Source: Escherichia phage JM17
Length of the DNA stretch: 64,000 nucleotides
Direction: 5' to 3' (one strand)
Sequence record: PP400779
Part shown: positions 1-64,000 of the stretch, piece by piece
Position numbering within the stretch: position 1 is the first letter of the stretch
Layout of the letters: the number at the start of each line of letters is the position of its first letter
Translations under genes and position numbers: made by a program
The notes under the pieces: generated by a model
Databases searched by the model: none
What the model was told of the DNA's origin: nothing
What the model saw: the letters and a program-made list of their open reading frames with translations, nothing else

Positions 1-12
1 TCATAAAACCAG

Positions 13-41
13 TTTACATCCTCGATAGATATGTTAAGATT
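13..41 (+). promoter_or_regulatory. early-type promoter candidate (GTTTAC -35, TAAGAT -10)
   Basis: gtttac at 13-18, 17-nt spacer, taagat; same tgttaagat -10 context recurs at 29691-29700; lies at window edge. Confidence 0.3.
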
Positions 42-252
42 AACACCATCTACTATAGAGGAAAATAAAATGACAATTGAAGATAAAGAAATTAAGGTTG
101 ACCAGTACTATTCGGTCAACGGTAATGCAGTACAGATAACCAAAGTTTCAAGCCTGGATGTTTGGTACCGTTCAATCAAATATCCAGAAATTGGTGAAAT
201 GATTTGTGACCGTGGTATCTTCTGTTCAATTGCGAAGGAAATTAAGTCATGA
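31..252 (+). CDS. hypothetical protein (73 aa)
   Basis: ORF in compact same-strand early gene array; no recognisable motif. Confidence 0.3.
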   Translation: MLRLTPSTIEENKMTIEDKEIKVDQYYSVNGNAVQITKVSSLDVWYRSIKYPEIGEMICDRGIFCSIAKEIKS

Positions 253-497
253 TTAGTTTAGATTCAAAGAAAGTTGTTCTAACCCTTAAAGTTAATGACG
301 AACGTCCGGTATTCGTTACCATTTCCGATTTGCATGTTGAAATTGCTAATGACGTTCGTACTTATCAAGCAAATAAAACTCATTGGGATTATATCCCGAT
401 GTTGACGCTTACTCAGCGTTTAGAATCAATCGGTCTTAAAGACCTTTCAGTAAGTGAAGTGAATTTTATCAAACGCGTTGTATCAATCAACCTCTGA
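249..497 (+). CDS. hypothetical protein (82 aa)
   Basis: ORF overlapping upstream stop (ATGA), typical T4-like translational coupling. Confidence 0.3.
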   Translation: MISLDSKKVVLTLKVNDERPVFVTISDLHVEIANDVRTYQANKTHWDYIPMLTLTQRLESIGLKDLSVSEVNFIKRVVSINL

Positions 498-504
498 GGT
501 ACTT

Positions 505-798
505 ATGGGTAAAACATATCGTCGTAAAGATTTGAAAGTTCGCGATTACGACTATTTTGGTAAGCGTAAAGCTCCTGACGGTGTTAGCCACAAAGACATG
601 GTTGAAAACATTTTCCGCTCAGATAAATGGAAACGTATGAAAGGCATTGATTCTGAAGTCAAGAATGAAATGAATCGACAACTCCGCAAAGAAGTTCGTA
701 AGTTGAAAAAAGATGTTTACAGTAAAGAAGAGTATGATTATAATACTTCTCATACTGAAGCCAAACGTAAAGCTAACGAATGTTATCGTTACAGTTGA
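505..798 (+). CDS. hypothetical basic protein (98 aa)
   Basis: ATG at 505 preceded by gaggt RBS; K/R-rich product. Confidence 0.35.
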   Translation: MGKTYRRKDLKVRDYDYFGKRKAPDGVSHKDMVENIFRSDKWKRMKGIDSEVKNEMNRQLRKEVRKLKKDVYSKEEYDYNTSHTEAKRKANECYRYS

Positions 799-805
799 GG
801 AAATT

Positions 806-940
806 ATGAATATCAAACGAATGCTTTTTAAGCAGGGATTATATACTTTAAATGTTAATCCAAAGGGTGATACAACTAAATGGTCTGTAAATGACTGGAT
901 TAAGTTCATCGATGAAAATGGGGCGTGGAACACAAAATGA
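806..940 (+). CDS. hypothetical small protein (44 aa)
   Basis: ATG 806 with gagg RBS 6 nt upstream; short. Confidence 0.25.
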   Translation: MNIKRMLFKQGLYTLNVNPKGDTTKWSVNDWIKFIDENGAWNTK

Positions 941-1137
941 ATCCTGAAAATATTGTGTCATGGCAACTTCGTGAAGAACGTGCCGAATTCTTTGCCAATA
1001 TGAAACTCAACGGCGTTGAGGATGAAGACTTCTTACGCTGGTTCTGGATTTACAAATACAAAGAATGCCAGTACGCTGTACTACTGACTTGTGCAGTTAT
1101 GTACGAAGGCTGGAAAGGCGCTAAAAAGTTCGGATAA
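937..1137 (+). CDS. hypothetical protein (66 aa)
   Basis: ATG 937 overlaps upstream stop (ATGA). Confidence 0.3.
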   Translation: MNPENIVSWQLREERAEFFANMKLNGVEDEDFLRWFWIYKYKECQYAVLLTCAVMYEGWKGAKKFG

Positions 1138-1138
1138 C

Positions 1139-1177
1139 GATTTACAAACTCTTGAGAGCAGAGTATAATGCTCTCAT
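1139..1177 (+). promoter_or_regulatory. early-type promoter with -10 embedded in an 8-bp inverted repeat
   Basis: atttac -35, tataat 1164-1169; arms tgagagca/tgctctca flank -10; 34-nt core identical to 46602-46635. Confidence 0.45.
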
Positions 1178-1206
1178 TGGATAATAAAATAACCGAGGAA
1201 AATAAT

Positions 1207-1539
1207 ATGTCTACTAAAATCAAAAACGTAGTTAATTCTTTCGCTTTCGATAAAGTTGTTGCTCTTCTGGAATCCGGCAATATTGTTACTCCTCAAGTTC
1301 TTGACGCATGGGAATTCCGTCTTTATGAAATCATGCAAAAACACGACCAGAAAATTGGACGTAATTCTATTCGCGAAATTCTAGTACAATATATTCTTTC
1401 TGAATTTGACGTTGCTGCATTTGGTGTTGAATCTAAAGCTTATCAGAAACATGAAATCTCTGAAAAGACTATCCGTCGTATGAAAAATCAGCGTAAGAAA
1501 AAATTCGTTGACCTGAAAATTGTTAAGGCGGCAAAATGA
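1207..1539 (+). CDS. hypothetical protein (110 aa)
   Basis: ATG 1207 with gaggaaaataat RBS context. Confidence 0.4.
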   Translation: MSTKIKNVVNSFAFDKVVALLESGNIVTPQVLDAWEFRLYEIMQKHDQKIGRNSIREILVQYILSEFDVAAFGVESKAYQKHEISEKTIRRMKNQRKKKFVDLKIVKAAK

Positions 1540-1763
1540 GCGTATTAACAGAAACCTTTATTAATGACCTGCGTCTAGCTGGTTACGAAGTTGGTACAAA
1601 TAGCCTAGGTCTTCCTCAGATTGAAGGTCCTGGATTTATTCTAGAATACGAATTCAAACAATGGTGGTTATATGCTACGGTTGACGATGCGTTAAATATT
1701 GATTTTGTTGACCAATTTGATTCGTTGGATGCCGCCTTATTTGCAGCAAAGGAAATAGAATGA
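1536..1763 (+). CDS. hypothetical acidic protein (75 aa)
   Basis: start overlaps upstream stop. Confidence 0.35.
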   Translation: MSVLTETFINDLRLAGYEVGTNSLGLPQIEGPGFILEYEFKQWWLYATVDDALNIDFVDQFDSLDAALFAAKEIE

Positions 1764-1850
1764 AACTATCTTGAATCGCTATAACCGAAGAAAAGTTTGG
1801 TGAATTTTAAGTCGATAACTTTATGAAAGTTACGTATCTTTGATAGTATC

Positions 1851-1889
1851 TCGTGCTTTAAGATAGGTCTCTAAATATTATGATATAAT
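1851..1889 (+). promoter_or_regulatory. middle-type promoter candidate (MotA-box-like TGCTTTA + -10)
   Basis: tcgtgcttta 1851-1860, about 15 nt, tattat 1876-1881, then tataat 1884-1889; upstream of gene 55. Confidence 0.35.
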
Positions 1890-1918
1890 AGACCTATGAA
1901 TTGAGCCAAGAGGTACTT

Positions 1919-2476
1919 ATGACTGAACAAAAACCTAAAAATAACTATGTGAATAATAAAGAGCTTCTCGCCGCTATAATCGAGTGGAAAAAGGAGCTCT
2001 TAAATAATAAAGACCCAAACAAAATTATTCGTCAGAATGATACCATCGGTTTAGCAATTATGCTTATCGCCGAAGGCCTGTCCAAACGTTTCAACTTTTC
2101 AGGATATACCCAGTCTTGGAAGCAGGAGATGATTGCAGATGGGATTGAAGCCTCTATTAAGGGACTTCATAATTTCGACGAAACTAAGTACAATAACCCA
2201 CATGCATACATAACTCGAGCTTGTTTTAATGCTTTTGTCCAACGTATCAAAAAAGAACGTAAGGAAGTTGCAAAGAAATATAGTTACTTCGTTCATAATG
2301 TCTATGACAGTCATGACGATGATATGGTAGCGTTGGTAGATGAAACGTTTATTCAAGACATCTACGATAAAATGACGCATTATGAAGAATCCGCTTATAA
2401 AGCTCCTGGGGCTGAAAAGAAGGAAGTTGTTAGCGATTCGCCTAGTTTGGATTTTTTATATGAGGATGACAATTGA
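1919..2476 (+). CDS. 55: late-transcription sigma factor gp55
   Basis: 185 aa from ATG 1919 ([17 protein letters not shown]...); close match to remembered T4 gp55 sequence and length. Confidence 0.9.
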
Positions 2477-2675
2477 CATCTCTAACTACTTAGAAGAACC
2501 TTTTGACGAAGCAATCCCTTATTTGGTAAAACTGTTGGGTCGTGAATTTAAAATTAATTTTGACATCGACCCTTTGAACCCACATGACGTGTCATTTTCG
2601 ATAAATGGGACTCCGGTTGAGTATGAGTTCTGTATTGAAGAGGGTGGACGTTTTTATTTTAATTTAATGAGATAA
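2460..2675 (+). CDS. hypothetical protein (about 71 aa)
   Basis: ATG 2460 or 2466 overlapping gene 55 end; start uncertain. Confidence 0.35.
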
Positions 2676-2676
2676 T

Positions 2677-3000
2677 ATGACTACCGAGATTATTGAAAAT
2701 AAAGAAGCAGAAGATGCAGTAGCTAAAATGCTACAAGAAATCCAAAAGAAAAATGAAGCTGAAGCACGTAAAAAATCAGAAAAGATTCTTAAAAAGAATC
2801 GTTTTGAACTAAACCGTCTTTATGCTCATGCTCAAGAAGCAGCAATTCAAAACAACTTCGAAGCTTACGAATATGCTATTAAGAAATCTCGGGATATTCT
2901 ACGACAACCATATAATGACAAGTTAATTAAAATCCAGTGGGTTACTACTCGTCAGGCTATTGAGGACATCATTAATGGCGCTAGTTCAAACAAAGTTTAA
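2677..3000 (+). CDS. hypothetical coiled-coil protein (107 aa)
   Basis: ORF begins 2 nt after upstream stop; charged helical composition. Confidence 0.4.
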   Translation: MTTEIIENKEAEDAVAKMLQEIQKKNEAEARKKSEKILKKNRFELNRLYAHAQEAAIQNNFEAYEYAIKKSRDILRQPYNDKLIKIQWVTTRQAIEDIINGASSNKV

Positions 3001-3181
3001 ACGTCTGAAGCTGAACGCAGGGTTCACCCTTAAATTGGGAGGTCCTCTTTGTGTTAAAATTTCTGAAAAGGAATATCACGACGGTTCTATTACAGAAATT
3101 TGTCCGCCTATTGTAAAGGCAGACCCAAAACAACTCGTGTGGGCTGATTCATTTCAAGTTAAGAAATGGTGGAAACGATGA
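2975..3181 (+). CDS. hypothetical protein (68 aa)
   Basis: ATG 2975 with gagga RBS about 8 nt upstream. Confidence 0.3.
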   Translation: MALVQTKFKRLKLNAGFTLKLGGPLCVKISEKEYHDGSITEICPPIVKADPKQLVWADSFQVKKWWKR

Positions 3182-3220
3182 GAGAAATCGGTTTAGGTAT
3201 TTTCTGAGAGATGATTATGC

Positions 3221-3394
3221 ATGACGAACGACCTGACCTCTGAAAATTTCGATAAAATCCGTAAAGGCAAAGCAGAAAGAATGAGACGTTTTAAAGAGTC
3301 TTACGATAAAGCTAAAGCCGAAGGAACTATTACATACAAGCCCATTCGATTTAAAAGTTCAAATGAGCCTCTGTACGGTGTACTATGTGGATAG
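3221..3394 (+). CDS. hypothetical small protein (57 aa)
   Basis: ORF below track cutoff; ends exactly at a UUCG hairpin terminator. Confidence 0.3.
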   Translation: MTNDLTSENFDKIRKGKAERMRRFKESYDKAKAEGTITYKPIRFKSSNEPLYGVLCG

Positions 3395-3418
3395 GAACTC
3401 TTCGGAGTTCCTTTTTTG
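3394..3418 (+). terminator. intrinsic terminator (UUCG tetraloop hairpin + T-run)
   Basis: ggaactc-ttcg-gagttcc followed by tttttt. Confidence 0.6.
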
Positions 3419-3463
3419 CTTTATAAACGGATGATAGAATGAATTAACTAATGAGGAAATAAT

Positions 3464-4483
3464 ATGAAAATTTTGCACTTAGGCGACTTCCATATCGGAG
3501 TCAAACAAGACGACCCATGGGTTCAAGATATTCAACGTGATGGTATTCGTCAAGCAATTGAATACTCTAAGAAACACGGGATTAAAACTTGGATTCAGTA
3601 CGGTGATTGGTTTGACGTCCGTAAAGCAATAACACATCGTACAATGGAATTCAATCGTGAAATCGTTGATATGATTTCTAAAGCAGGCATTCACGTTCAT
3701 GTCACGATAGGAAACCATGACATGGCGTTTAAGAATACAATAACACCTAACACTGTTTCTGAATTGTTAACTCAATTTGAAAACTTTACTATTTACGAGC
3801 ATCCGACTACTGTAGATTTTGACGGATGTCTGATTGATATCGTTCCATGGATGTGTGAAGAAAATACAGGTGAAATCTTAGAGCACATCAAGACTTCTTC
3901 TGCCGCGTATTGTGTTGGGCACTGGGAACTGAACGGCTTTTATTTCTATAAAGGGATGAAGTCTCATGGGCTTGAACCTGATTTCTTAAAGACCTATAAA
4001 CAAGTCTGGTCTGGCCACTTCCACACAATCTCTGAAGCTGCTAACGTCAAATATATTGGGACACCATGGACCCTTACTGCAGGTGATGAGAACGACCCGC
4101 GCGGATTCTGGGTATTTGACACTGATGTTGAACGTATGGAATTTATTCCTAATGAAACAACATGGCATCGACGAATCACTTATCCATTTAAAGGCAAAAT
4201 CAATTATTCTGATTATACTAATCTAGCCGTACGTGTTATAGTATCAGAAATTGATTCAGAGTTGACTAAGTTTGAATCTGAACTTGAAAAAGTAGTTCAC
4301 TCTCTTCGTATGGTTTCTAAAGTTGATAACAGTGTTGAATCTGATGACGACCAGGAAATCGAGATTAAATCACTTCAAGATATCATTAAAGAATATATTG
4401 ACGCGATTCCAGATATCTCAGACGAAGACAGAGAAGCGCTGGTCAAATATTCCAACGAACTTTATATTGAGGCGACACAATGA
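3464..4483 (+). CDS. 47: recombination/repair nuclease subunit gp47 (Mre11/SbcD-like)
   Basis: 339 aa; N-terminal LHLGDFHIG and later GNHD phosphoesterase motifs; synteny 55-47-46. Confidence 0.9.
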   Translation: MKILHLGDFHIGVKQDDPWVQDIQRDGIRQAIEYSKKHGIKTWIQYGDWFDVRKAITHRTMEFNREIVDMISKAGIHVHVTIGNHDMAFKNTITPNTVSELLTQFENFTIYEHPTTVDFDGCLIDIVPWMCEENTGEILEHIKTSSAAYCVGHWELNGFYFYKGMKSHGLEPDFLKTYKQVWSGHFHTISEAANVKYIGTPWTLTAGDENDPRGFWVFDTDVERMEFIPNETTWHRRITYPFKGKINYSDYTNLAVRVIVSEIDSELTKFESELEKVVHSLRMVSKVDNSVESDDDQEIEIKSLQDIIKEYIDAIPDISDEDREALVKYSNELYIEATQ

Positions 4484-4737
4484 CTTTAGATGAATTTAAT
4501 AATGCTGGTCTTGGGCTTGAAGTTGAAATAGACGTTAAAGATGATGATGGATTCGAGAACACTATCAAGTATTGGATTGAACCATTACGTGTTGAAGGCA
4601 ATGAAGTTAAAGCAGTTCATGTCTGCACCGACTGGGCTATTGAATTTAGCTTTAATATAATGGACAACGATACTCCCGGCTCTATTCTTAAAATGGCTGA
4701 AGCGTGTATTGAGGATGCGTATAATGACGAAGACTGA
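4480..4737 (+). CDS. hypothetical acidic protein (85 aa)
   Basis: occupies the interval where T4 carries alpha-gt. Confidence 0.4.
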   Translation: MTLDEFNNAGLGLEVEIDVKDDDGFENTIKYWIEPLRVEGNEVKAVHVCTDWAIEFSFNIMDNDTPGSILKMAEACIEDAYNDED

Positions 4738-4963
4738 TTATGAAATCCATCGTCATGAATTTAGTATTGGTGACGGTTATATTGGTATCGTTGAATGGAC
4801 TGAGAATTACGAGGAATCAACTCCTCGTTTCTTTGGAACAATGTATGTTACCTGTGAGTACGCACCAGGTGTTGTTATGTATGCAGAACTAGATGAATAT
4901 TTTGCTGATAGGGATGACATGTTAAAATATGTAGAGGACTTCATTCGAAGAGAATACATATGA
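4724..4963 (+). CDS. hypothetical protein (79 aa)
   Basis: ATG 4724 with gagga RBS; ends overlapping gene 46 start. Confidence 0.4.
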   Translation: MTKTDYEIHRHEFSIGDGYIGIVEWTENYEESTPRFFGTMYVTCEYAPGVVMYAELDEYFADRDDMLKYVEDFIRREYI

Positions 4964-6648
4964 AATCATTTAAATTAAATCGTGTTCGTTATCAAAACAT
5001 CATGTCGGTAGGTGGGAATCCTATTGATATCCAATTAGATAAAGTCCAAAAGACATTAATCACTGGTAAAAATGGTGGCGGTAAATCTACGATGTTAGAA
5101 GCCATTACTTTCGGACTTTTCGGTAAACCATTTCGTGATGTTAAGAAAGGACAAATCATTAATAGCACGAACAAGAAAGAGCTCTTAGTTGAGCTTTGGA
5201 TGGAATTCGATGATAAAAAATACTTCATTAAACGTGGCCAAAAGCCCAATATTTTCGAAATCTCCGTTGACGGTGTTCGTCTTGATGAATCTGCCAGCAG
5301 TCGCGACTTCCAAGAAGAATTTGAACGTAGCATCGGAATGTCATACGCGTCTTTTAAACAAATCGTTGTGCTTGGGACGGCAGGATATACCCCTTTCATG
5401 GCTCTTAGCACCCCTGCTCGTAGAAAACTTGTCGAAGACCTTTTAGAAGTCGGCACACTCGCTGAAATGGATAAAATCAATAAGTCTCAAGTTCGCGAAC
5501 TTAATTCTCAGGGACAAGTTCTTGATGCCAAGAAAGATGGTGTTATCCAACAAATTAAGATTTATAACGAGAATATCGAACGTCAAAAGAAATTATCTGG
5601 TGATAATGTAGCGCGTCTACAGAATATGTATGACGACCTAGCCAAAGAAGCTCGTTCATTAAAAGCAGAAATTGAAGAAGCTAATGAGCGACTACTTAAT
5701 ATCGTTCTTGATGAAGACCCTACTGAGGCATTCAACAAGATAGGACAAGAAGCATTCTTGATTAAATCTAAAATCGACTCATATAACAAAGTTATTAAGA
5801 TGTATCATGATGGCGGTACATGTCCTACTTGTGCATCACAGTTGCACCAGGGTGACCCTATTGTCTCTAAGATTACCGATAAGCTTCATGAATGTAATCA
5901 CTCATTCGAGCAACTTACCTGTCACAGAGATAATCTGAGTGTCCTAGTGGACGAATATCGAGCTAATGTTAAGACTAAACAGGACCTTGCATCCGATATT
6001 CGTACCAAGAAACAAGCAATGATTGCCACTATTGATAAAGCTAAGAAAGTTAAAGCTGCAATAGAACAAGCCTCGGCGGAATTTATCGACCATGCTGATG
6101 AGATAGCTTTGCTTCAAAAAGAACTTGATAAAATCATTAAAACAAAATCAGATATCGTTCTTGAAAAATATCATCGTGGTATTATCACAGATATGTTAAA
6201 AGATTCTGGTATTAAAGGTGCTATCATTAAAAAATATGTGCCTCTGTTTAATAAGCAGATTAACCATTATCTTAAAATCATGGAAGCCGATTACGTGTTT
6301 TCTATTGACGAAGAATTCAATGAATCTATAAAATCACGTGGCCGTGAAGAGTTCAGTTATGCTTCATTTAGTCAAGGTGAAAAGGCACGTATCGATATCG
6401 CATTGTTGTTTACATGGCGAGATATTGCTGAAAAGGTTTCTGGTGTTAAAATCAACACTCTAATTCTTGATGAGGTTTTTGATGGTGCTGTCGATTCTGA
6501 GGCTGTTAAGGCTATAGATACCATCCTTGGTAGTTTACAAAATACTAACGTGTTCATTATCTCTCATCGAGACCATGACCCTCAACGTTATGGACAACAT
6601 CTTCAAATGAGCAAAGTTGGACGATTTACTGTGATGACTGTCTCATAA
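4960..6648 (+). CDS. 46: recombination/repair ATPase gp46 (Rad50/SbcC-like)
   Basis: 562 aa; Walker A GKNGGGKST, long coiled coil with CPTC zinc hook, C-terminal LILDEVFDG. Confidence 0.9.
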   Translation: MKSFKLNRVRYQNIMSVGGNPIDIQLDKVQKTLITGKNGGGKSTMLEAITFGLFGKPFRDVKKGQIINSTNKKELLVELWMEFDDKKYFIKRGQKPNIFEISVDGVRLDESASSRDFQEEFERSIGMSYASFKQIVVLGTAGYTPFMALSTPARRKLVEDLLEVGTLAEMDKINKSQVRELNSQGQVLDAKKDGVIQQIKIYNENIERQKKLSGDNVARLQNMYDDLAKEARSLKAEIEEANERLLNIVLDEDPTEAFNKIGQEAFLIKSKIDSYNKVIKMYHDGGTCPTCASQLHQGDPIVSKITDKLHECNHSFEQLTCHRDNLSVLVDEYRANVKTKQDLASDIRTKKQAMIATIDKAKKVKAAIEQASAEFIDHADEIALLQKELDKIIKTKSDIVLEKYHRGIITDMLKDSGIKGAIIKKYVPLFNKQINHYLKIMEADYVFSIDEEFNESIKSRGREEFSYASFSQGEKARIDIALLFTWRDIAEKVSGVKINTLILDEVFDGAVDSEAVKAIDTILGSLQNTNVFIISHRDHDPQRYGQHLQMSKVGRFTVMTVS

Positions 6649-6649
6649 A

Positions 6650-6684
6650 CGCTTTAACATGATGTGGTTATAATGACCACATCA
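6650..6684 (+). promoter_or_regulatory. promoter candidate with TATAAT inside a 9-bp perfect inverted repeat
   Basis: cgctttaa box-like element, then tgatgtggt-tataatg-accacatca (6660-6684). Confidence 0.35.
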
Positions 6685-6702
6685 AATTAAATGGAGAACA
6701 AC

Positions 6703-6891
6703 ATGGAGTATTCAACCGGTCAACATCTTCTTGTTGTCCCTGAAATTAAAAAATATGTTTTGACCAATACGTTTTCAGGTGAAGAACATATTGTTACTGA
6801 ACAAATGCTCAAATCTGCTTTTAAAGATGAGTATAATAAAATAATGTCTAATCGCAATTCCGCATGGACAGTTACCGACTTCTACGAATAA
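6703..6891 (+). CDS. hypothetical protein (62 aa; T4 45.2 position)
   Basis: ATG 6703 with ggaga RBS; position between 46 and rpbA. Confidence 0.4.
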   Translation: MEYSTGQHLLVVPEIKKYVLTNTFSGEEHIVTEQMLKSAFKDEYNKIMSNRNSAWTVTDFYE

Positions 6892-6903
6892 GAGAGAAAT
6901 AAT

Positions 6904-7320
6904 ATGTTTACTACTGTTAAAGGTTTCACTGCTGCTGATCTGAAAGTTACTTCTATCCGTACTGACGCTAACCCACATAACCATAATCGTGTTCGTAAAG
7001 CATGGGTCCTGCATTGTGATGAAGCAAGTGCTAAAAAACTCCAATCTTTGCCACAAGAAACTCGTTTTATGATTTATGGTTTTATTGATAACGATGTATC
7101 TGATATGTGGATTCATCTGATGCGTAAGCACTATAAAGATTCTATCGAAGCAGGTGCTAAAATCGTTCTTGATAAAGACGGTTCTGAGCGTCTGGAAGAT
7201 TTCTACTGTGTTGATGCCGACGAACAACTAATTGCAGCTGGCGAAATTGTTGCTTCTAAAATTCCAGAATATATTGAATCACTGCCTGAAGCTATTAAAA
7301 AGCAGATGGTTGCTGCTTGA
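6904..7320 (+). CDS. rpbA: RNA polymerase-binding protein RpbA-like (138 aa)
   Basis: size and position immediately upstream of the gene 45 region as in T4; sequence only weakly recognised. Confidence 0.5.
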   Translation: MFTTVKGFTAADLKVTSIRTDANPHNHNRVRKAWVLHCDEASAKKLQSLPQETRFMIYGFIDNDVSDMWIHLMRKHYKDSIEAGAKIVLDKDGSERLEDFYCVDADEQLIAAGEIVASKIPEYIESLPEAIKKQMVAA

Positions 7321-7325
7321 TAATT

Positions 7326-7850
7326 ATGAATTTAATATATCTTATAACCTTTTATAATCGTGAGATTAAAAATGAATACCCGTGTTATTATATAGGTTCT
7401 AAAGTTTCGTGTCATTTTAATGGAAAGGATATTATTGAAGATTCTACCGGTAAAATATATACCGGTAGTGTTAATTCCTCGTATTCTCCTTTATATAACA
7501 GATTAATAGACCAAGGCGAATATTCTGTAAAAATTTTAGGCGAAACCACATTAGACCCTAGAAGAATAGAAAGACTATTCCAACTCAATGTTAAAGCCGT
7601 TTCAAATGAAAAATATTTTAATAAGGCTTATGCTAACGAGAAGTCTAGAATATCAGCTAAAGGATATGCACCGTATAAAAATTTAAAAACAGGCAAAATA
7701 GTAAAACTTTCTAAAAACGAAATAAACGAAGATTACGTCGGTGTTAGAAAAAATTGCAAATTGTCGGAGAATCATTTAAACGCAATTAGAGAATTTCAAA
7801 AAAACATATTGGACCAAAGAACGAAGAGAGAAAGTTTCTATTCGTTCTAA
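7326..7850 (+). CDS. GIY-YIG homing endonuclease, N-terminal catalytic part (seg-like)
   Basis: IYLITFYNREIKNEYPCYYIGSK matches GIY-(x10)-YIG; AT-rich codon usage unlike flanking genes. Confidence 0.55.
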   Translation: MNLIYLITFYNREIKNEYPCYYIGSKVSCHFNGKDIIEDSTGKIYTGSVNSSYSPLYNRLIDQGEYSVKILGETTLDPRRIERLFQLNVKAVSNEKYFNKAYANEKSRISAKGYAPYKNLKTGKIVKLSKNEINEDYVGVRKNCKLSENHLNAIREFQKNILDQRTKRESFYSF

Positions 7851-7854
7851 AAAA

Positions 7855-8217
7855 ATGTTTAACGATAGAGATTTTGCTTTAAAATTTAAAGATATAATGA
7901 ATTCTCCTAATGTTAAAGATAAAATAAAAATATCTAAAACATTGTATTGGTCTAAACCTGAAAATAGAGCAAAGGCCTCTATCGCAGCTTCGAAAAGAAA
8001 TGCAACCAAAGAATTTAAGGATAAATTCAGAAAATCTAAAGCTAGAGGTACATGGATATTTCATGAACAAAAATTAAAGGAATTGTGGATTGCTTTAGGA
8101 AAACCAAGTTATATTACATTTAGAAAACATGCAATTCAGCATGGTTTTAATGATGAATCATACCAAGGTGCTATCCGGTCTTGGACAAATTATTATGCTA
8201 ATAGGAAACCTAAATGA
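7855..8217 (+). CDS. basic protein, possibly the detached C-terminal DNA-binding part of the GIY-YIG endonuclease
   Basis: starts 4 nt after upstream stop in another frame; same AT-rich codon usage; K/R-rich. Confidence 0.35.
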   Translation: MFNDRDFALKFKDIMNSPNVKDKIKISKTLYWSKPENRAKASIAASKRNATKEFKDKFRKSKARGTWIFHEQKLKELWIALGKPSYITFRKHAIQHGFNDESYQGAIRSWTNYYANRKPK

Positions 8218-8900
8218 AACTTAGCCGTGAAACCGTAAATATTCTGAAAAACTTCGCTTCTATTAACTCTGGCATTCTGCTGAGTCAAGGTAAATTTATT
8301 ATGACTCGTGCAGTTAATGGCACCACTTATGCGGAAGCAAATATCTCTGATGAAATTGATTTTGACGTAGCACTTTATGATTTGAATAGCTTCTTAAGCA
8401 TTTTGAGTCTAGTGTCTGATGATGCTGAAATTTCAATGCACACTGATGGCAATATTAAAATTGCAGATACACGTTCCACAGTTTATTGGCCTGCCGCTGA
8501 CAAGAGCACCATTGTTTTTCCTAATAAGCCAATTCAATTCCCAGTGGCTTCTGTGATTACTGAAATTAAAGCTGAAGACCTTCAACAATTGCTTCGAGTT
8601 TCACGTGGACTTCAGATTGATACAATTGCTATTACAAATAAAGATGGTAAAATTGTTATCAATGGCTATAATAAAGTTGAAGATTCCGGACTAACTCGTC
8701 CTAAGTATTCTTTGACTCTTACTGATTATGACGGTTCTAATAACTTTAACTTCGTAATCAATATGGCTAATATGAAAATCCAGCCAGGTAACTATAAAGT
8801 AATGTTGTGGGGAGCTGGTGATAAAGTTGCAGCTAAGTTTGAAAGCTCTCAAGTAAGTTATGTTATTGCGATGGAAGCCGATTCTACTCACGACTTCTAA
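8214..8900 (+). CDS. 45: sliding clamp gp45
   Basis: 228 aa, same length as T4 gp45; synteny 45-44-62. Confidence 0.9.
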   Translation: MKLSRETVNILKNFASINSGILLSQGKFIMTRAVNGTTYAEANISDEIDFDVALYDLNSFLSILSLVSDDAEISMHTDGNIKIADTRSTVYWPAADKSTIVFPNKPIQFPVASVITEIKAEDLQQLLRVSRGLQIDTIAITNKDGKIVINGYNKVEDSGLTRPKYSLTLTDYDGSNNFNFVINMANMKIQPGNYKVMLWGAGDKVAAKFESSQVSYVIAMEADSTHDF

Positions 8901-8932
8901 GTCAAAGCTTTACGTTTATTGTGATACGATTA

Positions 8933-8950
8933 TGGAGGAGAAATCCTCCA
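8933..8950 (+). promoter_or_regulatory. stem-loop with GAAA tetraloop in 45-44 intergenic region
   Basis: tggagga-gaaa-tcctcca; no T-run; possible translational control or processing element. Confidence 0.35.
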
Positions 8951-8975
8951 GTTTAATGATAATGAGGAAAATTAC

Positions 8976-9938
8976 ATGATTACTATCAATTCCAAAGAAC
9001 ACATTCTAGAACAGAAATATCGTCCTTCTTCCATTGACGAATGTATTCTGCCTGCGTATGACCATGAAACATTCAAGTCTTTAGTATCTAAAGGAAAACT
9101 TCCTCATATTATTTTGCACTCTCCATCTCCTGGTACCGGTAAAACAACCGTAGCAAAAGCATTATGTAATGATATCAATGCCGAAATGATGTTCGTCAAC
9201 GGTTCTGATTGTAAGATTGATTTTGTGCGTGGTCCATTAACTGCATTCGCTCGTTCAGTCTCAATGGAAGGCAAGCCTAAAGTTATTGTTATTGATGAAT
9301 TTGACCGTAGTGGCCTCGCCGAATCACAACGGCACCTTCGTACATTCATGGAAGAATTCTCTAGTAACTGTTCTATTATTATTACTGCCAACAACATCGA
9401 TGGAATTATCGAACCGTTACGTAGTCGTTGTCGAGTTATCGAATTCGGACGTCCAACCGAAGAAGATAAAATCTCGATGATGAAGAAAATGATTCATCGT
9501 ATGGTTGAAATCTGTAAGAATGAAAATATCGAAATCGCGGATATGAAAGTTGTTGCAGCTCTGGTTAAAAAGAACTTCCCAGACTTTCGTCGTACAATTG
9601 GTCAATTAGACCAGTACTCGTCTAAAGGTGTTCTTGATGCGGGTATTTTGTCTATCGTAACTAATGACCGTGGCACAGTCTCTGATGTTATCGAAGCAAT
9701 GAAGAACAAAGATATCAAACAGCTTCGTGCATTAGCTCCAAAATATGCCGCTGATTATTCATGGTTCATCGATAAATTAGTTTCAGAATGTTATGACCAA
9801 GTTGCACCTGGTAAAAGTATTATTTCGCTTTACGAAATTGCAGGTGAAAATAATAAGTTTCATGGACTAGCTAGTAATATTGAATTACATGTTATGTATA
9901 TGCTTCTTCAACTGACTTGTGAATTGACTTGGAAATAA
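8976..9938 (+). CDS. 44: clamp-loader large subunit gp44 (AAA+)
   Basis: 320 aa; Walker [15 protein letters not shown] Walker B, SRC motif. Confidence 0.9.
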
Positions 9939-9939
9939 T

Positions 9940-10503
9940 ATGAACTTATTTGATGATGACGTCCAGCTTAACGAGCACCAAATTGCATGGAAGTCTAACG
10001 ACGCTGATGCGATTCAAAAATGTGCTGACATGTTTAAAGAAAAACCTGAGAATGAATTCTTTAAAATCATTAATGCTATTAATGAAAAGAAATCTATGTC
10101 AATTGCTCAGGTCGACTACTCAAAATTTATGGTTGAGAACTCATTATCCCAGTTCCCAGAATGTATGCCAGCCGTTTACATGATGAACTTAGTCGGTTCT
10201 GAATTAAGTGATGAAGCGCACTTCAACTATATGATGGCGGCAATTCCACGTGGTCGTCGATTCTCTAAATGGGCTAAACTAGTCGAAGACACTTCAGAGT
10301 TACTAGTTATCAAACTGTTGATGAAACATTACACAATCAACATGAATGATGCTACCGAGTATAAGCGGCTCCTTGAAAAAAATAACAAGTTGCCAATAGT
10401 CCTTAAAGAACTGAAGGCCATGGTCACTGATGAGTTTCTCAAAGAAGTTACAAAAAATGTGAAAGAACAAAAACAATTTAAAAAATTAGCATTGGAATGG
10501 TAA
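9940..10503 (+). CDS. 62: clamp-loader small subunit gp62
   Basis: 187 aa as in T4; starts 2 nt after gene 44. Confidence 0.8.
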
Positions 10504-10505
10504 AA

Positions 10506-10874
10506 ATGATCGAAATTAAATTGAAGAACCCCGAAGATTTTCTGAAAGTCAAAGAGACTCTGACCCGTATGGGCATCGCTAATAACAAGGATAAAGTTCT
10601 TTATCAGTCCTGTCATATCCTCCAAAAGCAAGGTAAATATTACATCGTCCACTTTAAAGAAATGCTGCGTATGGACGGACGTCAGGTTGATATTGATGGT
10701 GAAGACTATCAGCGACGTGATTCGATTGCTCAGTTGCTTGAAGACTGGGGCTTGATTGTTATTGAAGACTCTGCTCGTGAAGATCTGTTTGGCCTGACTA
10801 ATAACTTCCGTGTTATCTCTTTTAAACAGAAAGATGACTGGACTTTGAAAGCAAAATATACAATTGGTAATTAA
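10506..10874 (+). CDS. regA: translational repressor RegA
   Basis: 122 aa from ATG 10506 (MIEIKLKNPEDFLKVKETLTRMGIANNKDKVLYQSCHILQK...) nearly identical to remembered T4 RegA. Confidence 0.85.
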   Translation: MIEIKLKNPEDFLKVKETLTRMGIANNKDKVLYQSCHILQKQGKYYIVHFKEMLRMDGRQVDIDGEDYQRRDSIAQLLEDWGLIVIEDSAREDLFGLTNNFRVISFKQKDDWTLKAKYTIGN

Positions 10875-10877
10875 AGC

Positions 10878-10897
10878 AATGGGACTTCGGTCCCATT
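10878..10897 (+). promoter_or_regulatory. UUCG-tetraloop hairpin between regA and gene 43
   Basis: aatgggac-ttcg-gtcccatt, no T-run; terminator or gene 43 translational-operator-like element. Confidence 0.4.
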
Positions 10898-10955
10898 TGG
10901 AGTATAATAAGTTCATCAACAAACAAAAGACAATAACTCGTCTAAAGGAAATTAA

Positions 10956-13667
10956 ATGAAAGAATTTTACTTAACGGTTGAACAGATTGGTGATTCAATT
11001 TTTGAACGTTACATCGATTCTAATGGCCGTGAACGTACTCGTGAAGTAGAATATAAACCATCACTGTTTGCTCATTGTCCAGAAAGTCAGGCTACGAAAT
11101 ATTTCGATATCTACGGTAAGCCGTGTACTCGTAAGTTGTTCGCTAATATGCGTGATGCCTCCCAATGGATTAAACGCATGGAAGATATCGGACTTGAAGC
11201 ACTTGGCATGGACGATTTCAAATTGGCGTATTTGTCTGACACTTATAACTATGAAATCAAATACGACCATACAAAAATTCGTGTGGCTAACTTCGACATC
11301 GAAGTAACATCTCCGGATGGGTTCCCTGAGCCATCACAAGCAAAACATCCGATTGATGCTATCACCCATTATGACTCAATTGACGACAGGTTCTACGTAT
11401 TTGATCTATTGAATTCTCCATATGGTAATGTAGAAGAATGGTCTATTGAAATCGCTGCTAAGCTTCAAGAACAAGGCGGTGATGAAGTTCCATCTGAAAT
11501 TATCGATAAAATCATTTATATGCCGTTCGATAACGAAAAAGAATTGTTGATGGAATATCTCAACTTCTGGCAACAGAAAACTCCTGTCATTTTGACTGGA
11601 TGGAACGTTGAGTCATTCGATATTCCATATGTGTATAACCGAATCAAGAATATTTTTGGCGAATCTACTGCGAAACGTTTATCACCACATCGTAAAACTC
11701 GTGTTAAAGTTATCGAAAACATGTATGGTTCTCGTGAAATCATTACATTGTTCGGTATCTCTGTTCTTGATTACATTGACCTTTACAAAAAATTCTCTTT
11801 TACCAATCAACCGTCGTATTCTCTGGATTACATTTCAGAATTTGAATTGAACGTTGGTAAACTGAAATATGATGGCCCTATTTCTAAGCTTCGTGAAAGC
11901 AATCACCAACGATATATTTCTTATAACATTATCGACGTGTATCGTGTATTGCAAATTGATGCTAAGCGTCAGTTCATCAACTTGAGCTTGGACATGGGTT
12001 ATTATGCTAAGATACAGATTCAATCTGTGTTTAGCCCAATTAAAACATGGGATGCTATTATTTTTAATAGCCTTAAAGAGCAGAACAAGGTGATTCCACA
12101 AGGTCGTTCTCACCCGGTTCAACCTTATCCCGGCGCTTTTGTTAAGGAACCTATTCCAAATCGATACAAATATGTAATGAGTTTCGACCTTACATCTCTG
12201 TATCCAAGTATTATTCGCCAAGTGAATATTAGCCCGGAAACAATAGCAGGAACGTTTAAAGTAGCTCCATTGCATGATTATATTAACGCAATCGCTGAAC
12301 GTCCTTCAGATGTGTACAGTTGCTCTCCTAACGGCATGATGTATTATAAAGACCGTGATGGTGTAGTTCCAACTGAAATCACTAAGGTCTTTAATCAACG
12401 TAAAGAACATAAAGGTTACATGCTTGCAGCTCAACGTAATGGTGAAATAATTAAAGAGGCATTGCATAATCCTAATCTTTCTGTTGACGAACCATTAGAT
12501 GTTGATTATCGTTTCGACTTCAGTGATGAGATTAAAGAAAAGATTAAAAAGTTGTCTGCTAAATCTCTTAATGAAATGTTGTTTAGAGCTCAACGTACTG
12601 AAGTTGCAGGTATGACCGCACAAATTAACCGTAAATTGCTCATCAACTCACTTTATGGTGCACTTGGAAACGTTTGGTTCCGTTATTATGATTTGCGTAA
12701 TGCTACTGCAATCACAACATTCGGGCAAATGGCTTTACAGTGGATTGAACGTAAAGTTAATGAATATCTGAATGAAGTTTGTGGTACAGAAGGTGAAGCT
12801 TTCGTTCTTTATGGTGATACGGACTCTATTTACGTATCTGCTGATAAAATTATCGATAAGGTTGGTGAATCTAAATTCCGTGATACTAACCATTGGGTAG
12901 ACTTCTTAGATAAGTTTGCACGTGAACGTATGGAACCTGCTATTGATAGAGGTTTCCGTGAAATGTGCGAATACATGAACAATAAACAACACTTAATGTT
13001 CATGGACCGAGAAGCTATCGCTGGGCCTCCGCTTGGTTCTAAAGGTATTGGCGGATTTTGGACTGGTAAGAAACGTTATGCATTAAACGTGTGGGATATG
13101 GAAGGTACTCGTTACGCTGAGCCTAAACTCAAAATCATGGGTCTAGAAACTCAGAAATCTTCGACCCCTAAAGCAGTACAGAAAGCTCTTAAAGAATGTA
13201 TTCGTCGTATGCTTCAAGAAGGTGAAGAATCATTACAAGAATATTTTAAAGAGTTTGAAAAAGAATTCCGTCAATTGAATTATATTAGCATCGCGTCGGT
13301 ATCTTCTGCGAATAACATTGCTAAATATGACGTCGGTGGATTCCCTGGTCCTAAATGCCCGTTCCATATTCGTGGAATTCTGACATATAACCGAGCTATC
13401 AAAGGTAATATCGATGCACCACAAGTTGTAGAAGGTGAAAAAGTATATGTTCTGCCTTTACGTGAAGGAAACCCATTCGGTGATAAATGTATCGCATGGC
13501 CTTCTGGTACTGAAATCACAGATTTAATTAAAGACGATGTACTTCATTGGATGGACTACACTGTTCTCCTTGAGAAGACATTTATTAAACCACTTGAAGG
13601 ATTCACATCAGCAGCGAAACTCGATTATGAGAAGAAAGCATCTCTGTTCGATATGTTCGATTTTTGA
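10956..13667 (+). CDS. 43: DNA polymerase gp43 (family B), RB69-type
   Basis: 903 aa; N-terminus MKEFYLTVEQIGDSIFERYIDSNGRERTREVEYKPSLFAHCPESQ and exo/pol motifs (FDIE, YGDTDS) match remembered RB69 gp43. Confidence 0.97.
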   Translation: MKEFYLTVEQIGDSIFERYIDSNGRERTREVEYKPSLFAHCPESQATKYFDIYGKPCTRKLFANMRDASQWIKRMEDIGLEALGMDDFKLAYLSDTYNYEIKYDHTKIRVANFDIEVTSPDGFPEPSQAKHPIDAITHYDSIDDRFYVFDLLNSPYGNVEEWSIEIAAKLQEQGGDEVPSEIIDKIIYMPFDNEKELLMEYLNFWQQKTPVILTGWNVESFDIPYVYNRIKNIFGESTAKRLSPHRKTRVKVIENMYGSREIITLFGISVLDYIDLYKKFSFTNQPSYSLDYISEFELNVGKLKYDGPISKLRESNHQRYISYNIIDVYRVLQIDAKRQFINLSLDMGYYAKIQIQSVFSPIKTWDAIIFNSLKEQNKVIPQGRSHPVQPYPGAFVKEPIPNRYKYVMSFDLTSLYPSIIRQVNISPETIAGTFKVAPLHDYINAIAERPSDVYSCSPNGMMYYKDRDGVVPTEITKVFNQRKEHKGYMLAAQRNGEIIKEALHNPNLSVDEPLDVDYRFDFSDEIKEKIKKLSAKSLNEMLFRAQRTEVAGMTAQINRKLLINSLYGALGNVWFRYYDLRNATAITTFGQMALQWIERKVNEYLNEVCGTEGEAFVLYGDTDSIYVSADKIIDKVGESKFRDTNHWVDFLDKFARERMEPAIDRGFREMCEYMNNKQHLMFMDREAIAGPPLGSKGIGGFWTGKKRYALNVWDMEGTRYAEPKLKIMGLETQKSSTPKAVQKALKECIRRMLQEGEESLQEYFKEFEKEFRQLNYISIASVSSANNIAKYDVGGFPGPKCPFHIRGILTYNRAIKGNIDAPQVVEGEKVYVLPLREGNPFGDKCIAWPSGTEITDLIKDDVLHWMDYTVLLEKTFIKPLEGFTSAAKLDYEKKASLFDMFDF

Positions 13668-13707
13668 TATAATGTCATGGACGGTAAACTAATTAAATGA
13701 GAGAAAT

Positions 13708-14343
13708 ATGAAAACTACTCCTATTACTATCGCTATTGACGCAATCATAAAACAAGCTTCTTCTTTGGCCGCTATGGCCAAAGTAATTAGTCAAAACCCT
13801 GCTCGTTATAATGCTATTCTAGAAACTCTTCGACGCCCTGGACTTAGTAATTATGAAAGCCGGGTAATTATTACAGGTGTTGGTAAGAATGCTAATATCG
13901 CAACTAAAGCTTCCGAGACATTTGCTTCACTAGGTATTCCTAGCATGTATTTGAACACTGGGCATTATTCTCACGGTGATGCAGGATTCATTGCGCCTAA
14001 TGATGTGTTGATTCATATTAGTCGTTCTGGTAAGACTGAAGAAATGATAGGTGTTGCTAAACATCTTCGTATGATTCGTCCTCAGGTTAAACAGATTCTG
14101 TTACATTGTAACCCAGACATTCCACAAGAATACGAAGCTCTTTTTGATTATACGTTCTGTACTGGCATCGCGGTAGAGGTTGATGAGAATTCTCTGGCTC
14201 CGACTATGTCCACTACATTGTTGTTAGCGCTTATCGATACGTTTGCTATCAACCTTTCGTCTGAACGTGGATTTACCTCTAATGATTTCCTTAAGTTCCA
14301 TCCAGGCGGTGCACTAGGTGCCATGTTACGAGGCGAACAATGA
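13708..14343 (+). CDS. SIS-domain sugar-phosphate isomerase (KdsD/GutQ-like; candidate D-arabinose-5-phosphate isomerase)
   Basis: 211 aa; VIITGVGKN...SLGIPSMYLN...HGD...HISRSGKTEE...FLKFHPGGALGAMLRG parallels KdsD SIS core; no CBS domains. Confidence 0.75.
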   Translation: MKTTPITIAIDAIIKQASSLAAMAKVISQNPARYNAILETLRRPGLSNYESRVIITGVGKNANIATKASETFASLGIPSMYLNTGHYSHGDAGFIAPNDVLIHISRSGKTEEMIGVAKHLRMIRPQVKQILLHCNPDIPQEYEALFDYTFCTGIAVEVDENSLAPTMSTTLLLALIDTFAINLSSERGFTSNDFLKFHPGGALGAMLRGEQ

Positions 14344-14483
14344 AAGCAATAACAATAGGACTTTTACTATTGATGCTTGTCATGACTATCTACTGGAGCT
14401 TAACGGCTCCGGTAATGATTCCAACACTTGTAATTGGATGGATTATGATTGGACTACAAGCAAAGTATGAATGCTTTAACTAG
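14340..14483 (+). CDS. small hydrophobic protein (47 aa, two predicted TM segments)
   Basis: ATG overlaps upstream stop (ATGA); below ORF-track cutoff; lies where T4 has imm. Confidence 0.3.
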   Translation: MKAITIGLLLLMLVMTIYWSLTAPVMIPTLVIGWIMIGLQAKYECFN

Positions 14484-14524
14484 AATAGTGTACAATACTC
14501 CTACTTACCAATGAGGACTTTAAC

Positions 14525-16210
14525 ATGAAAAAAGCTGTTATTCTTGGTGCTGGACTGGCAACTCGTTTGTATCCAATAACGCATCATATTCCTAAGGTGC
14601 TTGTTAACTATAAACAAGATACTATTCTGAGCAATTTGTATACAATTTATTCTGACCTTGGCGCAGATGAAATTATTGTAGTAGTTCATTCAAAATTTGC
14701 TGAAACTGTTCGAGCTTATTGTGAACAAGAAGGGTTCAATGTGACTATTCGTACAGTTGATGAAGCGTATGGTTCTGCTTATGCTCTTGCTAAATTACAC
14801 AAAGATTTAGACGGCCATAATGTAATTGTTAACTGGTGTGATATTATTCCTGATTTTGGTTCATGGTCTTGGAATGTTAACGCAATCTATGTTAAGGGTG
14901 ACGAATGTCGATATAATTTCGACGGTGAAAATATCACTAACGTAGGTTCAACAGGTGGTAATGTTGTAGGAATTTATCAGTTCAAAGACTGGGAATTCTA
15001 TATGGGTTCTACTGATGAGGAAATTCATGAATACTGCAAAGGACGTGATTTCGTAGAATTCCTTTACGGCAGCGCATTCAATAAATCAGAGCTTATGAAT
15101 CTAATTGATTTAGGTGATATGCCTAAACTTGAAAAAGCTCATGAAGTTCGTGAACTTAATCGTAGTTTTAATGCAGTTGAAATTGGTGAAGAAACTGTAA
15201 CTAAATTCGCATTAACCGAACAGGGTCGAGCTCTTCAGAAAGATGAGATTTCGTGGTATCTTAAAGTGAAATCAGATTCAGTTCCTCAGTTAGTTTCTGT
15301 TAATGAAAATAACTTTGAAATGGAACGCATTAAAGGTAAGCCTGCATTTGAATATATTAAATCCAAATCAAGTCTTGCTCGTCCACAAATTGTTGATGCA
15401 ATTTTAGATGCACTGAAATTCAGCACAGACACTTATTTTGTAAGTCCTGAAACTGTTCGTCGTGATTTCACTAAAGAATTCTATACGAAAGTTATTGATC
15501 GTTGTGAAAGCATTCAACCATTGATTGATTCATTTGGTAAAATCACACATGTGAACTACACTAAGATTGGACGTCTGAAGCCAATGCTGAAACAAGCTTT
15601 AGAACACCTCATTCGTTATCATAACCGTTCTCAGGGACAGTACTCTGTTATTCACGGTGACCCGAACTTCAGTAATACTATGATTACTGATAATGGCGAA
15701 GTCAAGTTTATCGACCCTCGTGGATATTTTGGTGAAACCAAGATTTACGGGCCAAAATTGTACGATGAAGCTAAAGTGCTTTACGCTGTTTCAGGTTATG
15801 ATGAATTCAATGCTAATCCGACTTGGGGACAGTTTACTATTGATGAAACAACTTGTAATGTGACTATTAACATCAATCCATTAGTTTACAAATATGGAAA
15901 GATGAGTTCGTTTAACGAGTATCATCATTTGGCAGTGGCAATTATCTGGATTGCATTAGGTGGTTATTTCAAGAATAATCCACTTAAAGCGGTAGCCGCA
16001 TATTATAAAGGTATGGAACTTCTGACTAAGCAATTACGTAACATGGGCCGTGTACTTCAGGACGGCTCTATTAGTTATGACGTAGCAGAACCTGTAACGG
16101 CTACTCTGATTACAAAAAATCCTGGTAAATGGGTACTAACTGATAAAGAAACTGGTGTTTCCTATCGTCCAATCGGTGGCGATATCACTCATCAATGGGA
16201 ACGAATTTGA
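14525..16210 (+). CDS. bifunctional sugar-1-phosphate nucleotidyltransferase / APH-fold sugar kinase
   Basis: 561 aa; N-term AVILGAGLATRLYPIT...PKVLV (NTP-transferase G-loop); C-term VIHGDPNFSN...FIDPRG (Brenner HGDxxxxN and DxxG kinase motifs). Confidence 0.7.
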   Translation: MKKAVILGAGLATRLYPITHHIPKVLVNYKQDTILSNLYTIYSDLGADEIIVVVHSKFAETVRAYCEQEGFNVTIRTVDEAYGSAYALAKLHKDLDGHNVIVNWCDIIPDFGSWSWNVNAIYVKGDECRYNFDGENITNVGSTGGNVVGIYQFKDWEFYMGSTDEEIHEYCKGRDFVEFLYGSAFNKSELMNLIDLGDMPKLEKAHEVRELNRSFNAVEIGEETVTKFALTEQGRALQKDEISWYLKVKSDSVPQLVSVNENNFEMERIKGKPAFEYIKSKSSLARPQIVDAILDALKFSTDTYFVSPETVRRDFTKEFYTKVIDRCESIQPLIDSFGKITHVNYTKIGRLKPMLKQALEHLIRYHNRSQGQYSVIHGDPNFSNTMITDNGEVKFIDPRGYFGETKIYGPKLYDEAKVLYAVSGYDEFNANPTWGQFTIDETTCNVTININPLVYKYGKMSSFNEYHHLAVAIIWIALGGYFKNNPLKAVAAYYKGMELLTKQLRNMGRVLQDGSISYDVAEPVTATLITKNPGKWVLTDKETGVSYRPIGGDITHQWERI

Positions 16211-16956
16211 TACATTATCTCTACAAAACTACTAATCTTATAAACGGTAAAGTTTATTTAGGAATGCACTCGGCTGAAGAAGCCGAGCCTTTAGATTTAT
16301 ATAAAGGTTCTGGTAAATTATATAAAAAGGCTGAAAGGAAATATGGGAAGGAAAATTTTCTTAAAGAAATCATTTCCTACCATAGCTCAAGAGAAGAATT
16401 AAAAATAGCTGAAAAGGCTCTAATAACATTAGACATAGTTAAAGACCCAAATTATTACAATCTTAAAACTGGTGGCGAAGGTGGTTCTGACGGGTTATCC
16501 CAAAGGTCCAAGGATAAAATTTCTAAGGCAAATAAAGGACGTTTAGTTGGTGATAAAAACCCAAGATGGGGTAAAACTTTGTCAGCTGAATCTATAGCTA
16601 GGGGTAAAGAAAAGCACAGGAGGTATGGTAAACCTGCATTACATGGTCTAAAGATTAATGTAGATGGCAAATATTATGAATCCTGTCGGGAAGCGGCTAA
16701 AGATTTAGGTATATCTTCTGCCACGATTCAAAAGAGAGTAAAATCGCCTAAATATCTTAATTATCGGTATCAGGACGAAAGCAAAAATGCTCACAAGTCT
16801 CAAAAATTTGTTAAAATAAACGAAAATTACTATGAATCTCTTAGGATAGCTGAAAAGAAAACGGGTATTCCTAGAAAGCGTATAGCTGATAATATTAAAA
16901 ATTCTATTGAAGGATATTGCTATGAAACCATTACATCTTTGCGTGGACGTCGATGA
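16195..16956 (+). CDS. GIY-YIG homing endonuclease (freestanding, seg-like)
   Basis: 253 aa; HYLYKTTNLINGKVYLGMH = GIY-YIG module; AT-rich codons; overlaps both flanking genes. Confidence 0.7.
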   Translation: MGTNLIHYLYKTTNLINGKVYLGMHSAEEAEPLDLYKGSGKLYKKAERKYGKENFLKEIISYHSSREELKIAEKALITLDIVKDPNYYNLKTGGEGGSDGLSQRSKDKISKANKGRLVGDKNPRWGKTLSAESIARGKEKHRRYGKPALHGLKINVDGKYYESCREAAKDLGISSATIQKRVKSPKYLNYRYQDESKNAHKSQKFVKINENYYESLRIAEKKTGIPRKRIADNIKNSIEGYCYETITSLRGRR

Positions 16957-17296
16957 TTGTATAACAGAGTGGAATAACAATCGTGATTACGTGAACTTCA
17001 AACCAGACGTCGAAATGGTGTCTGCCATTAATGCCCTGTATGATGCAGGGCATACAATAACGCTTTACACTGCTCGAGGTATGAAGTCAGTAGGTCCTGG
17101 TCGTATAGCAATTGACATTCTCCCAAGTCTGATTCAGAACTTGGCAAACATTGGCTTGAAGTACCATAATTTGCTAACACATAAACCAGTATATGATTGG
17201 ATTATCGACGACAAAGCTATGCGTCCTGACGAATTCAAAGCTCTTATGAATAAAGGCGAATTCGAAACATTTAAATCATATAAACCGAATCTATAA
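16922..17296 (+). CDS. HAD-like phosphatase (candidate sugar-phosphate phosphatase)
   Basis: 124 aa from ATG 16922; N-terminal hhhhDxDx motif-like LCVDVDDCIT; small size typical of capless HAD. Confidence 0.45.
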   Translation: MKPLHLCVDVDDCITEWNNNRDYVNFKPDVEMVSAINALYDAGHTITLYTARGMKSVGPGRIAIDILPSLIQNLANIGLKYHNLLTHKPVYDWIIDDKAMRPDEFKALMNKGEFETFKSYKPNL

Positions 17297-17353
17297 TAAT
17301 TTAAGTAAGACCTGCAAAAACCATCGCATCAATTAACGTGAGATGCAAAAAAA

Positions 17354-18514
17354 ATGAATACTTTTAAAATTGGAACGAATTTTGATTTAGCTCTTCTTGA
17401 TAAAATCGTAGAGCTCAATAAAACTTATCCTAATAGCTTGATAAACGAAGTATACGGCTCTACAAGAGAAATGGCTTTTGTAGCAGCCAGACCTGATTTT
17501 AGGCTTCCTGACGTTGACAAAAAGATGTTAGAAGATTACGTTAAACGTTGTAACGAATTAGGTATTTGCTTTAACTATACACTCAACACGATAAATCCTG
17601 GTTCAAAAAGAGAACTAGTTGAGTGGAAGAAGAAAGCTATTCAGGATTATGTTCAGTATCTTTGGTCAATAGGCGTATGGCGTATTACTATCGCTAACCC
17701 TGTTGTTATGGAAATTGTTCGTGAAGTCAATAAAGACATTGAGATTGAAGTTTCAACAATTCTACATGTCGATGCTGTAACTCAAATCAAATACTTGCAT
17801 GACCAGTATAATATCAAAAAGGTCTGCTGTGGAATTCATAAGAACCGTTCAGTTTCTTTCCTGAAGCGTGCAGCAGAGTTTTGCAATAAGAACAATATAA
17901 TATTTGAAGTTCTTGTAAATGAGTTCTGTTCTAATGCCGGTAAAGGGTATACAACACATTGTAGCTATCGTGACTCTTGCTATATTTTCCATAGTACTGA
18001 TGTTACAGCTGATGATGCTAAATCCTTAAACGGATATCCTATGCAGCACTGTATTAAAGCTCGTGATACAGACCCATTTAACTGGTTGAGAACTCGTTTT
18101 GTTCGTCCTCAAGATTTGAAACTTTATAATGATATTGGTATCACTCAATTCAAAGTTTCAGGACGTACAGGTAGCACAGACTACATTTTGAAAGTTCTTG
18201 AAGCATACGCTTCTGAAAAGTTTGAAGGTAATTTGTTAGAACTGTGGAAGCCTTTAGAGACTATTTTCACTCTTGAAAATGAGACCGAGTTTTCACATAC
18301 GGTAAATATTGAAACCTCTTTGTTAGATGGCTTTTTAGAAAAAAGGTGGTTCAGACATCCAGATTTCGATTGTGCTAATGAGATCTGCGGGACGACGTGT
18401 ACATATTGTGAAAGATATTATAAACGTCAGTTATCTAAAAATGGGTTAGCAGAAAACTCTATATCTATTATTGATATAACTAACTCTGATGACGCTTTGA
18501 GGTACCCGGAATGA
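17354..18514 (+). CDS. peptidase-U32-family-like protein (PrtC/RlhA/UbiU-like fold), function unknown
   Basis: 386 aa; IGTNFD...VYGS...CFNYTLNT...IEIEVSTILHV...FEVLVNEFCSNAGKGYTTHCSYRDSCYIFHS resembles U32 core incl. Cys cluster; extra CxxxCxxxCxxC near C-terminus. Confidence 0.45.
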   Translation: MNTFKIGTNFDLALLDKIVELNKTYPNSLINEVYGSTREMAFVAARPDFRLPDVDKKMLEDYVKRCNELGICFNYTLNTINPGSKRELVEWKKKAIQDYVQYLWSIGVWRITIANPVVMEIVREVNKDIEIEVSTILHVDAVTQIKYLHDQYNIKKVCCGIHKNRSVSFLKRAAEFCNKNNIIFEVLVNEFCSNAGKGYTTHCSYRDSCYIFHSTDVTADDAKSLNGYPMQHCIKARDTDPFNWLRTRFVRPQDLKLYNDIGITQFKVSGRTGSTDYILKVLEAYASEKFEGNLLELWKPLETIFTLENETEFSHTVNIETSLLDGFLEKRWFRHPDFDCANEICGTTCTYCERYYKRQLSKNGLAENSISIIDITNSDDALRYPE

Positions 18515-18750
18515 TTTCTAGAAAAACTTTTAATCACCAACTTAATGAAGAGATTTTGACTACGAAACTGAACACTAACGAACAAATTCTTAAAAAGGCC
18601 CTTATGGGCCTGTTTGAAACCAAAGCGGCTAAAGTGATTAAAGGACCTGTTCAATTAGAATATTACGCTGATACATTTCTTCATAGTGTTCTTGGAAGTA
18701 TCGATGCTGAAGCTTTACGTTATATCAACATTGCCAAGAAATTCAAATAA
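18511..18750 (+). CDS. hypothetical protein (79 aa)
   Basis: ORF overlapping upstream stop; contains internal hairpin aggccc-ttat-gggcct (18597-18612). Confidence 0.3.
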   Translation: MISRKTFNHQLNEEILTTKLNTNEQILKKALMGLFETKAAKVIKGPVQLEYYADTFLHSVLGSIDAEALRYINIAKKFK

Positions 18751-18792
18751 GCTTTACGAATTGAGTATATAATAAATTGTATTGAGGTAAAC

Positions 18793-19509
18793 ATGGGAAA
18801 ACATAACACAATGAAATATATCAAAGCCGCAGATTTTCAAACCGCATTTAAAGCAGTCAATCGTGAAATTTTAGAAAACCCGGAATTCGTAACTGATTCT
18901 CGTATTGGACGTTGTAATGAAATTGGGTCTATGACAGTAGTTGTTGACACTCCATCATCATTCAAAATGACTGACCCACGTATTAACCGCATCTCTTATG
19001 AATATGCCGAAGACTTCTGGAAGTTTATGATTTCTGGTGGTACCAACGCAGAAGAAGCGTTTAAGGCATATCCTAATGTCGCTAAATTTATTTCTAAACC
19101 AAAATCAGATGTTTTGCCGGCGAACTTCAATACTTTCTATGGTCCTCGCATTGCGGCCCAATTACCAGCTCTTCTAAAAGAACTTAAAGAGAAGCCTAAC
19201 TCTCGAAGAGTTGTGTTCCAAATTCTAGAAAGTTCTGATCAGGCTTTGCTTGATTCGGATGAAACGCTTGAATATCCATGTACTGACTCAGTGACTTATT
19301 ATATTCGTGATGGTAAGCTTTATACCCACTGTCATATGCGTTCTCAGAACTGTGCTGTTGTTATGCAGTTGGATTTTTATCTCCAAGGAAAATTACTTCA
19401 TTATATCGCTAACGAATGCGGTGTAGAAGTTGGTGATTATACTCATACCATGGTAAGTGCCCATGTGTTTGAACGTGATTTTGATTATGTTAAAGGATTC
19501 CTTGACTAA
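18793..19509 (+). CDS. 42: dCMP hydroxymethylase gp42 (thymidylate-synthase fold)
   Basis: 238 aa; TS-family core (NSRRVVFQI, PCTDSVTYYIRDGKLY..MRSQN....LD...GV.VGDY) with Asp at the base-specificity position; synteny 43..42..uvsX. Confidence 0.75.
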   Translation: MGKHNTMKYIKAADFQTAFKAVNREILENPEFVTDSRIGRCNEIGSMTVVVDTPSSFKMTDPRINRISYEYAEDFWKFMISGGTNAEEAFKAYPNVAKFISKPKSDVLPANFNTFYGPRIAAQLPALLKELKEKPNSRRVVFQILESSDQALLDSDETLEYPCTDSVTYYIRDGKLYTHCHMRSQNCAVVMQLDFYLQGKLLHYIANECGVEVGDYTHTMVSAHVFERDFDYVKGFLD

Positions 19510-20408
19510 TGGCTATTTTCCGCGTACCAATCTTGAGTATGCGGTCTTATGAAACTGGACAGTATGCTATCCTTAAGGATGGCAACTTCCAACTTCATTT
19601 GCACCGTGCTAATCCGGGTGATGTGATTACATATCCACGTAATGCATCTGATATTAAAGAATGCGAACGTCTTTTCCCAGAATTTAAGTTTGTTCCATTA
19701 TGGTATAAAGATAACGCTTATAACACTCGTAAATATTTCTGGTCTGAAAATGAATTTGTGGTTGATTCATTAATTGCTTATTATGATTGCGATTTTCTAA
19801 TCACAGATATAACTGGATATGACGGCGCTTTTGATGTAGAATTCAATTTCAATATCACTGCAGACCCTAATAAACCACGTTTTTATATTGACGAATTCTT
19901 AAAAACCGACATGTTGTCGGTTAATCGTTCAATCCAAACAACTGTGTTGAATGAACGTCAAAAAGAAGTGCTGGTTAACGCAGGTGCAGATGGTAATAAG
20001 ATTATCGTAACGCAGAAAGTTATACGTCCTTCCATCATGCAGCGTCTTGTAGGTGATTTGGCTCCTATTTATCTAGATGGTATTTTTCATCCATTTCGAA
20101 TTAGTGACCCGTGCTATCGTTTTGAACAAGTGGTTGAATGTGCAATTCAATTAGGTCAACCGCTTTATATAACCGATCCAAATAATAGCTTTGACAGAAA
20201 TAAGTATCCTGAAGAAGCGTTGATTCGAATTTTTAAACCAACTAAAACTGAGTACTATCAAATTCTTAAAGGACGTCCGAAGATTCAATATTTCGAAAAT
20301 CCTGAAGAAGTATTTCATCCAGGTCTTGGTGAGTTCATCTACTTTAATGCTTTAATTTCTTCACCGTATAATATACCTAAATATGAAGATGTCGTAATCG
20401 AGGAATAA
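19509..20408 (+). CDS. hypothetical protein in the T4 beta-gt slot (candidate DNA-modification transferase)
   Basis: 299 aa; start overlaps gene 42 stop (TAATG); not recognisable as T4 beta-glucosyltransferase. Confidence 0.4.
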   Translation: MAIFRVPILSMRSYETGQYAILKDGNFQLHLHRANPGDVITYPRNASDIKECERLFPEFKFVPLWYKDNAYNTRKYFWSENEFVVDSLIAYYDCDFLITDITGYDGAFDVEFNFNITADPNKPRFYIDEFLKTDMLSVNRSIQTTVLNERQKEVLVNAGADGNKIIVTQKVIRPSIMQRLVGDLAPIYLDGIFHPFRISDPCYRFEQVVECAIQLGQPLYITDPNNSFDRNKYPEEALIRIFKPTKTEYYQILKGRPKIQYFENPEEVFHPGLGEFIYFNALISSPYNIPKYEDVVIEE

Positions 20409-20409
20409 A

Positions 20410-20958
20410 ATGGCTAAAATTATTTTAGTAGATGGCCCGGATAATGCTGGTAAAACAACTTTCATTAATGACATAATGGAAATTAGTGAAAGATATGTAA
20501 AAATTGATTTCCCTAAACGAACAGTTGATGGACGTTTCGATGTTAAGTCTCGAAATGAAGTTGGCTGTTTTGAAACGATGTTGAATTATTTAGACCCTAC
20601 TAAGATTTATCTGTTAGACCGTGGATATATTAGTAACTGGGTTTACGGACGTATTCGACAAGATGCGGACTCGGTTCTTGACGTTTATGAACAGGATTAT
20701 ATTCGTCTTTGCCAAAACCATGATGTGTTCACAATTATTTTAACACGTAACGAAATGACTGAAAGTTTTGAAGATGACCTTATTACTTTGTCTTCATTAG
20801 GTTTTAATACAGTCATTTCACATTTTGAAGAGTTTGCAATTCATAACAAAATCCAAACGTATCAATTACTTAATCATGATGGTGCTAACAAAGTTATAGG
20901 ATTTAATGCAAGCGAACGTAATGATTTGATTACAGAAATCATCAAATGGGCTCGTTAA
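20410..20958 (+). CDS. P-loop kinase, thymidylate-kinase-like
   Basis: 182 aa; Walker A VDGPDNAGKTT and DRGYISNWVYG (DR-Y/F motif of dNMP kinases). Confidence 0.55.
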   Translation: MAKIILVDGPDNAGKTTFINDIMEISERYVKIDFPKRTVDGRFDVKSRNEVGCFETMLNYLDPTKIYLLDRGYISNWVYGRIRQDADSVLDVYEQDYIRLCQNHDVFTIILTRNEMTESFEDDLITLSSLGFNTVISHFEEFAIHNKIQTYQLLNHDGANKVIGFNASERNDLITEIIKWAR

Positions 20959-20978
20959 GAGCCATTTAAAGTTTTAAA

Positions 20979-21003
20979 TGCTGTATAACCCTTAGTATAT
21001 AAT
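20979..21003 (+). promoter_or_regulatory. middle-type promoter candidate upstream of uvsX
   Basis: tgctgta (MotA-box-like, one mismatch), 12-nt spacer, tataat 20998-21003. Confidence 0.3.
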
Positions 21004-21056
21004 CATTTTATCTTTTAAACATGAGTAAAATATAATGATGCCTATGGAAAAATACA

Positions 21057-22229
21057 ATGTCTGATTTAAAATCTCGTCTGATTAAAGCTTCTACTTCTAA
21101 AATGACTGCAGACTTGACTAAGTCTAAGCTGTTTAATAATCGTGATGAAGTCCCTACTCGTATTCCGATGTTGAATATTGCACTAGGTGGTGCTCTGAAT
21201 GCAGGATTGCAATCAGGCTTGACTATTTTTGCTGCACCTTCTAAACATTTTAAAACATTGTTTGGACTAACTATGGTCGCAGCGTATATGAAGAAATATA
21301 AAGATGCAATCTGTTTGTTTTATGACTCAGAATTCGGTGCTTCAGAATCTTACTTCCGTTCGATGGGTGTTGATTTAGACCGTGTAGTTCATACTCCGAT
21401 TCAATCTGTCGAACAACTTAAAGTCGATATGACTAATCAGCTTGACGCTATTGAACGCGGTGATAAAGTTATTATCTTTATCGATTCAATCGGTAATACT
21501 GCATCTAAGAAAGAAACCGAAGATGCATTGAACGAGAAAGTTGTAGGTGATATGTCTCGTGCTAAGGCACTTAAATCTCTTTTCCGTATTGTGACTCCTT
21601 ATCTGACTATTAAAGATATTCCATGTGTTGCAATCAACCATACCGCAATGGAAATTGGCGGATTGTACCCTAAAGAGATTATGGGCGGCGGTACAGGTAT
21701 TCTTTATTCTGCTAACACTGTATTCTTTATCTCTAAACGTCAGGTTAAAGAAGGTACAGAATTGACCGGTTATGACTTCACGTTGAAAGCAGAAAAATCT
21801 CGCACAGTTAAAGAGAAATCTACTTTCCCGATCACGGTTAATTTTGATGGCGGTATTGACCCATTCAGTGGCTTGTTAGAAATGGCAACTGAAATTGGTT
21901 TTGTAGTTAAGCCTAAAGCCGGTTGGTATGCTCGCGAATTCCTTGACGAAGAAACAGGTGAAATGATTCGTGAAGAAAAATCATGGCGTGCTAAAGCTAC
22001 TGATTGTGTAGAATTCTGGGGGCCGTTGTTTAAACATAAGCCTTTCCGAGATGCAATTGAAACTAAATATAAACTAGGTGCTATCTCTTCTATTAAAGAA
22101 GTTGATGACGCTGTTAACGACCTTATTAATTGCAAAGCAACAACTAAAGTTCCGGTTAAAACTTCTGATGCTCCGTCTGCAGCAGATATAGAAAACGACC
22201 TTGACGAAATGGAAGATTTCGATGAATAA
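21057..22229 (+). CDS. uvsX: recombinase UvsX (RecA-like)
   Basis: 390 aa; MSDLKSRLIKASTSKMTADL..., Walker A GPSKHFKT; close to remembered T4 UvsX. Confidence 0.9.
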   Translation: MSDLKSRLIKASTSKMTADLTKSKLFNNRDEVPTRIPMLNIALGGALNAGLQSGLTIFAAPSKHFKTLFGLTMVAAYMKKYKDAICLFYDSEFGASESYFRSMGVDLDRVVHTPIQSVEQLKVDMTNQLDAIERGDKVIIFIDSIGNTASKKETEDALNEKVVGDMSRAKALKSLFRIVTPYLTIKDIPCVAINHTAMEIGGLYPKEIMGGGTGILYSANTVFFISKRQVKEGTELTGYDFTLKAEKSRTVKEKSTFPITVNFDGGIDPFSGLLEMATEIGFVVKPKAGWYAREFLDEETGEMIREEKSWRAKATDCVEFWGPLFKHKPFRDAIETKYKLGAISSIKEVDDAVNDLINCKATTKVPVKTSDAPSAADIENDLDEMEDFDE

Positions 22230-22563
22230 TCTCGATGATTTAAATCTAGAAATCGTTGATGAATCCCCTTCTTCGGAAGGGGAAGACATTCGCAAAGAAC
22301 GAGTGTTTAATGAATCTCTTAAAATTATCCGTTCAGCAATGGAAAATGTCATTCAAGAGATTCTGATTACACTTGAAGACGGTTCCCATCATATAGTCTA
22401 TATTACAAAACTAGACTGGGTTGATGGTAAAATCGTAATGGACTTTGCAGTTCTTGACCAGGACAGAAAAGCAGAACTTGCACCACATGTTGAAAAATGT
22501 GTTACAATGCAAGTACAACAAGCTTTTAATGAACGAACCAAGAAAAAATTTAAATTCTTTTAA
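22222..22563 (+). CDS. 40: gp40-like protein (head vertex assembly, by position)
   Basis: 113 aa from ATG 22222; lies between uvsX and 41 as T4 gene 40. Confidence 0.5.
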   Translation: MNNLDDLNLEIVDESPSSEGEDIRKERVFNESLKIIRSAMENVIQEILITLEDGSHHIVYITKLDWVDGKIVMDFAVLDQDRKAELAPHVEKCVTMQVQQAFNERTKKKFKFF

Positions 22564-22572
22564 GGAGTTATC

Positions 22573-24015
22573 GTGGTAGAAATTATTTTGTCTCATCTCG
22601 TATATGACCAGGCTTATTTTTCTAAGGTCTGGCCTTATATGGATTCTGAGTATTTTGAGCGTGGACCGGCAAAAAATGTCTTTAAAATTATAAAGAGCCA
22701 TGTTAACGAATATAATGCAATGCCATCTATCAATGCGTTAAAGGTGGCTTTAGATAACAGTTCTTTAACTGAAGCCGAATATAAAGGAACTTCAGACCTA
22801 ATTGAAAAATTGGCTGATACTCCTGAAGACCATGAATGGTTGGTTAAAGAAACTGAGAAATATGTCCAGCAAAAAGCGATGTATAATGCTACGTCCAAAA
22901 TCATTGAGATTCAGTCTAATGCTGAACTACCTCCAGAACAACGTAACAAGAAAATGCCTGACGTAGGAGCTATTCCTGATATTATGCGTCAAGCACTTTC
23001 AATTTCGTTCGATAGTTATGTTGGACATGACTGGATGGAAGACTACGAAGCACGCTGGCTTTCTTATCTAAATAAAGCACGTAAGGTCCCGTTCAAATTA
23101 AACATTTTGAATAAAATAACCAAAGGCGGTGCAGAAACAGGTACACTAAACGTTTTAATGGCTGGTGTTAACGTCGGTAAATCTTTAGGCCTTTGTTCAC
23201 TTGCTGCAGATTATCTTCAAACAGGTCATAACGTTCTTTATATTTCTATGGAAATGGCTGAAGAAGTTTGCGCTAAGCGTATAGATGCAAACATGCTTGA
23301 CGTATCACTTGATGATATCGATGATGGTAACGTATCTTATGCTGAATATAAAGCCAAGATGGAAAAATGGCGTTCAAAAACAACATTAGGACGTTTAGTA
23401 GTTAAACAGTATCCTACTGGTGGAGCTAATGCTAATACATTTCGTGCATTGCTTAATGAGTTAAAACTTAAGAAGAACTTTGTGCCATCTGTAATCATGG
23501 TTGATTACTTAGGTATTTGTGGGTCTTGTCGTATCAGAGTTTACACTGAAAATAGCTACACATTAGTTAAAGCTATCGCAGAAGAACTTCGTGCATTAGC
23601 AGTAGAATCTGAAACAGTTCTATGGACTGCAGCTCAAGTGGGACGTGCAGCATGGGATGCTTCAGACATGAACATGAGTGATATCGCAGAATCAGCAGGT
23701 TTACCAGCAACGGCAGATTTCATGTTGGCTGTAATTGAAACCGAAGAACTTGCACAAGCTGAACAACAACTTATCAAACAAATCAAATCACGATACGGCG
23801 ATAAGAATAAGTGGAATAAATTCCTGATGGGTGTACGTAAAGGCAATCAGAAATGGGTTGAGATTGAGCAAGAAGGCATGAACACACCTAACACAGTAAA
23901 TGAAAACGCAGGTGCTCAGATGCGTCAGGCAGAGGTGAATCGTACGGAACGCGTAGGTAAAGCCAAAGCAACACGTGCTGACCTAGATAGCTTAGCCAAT
24001 GAGTTAAAATTTTAA
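22573..24015 (+). CDS. 41: replicative DNA helicase gp41 (DnaB-like)
   Basis: 480 aa, GTG start; MVEIILSHL..., Walker A GVNVGKSLG; close to remembered T4 gp41. Confidence 0.9.
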   Translation: MVEIILSHLVYDQAYFSKVWPYMDSEYFERGPAKNVFKIIKSHVNEYNAMPSINALKVALDNSSLTEAEYKGTSDLIEKLADTPEDHEWLVKETEKYVQQKAMYNATSKIIEIQSNAELPPEQRNKKMPDVGAIPDIMRQALSISFDSYVGHDWMEDYEARWLSYLNKARKVPFKLNILNKITKGGAETGTLNVLMAGVNVGKSLGLCSLAADYLQTGHNVLYISMEMAEEVCAKRIDANMLDVSLDDIDDGNVSYAEYKAKMEKWRSKTTLGRLVVKQYPTGGANANTFRALLNELKLKKNFVPSVIMVDYLGICGSCRIRVYTENSYTLVKAIAEELRALAVESETVLWTAAQVGRAAWDASDMNMSDIAESAGLPATADFMLAVIETEELAQAEQQLIKQIKSRYGDKNKWNKFLMGVRKGNQKWVEIEQEGMNTPNTVNENAGAQMRQAEVNRTERVGKAKATRADLDSLANELKF

Positions 24016-24020
24016 TAAAA

Positions 24021-24041
24021 AGGAGACTTCGGTCTCCTTTC
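24021..24041 (+). terminator. UUCG-tetraloop hairpin after gene 41
   Basis: aggagac-ttcg-gtctcct then ttcgggg (weak U-tract). Confidence 0.45.
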
Positions 24042-24044
24042 GGG

Positions 24045-24074
24045 GTTTACATCTTCCTCTAGGCATGATATGAT
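24045..24074 (+). promoter_or_regulatory. early-type promoter
   Basis: gtttac 24045-24050, spacer about 18, tatgat. Confidence 0.45.
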
Positions 24075-24103
24075 GTACTTACACAAACCAAGAGGAAAAC
24101 ATT

Positions 24104-24478
24104 ATGAATATGTCTCAAGCAATTTTTACTGCAATCACCGAAAACACAACTGTTGAAGTAGTTTCTCCGCTGGCAACCTACGTTATTCTTGCTCCTAAAA
24201 CTATTGTATCTCGTATGGAAAACATGGGCAAACGTATCGTACAAATTGTTGGAGCTGGAAATCAAAAACTTGATTATCTACGAACCATCAAAGCTTATGA
24301 ACATTTCCAACTCGAAAAAGGTTCTCCTATCCAGGTAGAACTCGTAAATGGTGATATCGTTCGAGCAATGTTCCATCATTTCTATGCATTGAATGACCCA
24401 TCTAAAGCGGTTCGTTTAATTGCATATGACGCAAACCAAAACGAAATCAACGCAGATGTATCTAAATTACGTTTTTAA
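24104..24478 (+). CDS. hypothetical protein (124 aa)
   Basis: ORF with aagaggaaaacattATG RBS context downstream of early promoter. Confidence 0.4.
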   Translation: MNMSQAIFTAITENTTVEVVSPLATYVILAPKTIVSRMENMGKRIVQIVGAGNQKLDYLRTIKAYEHFQLEKGSPIQVELVNGDIVRAMFHHFYALNDPSKAVRLIAYDANQNEINADVSKLRF

Positions 24479-24507
24479 GTTTACTTCTCCAGTAGTTGTG
24501 TTATTAT
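24479..24507 (+). promoter_or_regulatory. early-type promoter
   Basis: gtttac 24479-24484, 17-nt spacer, tattat 24502-24507. Confidence 0.45.
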
Positions 24508-24533
24508 AGATCTATCAACTACCGGAGAACAAA

Positions 24534-24851
24534 ATGAAAACCATCGATTGTAAAGCAGAATTTAAGATTTTTTATCATGGTTCAAGTAGTTCAGCTAACA
24601 TCGAAAACATGCTTTGTCCTCCTGAAGAAACAGGAGTTCTGTCTGAAACTGGACGTAAGAAAAACTTGGATCGTGTATTCTTTACTGAAGATATCGGTTT
24701 AGCAAAGATTTATGCAGGACGAGCAGCACGCTCTTATGGAGGTGAACCACGTCTCTATCGAGTAATTTCTCCGGTAGATGTAGTTCAAATGAATGATACT
24801 AAAGGTGCTACAGTTTATCACGCTGAATGGGCATTTTGCGAGGAAATATGA
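24534..24851 (+). CDS. hypothetical protein (105 aa)
   Basis: ORF with ggagaacaaaATG RBS; contains YHGSS...Y...E pattern (weak ART-like hint). Confidence 0.4.
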   Translation: MKTIDCKAEFKIFYHGSSSSANIENMLCPPEETGVLSETGRKKNLDRVFFTEDIGLAKIYAGRAARSYGGEPRLYRVISPVDVVQMNDTKGATVYHAEWAFCEEI

Positions 24852-25036
24852 GCAAATTAACTAAAGTTACTTTTATCGGTTGGTTTAAAAGCGGTGAGAT
24901 GTTCACTAAAGATATCATGTTATCAGGTGATCGCGAAGAAATCGAGTGGGTTACGGTACAACTTGCTGAAGTGAACAACGCATTAGTTAAAGCATTTGTT
25001 AATGACGAGAAAGTTTTCGAAGCAGATTTTCGATAA
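24848..25036 (+). CDS. hypothetical protein (62 aa)
   Basis: ATG 24848 with gaggaaat RBS, overlapping upstream stop. Confidence 0.35.
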   Translation: MSKLTKVTFIGWFKSGEMFTKDIMLSGDREEIEWVTVQLAEVNNALVKAFVNDEKVFEADFR

Positions 25037-25049
25037 TTTTAAAATAACT

Positions 25050-25079
25050 GTTTACAAGCCCCACATACTGTGTTACTAT
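25050..25079 (+). promoter_or_regulatory. early-type promoter
   Basis: gtttac 25050-25055, spacer 18, tgttactat extended -10. Confidence 0.45.
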
Positions 25080-25107
25080 CTTTCTATCAACTACAGAGGA
25101 AATTGAA

Positions 25108-25476
25108 ATGAAAAAATTAATCGCTTTAGCAATGGTATTTGGATTAACCGGATGTGGTGCTCATGGCTTTATCCCTAATAACGTCGGCCAACTGATTTAC
25201 AATCCGAATGTTAAACAATATGAACAACCTAAAGTTGAAGTGGAAGACCCGGTTACTGTAGGTAATCGAATGATTCAAGCTGATGCCCATGCTCAACGTT
25301 ATCGTGACTCTGATACCGTAGCATTGTCAAAAGAACAACGCGTTAAAGAACATTGTCTACAGGCTACTGAAATCGCATTCATTCGCTATGTTGAAACAAC
25401 TGGTAAAGAGCCTACCCAGAAACAAATCGCGAATAACTACGTCCAGTGTATTGAACGTTTAAACAAATTTAATTAA
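25108..25476 (+). CDS. predicted lipoprotein (122 aa)
   Basis: signal peptide MKKLIALAMVFGLTGC with lipobox LTGC. Confidence 0.5.
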   Translation: MKKLIALAMVFGLTGCGAHGFIPNNVGQLIYNPNVKQYEQPKVEVEDPVTVGNRMIQADAHAQRYRDSDTVALSKEQRVKEHCLQATEIAFIRYVETTGKEPTQKQIANNYVQCIERLNKFN

Positions 25477-25479
25477 TTG

Positions 25480-25509
25480 GTTTACACCAAAGTTAAAACA
25501 AGATACTAT
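25480..25509 (+). promoter_or_regulatory. early-type promoter
   Basis: gtttac 25480-25485, spacer 18, tactat (gatactata context). Confidence 0.45.
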
Positions 25510-25537
25510 AAACATAACAAATCAAGAGGAAATTAAC

Positions 25538-25786
25538 ATGGAATTATTCGTAGCTAGTTCAGTAGCAGTTTTAATCGCAGGTATTGGTTCAATCATCATT
25601 TACATGTTGCCTTGGGTAATAGCACTTATTCGTGGCACAAAAAGCACAACAGCAATCTTCTTTGTATCTTTACTCTTTAACTGGACGATGATTGGTTGGA
25701 TTGGAACTTTAATTTGGTCTATCGTTGCCGAAAAGAAATCTGCTCAGCAGCCTCAACAAGTAATTATTATTCGCGAAAAAGAATAA
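25538..25786 (+). CDS. small membrane protein (82 aa, two TM segments)
   Basis: hydrophobic stretches AVLIAGIGSIIIYMLPWVIALI and FFVSLLFNWTMIGWIGTLIWSIV. Confidence 0.45.
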   Translation: MELFVASSVAVLIAGIGSIIIYMLPWVIALIRGTKSTTAIFFVSLLFNWTMIGWIGTLIWSIVAEKKSAQQPQQVIIIREKE

Positions 25787-25790
25787 ACTT

Positions 25791-25822
25791 GTTTACATTA
25801 TAGATGGACTATAGTAGTCCTA
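25791..25822 (+). promoter_or_regulatory. promoter/stem-loop cassette (GTTTAC + ggacta-tag-tagtcc hairpin)
   Basis: gtttac 25791-25796; tatagtagtcct module shared with 45849-45860 and 46361-46372. Confidence 0.35.
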
Positions 25823-25844
25823 TCAAATCAACTAAGGAGTTAAA

Positions 25845-26138
25845 ATGAAAAAGTTATCATTGGCAGCAATCTTACTTGCAGTATCATGTGCACCGTCTCC
25901 AGTTACGGCAGGTTATGATAAAGACCTCTGTGAGTGGTCAATGACTGCAAATCAAGAAGATGTTGAACAACAAATCTTCTCTGATATCATGAACATCACT
26001 AAACGAGACCGTCCTAATATGGTTAATAAAGTTGTTGAACAACTTAAGTCTGGCGGTATCATGCAGTACAATTATGTTTTGTATTGTGACCCTAATTTCG
26101 ATAACAAAGATATCGTAACCGAAATCACAGGTGAATAA
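25845..26138 (+). CDS. predicted lipoprotein (97 aa)
   Basis: MKKLSLAAILLAVSC signal peptide with lipobox. Confidence 0.45.
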   Translation: MKKLSLAAILLAVSCAPSPVTAGYDKDLCEWSMTANQEDVEQQIFSDIMNITKRDRPNMVNKVVEQLKSGGIMQYNYVLYCDPNFDNKDIVTEITGE

Positions 26139-26139
26139 T

Positions 26140-26790
26140 ATGATTTATTATATGCACAAAAATGCGCCATTTAAATATGGTAAATTTCCTAATGCACAAT
26201 GTTATAATATAACGCCGAATGAAAATAATAACGGATACCATCTCGGTGTAATTTTTGTAATTGTTAAAGATAACGAAATCGTTGCCTGGGCAGATTTTAA
26301 AGGTACAACATATGATGTTAATCCTGTGCCTTTCACATATTACAATATAATGGATTTGGCATATGATTATAATTGGTTTACTCATGACACGTTGGCTCAT
26401 ATTGAAGGTGTAGGATTTGACATCTCTTATTCTAGCTATTCATTATGTCCTATGAGCCGATCTCACGGTAAAGATGTATCATATCTTTCAATTCGGAAAC
26501 GTGTAAACTTCAAACGTAGTACAGAGTATGTTGGTGGACTCTTTGTTAAAGATAATAAAATAACCCGTATTAGTTATCCTTTAAGTGTAGGTCAAAAAGA
26601 TGTTGATGTTGATTTAGACTTAACTGAAAGTAACATTAATCGTATTGCTTCTGTATATTTTGATATCGATGAAAAAATTGTAGTGTGTGGATACGAATTA
26701 CCACCTGAAGAAAAGGCTGAAACAATTGAAGTCGAATTAGAAATTTCTGTTGATGACCAAATATTTAACGCATTTATGAATCGAGGTTAA
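26140..26790 (+). CDS. hypothetical protein (216 aa), AT-rich foreign-looking gene
   Basis: ATG 26140; markedly AT-rich codon usage versus neighbours. Confidence 0.4.
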   Translation: MIYYMHKNAPFKYGKFPNAQCYNITPNENNNGYHLGVIFVIVKDNEIVAWADFKGTTYDVNPVPFTYYNIMDLAYDYNWFTHDTLAHIEGVGFDISYSSYSLCPMSRSHGKDVSYLSIRKRVNFKRSTEYVGGLFVKDNKITRISYPLSVGQKDVDVDLDLTESNINRIASVYFDIDEKIVVCGYELPPEEKAETIEVELEISVDDQIFNAFMNRG

Positions 26791-26791
26791 A

Positions 26792-26989
26792 ATGACTACT
26801 GCAATTTGCACTGGTTCTAAAATTAGTGTTTTTACAAGTTTTGAAGATTATGAAGTTGTTTCAAAACACCAATGCCATATTAGCGTAAAAGCTAATGATG
26901 GTGTAATTTGGAATATTCCACACTATGAAGACACTACATATGAAGTCACAGATGCGAACGGTGATAAAGCGATCTTTGTGATTGATTAA
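26792..26989 (+). CDS. hypothetical protein (65 aa)
   Basis: ORF starting 2 nt after upstream stop. Confidence 0.3.
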   Translation: MTTAICTGSKISVFTSFEDYEVVSKHQCHISVKANDGVIWNIPHYEDTTYEVTDANGDKAIFVID

Positions 26990-27008
26990 ATATACTCAGG
27001 AGGTACCT

Positions 27009-27476
27009 ATGGGTATTATTAACACTGCAATAGATTCTGTTTATGCATATAAGTTTATTCGACTAATGCAAAAACCTTTTACCGAATGGAAAGCATACGA
27101 AGCCAAAATCATCGATGAACGTGGAAGTGTTCTTAAACGTCCTTCTACTCCAGAAGAGAAAGCGGCTTATACACCTTTTCATGCTTCAGTTCGTTCAATG
27201 AAGCGAATGATGAGCACTGTTCCAGGTCTTAATGGAATGGCCTCAATGATGTCTGCCTGGAGTGCTGTAGCTTCACGCTATAACATTACAGAAGAACAAC
27301 AGAAAGAAATATTTAAAGAACTCCCTTTATTTGAGGATATGGTTGCTGGTGATTCAGGTGGCAGCCCTCAAGCTATTGCATCAGGAACAACTACAGGTGC
27401 AGTCGTAAATAAAGGCCCCGAACAAATTCCTTCCAAGAAAAGAAAGCGAATTAAAGTAAATATTAATAAGTTGTGA
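27009..27476 (+). CDS. hypothetical protein (155 aa)
   Basis: ATG 27009 with caggaggtacct RBS. Confidence 0.4.
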   Translation: MGIINTAIDSVYAYKFIRLMQKPFTEWKAYEAKIIDERGSVLKRPSTPEEKAAYTPFHASVRSMKRMMSTVPGLNGMASMMSAWSAVASRYNITEEQQKEIFKELPLFEDMVAGDSGGSPQAIASGTTTGAVVNKGPEQIPSKKRKRIKVNINKL

Positions 27477-27515
27477 TAAGATGGCCTTATTAATTTAAGG
27501 CCTCTGGAGAATACT

Positions 27516-28538
27516 ATGGCTGAATGGATAGATAATGAATTTGCTTATCGTGCGTTTTCTCACCTACCTCGTTTTAGACAAATCAATAATTCAAGCACAT
27601 TTAAATTAACATTTCGATGTCCAGTTTGTGGCGACTCCCAGACAGATGCAATGAAAGCTCGCGGATGGTATTACGGTGGTACTCCTGGTAATGTACATTG
27701 CTATAACTGTCAATACCACAATACAATTTCCGGATACTTAAAAGAGTACGATGAAGAGCTTTATCGCGAATATCTAATGGAAGTTCGTAAAGAAAAAGCT
27801 AGAATGGAACCAAAGATTGAAAAGGTTCCTGAAGCTAAGCCGGAGCCAGAGAAAAAGACTATAAATTCTTTGCCGTCTTGTTCTCGTCTGGACAAGTTGC
27901 CTGAAGAGCATCCTATTGTGAAATATGTTAAGTCTCGGTGTATTCCTAAAGAATCATGGAACAGATTATGGTTCACATTAGAATGGCCCAAATTGGTCAA
28001 CAAGATTCAACCTGGTACGTATAAGAAAGAGATTCCCGAACCACGTTTAGTGATTCCTATTTTTAATAAAGACGGGAAGGCCGAGTCATTCCAAGGACGT
28101 GCACTTCGTAAAGATGCTCCTCAGAAATATATCACTATTAAAGCATTTGAGTCTGCAACAAAAATTTATGGTGTTGAACGTGTTAAGGAAGGAGACGTCT
28201 GGGTAATGGAAGGCCCTATTGATAGTTTATTCATACCCAATGCAATCGCTATTACAGGCGGCTCAATAGATTTAGATGTGGTACCATTTAAAGAACGTCG
28301 GGTATGGGTAATGGATAATGAACCTAGGCATCCGGATACTATAGCTCGCATGAAGCGATTAGTTGATGCAGGCGAACGTGTCATGTTCTGGGACCGAGCT
28401 CCATGGAGTTCAAAGGATGTGAATGATATGGTAATGAAAGAAAATGCAACACCACAAGAAATTTTAGAATATATGAAACAGAATATTTCAAGTGGGTTGC
28501 ATGCTAAAATGAGATTATCTCGTTATTCGAAGATTTAA
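27516..28538 (+). CDS. 61: DNA primase gp61
   Basis: 340 aa; N-terminal zinc ribbon CPVCGDS...HCYNCQYH; Toprim-like core; position after 41. Confidence 0.85.
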   Translation: MAEWIDNEFAYRAFSHLPRFRQINNSSTFKLTFRCPVCGDSQTDAMKARGWYYGGTPGNVHCYNCQYHNTISGYLKEYDEELYREYLMEVRKEKARMEPKIEKVPEAKPEPEKKTINSLPSCSRLDKLPEEHPIVKYVKSRCIPKESWNRLWFTLEWPKLVNKIQPGTYKKEIPEPRLVIPIFNKDGKAESFQGRALRKDAPQKYITIKAFESATKIYGVERVKEGDVWVMEGPIDSLFIPNAIAITGGSIDLDVVPFKERRVWVMDNEPRHPDTIARMKRLVDAGERVMFWDRAPWSSKDVNDMVMKENATPQEILEYMKQNISSGLHAKMRLSRYSKI

Positions 28539-28732
28539 ACCAGACCTATAATAGCAAAGGCCAAATCAACTACAGTATCCAATGGAACAGAAGGAACTAT
28601 AATACCATGGGCAACTAACAATGGTGCAATCCCGAAGTTCCATGAAATAATGCCACCTACAACTATTGCAGCGATAGCAGTTTTCTTTTTATTGCCTTTA
28701 ATAGCGTTGATTAACGATGGAAGTTTAAACAT
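28535..28732 (-). CDS. small membrane protein (65 aa) encoded antisense to the early array
   Basis: minus-strand ORF with aaggag RBS 6 nt before ATG; two hydrophobic segments. Confidence 0.45.
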   Translation of the reverse strand: MFKLPSLINAIKGNKKKTAIAAIVVGGIISWNFGIAPLLVAHGIIVPSVPLDTVVDLAFAIIGLV

Positions 28733-28821
28733 AATATCTCCTTAGTTACCTTATTATTTATTACGCTTTATAAAATTAATGTTAGAATTAACTCTCTTAT
28801 ACTGAATTGAAAGGAAAAATA

Positions 28822-29343
28822 ATGGCACACTTTAACGAATGTTCACAACTTATTTCTGGTGTTGATAAAGCAGAAGAAGCTTATTTTAATGCTCTGATTC
28901 ACGAAGATAAAGACCCACTGCAGGTAATGCTTGATATGCAGAAATCTTTACAGGTTCGTCTGGCAAATGACAAGCCTGAACATAACAAACATCCTGATGA
29001 ATTGGCTACTGCTGGTGATGTTGTTGATTGGCTGCGTAATCAGAAAGATTATATTGATGATGAATTTCGTGAACTGCTGACTTCACTTGGCGGTATGAGC
29101 AATGGTGAAAAAGCTGCCAGCAGTGTATGGAAGCCGTGGAAGGCACAACACGCTGAATATCGAAATCGTCGTATCGATGAACTGTCTCCTGAAGACCAGC
29201 TTGAAATTAAATTTGAAATGATTGATATTCTGCATTTCGTTCTAAATATGTTCCAAGGTCTAGGACTTTCTGCTGAAGAAATCTTCAAACTGTATTATCT
29301 GAAAAACCAACACAACTTTGAACGTCAGGATAATGGTTACTGA
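28822..29343 (+). CDS. 56: dCTP pyrophosphatase gp56 (MazG-like)
   Basis: 173 aa from ATG 28822 (MAHFNECSQLISGVDKAEEAY...); all-helical MazG-like composition; position 61..56..soc. Confidence 0.7.
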   Translation: MAHFNECSQLISGVDKAEEAYFNALIHEDKDPLQVMLDMQKSLQVRLANDKPEHNKHPDELATAGDVVDWLRNQKDYIDDEFRELLTSLGGMSNGEKAASSVWKPWKAQHAEYRNRRIDELSPEDQLEIKFEMIDILHFVLNMFQGLGLSAEEIFKLYYLKNQHNFERQDNGY

Positions 29344-29349
29344 TTAAGT

Positions 29350-29357
29350 TATAAATA
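29350..29357 (+). promoter_or_regulatory. late promoter (TATAAATA)
   Basis: exact TATAAATA 32 nt upstream of soc start. Confidence 0.65.
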
Positions 29358-29388
29358 CACCTGTAATTAAACAACAAAGGAGTTAATT

Positions 29389-29625
29389 ATGGGTGGTTAT
29401 GTAAACATCAAAACCTTTACGCATCCTGCTGGTGAAGGTAAAGAAGTTAAAGGTATGGAAGTTTCTGTGCCGTTTGAGATTTATTCAAACGAACATCGGA
29501 TTGCAGATTCTCATTACCAAATCTTTCCATCAGAAAAGGCAGCTTATTCTACTGTAGTTTCTGATGCAGCTGACTGGAAAACTAAGAACGCTGCAATGTT
29601 TACCCCTACACCAGTAAGCGGTTAA
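29389..29625 (+). CDS. soc: small outer capsid protein Soc
   Basis: 78 aa; GYVNIKTF...HYQIFPSEKAAYSTV closely matches remembered T4 Soc; late promoter upstream. Confidence 0.85.
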   Translation: MGGYVNIKTFTHPAGEGKEVKGMEVSVPFEIYSNEHRIADSHYQIFPSEKAAYSTVVSDAADWKTKNAAMFTPTPVSG

Positions 29626-29634
29626 ATAATTTAA

Positions 29635-29661
29635 GGAATCCTTCGGGATTCCTTTTTTTTT
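29635..29661 (+). terminator. intrinsic terminator (UUCG hairpin + T9)
   Basis: ggaatcc-ttcg-ggattcc followed by ttttttttt. Confidence 0.7.
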
Positions 29662-29670
29662 GTTTCTACA

Positions 29671-29700
29671 GTTTACAACCACTAAAAACTGTGTTAAGAT
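29671..29700 (+). promoter_or_regulatory. early-type promoter
   Basis: gtttac 29671-29676, spacer 18, tgtgttaagat. Confidence 0.4.
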
Positions 29701-29728
29701 ATTTTTACTTACTCAAGAGGAGAACAAT

Positions 29729-29956
29729 ATGTTAAATCGTTGGATTAAACCTAATAACACATTAGGTGCTTTGATTGCTCAAGAAGTTTCGTTGAAATAC
29801 GGTCTTGGATATTACGATGATGTGGTCGTACACTCATTCATGATGGATGGTGAAGACGTCAAATTTAATGCCGAAATCCGTTGGGATGATGGTGGTGTTC
29901 GTTTTGTTCGAGGAACAATTAATGCTTACGATACTGAAGAAGTTGTTTGCTGTTAA
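29729..29956 (+). CDS. hypothetical protein (75 aa)
   Basis: ATG 29729 with caagaggagaacaat RBS. Confidence 0.35.
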   Translation: MLNRWIKPNNTLGALIAQEVSLKYGLGYYDDVVVHSFMMDGEDVKFNAEIRWDDGGVRFVRGTINAYDTEEVVCC

Positions 29957-29969
29957 ACCAGGCGAAGGT

Positions 29970-30158
29970 ATGATGCCTATTCCTGATACACACGAAAAAA
30001 GTTGGGAATATATCGGTGACGGAATGATGGAAGAAGTTGTTCGTCCTAAGTCTGCTTCAAGCTCTTCAAGTTATAATCATTCATACGTATCGTCTTGGCC
30101 TGGTGATTCTGGGTCAAGTTATTCTGATTGTGGTTCAAGCTCAGGGAGCTGCGAATGA
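29970..30158 (+). CDS. hypothetical protein with Ser-rich C-terminal tail (62 aa)
   Basis: ATG 29970 with gaagg RBS; C-terminus SASSSSSYNHSYVSSWPGDSGSSYSDCGSSSGSCE. Confidence 0.3.
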   Translation: MMPIPDTHEKSWEYIGDGMMEEVVRPKSASSSSSYNHSYVSSWPGDSGSSYSDCGSSSGSCE

Positions 30159-30334
30159 ACAGATTGGTAAGATGGTTTAAAAGCTGGGACGATGGTGTCG
30201 GTCCAGAAGATTGGCTGGATGTTCTTGAAGAGAATATGGCTAAAGAATTCCAGAAACACGAAGAAAAGCTCGTCGAAGATGAAGGCGAACGTATTGTAAA
30301 ACTTTATATGGGTGAACCATCGAGGAAATTATAA
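30155..30334 (+). CDS. hypothetical protein (59 aa)
   Basis: ATG 30155 overlapping upstream stop. Confidence 0.35.
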   Translation: MNRLVRWFKSWDDGVGPEDWLDVLEENMAKEFQKHEEKLVEDEGERIVKLYMGEPSRKL

Positions 30335-30798
30335 TGGATGCTATGTTATTTAAAATGTATTTGCTTGAAGCCAAGTCGTTTAAACATATACCAGTAGAAG
30401 ATAAGACTCCACTAGAAATAGCTATTCTCATTAACAAAAGTCTAAATAATCCGCAATATATCGTAGAAGAATTCTGCAAATTGCAGATTCCTAAAGGTTA
30501 CAAAATTCGTGTAGATCGAGTTGGAGCTATTACTCATTCTAAAAATTCTCCGTTTAGTCTTGAAGAAGGCATAAAGGACTTAGGTTATGAATCTACGGAA
30601 AATGCCGTTTATGTGAATCCTGAAAAGCGTTTAGACTTGTTTGAAAAGCGAGACCATAAGTATTTTGCCAAAAAATACTTTATTACATCATTAGCAGATT
30701 TAATCCATTTGCAACGAGCTATTTGGAAATTTTTTAAGACAAAAGGTGTAGCACTAGAAACATTCTCTGAACCTGCTAGTTTTTATTTAGGTGAATAA
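30334..30798 (+). CDS. hypothetical protein (154 aa; T4 mrh position)
   Basis: ORF; position between soc and Mod-like genes. Confidence 0.4.
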   Translation: MDAMLFKMYLLEAKSFKHIPVEDKTPLEIAILINKSLNNPQYIVEEFCKLQIPKGYKIRVDRVGAITHSKNSPFSLEEGIKDLGYESTENAVYVNPEKRLDLFEKRDHKYFAKKYFITSLADLIHLQRAIWKFFKTKGVALETFSEPASFYLGE

Positions 30799-30799
30799 T

Positions 30800-30988
30800 A
30801 TGGACCTTATGAGTATGTTTGACGAGCCTGAAGTTGAGGCTCCTAAAGTGCATCGTAGTGAACTTGTTGATGAACTAGATAGTATTATACAGCGTCATGG
30901 CTTTAGTTTACCATTAGATGTCCTGAAAGACCTCGCCTCTTATTATGATGACCCTCCACCATGGAGTCCTTGGAGTCCTTGGAAATGA
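30800..30988 (+). CDS. hypothetical acidic protein (62 aa) ending PPPWSPWSPWK
   Basis: ATG 30800; C-terminus encoded by 9-nt tandem repeat. Confidence 0.35.
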   Translation: MDLMSMFDEPEVEAPKVHRSELVDELDSIIQRHGFSLPLDVLKDLASYYDDPPPWSPWSPWK

Positions 30989-31148
30989 AAGAGAAATTGA
31001 AAGAGAAATTCTTACTAGAAATCAAGGAAAAAGACTTTGAGACATGGTATCGAATGGTGAAAGGGTTGACATTGCTTTTTAAAACATCCTTATTCATGTT
31101 AGAACAACCTGGTCCTGATGGACCTTTAGTAGGAAAGCTTAAAAAGTA

Positions 31149-31177
31149 GTTTACATTCCCTCCTCTCGTGTTATGAT
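31149..31177 (+). promoter_or_regulatory. early-type promoter
   Basis: gtttac 31149-31154, 17-nt spacer, tatgat 31172-31177. Confidence 0.5.
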
Positions 31178-31204
31178 AGGCTTATCTTTAAATGGAGGTC
31201 TATC

Positions 31205-31786
31205 ATGACATGTCAATCTGAACTTCAAGAACGTGAATACCTAACAAATCTGATTGATAGCAAATTCACCCGCCAAGAACAAAACATTCTCTGGGCTTGC
31301 ACCGATTCTAAGGAAGACCCGGATTTTCACTATGAATTAGACCATCTTGTTCGTAAGCATATGACTTCTACAGTACCAGTAGAACTCTACCGCGGTGTAA
31401 CTCCAGAAGAAGTAGAACGTCTTTCCCTTCTTTCTGTTGGATGCCATTGGTCTCCTGGACGAGTAACATCGTTCACAACTGATTTCAGTACAGCTCGTCA
31501 ATTCTCTGGGAGATGGGAATATCAGACGTACACTATTCTTAGTCTCAGGAATGCTCCATTCATTTTTGATTACTACCAAAACATGATTAACATTGTACTC
31601 GCCGGAAAGAACCCTAAGCATGTTATGGAAGAAACGCGTGTTGACGTCCTAGATATGATTGAATCTGAACAAGAGTACATGGTCTCAAGTATCTCTAGAT
31701 TTGAGATTGTGGAAATTGAAGAGTTAGAGTATGACCCTTTGTCTCGAGTATACAAAATCATTCATTTGAAAATGTTGAATTTTTAG
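31205..31786 (+). CDS. modB: ADP-ribosyltransferase, ModB-like
   Basis: 193 aa; R-S-ExE signature (LYRGV, SFTT, ESEQEYMV); paralogous to next gene; position as T4 modB. Confidence 0.6.
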   Translation: MTCQSELQEREYLTNLIDSKFTRQEQNILWACTDSKEDPDFHYELDHLVRKHMTSTVPVELYRGVTPEEVERLSLLSVGCHWSPGRVTSFTTDFSTARQFSGRWEYQTYTILSLRNAPFIFDYYQNMINIVLAGKNPKHVMEETRVDVLDMIESEQEYMVSSISRFEIVEIEELEYDPLSRVYKIIHLKMLNF

Positions 31787-31815
31787 TGTACAAACTCTAC
31801 AGACGATGATACTAT
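31786..31815 (+). promoter_or_regulatory. early-type promoter
   Basis: gtgtac(a) -35 variant, spacer 18, gatactata. Confidence 0.4.
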
Positions 31816-31843
31816 ACCTTTATCAACCAGAGGAGAAACCAAA

Positions 31844-32452
31844 ATGTTTATGCCGTATAACGAGTGTGAAATTGAAGAAATGGTTCGTCGTGCTCAAAAC
31901 CCTGAATATCAAGATGAATTGCAGTATGAAATTGATAGTCAATTCAGCGACATTGAACAAAGTGTCCTGTGGCAGTGTATGGAAAACAAGCCAGACTGTA
32001 TTCAACAGGAGTTAAGTTCAATCGTTCGTAGAAATTGGACGTCTTCTGTTCCTGAGACAATGTATCGTGGAATCTCTAAGAAAACTATGGCCACACTTGA
32101 TGATAAAGGCATTGGTAGTATTATTAAATTTGACAGAGTAATGAGCTTCAGCCCAGTGTTCGGTGTAGCACGTAACTTTGCTTCGTATAATTTTTACGGA
32201 ACATTTAATATGTTCTGCATCAAAGATGCACCATTTGCTTTCAACTTCCGTGAACATATGCTTAACATGATTCTGGCTGCGCCATCTTGTGAGTTCAATG
32301 GAGCTTTCCCTGAAGCGACAAGACGGTCTAATGCCAGACTTATATCCGACGAATGTGAATTTATGCTCCCTATAGGGACTACACTGCGTGTAGATTCTAT
32401 TATTCAAGATGGACGGTATACAATCTGGAATCTGTCTATTCTCGGTTACTGA
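31844..32452 (+). CDS. modA: ADP-ribosyltransferase, ModA-like
   Basis: 202 aa; MYRGI, SFSP, DECEFML (R-S-ExE); tandem paralog of 31205-31786. Confidence 0.6.
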   Translation: MFMPYNECEIEEMVRRAQNPEYQDELQYEIDSQFSDIEQSVLWQCMENKPDCIQQELSSIVRRNWTSSVPETMYRGISKKTMATLDDKGIGSIIKFDRVMSFSPVFGVARNFASYNFYGTFNMFCIKDAPFAFNFREHMLNMILAAPSCEFNGAFPEATRRSNARLISDECEFMLPIGTTLRVDSIIQDGRYTIWNLSILGY

Positions 32453-32605
32453 CTGAATTGGAATAACCGGATGGAACTCAGAACCATTATAACACATAAA
32501 AAATTAAAGCATTTTACGAAAAAAGAGTGTACACTACCTGAGGGCATGTTATTATAAGCTTATCAGCTAAATGACCTTAACGTCCGTAAGACAGAGGAAA
32601 ATATT

Positions 32606-33343
32606 ATGTTATCAAATAACAAAATCAATCGTCGTCTTGACCACACCAGAGCTTCTGCGAAGAGACGCTCTAAGGATTTTAACTTAGACTTTAATTACCT
32701 TAAAAACATTCTTGATCAAAAGGTCTGCGCTTACTCAGGTGAATCTTTTAATAACTCTGTTGAAGGTGAGAAATTATCCTTAGAACGTTTTAATAATGAT
32801 ATAGGCTACATTAAAGGTAATGTTATCCCAGTTAAGAAAAAATATAACACGGCTCGTTCTGATTTAACATTAGAAGAACTTATTGAGAAACGTGATGCCA
32901 TTGCAAGACGTATCGCTAATCCTTCTGCCCGTAAAGTAGAGAAACTTAATCTCGACGAGAAGAAATGGGCCCAAATTAAAAAGGTTTATGGTACTATTTT
33001 AAAAATCCGAGCAAAACGTGAAAATCGTGTTAAGCATATGGCGAACATGATGAAAAATCAACCTTTATCTAACGAATCTAAACTTAGAATTGTTGCTTTG
33101 AAAGCACGCATTAATGGCTCACATCAAGCAGAAGGCCATGAACTTACTAAACTCAACGTTCTTCTTAAAGGCTCTGACTGGAAAACTAAAACTAAATTAA
33201 CTGACGCTGAATCGCTTTTCGATACATATGATAAAGTTATCCAAGGTCTGCAACGTTTTGAAAAGATTAGTTTCATTGGTAAATTAAAATTGAAACGTGG
33301 CTTACCACTTAGCGCATCATTATTCCAACTGATTAAAGGTTAA
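32606..33343 (+). CDS. HNH_3-like domain protein (T4 srd position); endonuclease activity uncertain
   Basis: 245 aa; CAYSGESF...LSLERFNNDIGYIKGNVIPV resembles HNH_3 core but D-H replaced by E-R; K/R-rich C-term; native-like codon usage. Confidence 0.4.
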   Translation: MLSNNKINRRLDHTRASAKRRSKDFNLDFNYLKNILDQKVCAYSGESFNNSVEGEKLSLERFNNDIGYIKGNVIPVKKKYNTARSDLTLEELIEKRDAIARRIANPSARKVEKLNLDEKKWAQIKKVYGTILKIRAKRENRVKHMANMMKNQPLSNESKLRIVALKARINGSHQAEGHELTKLNVLLKGSDWKTKTKLTDAESLFDTYDKVIQGLQRFEKISFIGKLKLKRGLPLSASLFQLIKG

Positions 33344-33345
33344 TT

Positions 33346-33657
33346 ATGGTTTATGTATATGCAATAGTTTATCGAGATATGGAAGGATTTACTGTCCCGG
33401 TTCCACTTGATGAGCATCGTCCTGCAGTATTTTTTAGAAAGGATATTGCAGATAAAGTTTTCGATACTTTGAAAACACAGTATAAAACAGATTTAAAAAT
33501 GGGAGTTCTAAGAATGGTCGAAACTCCGCGTAAGTTCTGGTTTAATAAGCTTGAAATGAAACACGTTAAACTAGATGCGGAGACGCAAAGATTGTATCAA
33601 CGAATCCTGGACACAGGCCGTATTGTTAGTATTCCAATTGCAGGGACTTTACGATGA
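33346..33657 (+). CDS. hypothetical protein (103 aa)
   Basis: ORF immediately upstream of dda, overlapping its start. Confidence 0.4.
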   Translation: MVYVYAIVYRDMEGFTVPVPLDEHRPAVFFRKDIADKVFDTLKTQYKTDLKMGVLRMVETPRKFWFNKLEMKHVKLDAETQRLYQRILDTGRIVSIPIAGTLR

Positions 33658-34967
33658 CATTTGATGATTTGACTGAAGGCCAGAAAAACGCCTTCAACGT
33701 TGTTATGAACGCTATTAAAGAAAAGAAACATCACGTAACTATTAATGGGCCTGCTGGTACAGGTAAAACAACCCTTACTAGATTCATCGTTGAAGCCCTT
33801 ATTTCTTCCGGAGAATCAGGTATTATTTTAGCAGCCCCTACACATGCTGCTAAAAAGGTTCTAAGCAAACTTGCTGGTCAAGAAGCATCGACTATTCATA
33901 GCATTCTTAAAATCAACCCAACTACATACGAAGAAAATGTATTGTTTGAACAGAAAAAGGTTCCCGACTTAGCCTTGTGTCGTGTACTGTTATTTGATGA
34001 AGCGTCAATGTGCGACCGTTCTCTGTTTAAAATAATGTTAGCTAGTATCCCTAAATGGTGCACAGTAATTGGAATCGGCGACCGATGCCAGATTCGTCCG
34101 GTAGACCCAGGCGAATCAACTGCGTATCTAAGTCCTTTCTTCACTCACAAAGACTTCGTGCAATGCAACCTTACAGAAGTTAAACGTAGCAATGCACCAA
34201 TTATTGATGTTGCGACTGACATTCGTAATGGCAAATGGATTTACGATAAAGTAGTTGACGGGCATGGTGTTCATGGATATACAGACCTTAAATCGTATAT
34301 GACGAACTATTTTAACGTCGTTAAAACTCCTGAAGACCTTTTTGAAAATCGAATGATGGCATTCACAAATAAGTCGGTGGACAAGTTAAATTCAATTATT
34401 CGCCGAAAACTTCTTGAAACAGAAAAACCATTTATTAAAGACGAAGTCATTGTTCTACAAGAGCCATTTACTAAGACATATAAGCTAGATGGTAAAAATA
34501 TGACCGAAATGCTTTTCAATAACGGGCAATTCGTTCGTATTCGAGATGCTGTAGAAACGTCTACATTCGTTAAAGCACGTGGTGTTTCAGGCGAATATAT
34601 GATACGATACTGGAATCTTACAGTAGAAACATATGGGGATGATGAAGAATACATCCGCGAAGATATAAAGGTTATTTCTTCTGAAGAAGAGCTTTATAAA
34701 TTCAATTTGTTTTTGGCTAAGACCGCAGAAACATACAAATTTTGGAATAAAGGTGGTAAAGCTCCGTGGAGCGAATTCTGGGATGCTAAACGTATGTTCA
34801 CTAAGGTGAAGGCACTACCGGTATCAACCTTCCATAAGGCCCAGGGTATGTCTGTTGACACGGCCTTTGTTTATACACCGTGTATCCATTATGCTGATTC
34901 AGAATTAGCTAAACAGTTATTGTATGTCGGCACGACTCGTGGTCGGTTTGACGTCCATTTTATTTGA
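33654..34967 (+). CDS. dda: Dda DNA helicase (SF1B)
   Basis: 437 aa; Walker A GPAGTGKTT, LLFDEASM Walker B; length as T4 Dda. Confidence 0.85.
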   Translation: MTFDDLTEGQKNAFNVVMNAIKEKKHHVTINGPAGTGKTTLTRFIVEALISSGESGIILAAPTHAAKKVLSKLAGQEASTIHSILKINPTTYEENVLFEQKKVPDLALCRVLLFDEASMCDRSLFKIMLASIPKWCTVIGIGDRCQIRPVDPGESTAYLSPFFTHKDFVQCNLTEVKRSNAPIIDVATDIRNGKWIYDKVVDGHGVHGYTDLKSYMTNYFNVVKTPEDLFENRMMAFTNKSVDKLNSIIRRKLLETEKPFIKDEVIVLQEPFTKTYKLDGKNMTEMLFNNGQFVRIRDAVETSTFVKARGVSGEYMIRYWNLTVETYGDDEEYIREDIKVISSEEELYKFNLFLAKTAETYKFWNKGGKAPWSEFWDAKRMFTKVKALPVSTFHKAQGMSVDTAFVYTPCIHYADSELAKQLLYVGTTRGRFDVHFI

Positions 34968-34976
34968 GAGAAAATT

Positions 34977-35654
34977 ATGAGCACTGATGTTATTATAGAT
35001 TTTGAAACATTCGGCAATACATCAAAAGCGGCTGTTATTGACCTTGCGGTTATTGCATATAATTCCGACCCTGAAGTTGTTGAATCATTTGAAGAACTTG
35101 TTCAACGAGGTAAGCGAATTAAATTTAATTTAGCTTCTCAGAAAGGGAAGCGAGTTTTCGCTAAATCCACTATGAAATGGTGGAAAGAACAATCGGCTGA
35201 AGCGCGTAAAAACCTGGCTCCGTCTGAAGACGATGTCACTACGCTTGAAGGCATTAAAATCTTTTTAGATTATTGTCGAGCTAATAAAGTTGACCAATGG
35301 AAATCACAGATGTGGTGCCGTGGTATGAGCTTTGACTTCCCGATCTTGGTCGATTTGATTCGTGACCTCTATCGTGATGAAGGTGTTCTTGAACCAGATA
35401 TTGATACTGATAAATTAGAACCTGTTAAATTCTGGGCTCAACGTGATATTCGTACGGCAATCGAAGCTTACTCGTTGACACGAGGATTAAGTATGTGTCC
35501 ATTACCGATGGGTACGCTAAAAGGATTCGTTGCCCATGATAGTATTCATGATTGTGCTAAAGATATTTTGATGTTAAAATATGCTCAGCGTTATGCGCTT
35601 GGCCTTGAAGATGTCCCTGAGAATCCTGACCCGTTAAGTGTAAAACAGCGATAA
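34977..35654 (+). CDS. dexA: exonuclease A DexA (DEDD family)
   Basis: 225 aa; N-terminal IIDFETFG exo I motif; position after dda. Confidence 0.8.
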   Translation: MSTDVIIDFETFGNTSKAAVIDLAVIAYNSDPEVVESFEELVQRGKRIKFNLASQKGKRVFAKSTMKWWKEQSAEARKNLAPSEDDVTTLEGIKIFLDYCRANKVDQWKSQMWCRGMSFDFPILVDLIRDLYRDEGVLEPDIDTDKLEPVKFWAQRDIRTAIEAYSLTRGLSMCPLPMGTLKGFVAHDSIHDCAKDILMLKYAQRYALGLEDVPENPDPLSVKQR

Positions 35655-35659
35655 AACCA

Positions 35660-35689
35660 GTTTACAACCAAGGATGGTTGGAGTATAAT
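35660..35689 (+). promoter_or_regulatory. early-type promoter
   Basis: gtttac 35660-35665, spacer 18, tataat 35684-35689. Confidence 0.5.
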
Positions 35690-35719
35690 GAATCTATCTT
35701 AAACAAAGAGAGAAAAAAT

Positions 35720-36184
35720 ATGATTAATATTGGTGAAATTAAACGTGTATCGACAGCGTCTCGTTCTAAAGCTGCAGGAAAGCTGGTTGAAGTAGTAGGA
35801 CTTCGTACTAATGGCATGGGCCGTATTAAAGAAGTTAAAGTTCGAATCATTCCTAGTTCTGGAAAAACTGAAACTCAGTTCGCCTATGTAAGTCCTAAAT
35901 TCTTGGAAACTCGTGTACGTGTCCAATTTGCTTCAAGCGATATCGTTGAGCCTACTACACAGTTCAAATGGGCCCTTTGCAAAGGCGTTGAATTTATAAC
36001 CGATAAAGAATTTGATTACATCGACGAATACGGTTATCCAAGCAAAACTGATACTATGTGCGGCTTCATCAGCGACCAATGGGTTGAAGATGGTAAAAAG
36101 CTATACAATATTGTATTCTTAGGTGACTTCCGAGTTGTTGAAGAATCTGAAATCACTCGCTATGTGTCTCCTCGTAAAGCTTAA
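35720..36184 (+). CDS. hypothetical protein, paralog A of a tandem pair (MotB position)
   Basis: 154 aa from ATG 35720; shares SRSKAAGKLVEV..VKVR..G..YV...F.E...QFKW.LC..V core with next ORF. Confidence 0.45.
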   Translation: MINIGEIKRVSTASRSKAAGKLVEVVGLRTNGMGRIKEVKVRIIPSSGKTETQFAYVSPKFLETRVRVQFASSDIVEPTTQFKWALCKGVEFITDKEFDYIDEYGYPSKTDTMCGFISDQWVEDGKKLYNIVFLGDFRVVEESEITRYVSPRKA

Positions 36185-36193
36185 GGAATTATT

Positions 36194-36613
36194 ATGAATA
36201 TTGCAAATCTCTCTATTGGTGATTATGTACACGTATCGGATGCTTCTCGCTCTAAAGTTGCTGGGAAGTTGGTTGAAGTTCTTTCTGTGAGTGATCCGGT
36301 TTTTGGACGTAACGAAGTTAAAGTTCGTGACTCCGATGGTAACATTGGTTACGTTAAAAGCCAATTCATTGAACCAGAAGAAAAAGCGTTCAAATGGGGA
36401 CTATGCAGATCAGTTTCTGTTGAAAAAGACCATGAATTCACTATTGCTGCGGCAACTGATGGAACACCGTGGAAAACTAAGCAAATCGCCGGATTTATTA
36501 GCGACCGTTGGGTAGAAGATGGTGTTAAGCTTTATAACATCGTTTTCGCTGGTCAGTTCATGGTAGTTCCTGAATTCCAAATTAAAAAATATAGCCCAGC
36601 TGCTTTCGCATAA
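36194..36613 (+). CDS. hypothetical protein, paralog B of tandem pair
   Basis: 139 aa; DASRSKVAGKLVEV...FKWGLC...GFISDRWVEDGVKLYNIVF parallels paralog A. Confidence 0.45.
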   Translation: MNIANLSIGDYVHVSDASRSKVAGKLVEVLSVSDPVFGRNEVKVRDSDGNIGYVKSQFIEPEEKAFKWGLCRSVSVEKDHEFTIAAATDGTPWKTKQIAGFISDRWVEDGVKLYNIVFAGQFMVVPEFQIKKYSPAAFA

Positions 36614-36617
36614 AATT

Positions 36618-36646
36618 GTTTACTTCTCCTCTGGTTTTGATATTAT
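36618..36646 (+). promoter_or_regulatory. early-type promoter
   Basis: gtttac 36618-36623, 17-nt spacer, tattat. Confidence 0.45.
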
Positions 36647-36672
36647 AACCATATCAACCAGAGGAGAATAAT

Positions 36673-37197
36673 ATGTTAGTTTACCGCGTAGAACGTAGTT
36701 TTTGTACTCAACGTGAATCATTACCAGGAATTGCTATCGAAGACGGTAAAGCCGTCAGAATTTGGGAAACCTCTTGGAATAAAGAACCTCGCTCGCCATA
36801 CGGTTGGTCGGGCACCGACAACTCTGAAGAAACATGGGAGTTCCTTGATAAGCATGGAATACTCTCAGGTAACTTCTACCATCACGGCGACAACTATAAT
36901 GTCCCTAATCGTCCTACAGTAAATGAAGACAAACTCCTTGAACAAAATATCTTAAGATACTATAGAATTGAGCACGCATTTGAATTGAGTGAAGATTGGG
37001 CTCAAGGGTTCTATTTTGGATTTGAAAGTGTTGACGCGGTTTATGCATGGTTTGATGACCAGGTGGATGTTGAACTCTTGAAAGCTAAAGGATACTACAT
37101 CGCGGTCTATGAAGCACCTGATTTCATCCTCGGAAGTTGTCAATTAATGTTTAGACGTTCATTGGCAGAACAAGTTGATTTTATTTTGCTAAAATGA
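36673..37197 (+). CDS. hypothetical protein (174 aa)
   Basis: ORF with accagaggagaataat RBS. Confidence 0.4.
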   Translation: MLVYRVERSFCTQRESLPGIAIEDGKAVRIWETSWNKEPRSPYGWSGTDNSEETWEFLDKHGILSGNFYHHGDNYNVPNRPTVNEDKLLEQNILRYYRIEHAFELSEDWAQGFYFGFESVDAVYAWFDDQVDVELLKAKGYYIAVYEAPDFILGSCQLMFRRSLAEQVDFILLK

Positions 37198-37226
37198 TGT
37201 ACAACAACTATGGTCTATGATACTAT
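37198..37226 (+). promoter_or_regulatory. early-type promoter
   Basis: tgtaca -35 variant, 17-nt spacer, gatactata. Confidence 0.4.
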
Positions 37227-37254
37227 AGATCTATCAAAACAAGAGGAGAATATT

Positions 37255-37482
37255 ATGAAACGTCAAATCATTAAAAACGTAACTACTGATTCAAACATCG
37301 ATGAGTTTGAAGATGTTCTGTTTAATCCTGATTTAGTTGTTGTACAGAAAAACTGGACCGAATTTTTATGCTACACCGAAGTGGTTTACGTTTACGAAAA
37401 ACTCGGCGATGAAATGCCTATCTATGGTATCTTCCGTGAAATCACTGAAAATGGTACAACTTATTGGAAGGAAACTTACTAA
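37255..37482 (+). CDS. hypothetical protein (75 aa)
   Basis: ATG 37255 with aagaggagaatatt RBS. Confidence 0.35.
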
Positions 37483-37892
37483 TGGCTAATAAATTCCGCG
37501 TTAACTCATGGTACCAATTTATAGATAAACGTGCCCAAGAAGAGTTTATTAAAGACCACACTGATAATGGGATTTATGCACGACGTCTTGGCATGGAACC
37601 ATTTAAAGTATTAGATGTTGACCATCTTGGACGTCCTACTAAAATTGTGACATCTGCTGGCACGGTTGGATATGCATCAGGCGGTGATATCCTTGATGAA
37701 AACTTTATCTGGCTTTCCACGAATGAAGCAGAGTTCTTTGACGAAGTTGAAAATCCGTATCAAGCGTCCGAAGAGCAAGATTCTGGTGAACTTGATGAAT
37801 TGTCTGAATTTCCGGCGATGACGATTACTATCGAAAATAACGACCAGGCATGGTCTTTGTATCAAATGTTGAAAGCACATTTTAAGGAATAA
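37482..37892 (+). CDS. hypothetical acidic protein (136 aa)
   Basis: ATG overlaps upstream stop (TAATG). Confidence 0.4.
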
Positions 37893-37894
37893 TA

Positions 37895-38074
37895 ATGCCG
37901 TTATACGACTATAAATGCCAATCTGAAGATTGTGGACATGAATATGAAAAAATTAAAAGGATTTCTGAACGAGAAAACGATGTTTGCCCTGAATGTCATC
38001 GTCTGTCTACTCGTCGGGTTTCTGCTCCTAAACATGTGAACGGTGGTTTTTACGACTTACTTAAGAAGGGTTAA
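37895..38074 (+). CDS. small zinc-ribbon protein (59 aa, FmdB-like CxxC...CxxC)
   Basis: MPLYDYKCQSEDCGHEYEK...DVCPECHRLSTRR; below ORF-track cutoff. Confidence 0.4.
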   Translation: MPLYDYKCQSEDCGHEYEKIKRISERENDVCPECHRLSTRRVSAPKHVNGGFYDLLKKG

Positions 38075-38076
38075 TT

Positions 38077-38502
38077 ATGGCTTTTAAAGGTTTTGAAGTT
38101 GGTAAGAAATATCGTATTATCAAAGGACAGGAAGATAATTTCTTGAGAATTCTTAATACGACTGGTAAACGTCTTAATACTAATCTGCATACTACTTTAT
38201 TGTCCAAAGATTTTATTGTGGAAGAGATGATTGGTTACGGTGTTTCGGTTATTGCTGTAGAAGCCGTAGGCGATTATGGCCGAACTATTCATAGTATGCA
38301 AGGTGATATTCTGCTTTATGGTGCAGAATTTAAATTCTTTGAAGAAGTTCCGGAACCAGATACAGCTGTCGATTTCAAAAAAGGCTCTATAGAATTTGTT
38401 GATGGTTCGGTGATCGTATCAGGCGATGTGGTCATTACAGTTAAAAGTGAACAAGGGCGTTTGGCTGCAATCGATACACTTCAGAAAATTAAATTTAAAT
38501 AA
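38077..38502 (+). CDS. hypothetical protein (141 aa)
   Basis: ORF followed directly by intrinsic terminator. Confidence 0.4.
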   Translation: MAFKGFEVGKKYRIIKGQEDNFLRILNTTGKRLNTNLHTTLLSKDFIVEEMIGYGVSVIAVEAVGDYGRTIHSMQGDILLYGAEFKFFEEVPEPDTAVDFKKGSIEFVDGSVIVSGDVVITVKSEQGRLAAIDTLQKIKFK

Positions 38503-38520
38503 GGGCTTCGGCCCTTTTTG
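38502..38520 (+). terminator. intrinsic terminator (UUCG hairpin + T-run)
   Basis: agggc-ttcg-gccct followed by ttttt. Confidence 0.6.
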
Positions 38521-38565
38521 CTTTAGATTTCGGATGATAGAATACCTTCATAACGAGGAGACAAC

Positions 38566-40383
38566 ATGATTAAAAATGAAATTAAGGTATTGACAGATGT
38601 AGAACATATTAAGAAACGTAGTGGTATGTATATTGGTTCTTCGGCTAAAGAAGCACATGAGCGTTTTTTGTTTGGTAAATATCAACAAGTTGAATATGTT
38701 CCTGGTCTGGTTAAATTAATCGATGAGATTATTGACAACTCGGTTGATGAAGCTATTCGTACATCATTTAAGTTTGCAAATAAAATTGATGTGCAAATTA
38801 AAAATAATCAAGTTTCGGTGGAAGATAACGGACGCGGTATTCCTCAAGGTTTAGTTACTGACCAAACAGGTGAACAAATTCCTGGTCCTGTAGCGGCCTG
38901 GACTATTCCAAAGGCTGGTGGTAACTTTGGTGATGATTCTGAACGCAAGACTGGTGGTATGAACGGCGTCGGGAGTAGTTTAACTAATATCTTCTCTACG
39001 TTGTTTACAGGCATCACGTCAGATGGCGAAAACGAAATCACTGTTAACTGTTCAAACGGAATGGAAAACAAATCATGGTCTTCTAAGAAATCTAAAGGTA
39101 AAGGCACTAAAGTAATCTTCACTCCTGATTTCTCTTCATTTGAAGAGCATAATTTATCTCAAATTTATTTAGATATTACTTTAGACCGACTTCAAACATT
39201 GGCAGTCGTTTATCCTGATATCAAGTTCACATTTAATGGTAAAAAGGTTGATGGTAATTTTAAACGATTTGCTAAACAATTTGGTGAAGATAACATCATT
39301 CAAGAAAATGATAAAGTCTCTATAGCATTCACAACATCACCAGATGGCTTCCGTCATTTAACTTATGTGAATAACATCCATACTAAAAATGGTGGTCATC
39401 ATGTTGAATGCGTAATGGATGATATCTGCGAACATCTTTTGCCGGGTATTAAAAAGAAATATAAGGGTATTGAAGTCACTAAAGCTCGTGTTAAAGAATG
39501 CCTCACAATGTTGATGTTTATTAGAGACATGAGCAACATGCGTTTTGATTCTCAGACTAAAGAACGTTTAACGTCAACGTATGGTGATATTCGTAATCAT
39601 ATCCAATTAGATGCTAAGAAAATTGCTCAGGCACTTCTTAAAAACGAAGCCTTGATTATGCCTATTGTTGAAGCAGCATTAGCTCGTAAATTGGCAGCAG
39701 AAAAGGCTGCAGAAACTAAAGCAGCTAAAAAGGCAACTAAAGCTAAGGTTCATAAGCATATTAAAGCTAACCAATGTGGTAAAGATGCAGATACGACATT
39801 GTTTTTAACAGAAGGTGATTCGGCAATTGGTTATCTCATTGATGTTCGTGACCGTGAACTACACGGCGGATTCCCATTACGTGGTAAGGTGATGAATAGC
39901 TGGGGTATGTCATATGCTGATATGATGAAGAACAAAGAGCTCTTTGATATCTGTGCTATCACAGGTCTTATTCTTGGTGAAAAGGCAGAGAATACGAACT
40001 ATCGTAATATTGCAATTATGACCGATGCCGATCACGACGGTCTTGGAAGTATTTATCCTGCTTTGCTTGCTTTCTTTAGTAATTGGCCCGAATTGTTTGA
40101 ACAAGGACGTATTCGCTTTGTTAAAACACCTGTAATTATTGCACAAATTGGCAAAACTCAAAAATGGTTTTATACTGTAGCTGAGTATGAAGAAGTTAAA
40201 GATACACTGCCTAAGCATAGTATTCGATACATCAAGGGATTGGGCTCACTTCAGCGGGATGAATATAAAGAAATGATTCAAAACCCTGTGTACGACGTAG
40301 TTAAACTTCCTGAAAATTGGAAAGAACTCTTTGAAATGTTGTTGGGTGATGATTCAGAACTTCGTAAAGAATGGATGTCCTAA
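38566..40383 (+). CDS. 39: DNA topoisomerase II large subunit gp39 (GyrB-like), fused 39+60 form
   Basis: 605 aa; GHKL ATPase motifs (DNSVDEAI, EDNGRGIP), Toprim region; length equals T4 gp39+gp60. Confidence 0.9.
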   Translation: MIKNEIKVLTDVEHIKKRSGMYIGSSAKEAHERFLFGKYQQVEYVPGLVKLIDEIIDNSVDEAIRTSFKFANKIDVQIKNNQVSVEDNGRGIPQGLVTDQTGEQIPGPVAAWTIPKAGGNFGDDSERKTGGMNGVGSSLTNIFSTLFTGITSDGENEITVNCSNGMENKSWSSKKSKGKGTKVIFTPDFSSFEEHNLSQIYLDITLDRLQTLAVVYPDIKFTFNGKKVDGNFKRFAKQFGEDNIIQENDKVSIAFTTSPDGFRHLTYVNNIHTKNGGHHVECVMDDICEHLLPGIKKKYKGIEVTKARVKECLTMLMFIRDMSNMRFDSQTKERLTSTYGDIRNHIQLDAKKIAQALLKNEALIMPIVEAALARKLAAEKAAETKAAKKATKAKVHKHIKANQCGKDADTTLFLTEGDSAIGYLIDVRDRELHGGFPLRGKVMNSWGMSYADMMKNKELFDICAITGLILGEKAENTNYRNIAIMTDADHDGLGSIYPALLAFFSNWPELFEQGRIRFVKTPVIIAQIGKTQKWFYTVAEYEEVKDTLPKHSIRYIKGLGSLQRDEYKEMIQNPVYDVVKLPENWKELFEMLLGDDSELRKEWMS

Positions 40384-40404
40384 GCTCCTTCGGGAGCTTC
40401 ATTT
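40383..40404 (+). terminator. UUCG hairpin after gene 39 (weak terminator)
   Basis: agctcc-ttcg-ggagct then tcatttt. Confidence 0.4.
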
Positions 40405-40425
40405 TAATTTTAATAAGGCTTAATT

Positions 40426-41526
40426 ATGAAAGTTATGTTTATCCCATCTCGCGCAGTCCCATTTAACCCAGAACGTGTACAAGGTGGTCTTGAAGCAGTA
40501 CATTTAAATGTGTTGAAATATCTTGTGTCCATCGGTGCTGATATTGATTATATCGGCTTTGATAATGACACGTTTGGTGACTGGAAGGTTAATCATCATC
40601 CTGTTGGTCATCTGACTAAATTCAGTCTAGGTATGAGTTATACTATGGCTCGTAAGATTGTTGAACTAGCCGGCATTAATGAGTACGATTTCGTTGTTAC
40701 AATGGAACCGACCAAACTAACCGTTCAGGCAATTAAAGACGCAGGTCTCTCTAAAGTTCATAAGAATTTTATGGCAACACCATTTGAACCAGTATCTCGT
40801 GGCATTGTTCAAATTTGGGACCAGACTATTCAAATTCGTAAGAATGGTGGTAAGAGTTATGCTCCTACTAAAGCCTTCCGTGAATTTGAACGCAAATATT
40901 GTTATATGACTTCAGGTCTGACTGACAAAATTGATTATGATTATTGGCGAGCAAATCCGTTGTTTGAAGCCGAAGATTATCCGGTTATTTGTTTGAATGA
41001 GAAACCTGAAGTTCTTCCGGCGACGGATCTGATTATTAGTGCACAACGTTATGACACTAAAATGCGTCGTACTGATGTTGCTCTTGAAGCGATTAAAGCA
41101 CTAGGCGAAAATGGTGTAGGATACTGTCCTAGTAAATGGGCACCACCGGCTAAGTATCCTGTTATTATTGATGCTCCACACAGTGAAATCATGGAACGTC
41201 TTAAAACAGCTAAAGCACTTATCAATACGTGTCCTGACACGGGTACGGTAGAGAATAGTTCTATTGAAGCCATCTCTAAAGGTGTCCCTGTGATTCAGTT
41301 AGTTTTTAAGGATTATCCGCACGCGACATTCGAATATGACCCAGATACTGTGCGTGTAGAAATTGATTCCTCTACTCCTAAGAAAGAAGTAGTTGCGCTT
41401 TACACAAAAGCTGTATTAGAATTCACTGACACATACGAAGCTCGAGTTAAACGTGCTGAAGCAGTATGGAAGAAGTATAATCGAGATGCAGTTGTTGCGA
41501 TGTGGGATAAAATCTTCACAGCGTAA
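40426..41526 (+). CDS. GT-B-like glycosyltransferase (candidate hmC-DNA glycosyl/arabinosyl-transferase)
   Basis: 366 aa; C-terminal TGTVENSSIEAISKGVPVI resembles GT4 ExnE donor-binding motif; location between 39 and rIIA. Confidence 0.5.
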   Translation: MKVMFIPSRAVPFNPERVQGGLEAVHLNVLKYLVSIGADIDYIGFDNDTFGDWKVNHHPVGHLTKFSLGMSYTMARKIVELAGINEYDFVVTMEPTKLTVQAIKDAGLSKVHKNFMATPFEPVSRGIVQIWDQTIQIRKNGGKSYAPTKAFREFERKYCYMTSGLTDKIDYDYWRANPLFEAEDYPVICLNEKPEVLPATDLIISAQRYDTKMRRTDVALEAIKALGENGVGYCPSKWAPPAKYPVIIDAPHSEIMERLKTAKALINTCPDTGTVENSSIEAISKGVPVIQLVFKDYPHATFEYDPDTVRVEIDSSTPKKEVVALYTKAVLEFTDTYEARVKRAEAVWKKYNRDAVVAMWDKIFTA

Positions 41527-41618
41527 ATCCTGAATAGCCTGAGGCACTATTACACATAAGATGATAGATTATATGGTCTTTAGTAATAGTGCCCTAGGAA
41601 TCTACTGAAGAGAATATT

Positions 41619-41819
41619 ATGAGAACATATAACGTGGACTTGGAACTTTTTGATAAAGCAGTGCTCCGGGAATTCCGGCTTATCCAAAGATTTTTTGATA
41701 TCGAGTCAGCAGAGTCCTTTAAAGAACGCTTTAAAGAAATTCGATATAAAATACAAACCGATACAGCTACTAAAGAAGAACTTCTCGAAGTGGCAGAAAT
41801 TTTTAAACGTAACTTGTGA
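41619..41819 (+). CDS. hypothetical protein (66 aa; rIIA.1 position)
   Basis: ORF immediately upstream of rIIA. Confidence 0.35.
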   Translation: MRTYNVDLELFDKAVLREFRLIQRFFDIESAESFKERFKEIRYKIQTDTATKEELLEVAEIFKRNL

Positions 41820-41831
41820 TGAGAGAAAAAT

Positions 41832-44045
41832 ATGATTATTGAAACGGCTAAAGAAACGATTATTGGTTCTGGTGGTAAAAGCACAGCATTTACTATTCAA
41901 GGCAATAGCAAAGTTTATAAGATTTTGTCTAATGACCTTTATACAAACAAAGAATTGGCTTGTGTACGTGAATTAATCACAAACTGTATCGATGGACAAA
42001 TTCTTAATGGTTGCACTGATAAGTTTATTGTTCAGGCTCCAGGTCGTTTAGACCCACGTTTTGTAGTTCGAGACTTTGGTCCTGGTATGAGTGATTTCAC
42101 CATTCGAGGTAATGACGAAGAGCCAGGAATCTATAACTCATATTTTGCTTCAACTAAAACATCGAGTAACGATTTCATTGGTGGATTCGGACTCGGTTCT
42201 AAAGCTCCACTAGCATATACCGATACGTTTAACCTTACGTCTTATCACAACGGTGAAGTTCGTGGTTACGTAATCTACCAAGATGACACGGGTCCACAAA
42301 TTAAGCCAACCTTTGTAGATAAGATGGGCCCCGATGACCGTACGGGTGTAGAAGTAGTTGTACCGGTTAACCCAGAAGATTTTGAAAAGTTCGCATCTGA
42401 AATTGCATATGTTATGCGTCCTCTAGGTGATATTGCAGAAGTTCGTGGTGTTAAAGATATTAAATACTTCCCTGAATTTGACGATGTATATTTGGCCAAG
42501 GAAGCTCCATGGGGTGAACGCGGTAATATCATGGCTGTTTACGGTGGTATTGTATATCCAATCGGAAGTGTTATTAAAGAACAAACATGGATGATGACGC
42601 GATGCACTACAGCTTATATTAAATTCCCTATGGGTGAACTAGATGTAGCCCCGTCTCGTGAAGCATTGTCATTTGATAAACGTACAGTAGCAAATATCCA
42701 TAAACGTGTTGCAGAAATCGATGCTAAATTGTTCGCTGAAGATTCTAAGAAATGGATTGATTGTAAATACCCACGTCATGTGTTCCGTGAAATTGATTCT
42801 CTTGGCTATACCGCTCGTAAATACATGGAAAAGGCCGGGTCTAATATTGAATCACTGAAATACTCTAAAGAACAACTAACTTATTCCGAGTTGTACAAAC
42901 GTTTTAAAATGGGGCCTGAGTGGTGTAATCTTGGCGTCGTATACGATATCGTTGAATCCCCTCGTCTTCGTCGTATTCGTGAAAGTGGTAGCTCATCAAC
43001 AACCATTTCAATTAATAGCCTGATTGGCATTAACATTAAAAACGTTGAAATTGTTATTGACGACGTTAAGGGACGCGTTCCATTAATGCGAGCTCTTAAT
43101 TCAATTGAAATGTCTAAAGACGAGGTTAAATTAACCGGTAAAGTTCCACGCGGTTTTGGTAAAAGCGTACTATTCGTTGACCCTACAGACGAAGATGCAA
43201 TGAAACTTCTGGAACGCCTTAAAGTTATCTTTGATGGCGACAACATTAACATGTACAAGACTTCAGAGCTTTTACAAATCGTTAAGCCATGGATTGAAGT
43301 CAAGACTCGTTCTAATGGGCCTCGCCCTAAATCACCGAGTGCCCATCGTTTCTTCAAGAACGAAAACGATGTTTGGGTATCGGAAGATCTCTTTATTCCG
43401 GCAAGTGAAGCAGATGAAATCCAAGGTTATGCTATAGTTCGTAATCGTTCTAATGCTGAATGTCTTGACTCAGATAAAGGTTGGTTGAACTATGACTCCA
43501 ATTTCTTGACCCGTATTGCTGATTTGTCAGGTATTAAAGAGTTCACTGTAGTCCGTCCACAGATTGCTAAGAAAGTTCGTAAACTTGGTGAAGTAGAATG
43601 CTTGTTCGAAAAATCAATTAATGACTATATTACGCTAATTGATAAAGTGGATTATGATGAGTATGTATCACCAAGTCGTAGAGCACAGCCTTATTTGAAT
43701 CATATTACTCGTAATGAAGAGCTTAACTTCCTTAGTAAGTATTTTAGCTCTAAGAACAAAGAAATCAGTAAAGATTTTGCAAAACTTTCAACAGTAAATA
43801 ATCGTTGGGGATGGAATCGATTCGCAGGTGCTGATAACAGAGACCTGAACACGAAGTTAGAATTGTGTGCTAAAATTTTCGATAAGCTTAAAGATAATGC
43901 TTACGATAATGATGATAAAATGGTTATTGAATTCGAAACCAATTATCATATTGTGTCAGAATACATGGGACGACGTGGTACTCTTTCCAAAGAACAGGTC
44001 GCTCAAATCGTTAAATTCATGAAGGCCGTGGAAGCGGCCAAATAA
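41832..44045 (+). CDS. rIIA: rIIA protein
   Basis: 737 aa; MIIETAKETIIGSGGKSTAFTI...ELITNCIDG...GFGLGSK close to remembered T4 rIIA. Confidence 0.85.
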   Translation: MIIETAKETIIGSGGKSTAFTIQGNSKVYKILSNDLYTNKELACVRELITNCIDGQILNGCTDKFIVQAPGRLDPRFVVRDFGPGMSDFTIRGNDEEPGIYNSYFASTKTSSNDFIGGFGLGSKAPLAYTDTFNLTSYHNGEVRGYVIYQDDTGPQIKPTFVDKMGPDDRTGVEVVVPVNPEDFEKFASEIAYVMRPLGDIAEVRGVKDIKYFPEFDDVYLAKEAPWGERGNIMAVYGGIVYPIGSVIKEQTWMMTRCTTAYIKFPMGELDVAPSREALSFDKRTVANIHKRVAEIDAKLFAEDSKKWIDCKYPRHVFREIDSLGYTARKYMEKAGSNIESLKYSKEQLTYSELYKRFKMGPEWCNLGVVYDIVESPRLRRIRESGSSSTTISINSLIGINIKNVEIVIDDVKGRVPLMRALNSIEMSKDEVKLTGKVPRGFGKSVLFVDPTDEDAMKLLERLKVIFDGDNINMYKTSELLQIVKPWIEVKTRSNGPRPKSPSAHRFFKNENDVWVSEDLFIPASEADEIQGYAIVRNRSNAECLDSDKGWLNYDSNFLTRIADLSGIKEFTVVRPQIAKKVRKLGEVECLFEKSINDYITLIDKVDYDEYVSPSRRAQPYLNHITRNEELNFLSKYFSSKNKEISKDFAKLSTVNNRWGWNRFAGADNRDLNTKLELCAKIFDKLKDNAYDNDDKMVIEFETNYHIVSEYMGRRGTLSKEQVAQIVKFMKAVEAAK

Positions 44046-44054
44046 GGAAACATT

Positions 44055-44990
44055 ATGTACAATATCAAATGCTTGTCCCAAGAAGAACAGTTAGAAGCTT
44101 ACGGCCTGGTTGAATCAGGCAAATGGACTCGTAAAGAAATTGCCGATTACTTCGACATTTCAACAGATACTCTTCGTAAGATTGTTAAGAATTTTAAAGC
44201 AGAAGAGAAAGCAGCTGAATTTGAAGATGAAGAACAGGTTCCAGAAAATGATGAACCTATTATCGGCGGACATCGTCCTGAAATCGTATGGAACGCGTCA
44301 TCTAAATTTATTTCAATTATTGAAGGACGCGTAGCATACAATGCGACTCCATCAAGTCATGCAAATTTTGAAGAAATTAAAGCTAATCTGGTCGCAGGAA
44401 ACCTTAGTAAAGCTGTCGAACTTATTAACATCAAGAAAGCTATTACTAAGTTTGTTGATGGTAATGTTACTATTGAAGGTGGTAGTTTATTTTATCAAGG
44501 TATAGAGATTCGTTCAGGGCTGGTTAACCGTATTATTGATTCTATGGAAAAAGGTGAAGACTTTAAATTCTATCTGCCATTCCTTGAAAACCTGTTAGAA
44601 AACCCAAGTGAAAAAGCTGTACAACGTTTATTCGACTTCTTGGTTGCAAACGATATTGAAATCACTGAAGATGGTCATTTCTATGCGTGGAAAGTAGTTC
44701 GTAAGGACTATTTAGACTGCTATAGTGGTACATTTGATAACTCGCCTGGTAAAGTTGTTTCAATGCCTCGTACTCGTGTTAACGATGATGATACTCAAAC
44801 CTGCTCCCGTGGTCTACATGTTTGTGCTAAATCATATATTCGTTACTTTGGTTCAAGCTCAGATAAAGTTGTTAAAGTTAAAGTTCATCCACGTGATGTT
44901 GTATCTATCCCAGTTGACTATGGCGATGCTAAGATGCGTACTTGTCGTTACGAAGTAATTTCAGACGTTACTGAATTATTTGCAGAATAA
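44055..44990 (+). CDS. rIIB: rIIB protein
   Basis: 311 aa; MYNIKCLSQEEQ...FLVANDIEITEDGHFYAWKVV...TCSRGLHVC close to remembered T4 rIIB. Confidence 0.85.
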   Translation: MYNIKCLSQEEQLEAYGLVESGKWTRKEIADYFDISTDTLRKIVKNFKAEEKAAEFEDEEQVPENDEPIIGGHRPEIVWNASSKFISIIEGRVAYNATPSSHANFEEIKANLVAGNLSKAVELINIKKAITKFVDGNVTIEGGSLFYQGIEIRSGLVNRIIDSMEKGEDFKFYLPFLENLLENPSEKAVQRLFDFLVANDIEITEDGHFYAWKVVRKDYLDCYSGTFDNSPGKVVSMPRTRVNDDDTQTCSRGLHVCAKSYIRYFGSSSDKVVKVKVHPRDVVSIPVDYGDAKMRTCRYEVISDVTELFAE

Positions 44991-44995
44991 TAATT

Positions 44996-45018
44996 GGGGA
45001 CTTCGGTCCCCTTTTTTC
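44996..45018 (+). terminator. intrinsic terminator (UUCG hairpin + T-run)
   Basis: ggggac-ttcg-gtcccc followed by tttttt. Confidence 0.7.
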
Positions 45019-45031
45019 TTTAGGGGTAATT

Positions 45032-45319
45032 ATGATTCATCCATTTGACGTATCAGAATCCAAAATTGCTAATCTTCGTGGTCATCATAAGTGTAAATCA
45101 GTTTATTGCGCTAAATTGGTAAAACATCCTGGTGATGCACACTACGGCTGGTTAGAATGCGACGAAGTTGTTATTGAAATCCCACCGGTAGATGCAGAAT
45201 ATCTTGAAGAAGGTGACCGCATTTATTTTGGCGAACTACACATCAGAGGTATCTATGGTAAAGACGAACTTGGGGCTGTTGAGGCTGAAGAGTCTTCCGA
45301 CATTTATCCTGTCGAATGA
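45032..45319 (+). CDS. hypothetical protein (95 aa)
   Basis: ORF downstream of rIIB terminator. Confidence 0.35.
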   Translation: MIHPFDVSESKIANLRGHHKCKSVYCAKLVKHPGDAHYGWLECDEVVIEIPPVDAEYLEEGDRIYFGELHIRGIYGKDELGAVEAEESSDIYPVE

Positions 45320-45335
45320 GTTTTTGACTAGCGAA

Positions 45336-45812
45336 ATGAAGGTTAAGATCGCTGATACTGCTCGGTACTCGTTGAAACAAGATCCAGGTCAAATAAAAGA
45401 AGACGTTGTTCGACGTTGTAAGGTTGCAGTCTTTGCAGAGTATGTAGTAGCAAATTGGCTAGACGGATATGTTAATAAAGGTAATGAAGACGTAGAAGAC
45501 CCGTACACGTATGCATGGGACGTTTTAGCTCATCCTAAGTACTGTGGTCTACGCGTAGAAGTAAAGACCCATCAGATGGATTCGAAATGGATTTCGGTTA
45601 CCACAGGATACAGTGGTGATTATCCGGGTGGCAACGGAATCAACATAGGGCCCTTCCTTAATCATCGAGTCGCTGACTGTATTATTATATTGAATGTCAA
45701 AGAAACCTCACCTGACGTCTTCTCTTATTCTATAAAGTTCGTGGGAGACCATGAAGACCTAAAGAAAATCGTCCGCAAGAGCAACTACAACGGGTGGTAT
45801 CTTCATCTTTAA
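45336..45812 (+). CDS. hypothetical protein (about 158 aa)
   Basis: first in-frame ATG after upstream stop; start uncertain. Confidence 0.35.
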   Translation: MKVKIADTARYSLKQDPGQIKEDVVRRCKVAVFAEYVVANWLDGYVNKGNEDVEDPYTYAWDVLAHPKYCGLRVEVKTHQMDSKWISVTTGYSGDYPGGNGINIGPFLNHRVADCIIILNVKETSPDVFSYSIKFVGDHEDLKKIVRKSNYNGWYLHL

Positions 45813-45824
45813 TTTCATAAAAGT

Positions 45825-45860
45825 GTTTACAACTAAGTAGGACTATGATATAGTAGTCCT
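45825..45860 (+). promoter_or_regulatory. promoter/stem-loop cassette (early promoter + IR aggacta/tagtcct)
   Basis: gtttac 45825-45830, spacer 18, tatagt 45849-45854; 7-bp inverted repeat spans the -10. Confidence 0.45.
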
Positions 45861-45880
45861 ATCTAAAAGAGGATAACATC

Positions 45881-46144
45881 ATGAAATTTAAATTTTTCTA
45901 CGCAAAACATAAAGTAACAGGCGAATTTGTTTCAATGTACAACACCGCAGATGACGAAGGGATGATTTATACCCATTTGGGACTATCTCATTGGGACTCA
46001 GACGTGCCTTATATGTCATCTGAAGCCGAAATAACTCGTTTAGTTAATGGACATATGAACGACCATTTTGGTGTTATTCTTTCTAAAGACCTTAAAGAGG
46101 TTATCAACAAAGGATATATGGAACTCGCGGAAGTTGAGATATGA
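45881..46144 (+). CDS. hypothetical protein (87 aa)
   Basis: ORF with aagaggataacatc RBS after promoter cassette. Confidence 0.35.
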   Translation: MKFKFFYAKHKVTGEFVSMYNTADDEGMIYTHLGLSHWDSDVPYMSSEAEITRLVNGHMNDHFGVILSKDLKEVINKGYMELAEVEI

Positions 46145-46336
46145 GCTCTAAAATGTGGATAGGAATATGGTTGCTTAGTATCCCAATGATTTGTATAATA
46201 TTTTCAATTGTGATGAGGTACTTATGAAAAATGCACTTCTTATTGTACTAAGAACAATTTGTGATGCGTGGTTTTACATCGCATGTTCGTTCACTGGAAC
46301 ATGGTTGGCTTTAACATATTTTAATGTAATTTAATT

Positions 46337-46372
46337 GTTTACATCACGGTAGGATTATGGTATAGTAGTCCT
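46337..46372 (+). promoter_or_regulatory. promoter/stem-loop cassette
   Basis: gtttac 46337-46342, spacer 18, tatagt 46361-46366; tatagtagtcct module. Confidence 0.45.
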
Positions 46373-46394
46373 ACTGAAACATGAGGAACACAAA

Positions 46395-46595
46395 ATGGCT
46401 AAGCTTTTTAAAGATGTTGAAATTGGTGAAAAATTTGTTCTGAATAACGGTCAGCAGCTTATTCGTGTAGCTTCTATCGCCGGACAAACTCATAACTGTA
46501 TCGCCCCAACGTGTTGGACTCGATTCTTTATTGAAGATGACACTGAATGTTTAACTGTTGAAGAGCTTTTTGAACGTTCTGATATGGCCGAATAA
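46395..46595 (+). CDS. hypothetical protein (66 aa)
   Basis: ORF downstream of promoter cassette. Confidence 0.35.
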   Translation: MAKLFKDVEIGEKFVLNNGQQLIRVASIAGQTHNCIAPTCWTRFFIEDDTECLTVEELFERSDMAE

Positions 46596-46597
46596 AA

Positions 46598-46635
46598 TTG
46601 TACAAACTCTTGAGAGCAGAGTATAATGCTCTCAT
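46598..46635 (+). promoter_or_regulatory. early-type promoter with palindromic -10 (duplicate of 1139-1177 element)
   Basis: ttgtac -35, tataat 46622-46627; 34-nt identity with 1144-1177. Confidence 0.45.
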
Positions 46636-46671
46636 GGATTACAAAAACATTAATCAATTGAGGAAATTAGC

Positions 46672-47118
46672 ATGTCCAAATATTTAACTCGTAAAGACCT
46701 TCTGGCAGTTGGCGGTGAAGTTGTTGCAGTAGTTCGTAATGGCGAATACGGTTCTGAAGTTTCTAAAGAGTTTCGTTCTCGTGAAGGTTTTTACTTCTTC
46801 GTTAAAGGTTCATCTGATTGGCGACAAGTAGCAGCACGATTCTTTGTAGGACGTCAACGTTCTAAACAAGGGTTGGATGCAATTCTTTCTCACATTCGTC
46901 AAGGCCGTTCACAACTAGCCCGTACCATGGGCACTAACAATATTGAATATGATGTAATCTTTGTTGCAGCTAAGAACATGAAACCACTGACCACTGGTTA
47001 TGGTAAAGGTCAATTGGCTCTGGCATTCACTCGCAACCATACATCAGAATATCAAACACTCACTGAAATGAACCGTCTTCTGGCAGATAATTTCAAATTC
47101 ATTCTGCAGAGTTACTAA
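46672..47118 (+). CDS. ndd: Ndd-like protein (nucleoid disruption), tentative
   Basis: 148 aa; size and position between rIIB and 52; sequence recollection of T4 Ndd is weak. Confidence 0.4.
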
Positions 47119-47170
47119 TTTATACAGGCCTATTAAGTTGGGCCTTTAATTTATTTTTGAGGTAATTAAA

Positions 47171-47317
47171 ATGGTAGCATGGATTATTGCATTGCTGTGT
47201 TGGTCGTTTTTATTCGTTAACACTTTAGTTACAGGCGAAACAACAGTATTTCAACAGGCCGTATCACAAGGTACCTTAGCGGTCTTAGCTCTTCTTAACG
47301 TGTTAAAAGGCGAGTAA
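47171..47317 (+). CDS. small hydrophobic protein (48 aa)
   Basis: gaggt RBS then ATG 47171; below ORF-track cutoff. Confidence 0.3.
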   Translation: MVAWIIALLCWSFLFVNTLVTGETTVFQQAVSQGTLAVLALLNVLKGE

Positions 47318-47457
47318 TGATTAAGAAAATCTTAGCAGGAGCCTTCGGGCTCTTGTTGTTGCTTACGGTTCTGTACTACGGTGTGATGTTTGGACTAATC
47401 CAAGTAGTGCTTTTCATTTCAGATGTTATAATGGTTATTAGTTCATTAATATGGTGA
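47317..47457 (+). CDS. small hydrophobic protein (46 aa)
   Basis: ATG overlaps upstream stop (TAATG); single TM-like segment. Confidence 0.3.
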   Translation: MIKKILAGAFGLLLLLTVLYYGVMFGLIQVVLFISDVIMVISSLIW

Positions 47458-47461
47458 AAAT

Positions 47462-48787
47462 ATGCAATTGAATTCTCGTAATCTAAAAAGTATTATTGAT
47501 AACGAAGCCTTAGCATATGCGATGTACACCGTTGAAAACCGTGCAATCCCAAACATGATTGATGGATTTAAGCCGGTTCAACGTTTTGTGGTTCATCGTG
47601 CGTTAGATTTGGCTCGTGGTAATAAAGAAAAATTTCATAAACTTGCGTCAATTGCAGGCGGTGTTGCAGATTTAGGTTATCACCATGGTGAATCTTCTGC
47701 ACAAGATGCAGGTGCATTGATGGCTAACACATGGAACAACAACTATCCACTGTTAGATGGCCAAGGCAACTTTGGTTCTCGAACAGTCCAAAAAGCTGCA
47801 GCATCTCGTTATATTTTTGCTCGTGTAAGTAAAAATTTCTATAACGTATATAAAGATACTGAATATGCTCCAGCTCATGAAGATAAAGAACACATTCCAC
47901 CAAAATTCTATCTTCCTATTATTCCGACAGTTCTTTTGAATGGTGTCTCTGGTATTGCAACCGGTTACGCAACAAATATTCTGCCTCATAGTTTTAAATC
48001 AGTCAAAAAGGCTGTATTACAAGCTCTTCAAGGTAAAAATGTCACTAAGCCAAAAGTTGAATTCCCGGAATTCCGTGGTGAAGTACATGAAGTTGATGGG
48101 CGTTATGAGATCCACGGAACATATAAGTTCACATCTCGCACTCAAATGCAGATAACTGAAATCCCATATAAATTCGACCGTGAAACGTATGTGAGTAAGG
48201 TTCTTGACCCGTTGGAAGACAAAGGTCTAATCTCATGGGAAGATGATTGTGGTGAACACGGCTTTGGGTTTAAGGTGAAGTTCCGTAAAGAGTACTCGCT
48301 TCCTGATGATGAAGAGCTACGTCATGAAAAAATCATGAAAGATTTTAGTCTCATCGAACGTCGTTCACAAAACATCACAGTGATTAATGAAAAGGGTAAA
48401 TTAGCTGTCTACGATAACGTAGTGGACTTAATCAAAGATTTTGTTGAAGTCCGTAAGACTTACGTTCAGAAACGTATTGACAACAAAATCCTTGAATCTG
48501 AAAAAGCATTTAAACTGGCTTTTGCTAAGGCACACTTCATCAAAAAAGTTATCAACGGTGAAATTGTGATTCAGGGCAAGACTCGTAAAGCTTTGACTGA
48601 AGAGCTAGCACAAATCGAAATGTATAAAGAACATGTCGATAAACTGGTAGGTCTTAACATCTTCCATATCACTTCCGATGAAGCACGTAAACTAGCAGAA
48701 GAAGCTAAAGCTAAGAAAGAAGAAAATGAGTATTGGAAGTCTACTGATGTTGTGACAGAGTACACTAAAGACTTGGAGGCACTTTGA
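47462..48787 (+). CDS. 52: DNA topoisomerase II medium subunit gp52 (GyrA-like)
   Basis: 441 aa; MQLNSRNLKSIIDNEALAYAMYTVENRAIPNMIDGFKPVQR close to remembered T4 gp52. Confidence 0.9.
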   Translation: MQLNSRNLKSIIDNEALAYAMYTVENRAIPNMIDGFKPVQRFVVHRALDLARGNKEKFHKLASIAGGVADLGYHHGESSAQDAGALMANTWNNNYPLLDGQGNFGSRTVQKAAASRYIFARVSKNFYNVYKDTEYAPAHEDKEHIPPKFYLPIIPTVLLNGVSGIATGYATNILPHSFKSVKKAVLQALQGKNVTKPKVEFPEFRGEVHEVDGRYEIHGTYKFTSRTQMQITEIPYKFDRETYVSKVLDPLEDKGLISWEDDCGEHGFGFKVKFRKEYSLPDDEELRHEKIMKDFSLIERRSQNITVINEKGKLAVYDNVVDLIKDFVEVRKTYVQKRIDNKILESEKAFKLAFAKAHFIKKVINGEIVIQGKTRKALTEELAQIEMYKEHVDKLVGLNIFHITSDEARKLAEEAKAKKEENEYWKSTDVVTEYTKDLEAL

Positions 48788-48864
48788 GTGCCCTAGCCTT
48801 AGGATTTCTCAGTGCAATAGCTGCACTAGTGATTTGGCTGTATTGGTTGGACAAACATGATTAG

Positions 48865-48884
48865 GGAGCTTCGGCTCCTTTTTG
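48865..48884 (+). terminator. intrinsic terminator (UUCG hairpin + T-run)
   Basis: ggagc-ttcg-gctcc followed by ttttt. Confidence 0.6.
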
Positions 48885-48904
48885 TGCATTTTTCTCACAA
48901 AACA

Positions 48905-48933
48905 GTTTACACGTGCTTCAAACATGATATTAT
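48905..48933 (+). promoter_or_regulatory. early-type promoter upstream of motA
   Basis: gtttac 48905-48910, 17-nt spacer, tattat. Confidence 0.5.
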
Positions 48934-48972
48934 AAACCTATCAAAACAAAACAACCGAATTGGAGAAATAAA

Positions 48973-49605
48973 ATGTCTAAAGTTACTTACATCATCAAAG
49001 CTTCTGAAAACGCTCTGAATGAAAAAACTGCTGCAATAATGGTTTATATCATTAAGAACAACTTCACCACTGTTGCCAATGTCCGTGAAGCTCTGGAAGC
49101 AGAATACAGTGCATCAGTTGTTAACTCTAACATTGGTGTATTGATTAAGAAAGGTTTAGTCGAAAAATCTGGTGATGGACTTATAGCAACAGGCGAAGCA
49201 ATGGATATTATCCAAAAAGCTGCAGACCTCTTTGCCCAAGAAAATGCTCCAGAACTTCTTCAGAAACGTAACACCAGAAAAGCACGTGGAGTTACTCCTG
49301 AAATGCATGAATTAGCAAACTTTGTTTTTGAAAATATTAAAGATAAAGTTGAAGTTAAAGAAATTGGTGAAAACCGTAGTAACTTAGAAGTTCGATTTGC
49401 AAAACGAGTTCTAGGTATTCGTCAGATCGAAATTCGTCGAGATGGCGCTCTTAGAATCTTTGCATACAACATGTCAGAAACTGAATCAAAGCTGTTTACT
49501 TCTCTTGAAAATGATGTTAAGATTAAAATCGGTGGTAAATATACTTACATTGACTTCCCTAATGTGTCCAAAGAAATCATTACCCTTGTAACTAATGTAC
49601 TGTGA
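48973..49605 (+). CDS. motA: middle-transcription activator MotA
   Basis: 210 aa; MSKVTYIIKAS...VNSNIGVLIKKGLVEKSGDGLI..GEA close to remembered T4 MotA. Confidence 0.85.
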   Translation: MSKVTYIIKASENALNEKTAAIMVYIIKNNFTTVANVREALEAEYSASVVNSNIGVLIKKGLVEKSGDGLIATGEAMDIIQKAADLFAQENAPELLQKRNTRKARGVTPEMHELANFVFENIKDKVEVKEIGENRSNLEVRFAKRVLGIRQIEIRRDGALRIFAYNMSETESKLFTSLENDVKIKIGGKYTYIDFPNVSKEIITLVTNVL

Positions 49606-49615
49606 GGAATACATA

Positions 49616-49960
49616 ATGAATAAGCTGAATATTATTAACGAACTTCGTAAATGTGCAGAACCTACTCAGGAAGGATGGGATATTTGGTACCATGGAGCTT
49701 ATCTTGGAACTATCGTTAAAGTTAGAGCTGGGTTATATTTAATTATTCGCGAAAATTCTGAATTCCATAATGGAGTAGCTCCTGGTGGTATACGTAAAAA
49801 CTTTATGGCAGCGATCAGTTCATTTGTTGATGCAGCTTACGAAATCTATAAAGAAGATTATAAAGAATATCAGCAGTCACAACCGGTTATTCGTTCAATT
49901 GGTGTTAACAAAGCTCAGCAGAAAACTTTGTGGCAACGTATTAAAGGATGGTTTAAATGA
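49616..49960 (+). CDS. hypothetical protein (114 aa)
   Basis: ATG 49616 with gagga RBS 8 nt upstream. Confidence 0.4.
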
Positions 49961-50418
49961 AAACTTTTAAAGAACGTTTAGCTCTGTTAGATAAAGCTTT
50001 GTCGCGTGAGACTCCGGAAAGTCTGGCTGCTAAATTAGCTTCTTACGGTGGTGAATATACAGAACAAAATGTTTTAGATGAAGTTCCTGAAATCTGTTGG
50101 CAGACTCTGTATTGGGATGAAAACCAAAAGTATCAACGACGAATTGTCTGCGCAGCCAACCGTTTTAAATTAAAAGATGGACGAACTCTTATTATTCCAG
50201 GTGCTCGTCATTATTCTAAAGATATGGCAGAAGTTTTAGATGTAGTTAAACCTCAATTAGTTACTCAACAAGTTTGTGATGATGACCAAGGGTTTATTGA
50301 CCAATATAGTAATTATTGGACACGTGAAGAAGCAATGATTATTGCAACTTACGCTGGACAAGTACGTATTGAACGTGGTGGTAATGAAAAAGAACTTTAC
50401 TCTGAGGACCTTTACTAA
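49957..50418 (+). CDS. hypothetical protein (153 aa)
   Basis: ORF overlapping upstream stop. Confidence 0.4.
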
Positions 50419-50699
50419 TGAATCTTAAACAACTCCAGATTGATGCTATTGAATCACGTATCCAAGATATCAAACGCCTTAATCATATGATGGAAGAAAA
50501 CTATGGTATGTATGCTAATCAGCCTGGTTGGGATGCTTTAGACCATCCTTATTTGGTTAATTTATGTAAAGGTGATACGTTAGCAATTATTCGTGATGGG
50601 TTAAAACCTTTCTTGCGTGACATGTATATTAAAATGAACGAAGAAATTATTAGCTCGTTGCAATATCAATTAAGGAAATTAGATGATGAGAATAATTGA
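50418..50699 (+). CDS. hypothetical protein (93 aa)
   Basis: ORF overlapping upstream stop. Confidence 0.4.
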   Translation: MNLKQLQIDAIESRIQDIKRLNHMMEENYGMYANQPGWDALDHPYLVNLCKGDTLAIIRDGLKPFLRDMYIKMNEEIISSLQYQLRKLDDENN

Positions 50700-50901
50700 T
50701 TCTAAAGCAGATTATTTTAATTCTGTTAATGATAAGAATAAAGCTTTAATTCGCCACTTTATTACTGAGATGGGATATACCGACTCTAAAGATTTGAAAG
50801 AGCACATTGTCGAATGTTCTGTGGCTAAAAAGTTTTCTTTCACAGACAAATGTTTAAACGAGGTTATAAATCATTATGAACAATCTTGTAGCAAAACATG
50901 A
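50683..50901 (+). CDS. hypothetical protein (72 aa)
   Basis: ORF overlapping upstream gene end. Confidence 0.3.
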   Translation: MMRIIDSKADYFNSVNDKNKALIRHFITEMGYTDSKDLKEHIVECSVAKKFSFTDKCLNEVINHYEQSCSKT

Positions 50902-50984
50902 TTTCAATAAGGCTTCCGTCCATAAGGACAAGAAGAAATCAGAACTTCAATCTAAACGTAAACAAAAACATAAGGGTAAAGACT

Positions 50985-51284
50985 ATGCTTACTAAAATCA
51001 AAGAAAATCCTGCCACTGAACTTGTTATTCGATGTGAAGAACTTGCAGAGCTTTATCAGGTTAACCGAGAAGTGTGTCGTAGTGTTATCATAGATATGGC
51101 AGACGAAGTATGTTCTCGTATTCCTTTTAGTGTCGATTTCAATCATATGAAGCCTGGTGAAATCACCATCGTCTTTGGTTCTGACTATACTGAAGAACGG
51201 GCTCTTAATGTCCTAGAATATGAAATGTCATTCTTTGACATACAGGACTACATTGATAGTTATAAGGAACAATATGAGTCATAA
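50985..51284 (+). CDS. hypothetical protein (about 100 aa)
   Basis: ATG 50985 after aaggg RBS; alternative start at 50898. Confidence 0.35.
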   Translation: MLTKIKENPATELVIRCEELAELYQVNREVCRSVIIDMADEVCSRIPFSVDFNHMKPGEITIVFGSDYTEERALNVLEYEMSFFDIQDYIDSYKEQYES

Positions 51285-51435
51285 TCTTCAGAACGTAGTA
51301 GAGGCCGAACGTGAGCGTGAGGCTTTAATCTATAATGAACTATTGGCCTCGTTCTTAGCCTTACACTCGTACGAACAGGAAGACTACATTGATTACGTTA
51401 AAAGCGTAGAAAAAGCCGTTTACAATCAACACTGA
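51274..51435 (+). CDS. hypothetical protein (53 aa)
   Basis: ATG 51274 with taaggaacaat RBS; below ORF-track cutoff. Confidence 0.3.
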   Translation: MSHNLQNVVEAEREREALIYNELLASFLALHSYEQEDYIDYVKSVEKAVYNQH

Positions 51436-51481
51436 TAATGGTACTATACTCCTATCAATTAAGTGGAATGAATAAAACGTT

Positions 51482-51754
51482 ATGAATAAAGACATTGAAA
51501 TCGTACGTGAAATTATTACTATTGCTTCTATTTTGATTAAATTCTCGAGGGAAGATATTGTTGAAGACAGAGCAAGTTTCATCGGATTCTTGAATGAGAT
51601 TGGAATTAAAAAAGATGGTCGGCAGCTAAATCAGAATTCGTTCAGAAAACTAATTACAAATTTAACTGCCGAAGAAAAGAAAACACTGATTAGTGAATTC
51701 AATGAAGGTTTTGAAAATATTTATCGTCATTTAGCGATGTATTCTAACAACTAA
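51482..51754 (+). CDS. asiA: anti-sigma-70 factor AsiA
   Basis: 90 aa; MNKDIEIVREIITIASILIKFSREDIVE...NQNSFRK closely matches remembered T4 AsiA. Confidence 0.9.
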   Translation: MNKDIEIVREIITIASILIKFSREDIVEDRASFIGFLNEIGIKKDGRQLNQNSFRKLITNLTAEEKKTLISEFNEGFENIYRHLAMYSNN

Positions 51755-52414
51755 TTATTTAGCCCTTCCTAGTATTCGGATCGCTTGGTTGCATATAGCC
51801 GCTAAGCGATCTTCCTCAAGTATATTATTCCCCTTATACCAATACATCGTCACAGTTCCAGCATAGATGTTATCCAAATTAAAATATGGACAACTATACA
51901 TATAAGAAAGTTCGGCAGTCTTAGATTTTGTAGGCAAAAATGCAAATTCTGTTTTAGATGAGAAATGACGGCCACTTAAATGAATTATATATTCATTAGC
52001 CGTTTTATCCACTGGGAATCCGCCAAGGGACTTTTCAGAAATTGTGCTAGGTAGTTTGCCTTCATAAGCTATAAGGTCGACAAAATAATTTAAGTTTTTA
52101 GGTCTGAAAGAATACACAGCACTAAAATCTGCACCAGATGAGATATGAACTATTTGCAGTTGTTCTAGAGCCGCAGATTCAAAACGTAAAGCTCGTTCTT
52201 TTTGGATTATTTCAGTATAAGTATCATACTTAGCTCTTACATAATAATCCAGCAAAATACTTCCTTTGTACCATATTAGTGCCATTAGGAACAAAAGAAT
52301 AATTACCGCTACTCGGGACATTAAAACCTTTCCAGTAGCGTTATCTTTGAAAATACGATCTAGCAACCCAAATAGAATATCACTAGGCGAAAATGATACT
52401 TTTGGTGTTGCCAT
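51755..52414 (-). CDS. t: holin T
   Basis: 219 aa; MATPKVSFSPSDILFGLLDRIFKDNATGKVL...CPYFNLDNIYAGT closely matches remembered T4 holin. Confidence 0.9.
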   Translation of the reverse strand: MATPKVSFSPSDILFGLLDRIFKDNATGKVLMSRVAVIILLFLMALIWYKGSILLDYYVRAKYDTYTEIIQKERALRFESAALEQLQIVHISSGADFSAVYSFRPKNLNYFVDLIAYEGKLPSTISEKSLGGFPVDKTANEYIIHLSGRHFSSKTEFAFLPTKSKTAELSYMYSCPYFNLDNIYAGTVTMYWYKGNNILEEDRLAAICNQAIRILGRAK

Positions 52415-52423
52415 AATACCTCC

Positions 52424-52975
52424 TTACTTAAAGATATTTATAATCGCTTTGATAATAGATTTGTTTTCAAGGTCAGGGAATTTAGGGAATTCGCCGCCAA
52501 GATGTTCATGTTTTTCTAAAAGGGCAAAGAATTTTTTGAGCTCTTTAAATTTTCGTTTTTCTTCTCTATTAGCAACCTCTGCGTCAATAAGAGAACTTAA
52601 AACACTGAATAATTTATAGAGTTCATGAATTTTCTTATCACGTTGAACTACGCGTTTATATGCTTCATCTTCCTTCCACCCGTCGTCGGTCCAAATGTCA
52701 AATTCACCAGGTTCTTCTGTAGTAACATTTTGAAGAGCACCTGGAGTGTCAATAACAATTTTTTGCTTATCATAAGTCCATACTGTTTTTCCACGATGGT
52801 CTTCAACATATACCCATTCTTTTTCGCGTTCATCAAATACAACAGCATAGCCTTCTTTAGGGTCTAAAGGTTTTTTAGATGTCGAGTGAGCCGGAAGACC
52901 GAGGCCTTTAACCGGTTTGTAATTTTCTTCTTTGTAAAATTCTTTAGTGTCAAAATAATAATGATATATTTTCAT
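52424..52975 (-). CDS. 38: gp38 (T4-type tail-fibre assembly protein)
   Basis: 183 aa, same length as T4 gp38; follows gene 37; split-SD hairpin in its initiation region. Confidence 0.7.
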   Translation of the reverse strand: MKIYHYYFDTKEFYKEENYKPVKGLGLPAHSTSKKPLDPKEGYAVVFDEREKEWVYVEDHRGKTVWTYDKQKIVIDTPGALQNVTTEEPGEFDIWTDDGWKEDEAYKRVVQRDKKIHELYKLFSVLSSLIDAEVANREEKRKFKELKKFFALLEKHEHLGGEFPKFPDLENKSIIKAIINIFK

Positions 52976-53005
52976 ATTTAGAAGGGGCCGAAGCCCCTCT
53001 CCTTA
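52976..53005 (-). promoter_or_regulatory. translation initiation region of gene 38 with UUCG hairpin between SD and AUG
   Basis: minus strand reads taaggaga-ggggc-ttcg-gcccc-ttctaaat-ATG; SD about 23 nt from AUG unless hairpin forms. Confidence 0.55.
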
Positions 53006-56000
53006 TGCTAAACGAACGATATAGTTAAAAGCAATGTTTTTAACCGTGTTTTCTGTATTACCTGTACTATTTACAGTGATAGTATGACCATGCGAGCCAA
53101 TTGCTACCGAGTGAGTATGAGCACCAATACCTACAGTATGTGTATGGGCACCAATACCTACAGTATGCGCGTGGTTACCCGTAGAGCTAGTAGTACCAGA
53201 CCAAGAGTGTGTATGGTTACCTTCTGTAGATGACTTTGCAATATATTGGCTTGAACCAGGCACGACACCGTTGCTTAGGCCAAAACCAACAACCTGGTTT
53301 CCACTAATTAGAGTAGACCCATTAGGAAATATCCCTGTTGGTTGATTATTAGGACCCCTTGGACCGGTTTGTGAGTGCTGGTGGTTACCTGCTGCACCAG
53401 TAGTACCGCTTACTGTATGGTTATGGTTACCTGTTGTATTGCTAGTCTTCGTACCATAATCAAAGCTTGAAGAGGTTTTAGTACCATAATCAAAACTTGA
53501 TGTGTTTTTAGTACCCAAATCTGTGCTTGATGCACTTGCACTATGGCTATGTGACTTAACACCATCTGCTTCTGTACTTAATACAGCACGCCCAGATGGT
53601 TTACCCTTGATAGTTTGACCACGCATATCCGGAATAGTACCAGTAGGATATGCAACAGCCAATTTTGGGTATGCAGACTTATCAAAAGTCTGTCCTTCCA
53701 TAATAGCGTAACCTTCAGGAGGTGTATCAGTAGGCCAAGGAATCGGAGCACCAATTGGGTAACTCGACACAATATCTGTCTTAAGGTTATTTATTGTGGT
53801 ATTCAAGTTAGCAAAATTACCAGTGCCGCCAGTGATGTTACCATCAGTACCGAATTGAGCATTACCAACTTTTAATGGTTTTGAAAAAAGAACATCGTCG
53901 GTTCTAAATGCAACCCCATGACCTAATGCATTACTATATAAGTTAAGTTCATCTGAACTACCACTCCCATTACCAACGAACCATTTAACCGTATTAGCTT
54001 TTTTACCCTGAATATAAACAGGGTTGGTCGATGAAACCGAGTTAATAATAAGCGCGGCGTTATTAGCGTTAATTGTGATAGCTTGCCCTGATGTTGTTCT
54101 ACTAGTTTCTACTTTAAATCTTCCACCGCCGATATCAACATCATGATCCATGGAAACTTTACCATCACTTAATGTAATATAGAACGGACGTAAATTAGAA
54201 ATACCACCTGATTCACCAGCATTCTGTGGAGTTGGAATAATATAAAGCTTATCTTCAGAACGACGGAAAATAGCCCCGTATTCAGCATTCCAAATTCTTA
54301 ATGCATCAGCTGTTCCGCCGATTTTAACTTGCCCGGTAATAGAAGAACCACCTTGGACAAACAAACCGTTAGACATAGTAACATTGCCACCAAAAGAACC
54401 TGTACCGGAGGCACTTATATTACCAAGGCCTATGATATGGCCTGTTTCGACAGTTCCGTTAAATTTAAAGTTAACCGGACCTACTGTTTCACCAGAAGCC
54501 GGGTTGGTACGTTGAGCATAAAAATAATAACCATGCCCGTCAGCTAATTCAAAAACTGTTTCACGAGTACGATCGCCAGATGCGTTAAATGAATTACCCC
54601 ACGCTTTAATAGATACATAACTTTTATTCTGACCTGCGCGAGTACCACCAGCCCACAGTATAGTTTTAGTGCCATCTGTTGTTGTAGGAGCGTCAAGTTG
54701 AATACCGTCGGGTCTAGCACCAGTAAGAACTAATCCATTATCAAATTTAATTCTTTGTATTGAAGATACTGTTCCGTCGGCATAAAACTGTACATTATTA
54801 GAACCAGTTACCAGTTTCAAAATACCCGGGTTAACTTCCATACCTTCTTGTGTATTAATGTTGGTTTGGCCTTTACCGCGGAAATAGTGGGACATTTTCC
54901 CGCCTGAGTTATAGCCAATATGCGTCTGGCCGTCTCCAGCAGTGTTTTCATCAGCTTGTGTTTGAACCGATAAAAACGCGGCGTTGGTTCCAGGCATAAT
55001 CCATGTTGTACCTTGGTCCTCGGAACGACCAAAAATCGCTTTACGGGTACTACGGAAACTATAAGGAGTAATAGATGCGACAGAATTCCCTGAACCAACT
55101 AAATCATAAACACCGGTTTTTTTGTATGATAGCCCCGTCCCGTTATCGCCTAGAGCTAAATAAACACCGAATCCTAAAGCGGCACCATTACCATAGTCGC
55201 TTGACGGGTATCCTGCAGTCACGGTCCCGATGGCTATGCTATTGCGGACGATCATTCGGCCGTCATTACGAATACCATATAATTTAAATGATGGTGTATT
55301 ACCAGTCCACCAAGAAACTTCATCAGCCTGGTCTGTTTGTGCAGTAACAATTTCATGATACATTGTACCACCGGATTTAGCTCGCACTTTACGAAGATAG
55401 TTTACACCATTCGTTTCACCGGTTCCAGGATAAACATAGTTAACCAAAGATTGTGAATCATATTGTCCAAATGATTTAGAATCATGATTAATTAAATTAA
55501 CACTAATAGTTGGTGTACTAATAGAAGTTAAAGCAGTTAATTTGCGTGCCTGGAAGATACCGCCATCAGTAGAAATGAAATGAAATTCTGAATTTTGAGC
55601 TTCCGCAGCGGTTCCTTGACGAACACGCATTGTAATTACGCCTTCATTTTCAGACTGCGGGTTTGAATATAAAACGCCACGTTCTGAGCCATTTGTATTT
55701 TCAAACCAAAGATGGGCCTTTGCAGTATCATTTATTGCTCTTGTATAAAATGAACCGGATGTTGATCTGAATACTGTAGCAGAAACAATATTACTTGCCG
55801 TAATAGTACCACTTGTAGAAAAATTTCCAAAGTTGTTTATTGGTCCATTGACGCGTAAAGTTCCATCAATAGTTACATTTCCATCAATTTGACCGCCTTT
55901 AGCAATACCTAGATCAATGATATTTCCTGTATCATCTTTAGTAAAAATTGTTCTATCTTTTAAGTTTATAGCCAATTCACCTTCGGCTAATACTGAAGCA

Positions 56001-56059
56001 GCAGGACGTGCACCTGCGGTTTTGCTTCTTTTAAATTGTATTTGTTTTAAAGTAGCCAT
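53003..56059 (-). CDS. 37: distal long tail fibre subunit gp37 (receptor-binding)
   Basis: 1018 aa; Gly/Ser/Thr-rich beta composition; C-terminal His-box repeats (GAHTHT); synteny 34-35-36-37-38. Confidence 0.85.
53093..53174 (-). repeat. tandem 27-nt repeats encoding His-box units near the gp37 C-terminus
   Basis: units gcaccaatacctacagtatgtgtatgg / gcaccaatacctacagtatgcgcgtgg plus a degenerate copy; encode VGIGAHTHT-type repeats. Confidence 0.7.
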
Positions 56060-56067
56060 AAGTCCTC

Positions 56068-56733
56068 TTAATAATAGCCGAAATCTTGAACAGAATCCTT
56101 AATTACGATTTGGTCGAAACGAGGAACGTGATTAGCCTCAGACGCCGGATTCTGTGAGAAAAAGTTTGGTGCTGTTAAAGTACCAGTCATGGTATCGCCT
56201 TTACGCAATACACGGGAATTTGCGTTATCCGTAACAATATTTATTCGTCCATCAACATAGTCCTTTCTAGTAAGGTCATTCGCTGCTATAGGAGCAGACA
56301 TATCGCTTCTTACTTGTCCTGAAGCAGATACAACGCCTTTTGTATTAATATCACCATTACGTGTATTGATTACTACAGTTCTACCCGCTGTTCCTTGTGA
56401 TGATTTAAAACCAATACCATACCATGAAACAATATCAATATTTGCTGTAACAAAAGTAGCTGCATCACCATTACCTGGATAAATACCAGATTGATTTGTA
56501 TTGTTTATAGCATATGGTATTTGAACACCGCCGTTAAATGTTACCTTTGATGCATAAGTACCACCATTAGCTTTAGAAACGAAATCGTTATCAGCAGCTT
56601 GTGGTTTATTATATTCTGAATAGAGTTTAAACGTTTTATACAGGACGTCATCACCTGCTGGCATTAAAGGGAAATTACCTTGATGCCATATAACAGCACC
56701 GCCAGTTGTACTACCAGCTTTTAAATCGGCCAT
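56068..56733 (-). CDS. 36: tail fibre protein gp36
   Basis: 221 aa, same length as T4 gp36; late promoter upstream. Confidence 0.75.
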
Positions 56734-56757
56734 AGTTGTCTCCTTATATGTATACCA

Positions 56758-56765
56758 TATTTATA
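56758..56765 (-). promoter_or_regulatory. late promoter (TATAAATA) for gene 36
   Basis: plus-strand tatttata = minus TATAAATA about 25 nt upstream of gene 36 ATG. Confidence 0.6.
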
Positions 56766-56772
56766 CAAAAAT

Positions 56773-56790
56773 GGGAGACCGAAGTCTCCC
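56773..56790 (-). terminator. UUCG hairpin terminator after gene 35
   Basis: minus strand gggagac-ttcg-gtctccc followed by auuuuug. Confidence 0.55.
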
Positions 56791-56795
56791 TAAAT

Positions 56796-57923
56796 TTATT
56801 CTGATGCTTCTTTAAATTCTTGTCCAAATACCTTACCAGTATCAGTTGAAGATTGAGTAGGTAGTGTCATTATGTCTGGAGTATTTAAAGATTCTGAAAC
56901 ATAATTTACACGAATACCATTTATACCAAACTCAGCAGGTTTTGAAACGCTTCCATTACATGATACTTCAGTGAATATAACGTTTCTTAATCCGCCTTGC
57001 CCGACTGGGGCCGTACGATAACAATAAATCGTGAACCCGTCAGCACCGGCAGGAATTTCTATGTAGTCTTCATATATCTTCCATTCACCTGCAGCCCCAT
57101 CAAAGTTTGTATCCTTAAATGAAATAGGTGAAGTAGAAGGAGATTTAAAGAAACGAATAGAAAGTCGTGTCGTCCCTTGTGCTAACAAATCGGCATCGGC
57201 CATTAGTTGGAATTTCATATAAAGGAAATCTCCAGGCTTCAATTTATACCCAGCGAGAGGTGTAATAACGGACGTTGTAGGCATCCTTTTAATTTCATTA
57301 TTAGTACCTCCAACAACAGATAAAAATGTGTCTGTCGATTCGTACGTACGACTAGGGAAGCCGGTAGCACCAATATCATCGATCGTGTCGTACACAACAT
57401 CAAGTGGTGTACTATAGTCGGTTGAAGTTTTCTTATTACTATACTTAATATGTTCTAGTGCTATAGCATTCTTACCAGAAATATAAAATGCCGAATAAGA
57501 AATGTCCACTATATTTAAAACTTGTTGAGCTAATGGAATAGAAGAACTTCCGGCTTTATTAAACCATGCAAGAACTTCTGGCGGAAAGTTTGTTTTAGCG
57601 TTAGTAACAAGAGCAAATATAAAATTTGAAGCATATGTGTCCATGAAAGTAACAAATGCACTTGACGTGGCGTCGTTTTCAGTAGAGAAATTATATGTCT
57701 TAGATTCAACTACTGCACCCGTTGTAGGATTTATTACACGAACGTTTAATCCAACGGAAAAAACCTGGGACCCAAGTGGATTATCCTGGAACTTAATATA
57801 AGCAGGAGATGTTGATAGCGGGCAAGAGCCCGCTATGCTTAATTTAAATCGTACTGAATTGCTTTCCGATAAAAATGGCGTTTGGACGTATCCTTGTCCA
57901 AACTTAGCCATAAATTTTTCCAT
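56796..57923 (-). CDS. 35: tail fibre hinge protein gp35
   Basis: 375 aa (T4 gp35 is about 372 aa); position between 34 and 36. Confidence 0.75.
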   Translation of the reverse strand: MEKFMAKFGQGYVQTPFLSESNSVRFKLSIAGSCPLSTSPAYIKFQDNPLGSQVFSVGLNVRVINPTTGAVVESKTYNFSTENDATSSAFVTFMDTYASNFIFALVTNAKTNFPPEVLAWFNKAGSSSIPLAQQVLNIVDISYSAFYISGKNAIALEHIKYSNKKTSTDYSTPLDVVYDTIDDIGATGFPSRTYESTDTFLSVVGGTNNEIKRMPTTSVITPLAGYKLKPGDFLYMKFQLMADADLLAQGTTRLSIRFFKSPSTSPISFKDTNFDGAAGEWKIYEDYIEIPAGADGFTIYCYRTAPVGQGGLRNVIFTEVSCNGSVSKPAEFGINGIRVNYVSESLNTPDIMTLPTQSSTDTGKVFGQEFKEASE

Positions 57924-57931
57924 AATACCTC

Positions 57932-60900
57932 TTATTCAATCCACTCGAATTTAACAGATTTATTCACAGGGTCTGGAATAATGCGGACATTACCAATCCT
58001 TAAGAAATCCCTTATTGTCAAGTTTCCGATTGTTGCATTATCAGAAGGTAAAGCACCAATATCAGATGGCTGAGGAGGGTTACCCCCATCAAATACTTGA
58101 ACAAAACTTGACCAAGAATTTTTAGTTTTCTGCCATGTACGAGTCCAACGGGTTGTACGTGCTTCTGGAGTTGTTGGATAAGTAATCCAATCTTGGTAAA
58201 GTGAATCAAGTGTGTTACCAAACTGAGTCAATGTACCAGGAGATTTAACTTCTTCGCCACGTTCTAAGTATGGAAGCCCAGTCACTTCATTAGTTTTTTC
58301 AACCATTTTAAAATAACCTGGGAACTGGTTATAAGTGGCTGAATCGTTAATATCAATTGACCAGAATCCTACATTATCAGATGTTGGCGCACGGGTATAT
58401 AAATCGGATGTTTTAGTACCCTGAGAACGAATTCTCGAGTTAACAGTCAAACCGCCAGAATTTATAGTAGCACCATTGGCAATGATTAAGCCTTCACCAA
58501 TTGTAATCTGACCGGATTGGTTATTAATTGATAATGGACGTAATCCATTAAATCCACCGGTCTGATCACCTGATGCAGTAAGCATAAAATATGTGCTGCC
58601 TCCATCATTGCGAATAAAGAATCCGTAATCACCACTAATTGCTCTGAAAGCATTTGCAGACTTGCTAATGAATTCGCCATTGGCTGTAACTGAACGACCA
58701 AATGTTGCAACGCCATTCGCATTTAACGTGCCTGAAGCGTTAACATTTATTGGCATCACAGTACCATTGATACTAAACGTTATATTCCCGGCTTTATTAC
58801 GTTGAGAATAAAAGTGATTAGATGTTTCATCGCCAACTTCAAATACAGTAGAACGTGTTGTATCTGAACCATCACCAAATTCATTTCCACAAACTCTGAT
58901 AGTCATCGTCTGTGCCGGGTTAGTTCCAGTTTGAGGTCCTTTCTCAAAAATCAGACGAGTTGCCGTTCCAGTATTAGAAATAGTTAATGTACTATTTGCC
59001 GAAACTGAACCACCAAACGTAGCAGTACTAGTTGATACAAGAGGGGCACTCAGATTCGTTTGTTGGGTTAAGGTTAGTGAACCATTAACCGTCTGTGCAA
59101 TGTCCCTACGAATGAACTGAGATGAATCTAGGCCATCTAATAAATTTGCGTCAGCAGCTTTTGCTTTTAATGGCAAATAGTTAGCAAGTACACGGTTTAA
59201 TTCATATGGAGAAATAGCATAACTATTTTTTTCATATGATTCTAAAGGTTGTGTTGAACCAACTGTATCATTACCAACGAATGTAATTGAACCAGATGAA
59301 GTTTTAACAAAACCTCTTATTGCAGTAGTAGCAGCCCATGTCGGTTCATTCTGGACAATCCATTTTAAATTCTTAGGAGATACAGCAGTATTAGCAGAAG
59401 TTCCTGTTACAGTTTCAGCCTGAGTAGCAACCTTAATTACGCCTTCAGACGTTTCAGTGGACTTAGTCCCTAAAAGCTTTTTAGGAGTAATAAGAACATC
59501 ATCTAAAGTTCCTGCATTAGATTCTGCTTGGGTCGCTACACGAAGTGTACCACGTTGTGTTTCATTTGCTTTAGAAATATCAAGAGTATAATGGTTCCAC
59601 AAGGTTCCTTCTTCAATAAGTCCGGAATCAGAATTAACACTGGTACGGTCAGAAGAATCAAAATGAGTTTTAATTTTCAGTGGAGTTGAGATACGAGTAT
59701 CGTCAGTTCCAGTATCAAATTCAACTTGCGTAGCAAGTTCGGCTATGCCGGATAATCCTTCCGTAGCTTTCCTATCATTTAACGTCTTAGGCGTTACTGC
59801 ACGTGTATAATCAGTCCCAGCATTAGTTTCTGTTTGCGTAGCAATTTCAATTAAACCAATACGTCCATCAGTAGAAGTTTTCTTATGTAGTGTTTCAGGA
59901 GTTACTACAGCGTGAGAATAACCTGCTTGTGATTGACCAGCAATTACTTCACTATCAACAGCTAAAATTACTGCACCTTGTTGAGCATAAGTTGCTTTAT
60001 ATTGGTCAAGGGCTTTAGGAGAAATAGTTAAATTATTTACGGTTTTATTATAAACGTTAGTGCCTGCAGCACCACGAGTTTCAGCAGGAGTAGCAGAAGT
60101 AGTTGATACATATTTAACTATACCTGATAGTGTTTCAGAACCCTGACGTGCCTGCAATTTCTTAGGTGTAATAATCGTTGTGTCATCAAGACCAGCATCG
60201 GTTTCGGCCTGAGTAGCAATTTCTGCAAGACCGCGACGAGTTTCAGTTGCTGTACGCTCATTTAGTTTTTTAGGCGTAACAATAGTATCGTCCACAAATG
60301 ATGCTGTGGAATTCTGGTTAACTTGTGCTGTTGTAGCAATTTTAGCGATACCACGTCGAGCTTCAGTTGCTGTACGATTTGCCAACGTTTCAGGAGTAAT
60401 AGCCACTTCTTTAGCTGGAGTATTCTCTAAATCAACATTTGCTTGCGCTTGAGTAGCAAGAGCAATAACACCTAAACGAGCTCGTGTAGCATCAGTTCCA
60501 GCATCAACACGTTCTACAGTTGGGACGTTTTGTTGAACAACCCAATAACGTGTACCAGCAACGGTGTCTTCGATATACGCTAATTCTAATACAGGAACAT
60601 ATGAAGTAGTGCCATTGAATTCTAGTTCAGTAACAGAGACCCATTGAGCATCAGGTGGATATTCAGAACGTTTAGGGAACTGAAGCAATGCAACAGAAGA
60701 AGCAATTGTATCACCTTCGGCAGCTTTAATTTTTACTGTTTGGCCTTTACGCATGTAGTTCATTGAAATTTTAACAGTGTCACCACTCAAAATTCCGGAA
60801 GGCAGCGTAAGATTAATAGTTCCGGCTGTACCGTTATTTGTGCCAAAAATAAGAACTTCTTCATTTGGTCGAATATTTGAATCCGCACGGATAATACGAA

Positions 60901-61807
60901 GACGCGATTTCTGGTCGCCTTCCCATATACGCCATAAACTATTTGCAGCATCAAAAACAAAAAACGCGTCAGAGTCATTTCTGCCTTCGGCAATATGAGT
61001 CCCGACTTCACCAATAGACGTTGTATCATCAAATGTTTTAACAATTGTATGATACAGTGGGTTTAATCTATCTAAATCGACTAGGCTGATTATATCACCA
61101 TTGTTAGCATTACGTGGAAGTGTAATGTTGATTGGTGCTGCACTAGTAAAACGACGAACGATAAAATCATTTGCTTGTGCTTGATATGGTGACGCAGGTG
61201 TAACAGTGATTGATTCTTTACCATAATCGGTAATATACATCTGCCACAAACGATTACTAAACACAAACAATAGTTGTGAACGCGGACGCGTCATTAAAAC
61301 CGTACGAACTTGTTCACCTCTAAAGTTTAAAATACTCTGTACAGACGCGTTAATCTGTACTTTAACTGTCCCGGTTCTTCCACCAATATCAGCCAAAACA
61401 ACAGTATCGCCATCAACCGGCGTATTCGGCAACGTGAAAACCATATCATTGCCGGCACCAGTGTTAACCGAAATCGATTCACCTGAAGAAAGTTGATAAG
61501 TCCCAGAAGCGACAGTTATCCATTGCGCGTCGGTACGAACTGCACGCCATTGTAAAAGGTTAAATGCCCCGGAAGGAGACACGATATCATTTATTGCTTG
61601 ATATAAACGGTTGTCATAAAGAACAACAAATCCTTTGTTATATCCACGTGTAGAATCATATACTTGAACGGTGTTTTCTTGTACCAGGAAGTCAACGTTT
61701 ACGCCATCAGTACCTACTGTACGGTCGGCTAATGCTACGTTAACAATCTTGTCGCCACCGGCGTCCAGACCGTCTTCGGCTCTGAACTTACGTTTGATGT
61801 CGGCCAT
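57932..61807 (-). CDS. 34: proximal long tail fibre subunit gp34
   Basis: 1291 aa; N-terminus MADIKRKFRAEDGLDAGGDKIVNVALADRTVGTDGVNVD close to remembered T4 gp34; internal TPKKL..ATE.RRG repeats. Confidence 0.9.
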   Translation of the reverse strand: MADIKRKFRAEDGLDAGGDKIVNVALADRTVGTDGVNVDFLVQENTVQVYDSTRGYNKGFVVLYDNRLYQAINDIVSPSGAFNLLQWRAVRTDAQWITVASGTYQLSSGESISVNTGAGNDMVFTLPNTPVDGDTVVLADIGGRTGTVKVQINASVQSILNFRGEQVRTVLMTRPRSQLLFVFSNRLWQMYITDYGKESITVTPASPYQAQANDFIVRRFTSAAPINITLPRNANNGDIISLVDLDRLNPLYHTIVKTFDDTTSIGEVGTHIAEGRNDSDAFFVFDAANSLWRIWEGDQKSRLRIIRADSNIRPNEEVLIFGTNNGTAGTINLTLPSGILSGDTVKISMNYMRKGQTVKIKAAEGDTIASSVALLQFPKRSEYPPDAQWVSVTELEFNGTTSYVPVLELAYIEDTVAGTRYWVVQQNVPTVERVDAGTDATRARLGVIALATQAQANVDLENTPAKEVAITPETLANRTATEARRGIAKIATTAQVNQNSTASFVDDTIVTPKKLNERTATETRRGLAEIATQAETDAGLDDTTIITPKKLQARQGSETLSGIVKYVSTTSATPAETRGAAGTNVYNKTVNNLTISPKALDQYKATYAQQGAVILAVDSEVIAGQSQAGYSHAVVTPETLHKKTSTDGRIGLIEIATQTETNAGTDYTRAVTPKTLNDRKATEGLSGIAELATQVEFDTGTDDTRISTPLKIKTHFDSSDRTSVNSDSGLIEEGTLWNHYTLDISKANETQRGTLRVATQAESNAGTLDDVLITPKKLLGTKSTETSEGVIKVATQAETVTGTSANTAVSPKNLKWIVQNEPTWAATTAIRGFVKTSSGSITFVGNDTVGSTQPLESYEKNSYAISPYELNRVLANYLPLKAKAADANLLDGLDSSQFIRRDIAQTVNGSLTLTQQTNLSAPLVSTSTATFGGSVSANSTLTISNTGTATRLIFEKGPQTGTNPAQTMTIRVCGNEFGDGSDTTRSTVFEVGDETSNHFYSQRNKAGNITFSINGTVMPINVNASGTLNANGVATFGRSVTANGEFISKSANAFRAISGDYGFFIRNDGGSTYFMLTASGDQTGGFNGLRPLSINNQSGQITIGEGLIIANGATINSGGLTVNSRIRSQGTKTSDLYTRAPTSDNVGFWSIDINDSATYNQFPGYFKMVEKTNEVTGLPYLERGEEVKSPGTLTQFGNTLDSLYQDWITYPTTPEARTTRWTRTWQKTKNSWSSFVQVFDGGNPPQPSDIGALPSDNATIGNLTIRDFLRIGNVRIIPDPVNKSVKFEWIE

Positions 61808-61837
61808 TCGTTTTTCCTTTATTGTTTCAATAATACT

Positions 61838-61845
61838 TATTTATA
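61838..61845 (-). promoter_or_regulatory. late promoter (TATAAATA) for gene 34
   Basis: plus tatttata = minus TATAAATA about 30 nt upstream of gene 34 ATG. Confidence 0.6.
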
Positions 61846-61847
61846 CC

Positions 61848-61878
61848 AGTTTACGCTTTCAAATGAGTGTGTTACTAT
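61848..61878 (+). promoter_or_regulatory. early-type promoter for rnh (divergent from gene 34 late promoter)
   Basis: gtttac 61848-61853, spacer about 19, tgtgttactat. Confidence 0.4.
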
Positions 61879-61910
61879 AGACAAGTTGACTAACTGAACA
61901 AGAGGTTCAT

Positions 61911-62828
61911 ATGGATTTAGAAATGATGTTGGATGAAGATTACAAAGAAGGTATTGCACTTGCTGACTTTAGTAACATTGCATTGGCAGCCGCATTAAAC
62001 AACTTTGAAGACGGCGATAAAATTACCGTTCCGATGGTTCGCCATGTAATCTTGAATTCAATTCGTAAAAACGTAGTGATGTTCCGTAAGCAAGGCTATA
62101 CAAAATTTGTATTGTGTATGGATAATGCTACTTCGGGTTATTGGCGTCGTGACTTTGCTTACTATTACAAGAAAAATCGTAAAACCGATCGTGAAGCTTC
62201 AAAGTGGGATTGGGAAGGATATTTTACTGCACTCCATCAAGTTGTTGATGAGATTAAGAAATACATGCCATACGTTGTAATGGATATTGACAAGTATGAA
62301 GCGGATGACCATATCGGTGTATTAACTAAATATTTGTCATTAGCTGGACATAAAGTATGTATTGTTGCATCGGATGGCGACTTTACACAATTACACAAAT
62401 ATCCTAACGTTAAACAGTGGTCGCCACCACAGAAAAAATGGGTTAAAATTAAGAATGGTTCTGCTGAAATTGATTGCATGACTAAAATTCTTAAAGGTGA
62501 CCGTAAGGATGGTGTTGCATCTGTTCGAGTTCGTGGCGACTTCTGGTTTACCAGAGTTGATGGTGAACGAACTCCGAGTATGAAAACATCGATTATTGAA
62601 GCAATTGCCAACGACCGTTCTCAAGCTGAAGTATTATTAAGTGCAGAAGAATATAAACGGTATCAAGAAAATTTGGTTCTCATTGATTTTGATTATATCC
62701 CTGATAATATTGCTTCAACCATTATAGAGTATTATAACTCATATAAACAACAACCTAAAGGCAAGATTTATTCATACTTTGTAAAATCTGGTCTTTCTAA
62801 ATTATCAAGTGTAATTAATGAATTCTGA
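61911..62828 (+). CDS. rnh: RNase H (5'-3' exonuclease, FEN-family)
   Basis: 305 aa; MDLEMMLDEDYKEG...YWRRDFAYYYKKNR...SDGDFTQL closely matches remembered T4 RNase H. Confidence 0.9.
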   Translation: MDLEMMLDEDYKEGIALADFSNIALAAALNNFEDGDKITVPMVRHVILNSIRKNVVMFRKQGYTKFVLCMDNATSGYWRRDFAYYYKKNRKTDREASKWDWEGYFTALHQVVDEIKKYMPYVVMDIDKYEADDHIGVLTKYLSLAGHKVCIVASDGDFTQLHKYPNVKQWSPPQKKWVKIKNGSAEIDCMTKILKGDRKDGVASVRVRGDFWFTRVDGERTPSMKTSIIEAIANDRSQAEVLLSAEEYKRYQENLVLIDFDYIPDNIASTIIEYYNSYKQQPKGKIYSYFVKSGLSKLSSVINEF

Positions 62829-62835
62829 GGTAAAC

Positions 62836-63105
62836 ATGGCTAAGAAAGAAGCAGTTGAATTTAATCAAGATGTGCACGGTGAAGAACTGGCTAAACTAGT
62901 CAAGGAAGCTTCCGATAACAAACTTAAAATTTCTGGTTATAATGAACTGATTAAAGACATTCGTACTCGTGCTAAAGAAGAGCTTGGTGTCGATGGAAAA
63001 ATGTTTAATCGTTTGTTAGCTCTTTATCATAAAGACGCTCGTGATCAATTTGAAGCTGAAAACGAAGAGGTAGTCGAGCTTTATGACACAGTTTTCACTA
63101 AGTGA
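62836..63105 (+). CDS. dsbA: late-transcription dsDNA-binding protein DsbA
   Basis: 89 aa from ATG 62836 (RBS ctgaggtaaac); position between rnh and 33. Confidence 0.7.
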   Translation: MAKKEAVEFNQDVHGEELAKLVKEASDNKLKISGYNELIKDIRTRAKEELGVDGKMFNRLLALYHKDARDQFEAENEEVVELYDTVFTK

Positions 63106-63421
63106 TATTAAACCGGTTGATGAGGCCGATTTATCTGAACAAGAATTAGCAGTAAAACACGATAAAGATGATATCGCTAAATTGCTTGACCGACAAGAAA
63201 ACGGATTCATTATCGAATCCATGGTTGAACAATTTGGTATGTCTTATTTAGAAGCAACAACTGCTTTCTTGGAAGAAAATTCTATTCCAGAAACACAATT
63301 TGCTAAATTTATTCCTACAGGAATTGTTGAAAAAATTACAAGCGAAGCAATTGACGAAAACATGCTTCGCCCATCAGTTGCTCGTGGTGAAAAAACTAAT
63401 ACGTTAGATTTCTTATTATGA
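63083..63421 (+). CDS. 33: late-transcription co-activator gp33
   Basis: 112 aa; MTQFSLSDIKPVDE...ETQFAKFIP...KTNTLDFLL closely matches remembered T4 gp33. Confidence 0.85.
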   Translation: MTQFSLSDIKPVDEADLSEQELAVKHDKDDIAKLLDRQENGFIIESMVEQFGMSYLEATTAFLEENSIPETQFAKFIPTGIVEKITSEAIDENMLRPSVARGEKTNTLDFLL

Positions 63422-64000
63422 TTAAAATACGCATGCCTCCTGATGGAGAACGTTATATTAACGGAAAATCGGTATACAAACTATACTTGATGTGCAAACA
63501 ACATTTTAATGGTCGGTATGACGTAATCAAATATAACTGGTGCATGCGTGTTTCGGATAATGCGTATCAAAAACGCCGAGATAAATATTTCTTTGAAAAA
63601 CTAGCAGAGAAATATAAATTGAAGGAACTCACCTTGATATTCATAAGCAACTTAGTTGCTAACCAAGACGCATGGATTGGTGAGATATCAGACGCTGATG
63701 CATTAGTTTTCTATAGGGAATATATTGGACGTCTCAAACAAGCCAAGGAGACGTTTGCTGAAGACGTACGTAACATCTACTATTTCAGTAAGAAAGTTGA
63801 AGTTAGTGCGCTTCAAGAGATATTTGATTATAATAACAACGTTCAGTCGAGCTACATATTTAAATTGCTACAAAGCAATATAATTTCATTTGAAACTTTC
63901 TTATTGTTGGACTCGTTTTTGAATATTATAGATAAGCACGACGAACTCACTGATAACTTAGTCTGGCAAAATTATTCTACCAAATTAAAGGCATATCGAA
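63418..64000 (+). CDS. 59: helicase loader gp59 (5' part; runs off window end)
   Basis: ATG 63418 overlapping gene 33 stop; MIKIRMPPDGERYINGKSVYKLYLMCKQHFNGRYDVIKYNWCMRV matches remembered T4 gp59. Confidence 0.85.
   Translation, partial: MIKIRMPPDGERYINGKSVYKLYLMCKQHFNGRYDVIKYNWCMRVSDNAYQKRRDKYFFEKLAEKYKLKELTLIFISNLVANQDAWIGEISDADALVFYREYIGRLKQAKETFAEDVRNIYYFSKKVEVSALQEIFDYNNNVQSSYIFKLLQSNIISFETFLLLDSFLNIIDKHDELTDNLVWQNYSTKLKAYR

Follow-up and report, generated by a model that had tools for sequence, protein, structure and literature searches.

Two copies of an exact 35-nt repeat are present on the + strand of the 64,000-nucleotide stretch of Escherichia phage JM17 DNA (PP400779) that was analysed here at its full length (the window), which belongs to an RB69-like Mosigvirus, a T4-type phage. 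The copies occupy positions 1143-1177 and 46601-46635. The initial annotation had described an identical 34-mer at 1144-1177 and 46602-46635, which was confirmed, the true identity beginning one nucleotide earlier (T1143 = T46601). The 34-mer is found at exactly these two sites in the window, both on the + strand, and no third copy is present there at 3 or fewer mismatches. Matches in 100 dinucleotide shuffles numbered 0, as did the chance expectation. A wider block of 59 nt (1131-1189 versus 46589-46647) exhibits 83% identity.

Copy 1 lies between orthologues of the T4 genes 55.3 and 55.2. The upstream 55.3 orthologue (DUF5490; 937-1137, + strand) shares 62% identity with T4 gp55.3, and its TAA stop codon (1135-1137) sits 3 nt ahead of the -35 hexamer of copy 1, TTTACA (1141-1146, + strand). 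A 17-nt spacer separates this hexamer from the -10 hexamer TATAAT (1164-1169) and contains an ACTCT segment (1148-1152), which does not vary among the T-even members of the family and, in those of the T4 type, is able to pair with GGAGU. The spacer also holds the 5' arm of a hairpin, TGAGAGCA (1153-1160), which is followed by the loop GAGTATAA (1161-1168) and the 3' arm TGCTCTCA (1169-1176), all on the + strand. These arms had been recognised initially, but TATAAT had been placed wholly between them; the hexamer occupies the loop up to its final T, with which the 3' arm begins. The predicted +1 is A1176, 7 nt past the -10 hexamer, and the corresponding column of the family alignment (column 47) is a purine (A or G) in 32 of 32 rows. 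Downstream, a RegB/S1-type site recognised by sequence match, GGATAATAAAA (1179-1189, + strand), consists of GGAU and the strict AAUAAAA tail and precedes the Shine-Dalgarno (SD) sequence GAGG (1195-1198) and ATG (1207-1209) of the 55.2 orthologue (DUF7570, 110 aa, 75% identity; 1207-1539, + strand).

Copy 2 separates ndd.1 from ndd. The upstream gene is an ndd.1-type ORF of 66 aa (46395-46595, + strand; stop codon at 46593-46595) that clusters with the ndd.1 annotated in VR7, and the downstream gene is ndd (46672-47118, + strand; Pfam Phage_T4_Ndd), with its SD GAGG at 46660-46663. The genes downstream of the two copies, a DUF7570 protein and Ndd, are unrelated, as had been proposed. The -35 hexamer of copy 2 is TGTACA (46599-46604, + strand) and the -10 hexamer is TATAAT (46622-46627); the earlier assignment of (g/a)tttaca as the -35 of both copies was mistaken. 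The hairpin (46611-46634, + strand) has arms at 46611-46618 and 46627-46634 and a loop at 46619-46626, the predicted +1 is A46634, and a weaker RegB-type motif, GGATTACAAAA, with C at position 7, follows at 46636-46646. Two further cassettes are present nearby on the + strand, both with TTTACA-N17-TATAGT. The first (45826-45861) has the same architecture and a different stem, with arms TAGGACTA/TAGTCCTA and a folding energy of -13.2 kcal/mol that falls in the lowest 0.3% of background windows, and is predicted to drive the ORF at 45881-46144. The second (46338-46375) carries its promoter inside a 12-bp hairpin (-16.1 kcal/mol) and is predicted to drive the ndd.1-type ORF. The cassettes at 45826, 46338 and 46599 stand three in succession.

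Both copies possess near-consensus sigma-70 early promoter geometry, T(T/G)TACA-17 nt-TATAAT, with consensus scores of 11/12 for copy 1 and 10/12 for copy 2; their promoter activity and start sites in JM17 are predictions. A literature search for genome-wide start-site maps of T4 returned nothing usable. The hairpin has an 8-bp stem and an 8-nt loop, with a predicted energy of -12.6 to -13.9 kcal/mol and a z-score of about -4.2, and lies in the lowest 0.2% among 38-nt background windows, whereas the leaders that would begin at the predicted +1 are unstructured (z of +0.7 to +0.8). Of 27 candidate promoter sites scanned, only 4 possess a strong stem that is restricted to the -10 region, and the -10 hairpin is not a general feature of JM17 early promoters. 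Each copy is intergenic and ends in the downstream gene's SD and ATG, the SD lying 19-26 nt past the stem in both and being left unhidden. The segment upstream of the promoter is GAATAAAATT in copy 2, AAAAAGTTCGGATAACGA in copy 1, where it is only moderately AT-rich and partly coding, and AAAAATAGT in most family members. An Rfam scan of the whole window returned no family at threshold. A late promoter downstream of the hairpin was considered and set aside: the T4 late promoter consensus is TATAAATA, which GGAGTATAAAAT in some relatives resembles, but the window copies, AATAAAAT and TTACAAAA, match it poorly.

The family to which the two copies belong was surveyed with degenerate scans of metagenomes and viromes, since an exact 25-mer scan of IMG/VR yielded 3 contigs only. 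The pattern left the 5' arm free and did not extend to the 3' arm. The result was bimodal, with chance matches pairing at 1-5 of the 8 stem positions and 40 unique family contexts, spanning four T-even genera, pairing at 7-8 of 8. Stem cells are paired in 98% of cases, compared with 35-54% when the arms are slid, and five of the eight stem pairs have changed on both sides, giving 18 different arm combinations. The covariation score is 0.499 versus 0.259 when shuffled, and none of 500 shuffles reached 0.499. Stem positions vary freely yet stay complementary, which argues for selection on the hairpin itself. Among non-Watson-Crick pairs in the family stems, read on the + strand, 18 are G.U and 2 are A.C, an excess that indicates a + strand hairpin and speaks against an operator; the asymmetry suits a + strand RNA hairpin and a hairpin in the non-template DNA strand equally well. 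The pairing of ACUCU with GGAGU was uninformative as a covariation test, because every T-even member has ACTCT, also when the scan leaves this segment free. Mosigvirus genomes carry 1-3 copies each, at 347 places in 160 records, and the family is also present in T4/T2/T6, VR7-like and JS98-like phages. One contig of 167.6 kb has four family members. The search for more copies that had been recommended yielded none in the window. Copies beyond it, such as the one that precedes e.6 in RB69, had escaped the initial annotation, as had the reach of the family to T4 itself and the RegB-type motif directly past the hairpin. The window was also searched for a fourth member of the family in Mosigvirus (C[A/G]GGAGCA/TGCTCCTA), with no match.

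A further conserved element of the family is a GGAK motif with an A-rich tail, which starts 1-2 nt past the stem in 40 of 40 contexts. The 11-nt RegB/S1 consensus consists of GGA(G/U) and a 7-nt A-rich tail, GGAGAAUAAAA, and the GGAU form requires the strict tail; at least 10 of the 11 positions match in 31 of the 40 contexts. At copy 1, positions 1179-1189 read GGAUAAUAAAA, which agrees with the consensus, strict AAUAAAA tail included, and is identical to the 11-mer GGAUAAUAAAA at the T4 55.3/55.2 junction. The T4 55.2 GGAU site is cut by RegB in vivo (PMC1702504), and copy 1 is probably followed by a site for this RNase, as predicted from the match. At copy 2, positions 46636-46646 read GGAUUACAAAA, which departs from the consensus and lacks the strict tail; C at position 7 never occurs in cleaved T4 RNAs, and only two GGAU sites are cleaved in T4, for which the AAUAAAA tail is needed (PMC1702504). 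The window contains 5 such motifs versus 1.8 expected, a modest enrichment given that 3 of 100 shuffles reach 5. When folded as predicted read-through RNA, copy 1 leaves its GGA free and copy 2 pairs it weakly (3 bp), while in the T4 motB homologue the pairing is complete. The regB gene itself would lie outside the window, judging by T4 synteny. RB69 is reported to possess a divergent regB and to have one GGAU site cut; cleavage by RegB at the two JM17 copies is a prediction.

Comparison of the flanking gene content in relatives, as had been advised, revealed cassette-bounded insertions or deletions of single ORFs at both loci. At locus 1, an extra 79-aa ORFan is present in F2, LH01 and others, and is bounded by two -35 TACAA sequences, one belonging to another stem-loop promoter and the other to the copy 1 element. 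The window junction is not a simple recombinant of LH01-type flanks, and so the indel history of locus 1 is judged from position only. At locus 2, genomes of the VR26 type have the order ndd.1-[cassette]-114-aa ORF-[cassette]-ndd, the 114-aa ORF being flanked by two family members, while the window has ndd.1-[cassette]-ndd and VR7 is missing one cassette altogether. The third copy in RB69 lies at the frd.3|e.6 junction, where alternative upstream genes occur. The 55.2, ndd and e.6 cassettes of Mosigvirus all possess TGAGAGCA, in which stem pair 3 is a derived A-U, whereas the orthologous cassettes of other genera differ mutually (TGGGACCA, TGGGGTCA and TGGGAGTA). This derived compensatory pair, common to three Mosigvirus loci, therefore indicates sequence exchange between loci, with the cassettes homogenised by gene conversion.

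Intergenic elements of this kind have been described as PeSLs (promoter-early stem-loops), and the JM17 copies are new members of that class. Both have a sigma-70 promoter, an overlapping stem-loop, an end in SD and ATG, multiple copies and an association with small-ORF indels. The PeSLs of RB49/phi1 (Arbiol et al. 2010, PMC2839356) likewise lie in multiple copies between genes and finish at the SD and ATG of the gene that follows, and the small ORFs beside them are subject to insertion or deletion when close relatives are compared. They belong to another genus, however, whereas the JM17 copies are in Mosigvirus, and RB69 is absent from both PMC2839356 and the later description of the PeSLs of T4/PST and KVP40/nt-1 (Comeau et al. 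2014, PMC4122927). The stem in RB49/phi1 is of the polyG/polyC type, whereas the JM17 stems are mixed-sequence 8-mers without a U-tract, and it is for RB49/phi1 that promoter, terminator and mini-circle activities have been demonstrated. The T4/PST elements have the same T4-group consensus, TTTACW-N17-TAYWAT, but are depicted with the stem-loop immediately ahead of the promoter (PMC4122927), whereas in JM17 the stem spans the -10 and its last base is the predicted +1. Between T4 and PST, the ndd.x region has exchanged ORFs, and 'half PeSLs' keep part of the element (PMC4122927), a state matched here at the T4 ndd.1/ndd and 55.3/55.2 junctions. A text search for RegB, RNases and compensatory changes found no mention of them in PMC2839356 or PMC4122927, and the term 'gene conversion', searched for in PMC4122927 only, is absent from it.

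The early promoter and leader of T4 motB, the model substrate of RegB (Durand et al. 2006, PMC1702504), is homologous in sequence to the JM17 copies. The motB cassette reads TTTACAAACTCT-TGGGACCA-GAGTATAA-TGGTCCCG-T-GGAGTATAAAA, with a co-varied stem, and its GGAG-UAUAAAA is an experimentally cleaved RegB/S1 site (PMC1702504). Promoter activity and promoter-dependent reverse-transcriptase stops are also described for motB (PMC1702504). The JM17 copies have GGAU in place of the GGAG of motB, and the read-through hairpin of motB reaches 13 bp and buries the GGAG, whereas the corresponding extension in JM17 is 0-3 bp.

The near-consensus promoters, the stem covariation, the ORF indels at both loci and the shared derived stem support the earlier suggestion of a mobile cassette of promoter and stem-loop that can mediate recombination, which corresponds to the published PeSL class. 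It is likely that both copies are PeSL-type gene-boundary cassettes of an RB69-like phage, with a hairpin that acts at the RNA level and sequences that serve as recombination patches. A gap of about 70 nt between two early genes packs a strong early promoter, a hairpin and a GGA(U/G) motif with an A-rich tail, with the 5' arm placed inside the promoter spacer and the 3' arm ending at the predicted start nucleotide. Since transcription is predicted to start at the last stem base, the cassette's own mRNA would lack the hairpin and begin with an unstructured leader, and the hairpin would be present only in RNA that reads through from the upstream gene. There, it most likely serves to mark or protect the upstream mRNA at its 3' end, possibly because it attenuates read-through or caps the end that an adjacent RegB cut leaves, and the promoter would then restart expression of the next gene. 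At the DNA level, dispersed near-identical copies could offer short patches of homology to the very active recombination of the phage, so that gene conversion homogenises the copies and single ORFs are gained or lost between cassettes.

An account in which the copies are two strong early promoters, alike through an extended consensus, with an incidental inverted repeat and no movement or recombination, is very improbable. T4 early promoters do have a consensus beyond the -35 and -10 (review PMC2988021), TTTACAAACTCT and GAGTATAAT are invariant across genera, and the window promoter at 31787 shares TGTACAAACTCT without an obvious stem; however, this account does not explain why stem positions vary with complementarity always kept, why three Mosigvirus loci share a derived compensatory pair while orthologues elsewhere differ, or why ORF indels at both loci are bounded by cassettes. 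The palindrome was also proposed initially as a shared operator; in such a reading, a dimeric phage or host protein would bind it and switch these early promoters off together, which would bear on early-promoter shut-off. Although the inverted repeat has the -10 at its centre, the copies are identical within one genome and the mechanism of early-promoter shut-off is unexplained in T4 (review PMC2988021), the 18 arm combinations and their compensatory changes leave no fixed half-site, and the strand-specific G.U pairs (18 versus 2 A.C) would be mismatches in a double-stranded palindrome. Arms differ, moreover, among cassettes of one genome in other genera, and the T4 55.3/55.2 and ndd.1/ndd junctions keep a hairpin of unrelated sequence without a promoter. 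An operator was rejected on the covariation and the wobble asymmetry, no conserved half-site having been found, and is extremely unlikely.

The wobble asymmetry is compatible with a structure in DNA, given that the + strand is the non-template strand and G.T pairs would form there, and the 3' arm coincides with the G+C-rich discriminator that separates the -10 from +1. It is nevertheless hardly probable that the non-template strand forms a hairpin or cruciform exposing the -10 in a single-stranded loop, or that the discriminator tunes open-complex stability: cruciforms of this size (8-bp stem, 8-nt loop) are energetically unfavourable in duplex DNA, and the orthologous T4 junctions keep their hairpins without any promoter. 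The stem-loops of T4 and RB49 PeSLs, in addition, take varied positions relative to the promoter (PMC4122927, PMC2839356), which together with the promoterless T4 hairpins indicates a promoter-independent role at the RNA level. One such role, as a terminator or attenuator of the upstream gene, was first proposed for PeSLs and would make the GGA(U/G) motif a mere leader; the stem-loop of an RB49 PeSL cut lacZ read-through as strongly as rrnB T1 (PMC2839356), and a U5 follows the T4 55.3/55.2 hairpin. However, the stem assayed in RB49 was of the polyG/polyC type (PMC2839356), the motif fits the 11-nt RegB/S1 consensus, and orthologous sites in T4 are cleaved. The tails after the JM17 stems, UUGGAUAAUA and UGGAUUACAA, contain no U-tract, nor does the family (mean of 3.2 T and 3.95 A in the 10 nt after the stem), and a terminator scan called neither copy's hairpin. 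The hairpin is therefore not a canonical terminator and, as an intrinsic terminator, was rejected in spite of its G+C-rich stem; the published PeSL terminator role may not apply here, and on balance is unlikely.

It is possible, though doubtful, that the conserved core is the hairpin with its RegB/S1 site and not a promoter with a terminator, that the promoter is nested within it, and that the unit of 35-60 nt acts as a start-dependent switch of mRNA fate, kept identical between loci by conversion and seeding single-gene indels. Transcripts born at the cassette would expose GGA(G/U) 3-4 nt from the 5' triphosphate and could be decapped by RegB, leading to decay through PNK and RNase E/G. Read-through RNA would hide the site in an extended stem in the T4 motB type or, in the 55.2 type, be cut beside a hairpin that protects the upstream message. 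The link to RegB sites in T4 motB and 55.2 suggests that the stem-loop may work with an RNase site, not as a terminator, which, if true, would alter their interpretation when phages are annotated or engineered. For T4-type phages, PeSL-type cassettes are regarded as one of the means of shuffling small accessory genes, and many such genes concern host range and host defence. The finding refines known biology without a new principle: the RB69 group becomes a fourth well-studied lineage for the class, and the covariation and homogenisation between loci lend sequence-level support to recombination between copies.

A comparable arrangement is known from T4 gene e and its relatives (review PMC3014915), in which the 5' arm of an inhibitory hairpin lies upstream of an internal promoter and only read-through RNA folds. 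Those elements involve late promoters and hide the ribosome-binding site (PMC3014915), whereas the JM17 copies have early promoters and leave the SD free. Elsewhere in the window, the promoters at 24480 and 36619 have the 5' hairpin arm upstream of the promoter and the SD caught in the structure.

Two exact + strand copies of the 34-mer ACAAACTCTTGAGAGCAGAGTATAATGCTCTCAT are present in the window, one at 1144-1177 and the other at 46602-46635; a search allowing up to three mismatches found no third copy in the window, and the string was absent from 100 dinucleotide-preserving shuffles. The identical duplication described in the initial annotation is real and has a true length of 35 nt (T1143 equals T46601), within a 59-nt block that is 83% identical between the copies. 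The window is assigned to the genus Mosigvirus, as an RB69-like T4-type phage, and exhibits 97-99% identity with many records. Copy 1 occupies a 69-nt gap, some 700 nt ahead of gene 55, between orthologues of T4 55.3 (937-1137; 62% identity) and 55.2 (1207-1539; 75% identity, DUF7570). Copy 2 occupies a gap of 76 nt, with an ndd.1-type ORF (46395-46595) on its upstream side and ndd (46672-47118; Pfam Phage_T4_Ndd) downstream. Each copy starts 3 nt past the upstream stop codon and is followed by GAGG and an ATG. An ATG within TATAATG (1168-1170) shares the reading frame of the 55.2 orthologue, which some GenBank records annotate from this codon, such as that of phage F2 (123 aa; L005 1171-1542, L numbers denoting the genomes and contigs compared). 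However, 1207 is likely to be the true start, given that the ATG at 1168 precedes the predicted transcription start and lacks a Shine-Dalgarno (SD) sequence.

On the + strand, the arms TGAGAGCA/TGCTCTCA occupy 1153-1160/1169-1176 in copy 1 and 46611-46618/46627-46634 in copy 2, and the -10 TATAAT occupies 1164-1169 and 46622-46627, respectively. The arms and -10 were therefore correctly called, but TATAAT is not wholly between the arms, as its final T also opens the 3' arm, and the (g/a)tttaca -35 ascribed to both copies is TTTACA in copy 1 and TGTACA in copy 2. Both copies possess a T4-early-type -35, a 17-nt spacer and a perfect -10, and score 11/12 (copy 1) and 10/12 (copy 2) against the sigma-70 consensus. 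The 3' arm ends with an A located 7 nt past the -10. A purine occupies this position (alignment column 47) in each of the 32 distinct sequences of the family of T-even cassettes that share the promoter, the -10-straddling hairpin and a downstream GGA(G/T) motif, in keeping with a start nucleotide. In T4, the homologous element upstream of motB is a mapped promoter, to which reverse-transcriptase stops are assigned in a figure legend (Durand et al. 2006, PMC1702504, Fig. 5), and we infer that copies 1 and 2 are active promoters in JM17. The motB promoter of JM17 itself (35661-35720; TTTACA-N17-TATAAT, then ATGATTAATATTGG) has a small hairpin, CAACCA/TGGTTG, confined to the spacer and lies outside the ACAAACTCT family, whereas its T4, Gaprivervirus and metagenomic counterparts lie inside.

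Folded as RNA, the element forms a hairpin of 8-bp stem and 8-nt loop (-12.6 to -13.9 kcal/mol, z about -4.2), whereas RNAs from the predicted +1 are unstructured (z +0.7 to +0.8). Among the candidate early promoters of the window, only four, at 1141, 45826, 46338 and 46599, have so strong a stem restricted to the -10 region; the last three are consecutive single-gene cassettes ahead of ndd. Metagenome and viral contigs were scanned with ACAAACTCT-N8-GAGTATAAT, a pattern that places no constraint on the 5' arm and excludes the 3' arm. The unique contexts recovered comprise 26 with 1-5 of 8 pairs, which are chance hits, 40 with 7-8 pairs and none with 6. All 40 possess a T(T/G/A)TACA -35 and a downstream GGA(G/T), neither of which is in the scan pattern, and they contain 18 arm combinations, such as TGGGACCA/TGGTCCTG, TGGGAGTA/TACTCCCA and TGGGGTCA/TGACCCCA. 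In the ungapped family alignment, 98% of cells are paired, compared with 35-54% for slid partners; changes on both sides are seen in five of the eight stem pairs, and the covariation score is 0.499 against 0.259 for shuffled alignments (0 of 500 shuffles as high). Non-Watson-Crick pairs on the + strand comprise 18 G.U and only 2 A.C, an asymmetry which argues that the hairpin is selected on the + strand, as RNA or non-template DNA, and not as a double-stranded palindrome. The shared operator site that had been offered as an alternative explanation of the identical copies is ruled out by the same asymmetry.

A GGA(G/T) lies 1-2 nt past the stem and is followed by an A-rich run in 40/40 contexts, and 31/40 match GGAKRAYARAA, the published consensus of strong intergenic RegB/S1 endoribonuclease sites, at 10 or more of 11 positions. 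In the model substrate motB RNA, positions 5 and 7 are U and positions 9 and 10 are A, which gives GGAG-UAUAAAA; motB mRNA is cut at this site in vivo (Durand et al. 2006, PMC1702504), and the T4 family member has exactly this motif. In T4, cleavage affects just two GGAU sites, 'ORF 55.2' among them (PMC1702504). The T4 55.3/55.2 junction has no promoter and reads hairpin (UUCG loop)-UUUUU-GGAUAAUAAAA, the 11-mer being identical to window 1179-1189, and T4 ndd.1/ndd retains a hairpin and GGAGUAGAAAA without a -35. Retention of a hairpin and RNase-type motif in T4 junctions that lack a promoter points to a role at the RNA level, on read-through transcripts. The copy 1 motif conforms to the published RegB/S1 sequence rule, and copy 2 (GGAUUACAAAA), with C at position 7, is a weaker candidate site. 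The window contains five such motifs, all on the + strand, against 1.8 expected, a modest enrichment.

The stem is followed by no U-tract, and a terminator scan makes no call on the hairpin. In the predicted fold of read-through RNA from T4 motB, pairing of the invariant ACUCU with GGAGU lengthens the stem to 13 bp (-19.7 kcal/mol), and the RegB site would then be hidden. This extension amounts to 3 bp in copy 2 and 0 in copy 1, and ACTCT does not vary across the family. Elsewhere in the window, early-type promoters (TTTACT-N16-TATTAT) lie within long hairpins at 24480-24536 and 36619-36675 (-16.1 and -23.9 kcal/mol; z -4.2 and -6.4), the 3' arms of which include SD GGAG within the RegB-consensus-like GGAGAACAAAA and GGAGAAUAAUA, respectively. 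The SD would be hidden in read-through RNA, and transcripts from the embedded promoters are unstructured. T4 gene e follows the same logic, although the hairpins here carry early promoters.

A database search found the core only in Mosigvirus records (347 places in 160 records, 1-3 per genome). A third copy, beyond the window, occupies the frd.3/e.6 gap in RB69, and a fourth, more diverged family member is present on one 167.6-kb Mosigvirus contig and absent from the window. Co-varied homologues are present upstream of motB in T4/T2/T6, and in VR7/VR25/VR26 (Gaprivervirus) and JS98/VR5/QL01 (Dhakavirus). The Mosigvirus 55.2, ndd and e.6 cassettes all possess TGAGAGCA/TGCTCTC(A/G), whereas the orthologous cassettes of other genera differ from one another (55.2 TGGGACCA, ndd TGGGGTCA, e.6 TGGGAGTA) and all have G-C at stem pair 3. 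A-U at this pair (columns 26-45; GC 23, AU 9), which requires two substitutions, is shared by the three Mosigvirus loci and absent elsewhere. One change copied between loci is far more probable than six parallel substitutions, and so gene conversion or ectopic recombination is the parsimonious reading. A second case of inter-locus exchange is likely in the Gaprivervirus-type contig L068, where the motB stem TGGGGTCA/TGACCCCA is that of the genus's ndd cassette; related motB loci have TGGGGCCA/TGGTCCCA or TGGGGTCG/TGGCCCCA. The exact identity of the copies in the window is partly contingent, given that copies 1 and 2 differ by 1-3 bases in other Mosigviruses, and one variant has a compensatory C-G to A-U change.

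The predicted association with gene-content breakpoints was found at both loci, and the e.6 copy also has alternative upstream genes. Exactly at the copy 1 position, F2, LH01 and several metagenomic relatives possess an extra 79-aa ORFan, on a segment with the -35 TACAA of another stem-loop promoter (arms ACGATAGGAAGA/TCTTCCTATCGT) at one end and that of the copy 1 element at the other. Dhakavirus has 55.3-[cassette]-55.2 without the ORFan, as in the window, and so the ORFan is most simply read as an insertion. At the ndd locus, where the window has a single cassette, VR26-type genomes and L035 have ndd.1-[cassette]-114-aa ORF-[cassette]-ndd, in which each cassette belongs to the family. VR7 keeps the ORF and wholly lacks the first cassette, with TAAAATTGAGG left. 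This missing promoter/hairpin unit of about 50 nt, between ndd.1 and ORF283c, is present in VR26-type genomes (L035/L095), whereas VR7 reads TAAAATTGAGGAAATC there (L104 1575-1605); the cassette therefore behaves as an insertion/deletion unit independent of genes.

The promoter left of the ORFan (L005 845-885, L006 845-885, L031, L041, L057, L101; not in the window) has constant arms and a loop found in both orientations among close relatives, CGTGTTATTA in L057 and its exact reverse complement TAATAACACG in L031. With the forward loop, TGTACA-N17-TATTAT is on the + strand; with the inverted loop, the -10 is on the other strand. This may represent either a neutral flip-flop or a small inversion switch. 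Window 1760-1850, which separates the 1536-1763 ORF from gene 55, resembles a decayed 89-aa ORF that is intact in LH01 (L006 1761-2030), with the start (ATGAAACTA...) and end in common and the middle deleted. A hairpin, TAGGTCT/AGACCTA, surrounds TATTATGATATAAT at 1864-1896, ahead of gene 55.

In architecture, genomic setting and behaviour, copies 1 and 2 match the promoter-early stem-loop (PeSL) cassettes of T4-type phages, and nearly all the defining PeSL features that can be tested by sequence are present in both, the AT-rich stretch of copy 1 being only moderately so and partly coding; on these grounds the copies are assigned to the PeSL class. This match, the breakpoints at both loci and the probable inter-locus exchange support the original proposal of a mobile, recombination-mediating cassette. 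The PeSL papers (PMC2839356, PMC4122927) make no mention of RB69-type phages or of RegB, and RB69-type phages do not appear beside PeSLs in the literature searched. Covariation of the hairpin over four genera, homogenisation between loci and the pairing of hairpin with RegB site are additions to the PeSL picture, and are refinements of it. The three consecutive single-gene promoter/hairpin cassettes at window 45826-46646 (45826, 46338, 46599) are flanked by intrinsic-terminator-like sites at 44996-45011 and 47126-47145, and PeSL mini-circles have been reported in RB49 with this cassette arrangement. TTTACAA-N5-GAAGTCTA-GAGTATAA-TAGATTTA promoters are present in viral contigs unrelated to T-even phages (L116, L137, L142, L148, L158, L159, L177, L179), several with an ATG just 1-2 nt past the stem. 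These also have a -10-straddling hairpin, suggesting that the design of a promoter inside a hairpin recurs beyond the T4 group.

Follow-up and report, generated by a model that had tools for sequence, protein, structure and literature searches.

The DNA analysed here, hereafter the window, is a stretch of 64,000 nucleotides (64 kb) of Escherichia phage JM17 (record PP400779), and the features discussed are collected in table 1. Gene 47 codes for a calcineurin-like phosphoesterase and gene 46 for an SMC/Rad50-type ATPase, the flanks expected of an Mre11/Rad50 (SbcCD-type) operon. The interval between them is filled by two short, acidic open reading frames, as a preliminary description of the same DNA had noted and as their coordinates, isoelectric points and net charges confirm.

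Table 1. Features of the JM17 window, in order of position.
Feature	Coordinates	Strand	Evidence
Gene 55, late sigma factor; upstream edge of the a-gt region	1919..2476	+	T4 gp55 tblastn, 90.7% identity, E 3e-114; PhAPEC2 annotation mapped
a-gt.5 homologue (DUF5491)	2466..2675	+	T4 a-gt.5 tblastn, E 5e-14; Pfam PF17595; PhAPEC2 annotation
a-gt.4 homologue (DUF2654)	2677..3000	+	tblastn E 2e-32; Pfam PF10849, E 1e-27
a-gt.3 homologue	2975..3181	+	T4 a-gt.3 tblastn, 69% identity, E 6e-29, at 2981-3175; ORF 2960-3181; start inferred at an internal ATG, PhAPEC2 carrying no a-gt.3 annotation
a-gt.2 homologue (DUF5486)	3221..3394	+	tblastn 75% identity, E 4e-23; Pfam PF17588, E 5e-28
Intrinsic-terminator hairpin 3' of a-gt.2, AGGAACTC-TTCG-GAGTTCCT then T5	3393..3412	+	scan
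Counterpart of the T4 alpha-gt position (true slot), 69-bp intergenic stretch from a-gt.2 to gene 47	3395..3463	+	T4 gene order; direct sequence reading
Middle-promoter-like motif upstream of gene 47: MotA-box-like TGCTTTA, 11 nt spacer, TAGAAT	3417..3440	+	sequence reading
Gene 47, Mre11/SbcD-like nuclease subunit	3464..4483	+	T4 gp47, 75.8% identity over 339 aa; Pfam Metallophos
Gene 46.2 orthologue, 85 aa, pI 4.05, net charge -17	4480..4737	+	Pfam PF25721 T4_Y03C; phrog_2192; T4 46.2 tblastn
Gene 46.1 orthologue, 79 aa, pI 4.31, net charge -11	4724..4963	+	Pfam PF17589 DUF5487; phrog_2327; T4 46.1 tblastn
Gene 46, Rad50/SbcC-like ATPase subunit	4960..6648	+	T4 gp46, 82.5% identity over 559 aa; Pfam AAA_23, SMC_N, weak Rad50 zinc hook
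SIS isomerase, modification cluster	13708-14343
NTase-kinase, modification cluster	14525-16210
Phosphatase-like, modification cluster	16907-17296
U32-like, modification cluster	17354-18514
ThyA-like, modification cluster	18793-19509
Glycosyltransferase, modification cluster	19509-20408
Kinase, modification cluster	20410-20958
ORF003c-type GT, homologue of the RB69/Mosigvirus system	40426-41526

The product of the first small frame matches the T4_Y03C model over its full length (residues 1-85 against positions 1-85 of 85) with 151.2 bits against a Pfam gathering cut-off of 27 (E 1e-44), and it also matches phrog_2192 (E 2e-43) and, by tblastn, T4 46.2 (55.6% identity, E 2e-28). The second scores 49.5 bits against DUF5487 (cut-off 27, E 5e-13) and matches phrog_2327 (E 2e-33) and T4 46.1 (41.8% identity, E 3e-12, tblastn); its start is taken to be the ATG at 4724, which is preceded by GAGGA, while the mechanically called frame runs from a TTG at 4709 and is 84 aa long. 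Each gene lies where members of its family lie, 46.2 directly 3' of 47 and 5' of 46.1 and 46 (a placement shared with T4, JS98, PhAPEC2 and PEi26) and 46.1 directly 5' of 46, and the identical locus of PhAPEC2 is annotated 'similar to gp46.2 / gp46.1'. Since the frames are short and the AT-rich window yields a long list of mechanical open reading frames, they might be suspected of being chance frames or the remnants of degraded genes. There is next to no prospect that this is so, given scores far above the cut-offs of curated families, retention in more than 700 genomes, an excess of synonymous change, confidently predicted folds, and Shine-Dalgarno motifs with coupled starts. The frames at 4480-4737 and 4724-4963 are thus almost certainly the orthologues of T4 46.2 and 46.1 in their normal place, unrelated to alpha-gt. 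With equal assurance, and this identity included, we assign the window to a Mosigvirus (RB69-like) genome, presented on the strand opposite to that of the T4 map.

In T4 (NC_000866) the gene order is 55, a-gt.5 to a-gt.2, mobB, a-gt, 47.1, 47, 46.2, 46.1 and 46, and the original T4 record (X01804), whose title is 'genes 55, alpha-gt, 47 and 46', places a-gt in the same way. In T4 the genes between 47 and 46 are 46.2 (orf F) and 46.1 (orf G), an arrangement that matches the JM17 window. The preliminary description had put the T4 alpha-gt gene between 47 and 46; both records contradict this, placing it between mobB/a-gt.2 and 47.1/47. The T4 annotation and the orthology of the two frames to 46.2 and 46.1 refute the 47-46 interval as the alpha-gt slot.

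The position that corresponds to the T4 alpha-gt gene is the short intergenic stretch between a-gt.2 and 47. Regulatory DNA is all that it contains here, a terminator hairpin and a middle-promoter-like motif, and its T4 counterpart holds mobB, a-gt and 47.1 in about 2.3 kb. These three T4 proteins gave no tblastn match anywhere in the 64 kb window, and no alpha-gt remnants were seen. The hairpin at the start of the stretch coincides with a terminator annotation at the equivalent place in PhAPEC2 and with an equivalent dyad symmetry annotated in X01804, which also annotates a middle-mode promoter at the site equivalent to 3417-3440; we infer that this motif would act as a middle promoter. A terminator/promoter-like unit is also found in JS98, and in T4 it flanks the mobB and a-gt cassette on both sides. 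A scan for sigma-70 promoters (22 sites against 18.4 expected) was uninformative.

A total of 754 phage records carry 46.2, and 719 carry 46.1; single-sequence searches returned close Mosigvirus relatives only, and an alignment of fused 46.2 and 46.1 was needed to recover both families. Among the records listed with gene annotation, which include T4, T2, T6, RB5, JS98 and IME08, the two genes always adjoin the nuclease genes 47 and 46. The glucosylating phages T4, T2 and T6 have alpha-gt plus both small genes, JS98 has both small genes and no alpha-gt, and in Klebsiella phage PKO111 alpha-gt occupies the slot between a-gt.2 and 47 and both small genes are missing, genes 47 and 46 overlapping directly. 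ZX13 and NM4.3 lack 46.2, and PEi26 lacks 46.1. The order a-gt.2, a-gt, 47 is present in the examined representatives of Tequatrovirus and Jiaodavirus and absent from five other Tevenvirinae genera (one representative each), and none of the examined representatives of the seven genera has a-gt between 47 and 46.

These distributions bear on the reading that alpha-gt ancestrally sat between 47 and 46 and, once lost, was replaced by the two small frames. Its sole point of support is that the window has no alpha-gt homologue. We give it practically no credence: in phages T4, T2 and T6 this interval contains 46.2 and 46.1 although a-gt is present as well, the a-gt gene lies elsewhere in T4 and is found in this interval in none of the representatives above, and the two frames belong to Pfam families of their own and have no similarity to a-gt. 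Because the T4 a-gt gene does not sit between 47 and 46, what this interval contains is uninformative on alpha-gt, and an 'ancestral position' for that gene is unproven.

The preliminary description took this interval, together with a replaced beta-gt slot, to indicate that both canonical glucosylation enzymes are gone from their ancestral positions; the broader claim of their absence nevertheless stands on other grounds. Neither T4 a-gt (best E 2.7) nor T4 b-gt (best E 3.3) has a tblastn match in the 64 kb window, and for a-gt this includes 4480-4963. PhAPEC2 is a complete genome, 97-98% identical to JM17 over most of the window, and served as a whole-genome stand-in for it; the same searches found in it no a-gt (best E 0.077) and no b-gt (best E 4.7), so that, in agreement with the preliminary description, no homologue of either turned up elsewhere. 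Homologues of b-gt were found in 126 phage records, with no Mosigvirus-type entry among the matches listed. The small proteins are themselves predicted by AF2 to be single 80-aa sheet-plus-helix domains, not the two-Rossmann-domain GT-B fold of T4 a-gt (about 400 aa). As judged from similarity searches, then, this lineage has neither alpha-gt nor beta-gt. That absence is already published, RB69 likewise lacking both (Thomas et al. 2018, PMC6024577). The part of the claim that did not survive, beside its derivation, is its wording in terms of hmC glucosylation, which is outdated here: the modified base of RB69-type phages is arabinosylated 5-hydroxycytosine (Lee et al. 2026, PMC13326640), and it is made by a different gene set between gene 43 and uvsX, as is also published. 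A Seg-like homing endonuclease is inserted at 16195-16956 of the window, and PhAPEC2 is without it.

Within the operon the reading frames overlap throughout. An ATGA at 4480-4483 joins the gene 47 stop to the 46.2 start (4 nt overlap), 46.2 and 46.1 share 14 nt, and a second ATGA at 4960-4963 joins the 46.1 stop to the gene 46 start (again 4 nt). According to annotated coordinates the frames likewise overlap at every junction of the 47-46 interval in T4, JS98, ZX13, NM4.3 and PEi26, mostly by 4 nt and otherwise by 14-20 nt, and the 4 nt overlap between 46.1 and 46 recurs in T4, JS98, ZX13 and NM4.3. These junctions indicate that translation of 46.2 and of 46.1 is coupled to that of their neighbours in the Mre11/Rad50 operon. 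Of the codon differences from PhAPEC2 in the two small genes, 11 are synonymous and 2 non-synonymous, and their products' identity to T4 is 42-56% versus 76-83% for their neighbours; the small proteins evolve much faster.

Both proteins are confidently predicted by AF2 (pLDDT of 92 for 46.2 and 89.8 for 46.1) to be single domains in which a four-stranded antiparallel sheet is backed by a C-terminal helix, with weak fold resemblance to Dip, T7 Gp1.2, AcrIF24 and immunity proteins. A sequence search of all PDB chains gave nothing for 46.2 and noise only (E > 0.1) for 46.1, and an exhaustive profile search with 46.1 among 1.84 billion representative proteins gave 12 clusters, all short except for two long weak matches, and no link to a characterised family. 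An origin of the two genes as ancient tandem duplicates of one gene would account for genera that retain just one, yet we think it improbable. Alignment of the two families with hhalign gave a probability below 1% with shallow and with deeper profiles, pairwise BLAST gave faint matches only, the 46.1 family is not among the Foldseek BFVD matches of the 46.2 model, and in so simple a fold a similar topology could be convergent. Despite that similar topology, paralogy is an unsupported lead.

As to function, we found no functional study in the literature on gp46.1, gp46.2, DUF5487 or Y03C. The main texts of HIDEN-SEQ and CRISPRi-ART do not mention 46.1 or 46.2; the CRISPRi-ART supplement (PMC11879866), the one place where they appear, gives both T4 genes the score 'Not Fit' and the function 'Unknown'. 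They are dispensable in T4. Nor does the gp46/gp47 nuclease need them, since either or both are missing in related genera. In vitro, the recombinant T4 gp46/gp47 nuclease shows activity when the two proteins are left out. Our best guess, a tentative one suggested by synteny and the frame overlaps, is that 46.2 and 46.1 may be protein-binding modulators of this nuclease. Because the stop/start overlaps chain all four frames, they would be produced in a constant ratio to gp47 (Mre11-like) and gp46 (Rad50-like), and they would act through protein binding, as modulators or adaptors that gp46/gp47 can do without; an acidic protein might, for example, occupy a basic DNA-binding surface of the nuclease and so restrain or direct its activity. 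A more specific proposal, which we regard as rather doubtful, would make them dedicated acidic regulators of the MR complex, for example caps that mimic DNA and either gate the activity of gp46/gp47 or protect it against a host factor. This would mean that, in some Tevenvirinae, the two genes entered the space between those for the subunits without breaking the chain of frame overlaps; their products, if this were true, would form a class of viral MR-complex modulators not recognised before.

Rapid divergence and patchy presence speak against modulators of the nuclease to the extent that they suit host-directed accessory genes equally well. Such genes would ride on the expression of 47 and 46 without their products acting on gp46/gp47, and the products might be inhibitors of host nucleases or defences, possibly acidic DNA mimics. 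The strong negative charge, the quick divergence relative to the flanking core genes, the patchiness across genera, the lack of a fitness effect in the laboratory host and the weak fold resemblance to phage-encoded inhibitors and immunity proteins (above) are all in keeping with this. However, wherever the genes are present they are confined to the nuclease operon and keep its frame overlaps, whereas most T4 anti-host genes sit in variable early-gene clusters, and the proteins have no known target and match no annotated family. A host-directed role is conceivable but somewhat unlikely in our estimation, and modulation of gp46/gp47 stays our working guess.

Leaving any mechanism aside, we hold the identity of the two genes and the verdict on the preliminary description with high confidence. 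The main value of the analysis is this correction: the flagged 47-46 interval is ordinary and conserved in T4-type genomes, and the premise rested on a mistaken gene order. The biology behind the claim, that RB69-like phages lack both T4 glucosyltransferases and put arabinose on a different base, 5-hydroxycytosine, was published in 2018 and 2026, and the genes concerned are in other parts of the window. The role of small acidic proteins inside a phage Mre11/Rad50 operon is a modest, testable problem that this window shares with hundreds of T4-like phages.

Among the closest known systems are small protein-binding alpha+beta proteins, namely T3SS class I chaperones such as ExsC and SycT and the phage inhibitors Dip, T7 Gp1.2 and a domain of AcrIF24. 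With the RB69/Mosigvirus arabinosyl-5-hydroxycytosine system the window shares a homologous cluster between gene 43 and uvsX, and its modification genes lie outside the 47-46 interval. The T4 a-gt locus and the window have the same flanks in identical order (55, a-gt.5, a-gt.4, a-gt.3 and a-gt.2 before the slot, 47 after it, and the two small frames only beyond 47), but the window lacks a-gt, mobB and 47.1 and has in their stead 69 bp with one terminator-promoter unit. T4 46.2 (orf F of Gram and Rueger's X01804) is like its JM17 orthologue in its position after 47, in a start that overlaps the 47 stop, in its acidity and nearly in length (87 versus 85 aa); it differs in net charge (-9 in T4, -17 in the window) and in having five cysteines where the window protein has two. 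T4 46.1 (orf G) is likewise acidic and precedes 46, with a stop that overlaps the 46 start, but at 68 aa it is 11 residues shorter than the 79-aa window protein, which has an N-terminal extension and an insertion of 4-5 residues (the E-E-S-T-P region) specific to Mosigvirus-type sequences.

The preliminary description placed the T4 alpha-glucosyltransferase gene (alpha-gt) between genes 47 and 46 and took 4480–4963 to be that slot, here filled by two small ORFs. However, read in the orientation of the window (whose plus strand is minus on the T4 map), the T4 genes run 55, a-gt.5, a-gt.4, a-gt.3, a-gt.2, mobB, a-gt, 47.1, 47, 46.2, 46.1, 46 (NC_000866), and the 1985 record X01804 ("Bacteriophage T4 genes 55, alpha-gt, 47 and 46") agrees, with orf F and orf G between g47 and g46. 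Thus T4 alpha-gt lies between 55 and 47, and the T4 47–46 interval itself consists of two small ORFs. The coordinates, lengths and acidity first given for the ORFs are all correct by ORF coordinates and computed pI and charge; the significance of the interval was misjudged because of the gene-order error, while its description was accurate.

The two ORFs are orthologues of T4 46.2 and 46.1. By tblastn, T4 46.2 aligns to window positions 4480–4722 (55.6% identity, E 2e-28) and T4 46.1 to 4760–4960 (41.8%, E 3e-12); the ORFs match Pfam families PF25721 "T4_Y03C" (151 bits, E 1e-44) and PF17589 "DUF5487" (49.5 bits, E 5e-13), respectively, each with a Pfam cut-off of 27, and PHROGs 2192 and 2327. 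Their codon differences from PhAPEC2, a near-identical complete Mosigvirus genome, are 11 synonymous and 2 non-synonymous, and the AlphaFold2 models, computed from family alignments, have high confidence (pLDDT 92.0 for 46.2 and 89.8 for 46.1). The curated-family scores, synonymous excess and confident models rule out chance reading frames. For the 46.1 ORF the start codon is an ATG with GAGGA just upstream; a mechanical ORF list begins it at TTG 4709. The same two genes are already annotated in PhAPEC2, the first as "similar to gp46.2" and the second as "similar to gp46.1"; what the interval contains is the usual 46.2/46.1 pair, known and annotated since 1985.

Frames 47, 46.2, 46.1 and 46 are chained by stop/start overlaps (ATGA at 4480–4483, 14 nt, and ATGA at 4960–4963). 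By annotated coordinates, every junction in the 47–46 interval of T4, JS98, ZX13, NM4.3 and PEi26 is likewise an overlap, mostly of 4 nt and otherwise of 14–20 nt, whichever small ORFs are present. For each protein AlphaFold2 predicts one small domain in which a C-terminal helix backs a four-stranded antiparallel meander sheet; 46.2 has an additional short N-terminal helix. Both evolve far more quickly than the nuclease genes on either side (tblastn identity to T4), and the 46.1 family is tiny: a search of 1.84 billion representative proteins gave just 12 clusters. A literature search for the function of 46.2 or 46.1 found no paper on it; in a CRISPRi-ART screen (PMC11879866 supplement) both T4 genes are given as of "Unknown" function and "Not Fit", that is, knocking them down had no measurable fitness cost in the laboratory host.

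Two further features of 46.1 were observed. A metagenomic homologue (P0009, on a 45 kb contig) is chimeric: residues 1 to ~52 are identical to the Mosigvirus-type protein of the window and the C-terminal ~30 residues (GVVCMAEFDEYFLDYDDMIEWSKRYIKRNLL) to the T4-type protein, which implies recombination between RB69-like and T4-like phages inside the gene. RB69 has been described as non-recombining with T4 (PMC6024577). At 4809–4828 the window gene contains a terminator-like hairpin (ACGAGGA-ATCAAC-TCCTCGT, then TTCTTTGG) that coincides with a Mosigvirus-specific insertion (EESTP) in the protein and is probably fortuitous.

The small ORFs occur with and without alpha-gt. We scored alpha-gt at the a-gt.2/47 slot, 46.2 and 46.1 in one phage per genus besides the window. 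T4 (Tequatrovirus) has all three and PKO111 (Jiaodavirus) alpha-gt only; JS98 (Dhakavirus) and the window and PhAPEC2 (Mosigvirus) have both small ORFs and no alpha-gt, ZX13 (Karamvirus) and NM4.3 (Moonvirus) have only 46.1, and PEi26 (Kanagawavirus) has only 46.2. By these combinations, the presence of 46.2 and 46.1 is independent of alpha-gt, and in none of the representatives of the 7 genera was alpha-gt found between 47 and 46. More broadly, 754 phage records contain a tblastn match to 46.2 and 719 one to 46.1; the matches listed include the glucosylating phages T4, T2, T6 and RB5, and in every gene-annotated record among them the genes adjoin the gene 47/46 nuclease genes. In PKO111 the GTG start of gene 46 directly overlaps the gene 47 stop (GTGA; locus L012, 6780–6835). 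The annotated start, locus position 6829, appears to be mis-called ~40 nt too far downstream, since the conserved N-terminus VKTFKLNRVKYKNIMS begins at the upstream GTG.

Where T4 carries mobB, a-gt and 47.1 (~2.3 kb), the window has only 69 bp, from the a-gt.2 stop at 3394 to the gene 47 start at 3464. Homologues of a-gt.5, a-gt.4, a-gt.3 and a-gt.2 are all present at 2466–3394 (tblastn E 5e-14 to 6e-29), with Pfam matches to DUF5491, DUF2654 and DUF5486; the RefSeq record of PhAPEC2 has no a-gt.3 homologue annotated at the equivalent position. A unit of hairpin and MotA-box-like promoter follows a-gt.2 in the window (3393–3440), PhAPEC2 and JS98 (locus L008, ~3021–3095), and in T4 such a unit stands at both ends of the mobB and a-gt cassette (locus L001, 23681–23735 and 21586–21628). 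X01804 annotates dyad symmetry and a middle-mode promoter at the T4 unit. This arrangement suggests that the cassette may have been gained or lost by recombination between the repeated units. T4-type phages gain and lose cassettes across repeated regulatory units, and this unit would be of that kind. Homologues of alpha-gt occur in 657 phage records: ~500 at identities of at least 90% (the matches listed being T4-like phages of Escherichia, Shigella, Yersinia and Salmonella), ~143 at 60–80% (the matches listed being Klebsiella phages, PKO111 among them), and a few at greater distance.

Features of the window, with coordinates
Feature	Coordinates	Strand	Remarks
a-gt.3 homologue	2975–3181	+	69% identity to T4 a-gt.3, E 6e-29
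UUCG-loop terminator hairpin	3393–3412		from scan; annotated in PhAPEC2 too
MotA-box-like TGCTTTA	3417–3423		read from sequence
TAGAAT	3435–3440		read from sequence
gene 47	3464–4483	+	75.8% protein identity to T4 gp47; Pfam Metallophos
46.2 orthologue	4480–4737	+	85 aa; pI 4.05, net charge -17
46.1 orthologue	4724–4963	+	79 aa; pI 4.31, net charge -11
gene 46	4960–6648	+	82.5% protein identity to T4 gp46; Pfam AAA_23/SMC_N, weak Rad50 zinc hook match
SIS isomerase	13708–14343		
nucleotidyltransferase-kinase	14525–16210		
phosphatase-like protein	16907–17296		
U32-like protein	17354–18514		
ThyA-like protein	18793–19509		T4 gene-42 position; only 24.8% identical to T4 gp42 (dCMP hydroxymethylase), E 1e-10
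glycosyltransferase	19509–20408		
kinase	20410–20958		
ORF003c-type protein	40426–41526		

The preliminary description also held that both hydroxymethylcytosine (hmC) glucosylation enzymes are absent from their ancestral positions. The absence stands: tblastn with T4 a-gt detected no homologue in the 64 kb window (best E 2.7) or in the complete genome of PhAPEC2 (best E 0.077), and neither did tblastn with T4 b-gt (beta-glucosyltransferase; best E 3.3 and 4.7, respectively). The position assumed for alpha-gt does not agree with the T4 order, and the chemistry is outdated (PMC13326640). In this lineage the absence is real and already published: RB69 has no a-gt, b-gt or ba-gt homologue, and arabinose was detected in its DNA (Thomas et al. 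2018, PMC6024577). RB69 DNA contains mono- and di-arabinosylated 5-hydroxycytosine in place of a hydroxymethylcytosine derivative (Lee et al. 2026, PMC13326640). A thymidylate-synthase homologue, encoded at the position of gene 42, produces the modified base; the proposed first arabinosyltransferase is the glycosyltransferase in the beta-gt position and the second an ORF003c-type protein (PMC13326640). All genes of this RB69 set are present in the window. The modified base is not hmC, since the ThyA-like protein corresponds to the RB69 homologue that makes 5-hydroxy-dCMP (PMC13326640), and the T4 glucosyltransferases are missing because a different, characterised modification pathway is encoded elsewhere in the window.

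Positions 1800–7000 match ~150 Escherichia and Shigella phage records at 95–99% identity, the top match being vB_EcoM_PhAPEC2 (Mosigvirus, the RB69 group) at 98.4%; over the whole window PhAPEC2 is 95–98% identical from position 1 to ~49 kb, and less so over the tail-fibre genes. Two insertions relative to PhAPEC2 were observed. One (7323–8240), between rpbA and gene 45, holds ORF 7317–7850, with a homing-endonuclease PHROG match (phrog_7504, E 2e-17) and a GIY-YIG-like N-terminus, and ORF 7855–8217, for which no family match was found; the insertion may represent one homing endonuclease that is split or decaying, since the second ORF may be its detached C-terminal part. The other (16195–16956) is a Seg-like homing endonuclease within the arabinosylation cluster (I-TevI DNA-binding domain, NUMOD1/3; 45% identity to T4 SegA) that overlaps two neighbours, the nucleotidyltransferase-kinase gene at its end and the phosphatase-like gene at its start. 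Homologues of imm.1 and imm lie at 25108–25786, downstream of gene 41 and dmd and adjoining spackle; in T4 they are found between genes 43 and 42, whereas in Mosigvirus that region now holds the arabinosylation cluster and imm.1 and imm are elsewhere.

Follow-up and report, generated by a model that had tools for sequence, protein, structure and literature searches.

The window, that is the whole 64,000-nt stretch of Escherichia phage JM17 DNA (record PP400779) that was analysed, belongs to a Mosigvirus, an RB69-like T4-type phage, and its best match is Escherichia phage FL18 (99.5%). The element described here lies between gene 46, which encodes a subunit of the recombination endonuclease, and the small gene 45.2. 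These two genes are separated by a spacer of 54 nt which is filled by a promoter and an inverted repeat (Table 1). The perfect core of the repeat is located 12 nt 3' of the stop codon of gene 46 (6646-6648) and 19 nt 5' of the start codon of gene 45.2. A spacer at this position is restricted to Tequatrovirus and Mosigvirus, since genes 46 and 45.2 abut or overlap in most of the other T4-like lineages sampled. A more distant T4-like relative from IMG/VR (contig 2974734865, gp46 identity 68%) carries a canonical terminator, aagcctc-ttatt-gaggctt-cATTTT, directly 3' of its gene 46, and the sequence beyond this terminator differs. The 46/45.2 junction is also a transcription-unit boundary in that contig.

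Table 1. Features of the 46/45.2 junction and related genes in the window, in order of position.
Feature	Position	Strand	Sequence, basis or remark
Gene 46, recombination endonuclease subunit, SbcC/Rad50-like	4960-6648	+	ORF; annotated in FL18, RB69 and other records
MotA box	6647-6656	+	aaaCGCTTTA; 9/10 consensus positions, GCTT core intact
Full 39-nt quasi-palindrome	6653-6691		16-nt arms TTTAACATGATGTGGT / ACCACATCAAATTAAA flanking TATAATG
Spacer from MotA box to -10, 12 bp	6657-6668	+	Last 9 nt are the left arm of the core repeat
Core repeat, left arm	6660-6668		TGATGTGGT; sequence, inverted-repeat scan
Core repeat, loop	6669-6675		TATAATG; sequence, inverted-repeat scan
Sigma-70 -10 hexamer, predicted P45.2 orthologue	6669-6674	+	TATAAT; sequence; in the repeat loop
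Core repeat, right arm	6676-6684		ACCACATCA; sequence, inverted-repeat scan
Predicted transcription start	6681	+	A, 7 nt 3' of the final T of TATAAT, like T4 P45.2; in the right arm
Shine-Dalgarno of gene 45.2	6693-6696	+	GGAG; 1 nt past the quasi-palindrome
Gene 45.2, first gene served by the predicted promoter	6703-6891	+	Pfam Gp45_2, E = 2e-28; start as in FL18 and RB69
rpbA, RNA polymerase-binding protein, next in the unit	6904-7320	+	PHROG 1285, E = 5.5e-54; record annotations
Gene 45	8214-8900	+	After two extra ORFs downstream of rpbA
motA orthologue, activator needed by middle promoters	48973-49605	+	Pfam MotA_activ, E = 5.4e-39; MotCF, E = 2.2e-8

The region between rpbA and gene 45 (7317-8217) deserves a separate mention. 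It contains two ORFs, one of 177 aa that matches a homing endonuclease family (PHROG 7504, 2.3e-17) and another of 120 aa. When positions 5500-8000 were used as query, only 9 of the 694 matching records covered at least 80% of it, so that these two ORFs are apparently missing from most Mosigvirus records. In AV116 the same region is annotated as a single CDS of 297 aa, which suggests that the insert is a mobile endonuclease gene, possibly split in the window.

The preliminary description of this DNA, made from its letters alone, had reported a 9-bp perfect inverted repeat with a TATAAT hexamer located wholly in its loop. This is borne out by the sequence and by a separate inverted-repeat scan. 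The pairing can be followed further outward, as TTTAA (6653-6657) is complementary to TTAAA (6687-6691) beyond a mismatch of 2 nt, and arms of 16 nt are obtained in this way. Because of this additional pairing outside the 9-bp core, the real object is a quasi-palindrome of 39 nt. Its mismatch block, 2 nt long in the window, measures 3 nt in the RB69 consensus and is absent in AV116. A 9-bp perfect repeat is not unusual by itself: seven perfect repeats of at least 9 bp with a loop of 3-12 nt are found in the window, for 3.6 +/- 1.8 in dinucleotide shuffles. The bracketing of a TATAAT by a repeat of at least 9 bp is expected 0.037 times per shuffled window, and at least one case occurs in 3.3% of the shuffles. 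The core (6660-6684) folds at -13.4 kcal/mol as RNA (z = -4.3) and at -8.0 kcal/mol as DNA, and the RNA of the larger interval 6640-6705 folds at -17.6 kcal/mol (z = -4.4). A search of Rfam with the element returned only matches far under the gathering thresholds (E = 0.3-1), and hence no known RNA family. The arms are single-copy, no other occurrence being found in the window with up to three mismatches allowed, and all matches of an exact-pattern scan of IMG/VR fell in Mosigvirus contigs, at this very locus.

The surroundings of the TATAAT are those of a T4 middle promoter. In promoters of this class a MotA box of consensus (a/t)(a/t)(a/t)TGCTT(t/c)A, whose centre is at about -30, is combined with an excellent sigma-70 -10 element located 12 +/- 1 bp further, and single deviations in the box are tolerated by MotA (Hinton 2010, PMC2988021). 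In the window, a C replaces the T at the first conserved position of the box. No convincing -35 element is available as a substitute, the hexamers located 16-18 bp from TATAAT (aaacgc, taaacg and ataaac) being poor matches, and a generic sigma-70 scan gave no site here. At the corresponding place T4 has the middle promoter P45.2, whose start at 33257 (Hsu & Karam 1990) is listed in the table of Hinton 2010 (PMC2988021). The T4 junction reads ttaTGCTTTA-N11-TATAAT and the mapped start is a G found 7 nt past the TATAAT. The two promoters have in common the 46/45.2 junction itself, the GCTTTA of the MotA box, a spacer of 11-12 bp, a perfect TATAAT and then the Shine-Dalgarno and the ATG of gene 45.2. 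They differ in the sequences of the spacer and of the start region, and in the length of the leader, which is 22 nt in the window and 11 nt in T4.

Comparable predictions exist for close relatives. In RB69, which is reported to have both MotA and AsiA, a middle promoter (Pm:36813) was predicted over the same sequence at 36773-36813 on the minus strand, with an HMM score of 20 that is tied fourth-highest of 32 (Nolan 2006, PMC1524935). In the GenBank record of SA79RD this sequence is labelled 'similar to phage T4 middle promoter', and a rho-independent terminator is annotated there as well. A literature search returned nothing usable in the way of genome-wide maps of 5' or 3' ends for T4 or Mosigvirus. 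Sequence and comparison establish the promoter geometry, the orthology with T4 P45.2 and the presence of MotA, as they do the palindrome and its natural variants; the start at A6681 and the dependence on MotA in JM17 are deduced from the analogy with T4, where the start has been mapped, and any activity of the hairpin is likewise deduced. There is little doubt, on this basis, that the TATAAT is the -10 element of the Mosigvirus orthologue of P45.2, and the consensus -10 of the preliminary description is very probably a working one. Early in infection, AsiA would remodel region 4 of sigma-70. MotA would then be bound to aaaCGCTTTA and sigma region 2 to the TATAAT, 12 bp downstream, and the transcription of 45.2-rpbA-(inserted ORFs)-45 would start near A6681.

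The resemblance with T4 does not extend to the repeat. In contrast to the 9-bp core and the 16-nt quasi-palindromic arms of the window, T4 P45.2 has a repeat of only 5 bp (tagag/ctcta), which folds no better than shuffled sequences (matched in 18/200). Repeats of 4-5 bp only are present in the T4-group sequences at this junction and, the other sampled lineages being devoid of the spacer, no compensatory covariation could be counted across genera. A survey of 29 mapped middle promoters, in the first 50 kb of T4, gave 2-5 bp for the best perfect repeat round the -10, as expected by chance; the location of the -10 in a hairpin loop was therefore rejected as a general rule of T4 middle promoters. 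On the sequences compared, the hairpin is an addition specific to Mosigvirus and no general property of middle promoters. Considering the 5-bp repeat of T4 and the lack of enrichment in its mapped promoters, any role of the hairpin would be dispensable for P45.2. The inverted repeat would form no part of the promoter mechanism, and would be a lineage-specific quasi-palindrome built round the -10.

The preliminary description had proposed that the formation of a hairpin or cruciform modulates the use of the promoter, and this proposal is not supported. The T4 orthologue works with its 5-bp repeat, the 29 T4 promoters are at chance level and the left arm (-21 to -13) is situated upstream of the open-complex bubble. 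A control exerted at the DNA level, by the extrusion of a cruciform or of a single-strand hairpin that would expose the -10 in the loop and tune its opening, is very improbable for the same reasons, even if it would make sense of the exact coincidence between the -10 and the loop. The DNA hairpin does fold at -8 kcal/mol, the perfect 16-bp arms of AV116 are in principle long enough for extrusion, and the template-switch signature described below implies intrastrand pairing during replication. Arms of 8-9 bp with a spacer of 7 nt are however short for cruciform extrusion, and no stable repeat exists in the orthologous T4 promoter or in the mapped T4 middle promoters. Moreover, the arms differ from one promoter of this kind to another, so that no common factor is implied.

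A palindrome placed over a promoter may also evoke an operator, here for a dimeric DNA-binding protein that would repress or time P45.2. The half-sites GATGTGGT and ACCACATC, 7 bp apart, are indeed directly over the -10 and the start, and they are invariant in 140 genomes. The site is nevertheless unique both within the window and within IMG/VR, it has no known candidate regulator, and it is missing in T4 despite the same flanking genes. Arms of 16 nt are in addition atypical of operators. This explanation, too, is very improbable.

The position of the predicted start has a direct consequence for the RNA. As A6681 is inside the right arm, the transcripts of the promoter itself would be deprived of the left arm, and the hairpin would be formed only on RNA reading through from the 47-46 unit, in which gene 46 directly precedes it. 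On this RNA the hairpin (-16 kcal/mol in the window) would begin 5 nt after the stop codon of gene 46, and could separate the 47-46 unit from the 45.2-rpbA-45 unit as a 3'-end barrier or as an attenuator. Like intrinsic terminators, it is a stable stem-loop found right after a stop codon, and the SA79RD record annotates the site in this way on the basis of a TransTermHP/WebGeSTer call. No U-tract follows it: of the 9 nt of its tail, AAAUUAAAU, 3 are U. The site 6660-6684 is absent from a terminator scan of the window, and the TransTerm list established for RB69 has no entry at 367xx-368xx (Nolan 2006, PMC1524935). Without a U-tract, the hairpin is not a canonical intrinsic terminator.

These observations also bear on the simplest alternative, namely that the TATAAT is incidental and that the element is the plain intrinsic terminator of the 47-46 unit. 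The annotation of SA79RD, and the canonical terminator found right after gene 46 in the IMG/VR relative, would agree with it. Not only are the U-tract and the call in both terminator lists missing, but the MotA box, the spacing and the -10 are all present and common to the mapped T4 P45.2, which makes this alternative the least probable of those considered. The element can be distinguished as well from the UUCG-hairpin terminators of T4, which abut Mot boxes: the hairpin of the window lacks a U-tract, and its centre coincides with the -10 instead of being located upstream of the MotA box.

An effect on translation can be considered in the same framework. The predicted cost of opening the Shine-Dalgarno-AUG region of gene 45.2 amounts to 4.4-5.2 kcal/mol in the read-through RNA, for 2.75 in an RNA starting at 6681, and the folds predicted for the read-through RNA pair the Shine-Dalgarno to the end of gene 46 (UCUC 6641-6644, CG 6650-6651). 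The Shine-Dalgarno lies outside the core stem, and this predicted pairing is weak and shifts with the length of RNA folded. The hairpin would make the ribosome-binding site of gene 45.2 less accessible on read-through RNA than on the transcript of the promoter itself. A loosely related arrangement is known for the T4 genes e, soc, 49 and I-TevI, in which a promoter is enclosed in a hairpin that sequesters the ribosome-binding site (Uzan & Miller 2010, PMC3014915). In these genes, as in the window for the start predicted by analogy, the proximal start falls between the arms and only the long upstream transcripts can fold. The T4 cases differ by their late promoter and by the presence of the Shine-Dalgarno or AUG in the 3' arm, while the Shine-Dalgarno of the window is 1 nt beyond the palindrome and weakly paired in the predictions. 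As a separate observation, the translation-initiation region of gene 45.2 (6693-6703, GGAGAACAACA) agrees at 10/11 positions with the consensus of strong sites for the RegB endoribonuclease, GG*AGRAYARAA, and early read-through transcripts might be cleaved by RegB at this predicted site.

The closest known kind of element is the promoter/stem-loop cassette of T4-like phages. PeSLs associate an early promoter with a stem-loop, most commonly placed between -35 and -10 or overlapping the -10, and one of these stem-loops cut lacZ read-through like a strong terminator (Arbiol 2010, PMC2839356). They were extended to the pairs T4/PST and nt-1/KVP40, and versions with a Mot box, called PmSL, were found in nt-1 (Comeau 2014, PMC4122927). 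The element of the window is likewise an intergenic composite of promoter and stem-loop, an overlap with the -10 being common among the PeSLs of phi1/RB49. It displays the order of features seen in PeSLs, with a stop codon at 6646-6648, the promoter at 6647-6681, the Shine-Dalgarno at 6693-6696 and the ATG at 6703. In the published cassettes the stem-loop is taken to terminate or attenuate the transcription that arrives from upstream.

Several differences must be underlined. PeSLs form families repeated in a genome, whereas the arms of the window are unique even with three mismatches allowed; being single-copy, they cannot serve as recombination linkers, contrary to what was proposed for PeSLs. 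PeSLs are associated with hyperplastic regions or indels. The present element is found in a conserved block of replication genes, although the spacer that contains it is itself confined to Tequatrovirus and Mosigvirus. In the T-even pair PST/T4, the published stem-loops are located upstream of the promoter and not round the -10. The element is best compared to a PeSL/PmSL cassette; Mosigvirus does not figure among the phages with described PmSLs, and the form with a Mot box and a stem-loop round the -10 would also exist in the RB69 group.

The explanation that combines these data is a P45.2 orthologue included in a promoter/stem-loop cassette, with a hairpin acting on read-through RNA. It is regarded as probable, with some reserve. 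The narrower proposition that the hairpin has a selected role at the RNA level is put forward tentatively, with somewhat less than even confidence. As for the suggestion of the preliminary description that read-through transcripts are processed or terminated at this site, an effect on these transcripts is plausible by analogy with PeSLs, for which the idea is already published. The weight of the observation for basic biology is small: an orthologue of a promoter mapped in T4 was to be expected at this place, composites of this kind have already been described in T4-like phages, and the promoter and stem-loop components are both annotated in public records.

Natural variation provides another type of evidence. 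The element, taken as 53 nt, was found in 140 phage records, which all belong to Mosigvirus. The consensus form, with a C at 6660 (117 records), has an 8-bp core and 16-nt arms interrupted by a 3-nt mismatch block. The change of this C to T, which is the allele of the window and also of FL18 and JS09, is found in about 21 records (5/5 sampled) and gives the 9-bp core. In two records of the AV116 type, AAA is changed to GTG at 6684-6686; this block is the exact complement of a CAC in the left arm, and the arms become perfect over 16 bp. For the alleles of 8, 9 and 16 bp, in this order, the RNA folds at -13.9, -16.2 and -25.5 kcal/mol. The element varies solely at positions where the pairing is extended, and no arm-disrupting variant was found in the 140 Mosigvirus records, among which divergence is low. 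An apparent second copy of the element in AV116 was rejected, as it was the palindrome itself, matched again on the opposite strand.

Variants of this type, which bring the palindrome nearer to perfection, fit either a correction by template switching or a selection for pairing, although mutation bias alone can explain them. The replacement of a whole block that makes a palindrome perfect is characteristic of template-switch mutations associated with quasipalindromes, which came to light in T4 rIIB (Klaric, Perr & Lovett 2020, PMC7202029). As in the hotspots of this type (Ripley 1982; PMC7202029), an imperfect repeat undergoes single- and multi-nt changes that raise its complementarity. Those hotspots were described inside genes, whereas the quasi-palindrome of the window overlies a promoter and is polymorphic among natural isolates. 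On the sequences available, the series implies intrastrand pairing of the two arms, at least during replication, from which a function does not follow. The 8/9/16-bp alleles of public genomes have the appearance of template-switch correction at work in phage populations in nature. This series is the only mildly novel point of the analysis, and offers cheap material for testing the effect of the hairpin on read-through, on mRNA stability and on the translation of gp45.2.

The same data are compatible with a functional promoter accompanied by a functionless repeat. A neutral quasi-palindrome, arising from a chance seed or from a single template switch by which the promoter's upstream half was copied downstream, would be kept perfect by template switching during replication. 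This would explain why all the variation in 140 genomes is directed toward perfection, including the replacement of the 3-nt block AAA by GTG in AV116. The reverse complement of the right arm begins with TTTAATTT, which is the T4 sequence running from the MotA box into the spacer, and T4 manages without a hairpin. In addition, an 8-bp repeat surrounds 0.65% of the TAnnnT sites, which would give about one promoter of this kind per genome if some 100 promoters are assumed. The enrichment of repeats round the -10 with unrelated arms is, on the other hand, hard to obtain from mutation bias alone, and no arm-disrupting variant exists in the 140 genomes, though their divergence is low. A neutral quasi-palindrome is the main rival explanation, possible but less likely than not.

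The opposite position would be to see in the 39-nt palindrome covering P45.2 a selected switch specific to Mosigvirus, acting on DNA or RNA either as an operator or cruciform that times the unit of replication genes or as an RNA insulator. This is unlikely. If true, palindromes embedded in promoters would be actively maintained in perfect form by T4-type phages, through template switching, the 8/9/16-bp alleles would be a functional series, and the -10 in a hairpin loop would represent a general promoter-insulating design in densely packed phage genomes.

The enrichment mentioned above refers to the window as a whole. The preliminary description had presented the -10 inside an inverted repeat as a recurring design, and this recurrence is indeed above chance, both in the set of predicted promoters and in the TATAAT counts obtained by shuffling. 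TATAAT hexamers bracketed by repeats of at least 7, 8 and 9 bp number 6, 3 and 1 (0.41, 0.12 and 0.037 expected); an element present as a duplicate and a site scored on each of the two strands are included in these counts. A repeat of at least 8 bp surrounds the -10 in three of 25 non-redundant predicted promoters, for 0.65% of the TAnnnT sites (binomial 5.6e-4). Since the enrichment at 5-6 bp is partly due to the consensus of the early promoters (TGATA...TATCA round the -10 and the start), only repeats of at least 7 bp are informative. The three promoters are located at 1153-1176 (duplicated at 46611-46634), 45838-45861 and 6660-6684, and their arms are unrelated.

The likeness that had been claimed between the present element and the duplicated one at 1144-1177 and 46602-46635 holds for the architecture, the latter consisting of TGAGAGCA/gagtataa/TGCTCTCA, and fails for the class of promoter. 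The duplicated elements are sigma-70 early promoters, with TTTACA or TGTACA, 17 bp and TATAAT, and the element at 6660 is a predicted MotA middle promoter. The MotA box had been missed in the preliminary description, and the difference in class was consequently missed as well.

Other sites of the window were noted in the course of this survey. The early promoters at 45838-45861 and 46340-46380 have the sequence TATAGTAGTCCTA in common; in the first of them an 8-bp repeat, TAGGACTA/TAGTCCTA, brackets the -10, and an imperfect version is present in the second. Together with the duplication of 1153-1176 at 46611-46634, this pair indicates that promoter-hairpin modules have been copied within the genome. 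A perfect 8-bp repeat at 17031-17053 (ATGCCCTG/CAGGGCAT, loop TATGATG), whose RNA folds at -14.5 kcal/mol, was left out of the class, being in a coding region and without promoter context. At 36626-36636 and 36656-36666, an 11-bp inverted repeat (ctcctctggtt / aaccagaggag) surrounds a 19-nt loop. This loop holds the -10 of an early promoter, TATTAT (36641-36646), with its -35 TTTACT at 36619-36624, and the 3' arm contains the Shine-Dalgarno GAGGAG of an ORF starting with the ATG at 36673. The region 36619-36675 is a textbook example of a T4-style promoter inside a hairpin that sequesters a ribosome-binding site, like those of e, soc, 49 and I-TevI. Finally, UUCG-tetraloop hairpins are present at 3393-3440 and at about 38500-38543, where the T-run passes directly into a MotA box (TTTTTGCTTTA..., followed by TAGAAT). 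Both sites are composites of terminator and middle promoter of the canonical T4 style, in contrast to the hairpin at 6660, which is centred on the -10.

Follow-up and report, generated by a model that had tools for sequence, protein, structure and literature searches.

A frameshifted and probably defunct Seg-like homing endonuclease gene at the rpbA/gene 45 junction of a Mosigvirus phage

The interval between rpbA and gene 45 of Escherichia phage JM17 (sequence record PP400779) contains two short open reading frames (ORFs) that are the halves of one homing endonuclease gene, split by a single additional A in a homopolymer. All positions given here refer to the window that we analysed, which is a 64,000-nucleotide (nt) stretch of this phage read 5′ to 3′ on one strand. 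The original prediction had offered three readings of the ORF pair: a frameshifted, decaying homing endonuclease, a two-piece enzyme or a sequencing frameshift. The first of these has been borne out to the extent that both ORFs are colinear with one 296-amino-acid (aa) protein, and very probably the locus holds a free-standing Seg-type homing endonuclease gene (HEG) that has been frameshifted, is decaying and is a non-functional pseudogene in this genome.

Genomic setting of the split gene

The window comes from the genome of a T4-type phage in the genus Mosigvirus (RB69-like group). Over positions 7200–8300, identity is 100% with Escherichia phage FL18 (PP400780) and 99.4–99.7% with eight other Mosigvirus phages. 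The window represents a phage distinct from FL18, from which it differs at 130 positions over 14.3 kb, with other blocks being 97–99% identical.

The ORF list and the annotation of relatives place gene 46 (4960–6648) and 45.2 (6691–6891) on one side of the locus and gene 44 (8976–9938), gene 62 (9940–10503) and regA (10497–10874) on the other. The immediate neighbours are conserved genes on the plus strand, namely rpbA (6904–7320), encoding an RNA polymerase binding protein, on the left and gene 45 (8214–8900), encoding the sliding clamp, on the right. The former is identified by its ORF and by the RpbA annotation in identical or near-identical phages, and Pfam Phage_RpbA matches the FL18 copy; the latter is likewise identified by its ORF and the annotation of relatives. 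The rpbA stop codon forms the left edge of the inserted block, with divergence from phages that lack the endonuclease gene beginning only from 7317 on.

ORF1 (7326–7850, plus strand, 174 aa) runs from ATG 7326, or alternatively TTG 7317, to the TAA at 7848–7850. Exactly 4 nt (AAAA) separate this stop from ATG 7855 of ORF2 (7855–8217, plus strand, 120 aa), which lies in the +1 frame relative to ORF1 and ends with the TGA at 8215–8217. These coordinates, together with a GC content for 7326–8217 of 29.1% versus 37.2% in both flanks, agree with the original description of an AT-rich ORF pair with a stop at 7850 and a second ORF 4 nt on in another frame. The description of ORF2 as encoding a K/R-rich domain also stands, as lysine and arginine make up 23% of its residues.

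The endonuclease ATG is located 5 nt past the rpbA stop (7321–7326) and has no recognisable Shine–Dalgarno sequence before it, and in Tequatrovirus the start of the endonuclease gene and the stop of rpbA overlap. Because of this arrangement, the sequence suggests that endonuclease expression depends on translational coupling to rpbA. A scan revealed no late promoter (TATAAATA) near the endonuclease gene, and a scan for sigma-70-like promoters gave no excess over shuffle expectation. At the opposite end, the gene 45 ATG overlaps the stop codon of ORF2, and hence of the endonuclease (ATGA, 8214–8217), and the gene 45 ribosome-binding site (AGGAAA, 8204–8209) is embedded in the endonuclease coding sequence.

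The 5′ part of the endonuclease gene also carries a perfect 9-bp hairpin at 7444–7468 (plus strand; CTACCGGTA-AAATATA-TACCGGTAG), with a stability of about −14.9 kcal/mol with context and a weak T-rich tail after it. Terminators are present in the 5′ coding regions of T4 mobE and segF (PMC2988022). The hairpin in the window may be a by-product of repeated ACC–GGT codons, because it is not kept in the Tequatrovirus or Gaprivervirus orthologs.

One gene split by an additional A

Phages FL31, AV116, AV109, AV114 and AV118 carry a single 891-nt ORF encoding 296 aa at the identical place. The corresponding gene in the window, taken as a whole (7326–8217, plus strand), is 892 nt long, and removal of one A from the run at 7798–7804 (plus strand) restores an ORF of 296 aa with no difference from the FL31 protein. 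Run lengths measured directly in a DNA alignment of ten copies are A7 for the window and FL18 and A6 for the eight others, and intact alleles read ...TTT CAA AAA ACA TAT TGG (FQKTYW) at the shift site. The lesion is therefore located at this A-run, roughly 50 nt upstream of the stop/start gap, and not in the 7840–7860 stretch that the original prediction had proposed to resequence.

Translation of the three frames reveals how the coding sequence is divided. ORF1 is native up to K159 and then continues through 15 wrong codons (residues 160–174, 7803–7847) to its TAA stop, and this out-of-frame tail (7803–7850, plus strand; NILDQRTKRESFYSF) has no homology in the protein alignment. The native reading resumes in the +1 (ORF2) frame from 7804, where it begins TYWTKERREKVSIRSKK-MFND..., such that positions 7804–8217 (plus strand) hold the C-terminal 137 codons of the endonuclease (aa 160–296) according to both translation and protein alignment. 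Although this frame is open from about 7780, ORF2 itself corresponds to residues 177–296, and residues 160–176 are absent from both products. A homolog search covering 5.8 billion proteins identified full-length homologs of 292–295 aa, at 63, 60 and 49% identity, that align with ORF1 and then with ORF2 in order.

A GIY-YIG nuclease domain of the Seg type

The putative GIY-YIG catalytic domain spans about aa 1–105 (7326–7640, plus strand) and includes the IY (aa 4–5), YIG (22–24) and Y-x-G-S (45–48) motifs as well as E82 and N99. ORF1 reads MNLIYLITF...CYYIGSK as first reported, and the GIY-YIG character assigned to its N-terminus holds at the profile and fold level. Specifically, the PHROG 7504 'homing endonuclease' profile matches residues 1–137 (E = 2e-17), and an exhaustive profile search of 1.84 billion representatives yielded 228 relatives. 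Residues Y5, Y22, G24, Y45, S48, E82 and N99 are invariant among 88 aligned family members, 64 of which carry NUMOD3 and six of which give a weak match to Pfam SegE_GIY-YIG (PF19835). No Pfam family, including PF01541 and PF19835, matches ORF1, ORF2 or the intact protein at E values up to 10, which is a failure of sensitivity in the models and not an absence of the motif.

Comparison of the family profile with the experimentally characterised T4 SegE by using hhalign gave an E value of 1.8e-5, with coincident positions for the GIY, YIG, YxGS, Glu and Asn elements; E82 and N99 line up with the Glu and the YYN Asn of SegE, respectively. BLASTP of the Mosigvirus protein against T4 SegE was not significant, and the profile comparison alone succeeded. 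The GIY motif takes the form L-I-Y at aa 3–5 and is followed by YIG at aa 22–24, a spacing of 16 residues compared with the usual 10–11. The SegE alignment reveals this difference to be a six-residue insertion in the GIY-YIG hairpin.

An AF2 model (pLDDT 90.6) has strands at residues 2–8 and 21–26, and the N-terminal domain is predicted by this model to adopt the GIY-YIG alpha/beta fold. A first model of the full-length protein, built from a 4-sequence alignment, reached a pLDDT of 57 and was discarded. Structural matches in BFVD include SegG-like and SegE-like proteins. A Foldseek search of the PDB returned nothing significant, though I-TevI chains ranked 1 and 3, and a profile of four sequences found no match among PDB sequences.

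The canonical GIY-YIG arginine that follows the YIG motif is R27 in I-TevI, whose catalytic residues are E75 and N90. No invariant Arg is present in the equivalent stretch of the sequence alignment of 88 members. The nearly invariant K26 in this neighbourhood might substitute for R27, and the T4 SegE sequence is also devoid of an Arg immediately past its YIG motif.

A shared C-terminal module

Residues 160–296 of the endonuclease form a helical, basic and putatively DNA-binding region. The family profile matches the I-TevI DNA-binding domain (1i3j) in its NUMOD3 segment with an E value of 4e-4; the Mosigvirus protein itself has no NUMOD match. In an hhalign comparison with I-TevI, the NUMOD3 region alone was aligned and the catalytic domain was not. 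The C-terminal part of the I-TevI query agrees with the 1i3j alignment. The Mosigvirus C-terminal region is also found in two other proteins, where it follows a canonical PF01541 GIY-YIG domain in one and a weak HNH match in the other. The protein seems to be a modular Seg-type GIY-YIG endonuclease because of the PHROG 7504 match, the invariant motif residues, the SegE profile alignment, the I-TevI DNA-binding-domain match and this sharing of the C-terminal module.

Distribution and mobility

The endonuclease gene is present in 9 of 153 Mosigvirus records and absent from the other 144, and 142 Mosigvirus records share a conserved empty rpbA/45 junction (identity of 95% or higher). Homologs at 57–63% identity occupy the same slot in Tequatrovirus and in Gaprivervirus VR26, which brings the number of genera with an occupied site to three; the ortholog of Tequatrovirus SHBML-50-1 is already named 'homing endonuclease' in RefSeq. 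Mean pairwise divergence among the carriers is 0.27% within the gene versus 3.45% on the left (2.4 kb) and 1.70% on the right (4.1 kb). This value, far below those of the flanks, and the eight-point drop in GC content together indicate that one element spread recently into Mosigvirus genomes that had already diverged.

Codons 3–9 of gene 45 (8222–8240) carry dense changes relative to the empty allele, mostly conservative or synonymous, and the sequences are identical beyond them. The right edge of the mobile block is therefore likely to be located inside gene 45 at 8222–8240. Because T4 Seg enzymes cut within or beside the neighbouring conserved gene (PMC2988022), the recoded patch is a candidate for an altered, cleavage-resistant target. 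A literature search for a homing endonuclease of the rpbA/gene 45 junction returned nothing specific.

Several other places in these genomes vary among the same phages. A 739-nt insertion separates gene 46 from 45.2 (window position 6648–6664) in FL31 and G2285, and its minus-strand ORF of 238 aa is annotated as a 'homing endonuclease' in FL31. This insertion is missing from the window, FL18 and the AV phages and represents, at a distance of 0.7 kb from the rpbA/45 gene, a second endonuclease that some of these phages have and others lack. Directly upstream of gene 47, AV116, AV109 and AV115 have an 804-nt ORF ('IME08-like hypothetical protein') in a slot at approximately 2650–3450 of the window (L013/L016/L017, about 2460–3265), and FL31, G2285 and AV111 have small ORFs there instead, making this another mosaic slot. 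Gene 43 (DNA polymerase, about 10955–13666) appears uninterrupted in the window, as judged from its gapless alignment to the single 2,712-nt coding sequence of FL18; the G2285 gene contains a group I intron with an internal ORF. The window ORFs for rIIA (41832–44045, 737 aa) and rIIB (44055–44990, 311 aa) are intact. FL18 lacks about 2.5 kb corresponding to window 42607–45134, has its rIIA annotated in fragments and looks like an rII deletion variant.

Recurrent inactivation of the endonuclease gene

Degenerate homing endonuclease genes are familiar, and the rpbA/45 gene has been disrupted more than once. At least six independent disrupting indels are found in a cluster of 99% identity, five of them in A-runs. 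In addition to the A6-to-A7 change at 7798–7804 in the window and FL18, a second A7 run at 7849–7855 is an independent frameshift hotspot in sister phages, having become A6 in G2285 and A11 in AV115. A run at 7926–7930 has changed from A5 to A4 in AV111, as has one at 7529–7533 in a metagenomic/run-assembly contig (P0238), leaving a 70-aa product. The last three runs (all plus strand) are intact in the window. A further contig (P0239) has 1 nt added at 8047–8050. In the Tequatrovirus clade, the ESh24 ortholog carries a T6-to-T7 shift.

Because the window and FL18 have an identical 3.3-kb block in common (6104–9409), the A7 that they share is, on this sequence evidence, one mutational event and not two. 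Substitutions are few, with only six variable columns in the endonuclease gene, and four of the six sites were judged to be non-synonymous from their codon positions and the deposited protein sequences. Across eight genomes, the flanking genes have no small indels in 6,449 nt that include 25 homopolymer runs of at least 5 nt, versus four in the 892-nt endonuclease gene (Fisher p = 0.008 on runs, 2e-4 per nucleotide). This confinement of indels to a dispensable gene is the pattern of real mutations under relaxed or negative selection, and not of random base-calling errors.

The same distribution bears on whether the additional A is real. A sequencing or assembly artefact, in which the true run is A6, the gene is intact and the extra A is a homopolymer miscall, is an unlikely explanation, as judged from the deposited sequences. 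The lesion adds one base to a homopolymer, a place where sequencing errors are typical; every other broken copy in GenBank also results from an altered homopolymer length, and the ESh24 record is flagged UNVERIFIED. However, base-calling errors would not have spared the essential genes on either side. Moreover, the A7 allele has been deposited for two genomes (FL18, XAO15049/50; the second, XAO14667/8) that differ by about 1% elsewhere. Illumina MiSeq normally reads runs of 6–7 bases correctly. The FL and AV phage genomes were produced on this instrument (2 × 250) with de novo assembly (PMC12032242, PMC10844046).

Function of the split form

Very unlikely, too, is that the split gene still works, either because slippage on A7 yields a low level of full-length enzyme or because the two polypeptides act together or separately; the DNA-binding half, for example, could serve as a site-specific binder or repressor. 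The needed shift is +1 and falls inside the A7 run, where tRNA-Lys or RNA polymerase could slip, and the two frames overlap over 7780–7850. Furthermore, ORF2 begins only 4 nt past the ORF1 stop, an arrangement that would permit termination–reinitiation, and homopolymer changes are reversible in principle, with many alleles differing only in run length. Some leakiness or reinitiation is conceivable because of this +1 shift within an A-run and this proximity of the ORF2 ATG to the stop.

Several features argue against such residual function. The shifted arrangement is not conserved: two of the ten copies have it, and the other eight, like every divergent ortholog, are in frame at this point. Other phages carry their breaks elsewhere in the gene, and therefore no consistent two-piece architecture exists; this diversity, and the 17 residues (160–176) that neither product contains, render the two-piece enzyme of the original prediction unlikely. 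There is no Shine–Dalgarno sequence before ATG 7855. In addition, the A7 run is shorter than those known to support efficient slippage in E. coli. A programmed frameshift was also considered and rejected: among the ten copies, A7 occurs in the window and FL18 alone, divergent orthologs each have one continuous ORF that lacks an A-run at the shift point, and a shift site that is not conserved is therefore not a programmed signal.

It is highly improbable that the A-runs act as a reversible, slippage-driven on/off or attenuation switch for a costly or toxic nuclease, set in phage populations by run length, or that A7 leaks full-length enzyme by slippage in transcription or +1 slippage in translation. 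If this were true, the 'pseudogene' would be a low-expression state and not a dead gene.

Finally, we can dismiss almost entirely the idea of two unrelated small genes made adjacent by chance, even though FL18, G2285 and AV115 are annotated with two separate 'hypothetical proteins', because ORF1 and then ORF2 align in order and without overlap to single 292–296-aa proteins (49–99% identity), as the colinearity check that accompanied the original prediction called for, and because deletion of one A gives the intact FL31 protein, which refutes this reading.

Proposed mechanism and significance

The preferred reading, a decaying Seg-type HEG, can be framed as a sequence of events modelled on T4 Seg enzymes. 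The intact protein, with an N-terminal GIY-YIG nuclease, a linker and a basic helical region predicted to bind DNA, would cleave the rpbA/45 junction of a co-infecting relative that lacks the HEG. Recombinational repair, with the HEG-carrying genome as template, would then introduce the gene and a few flanking nucleotides into the cleaved one. Streisinger-type strand slippage during replication could subsequently have extended A6 to A7 at 7798–7804. Translation from ATG 7326 would now produce the catalytic domain and part of the linker, followed by 15 wrong residues and a stop, and the DNA-binding part would be stranded in the +1 frame, made at most from ATG 7855 through termination–reinitiation. 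Such frameshifts would persist if the gene serves no purpose, or does mild harm, when empty targets are no longer encountered.

By analogy with I-TevI, the split form is most likely inactive and the gene a non-functional pseudogene, because the nuclease domain has been severed from the DNA-binding domain. The gene is most likely in the degeneration phase of the HEG invasion–decay cycle. Invasion followed by decay is an ordinary step for mobile genes such as HEGs and is conceptually unsurprising.

These findings have consequences for annotation, in that one disrupted HEG should take the place of the two 'hypothetical proteins' of the window, FL18, G2285, AV115 and AV111. The locus offers a natural snapshot of the HEG life cycle, in which a very recent sweep of an AT-rich gene through Mosigvirus genomes that had already diverged was followed almost immediately by repeated homopolymer frameshifts. 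The rpbA/45 junction would also represent a homing site not found in T4, and the intact FL31 and AV116 alleles provide straightforward material for defining a new Seg-type specificity.

Comparison with known systems

The gene appears from its sequence to be a Seg-like free-standing HEG that is closest to the SegE and SegG branch. Like the T4 Seg endonucleases (SegA–SegG), it stands alone in an intergenic position flanked by conserved T-even genes, has a modular basic C-terminal region and is patchily distributed among related phages. Its N-terminal GIY-YIG domain has in common with SegE/SegG-like proteins the catalytic E and N residues as well as the YIG(S/K) and YxGS motifs. Unlike the T4 genes, it occupies a junction that does not figure in the list of 15 endonuclease sites given for T4 (PMC2988022). 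Its protein also falls below curated Pfam thresholds and has a C-terminal domain without a Pfam family, and the searched literature contained no experimental endonuclease activity, target site or homing for the rpbA/45 family. The copy in the window is frameshifted.

The gene also differs from I-TevI. I-TevI is encoded in the intron of T4 td, whereas the rpbA/45 gene is not carried by an intron. The catalytic domains show no detectable sequence similarity, no zinc finger was recognised in the protein from Mosigvirus, and the hairpin of the rpbA/45 protein is approximately six residues longer (Y5...Y22 versus Y6...Y17 in I-TevI).

A concept in the literature (PMC2790892) is that an inactive resident HEG could in principle still move, mobilised in trans when a co-infecting phage supplies an intact copy. 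Other defunct phage HEGs, such as the inactive I-TevIII of T4 nrdB and the 'truncated GIY-YIG' genes of Aeromonas phages, have likewise been inactivated in place and are still resident. In contrast to these examples, the lesion in the rpbA/45 gene is a slip of a single nucleotide in a homopolymer, and many alleles of nearly identical sequence, intact or independently broken, are available for sampling side by side.
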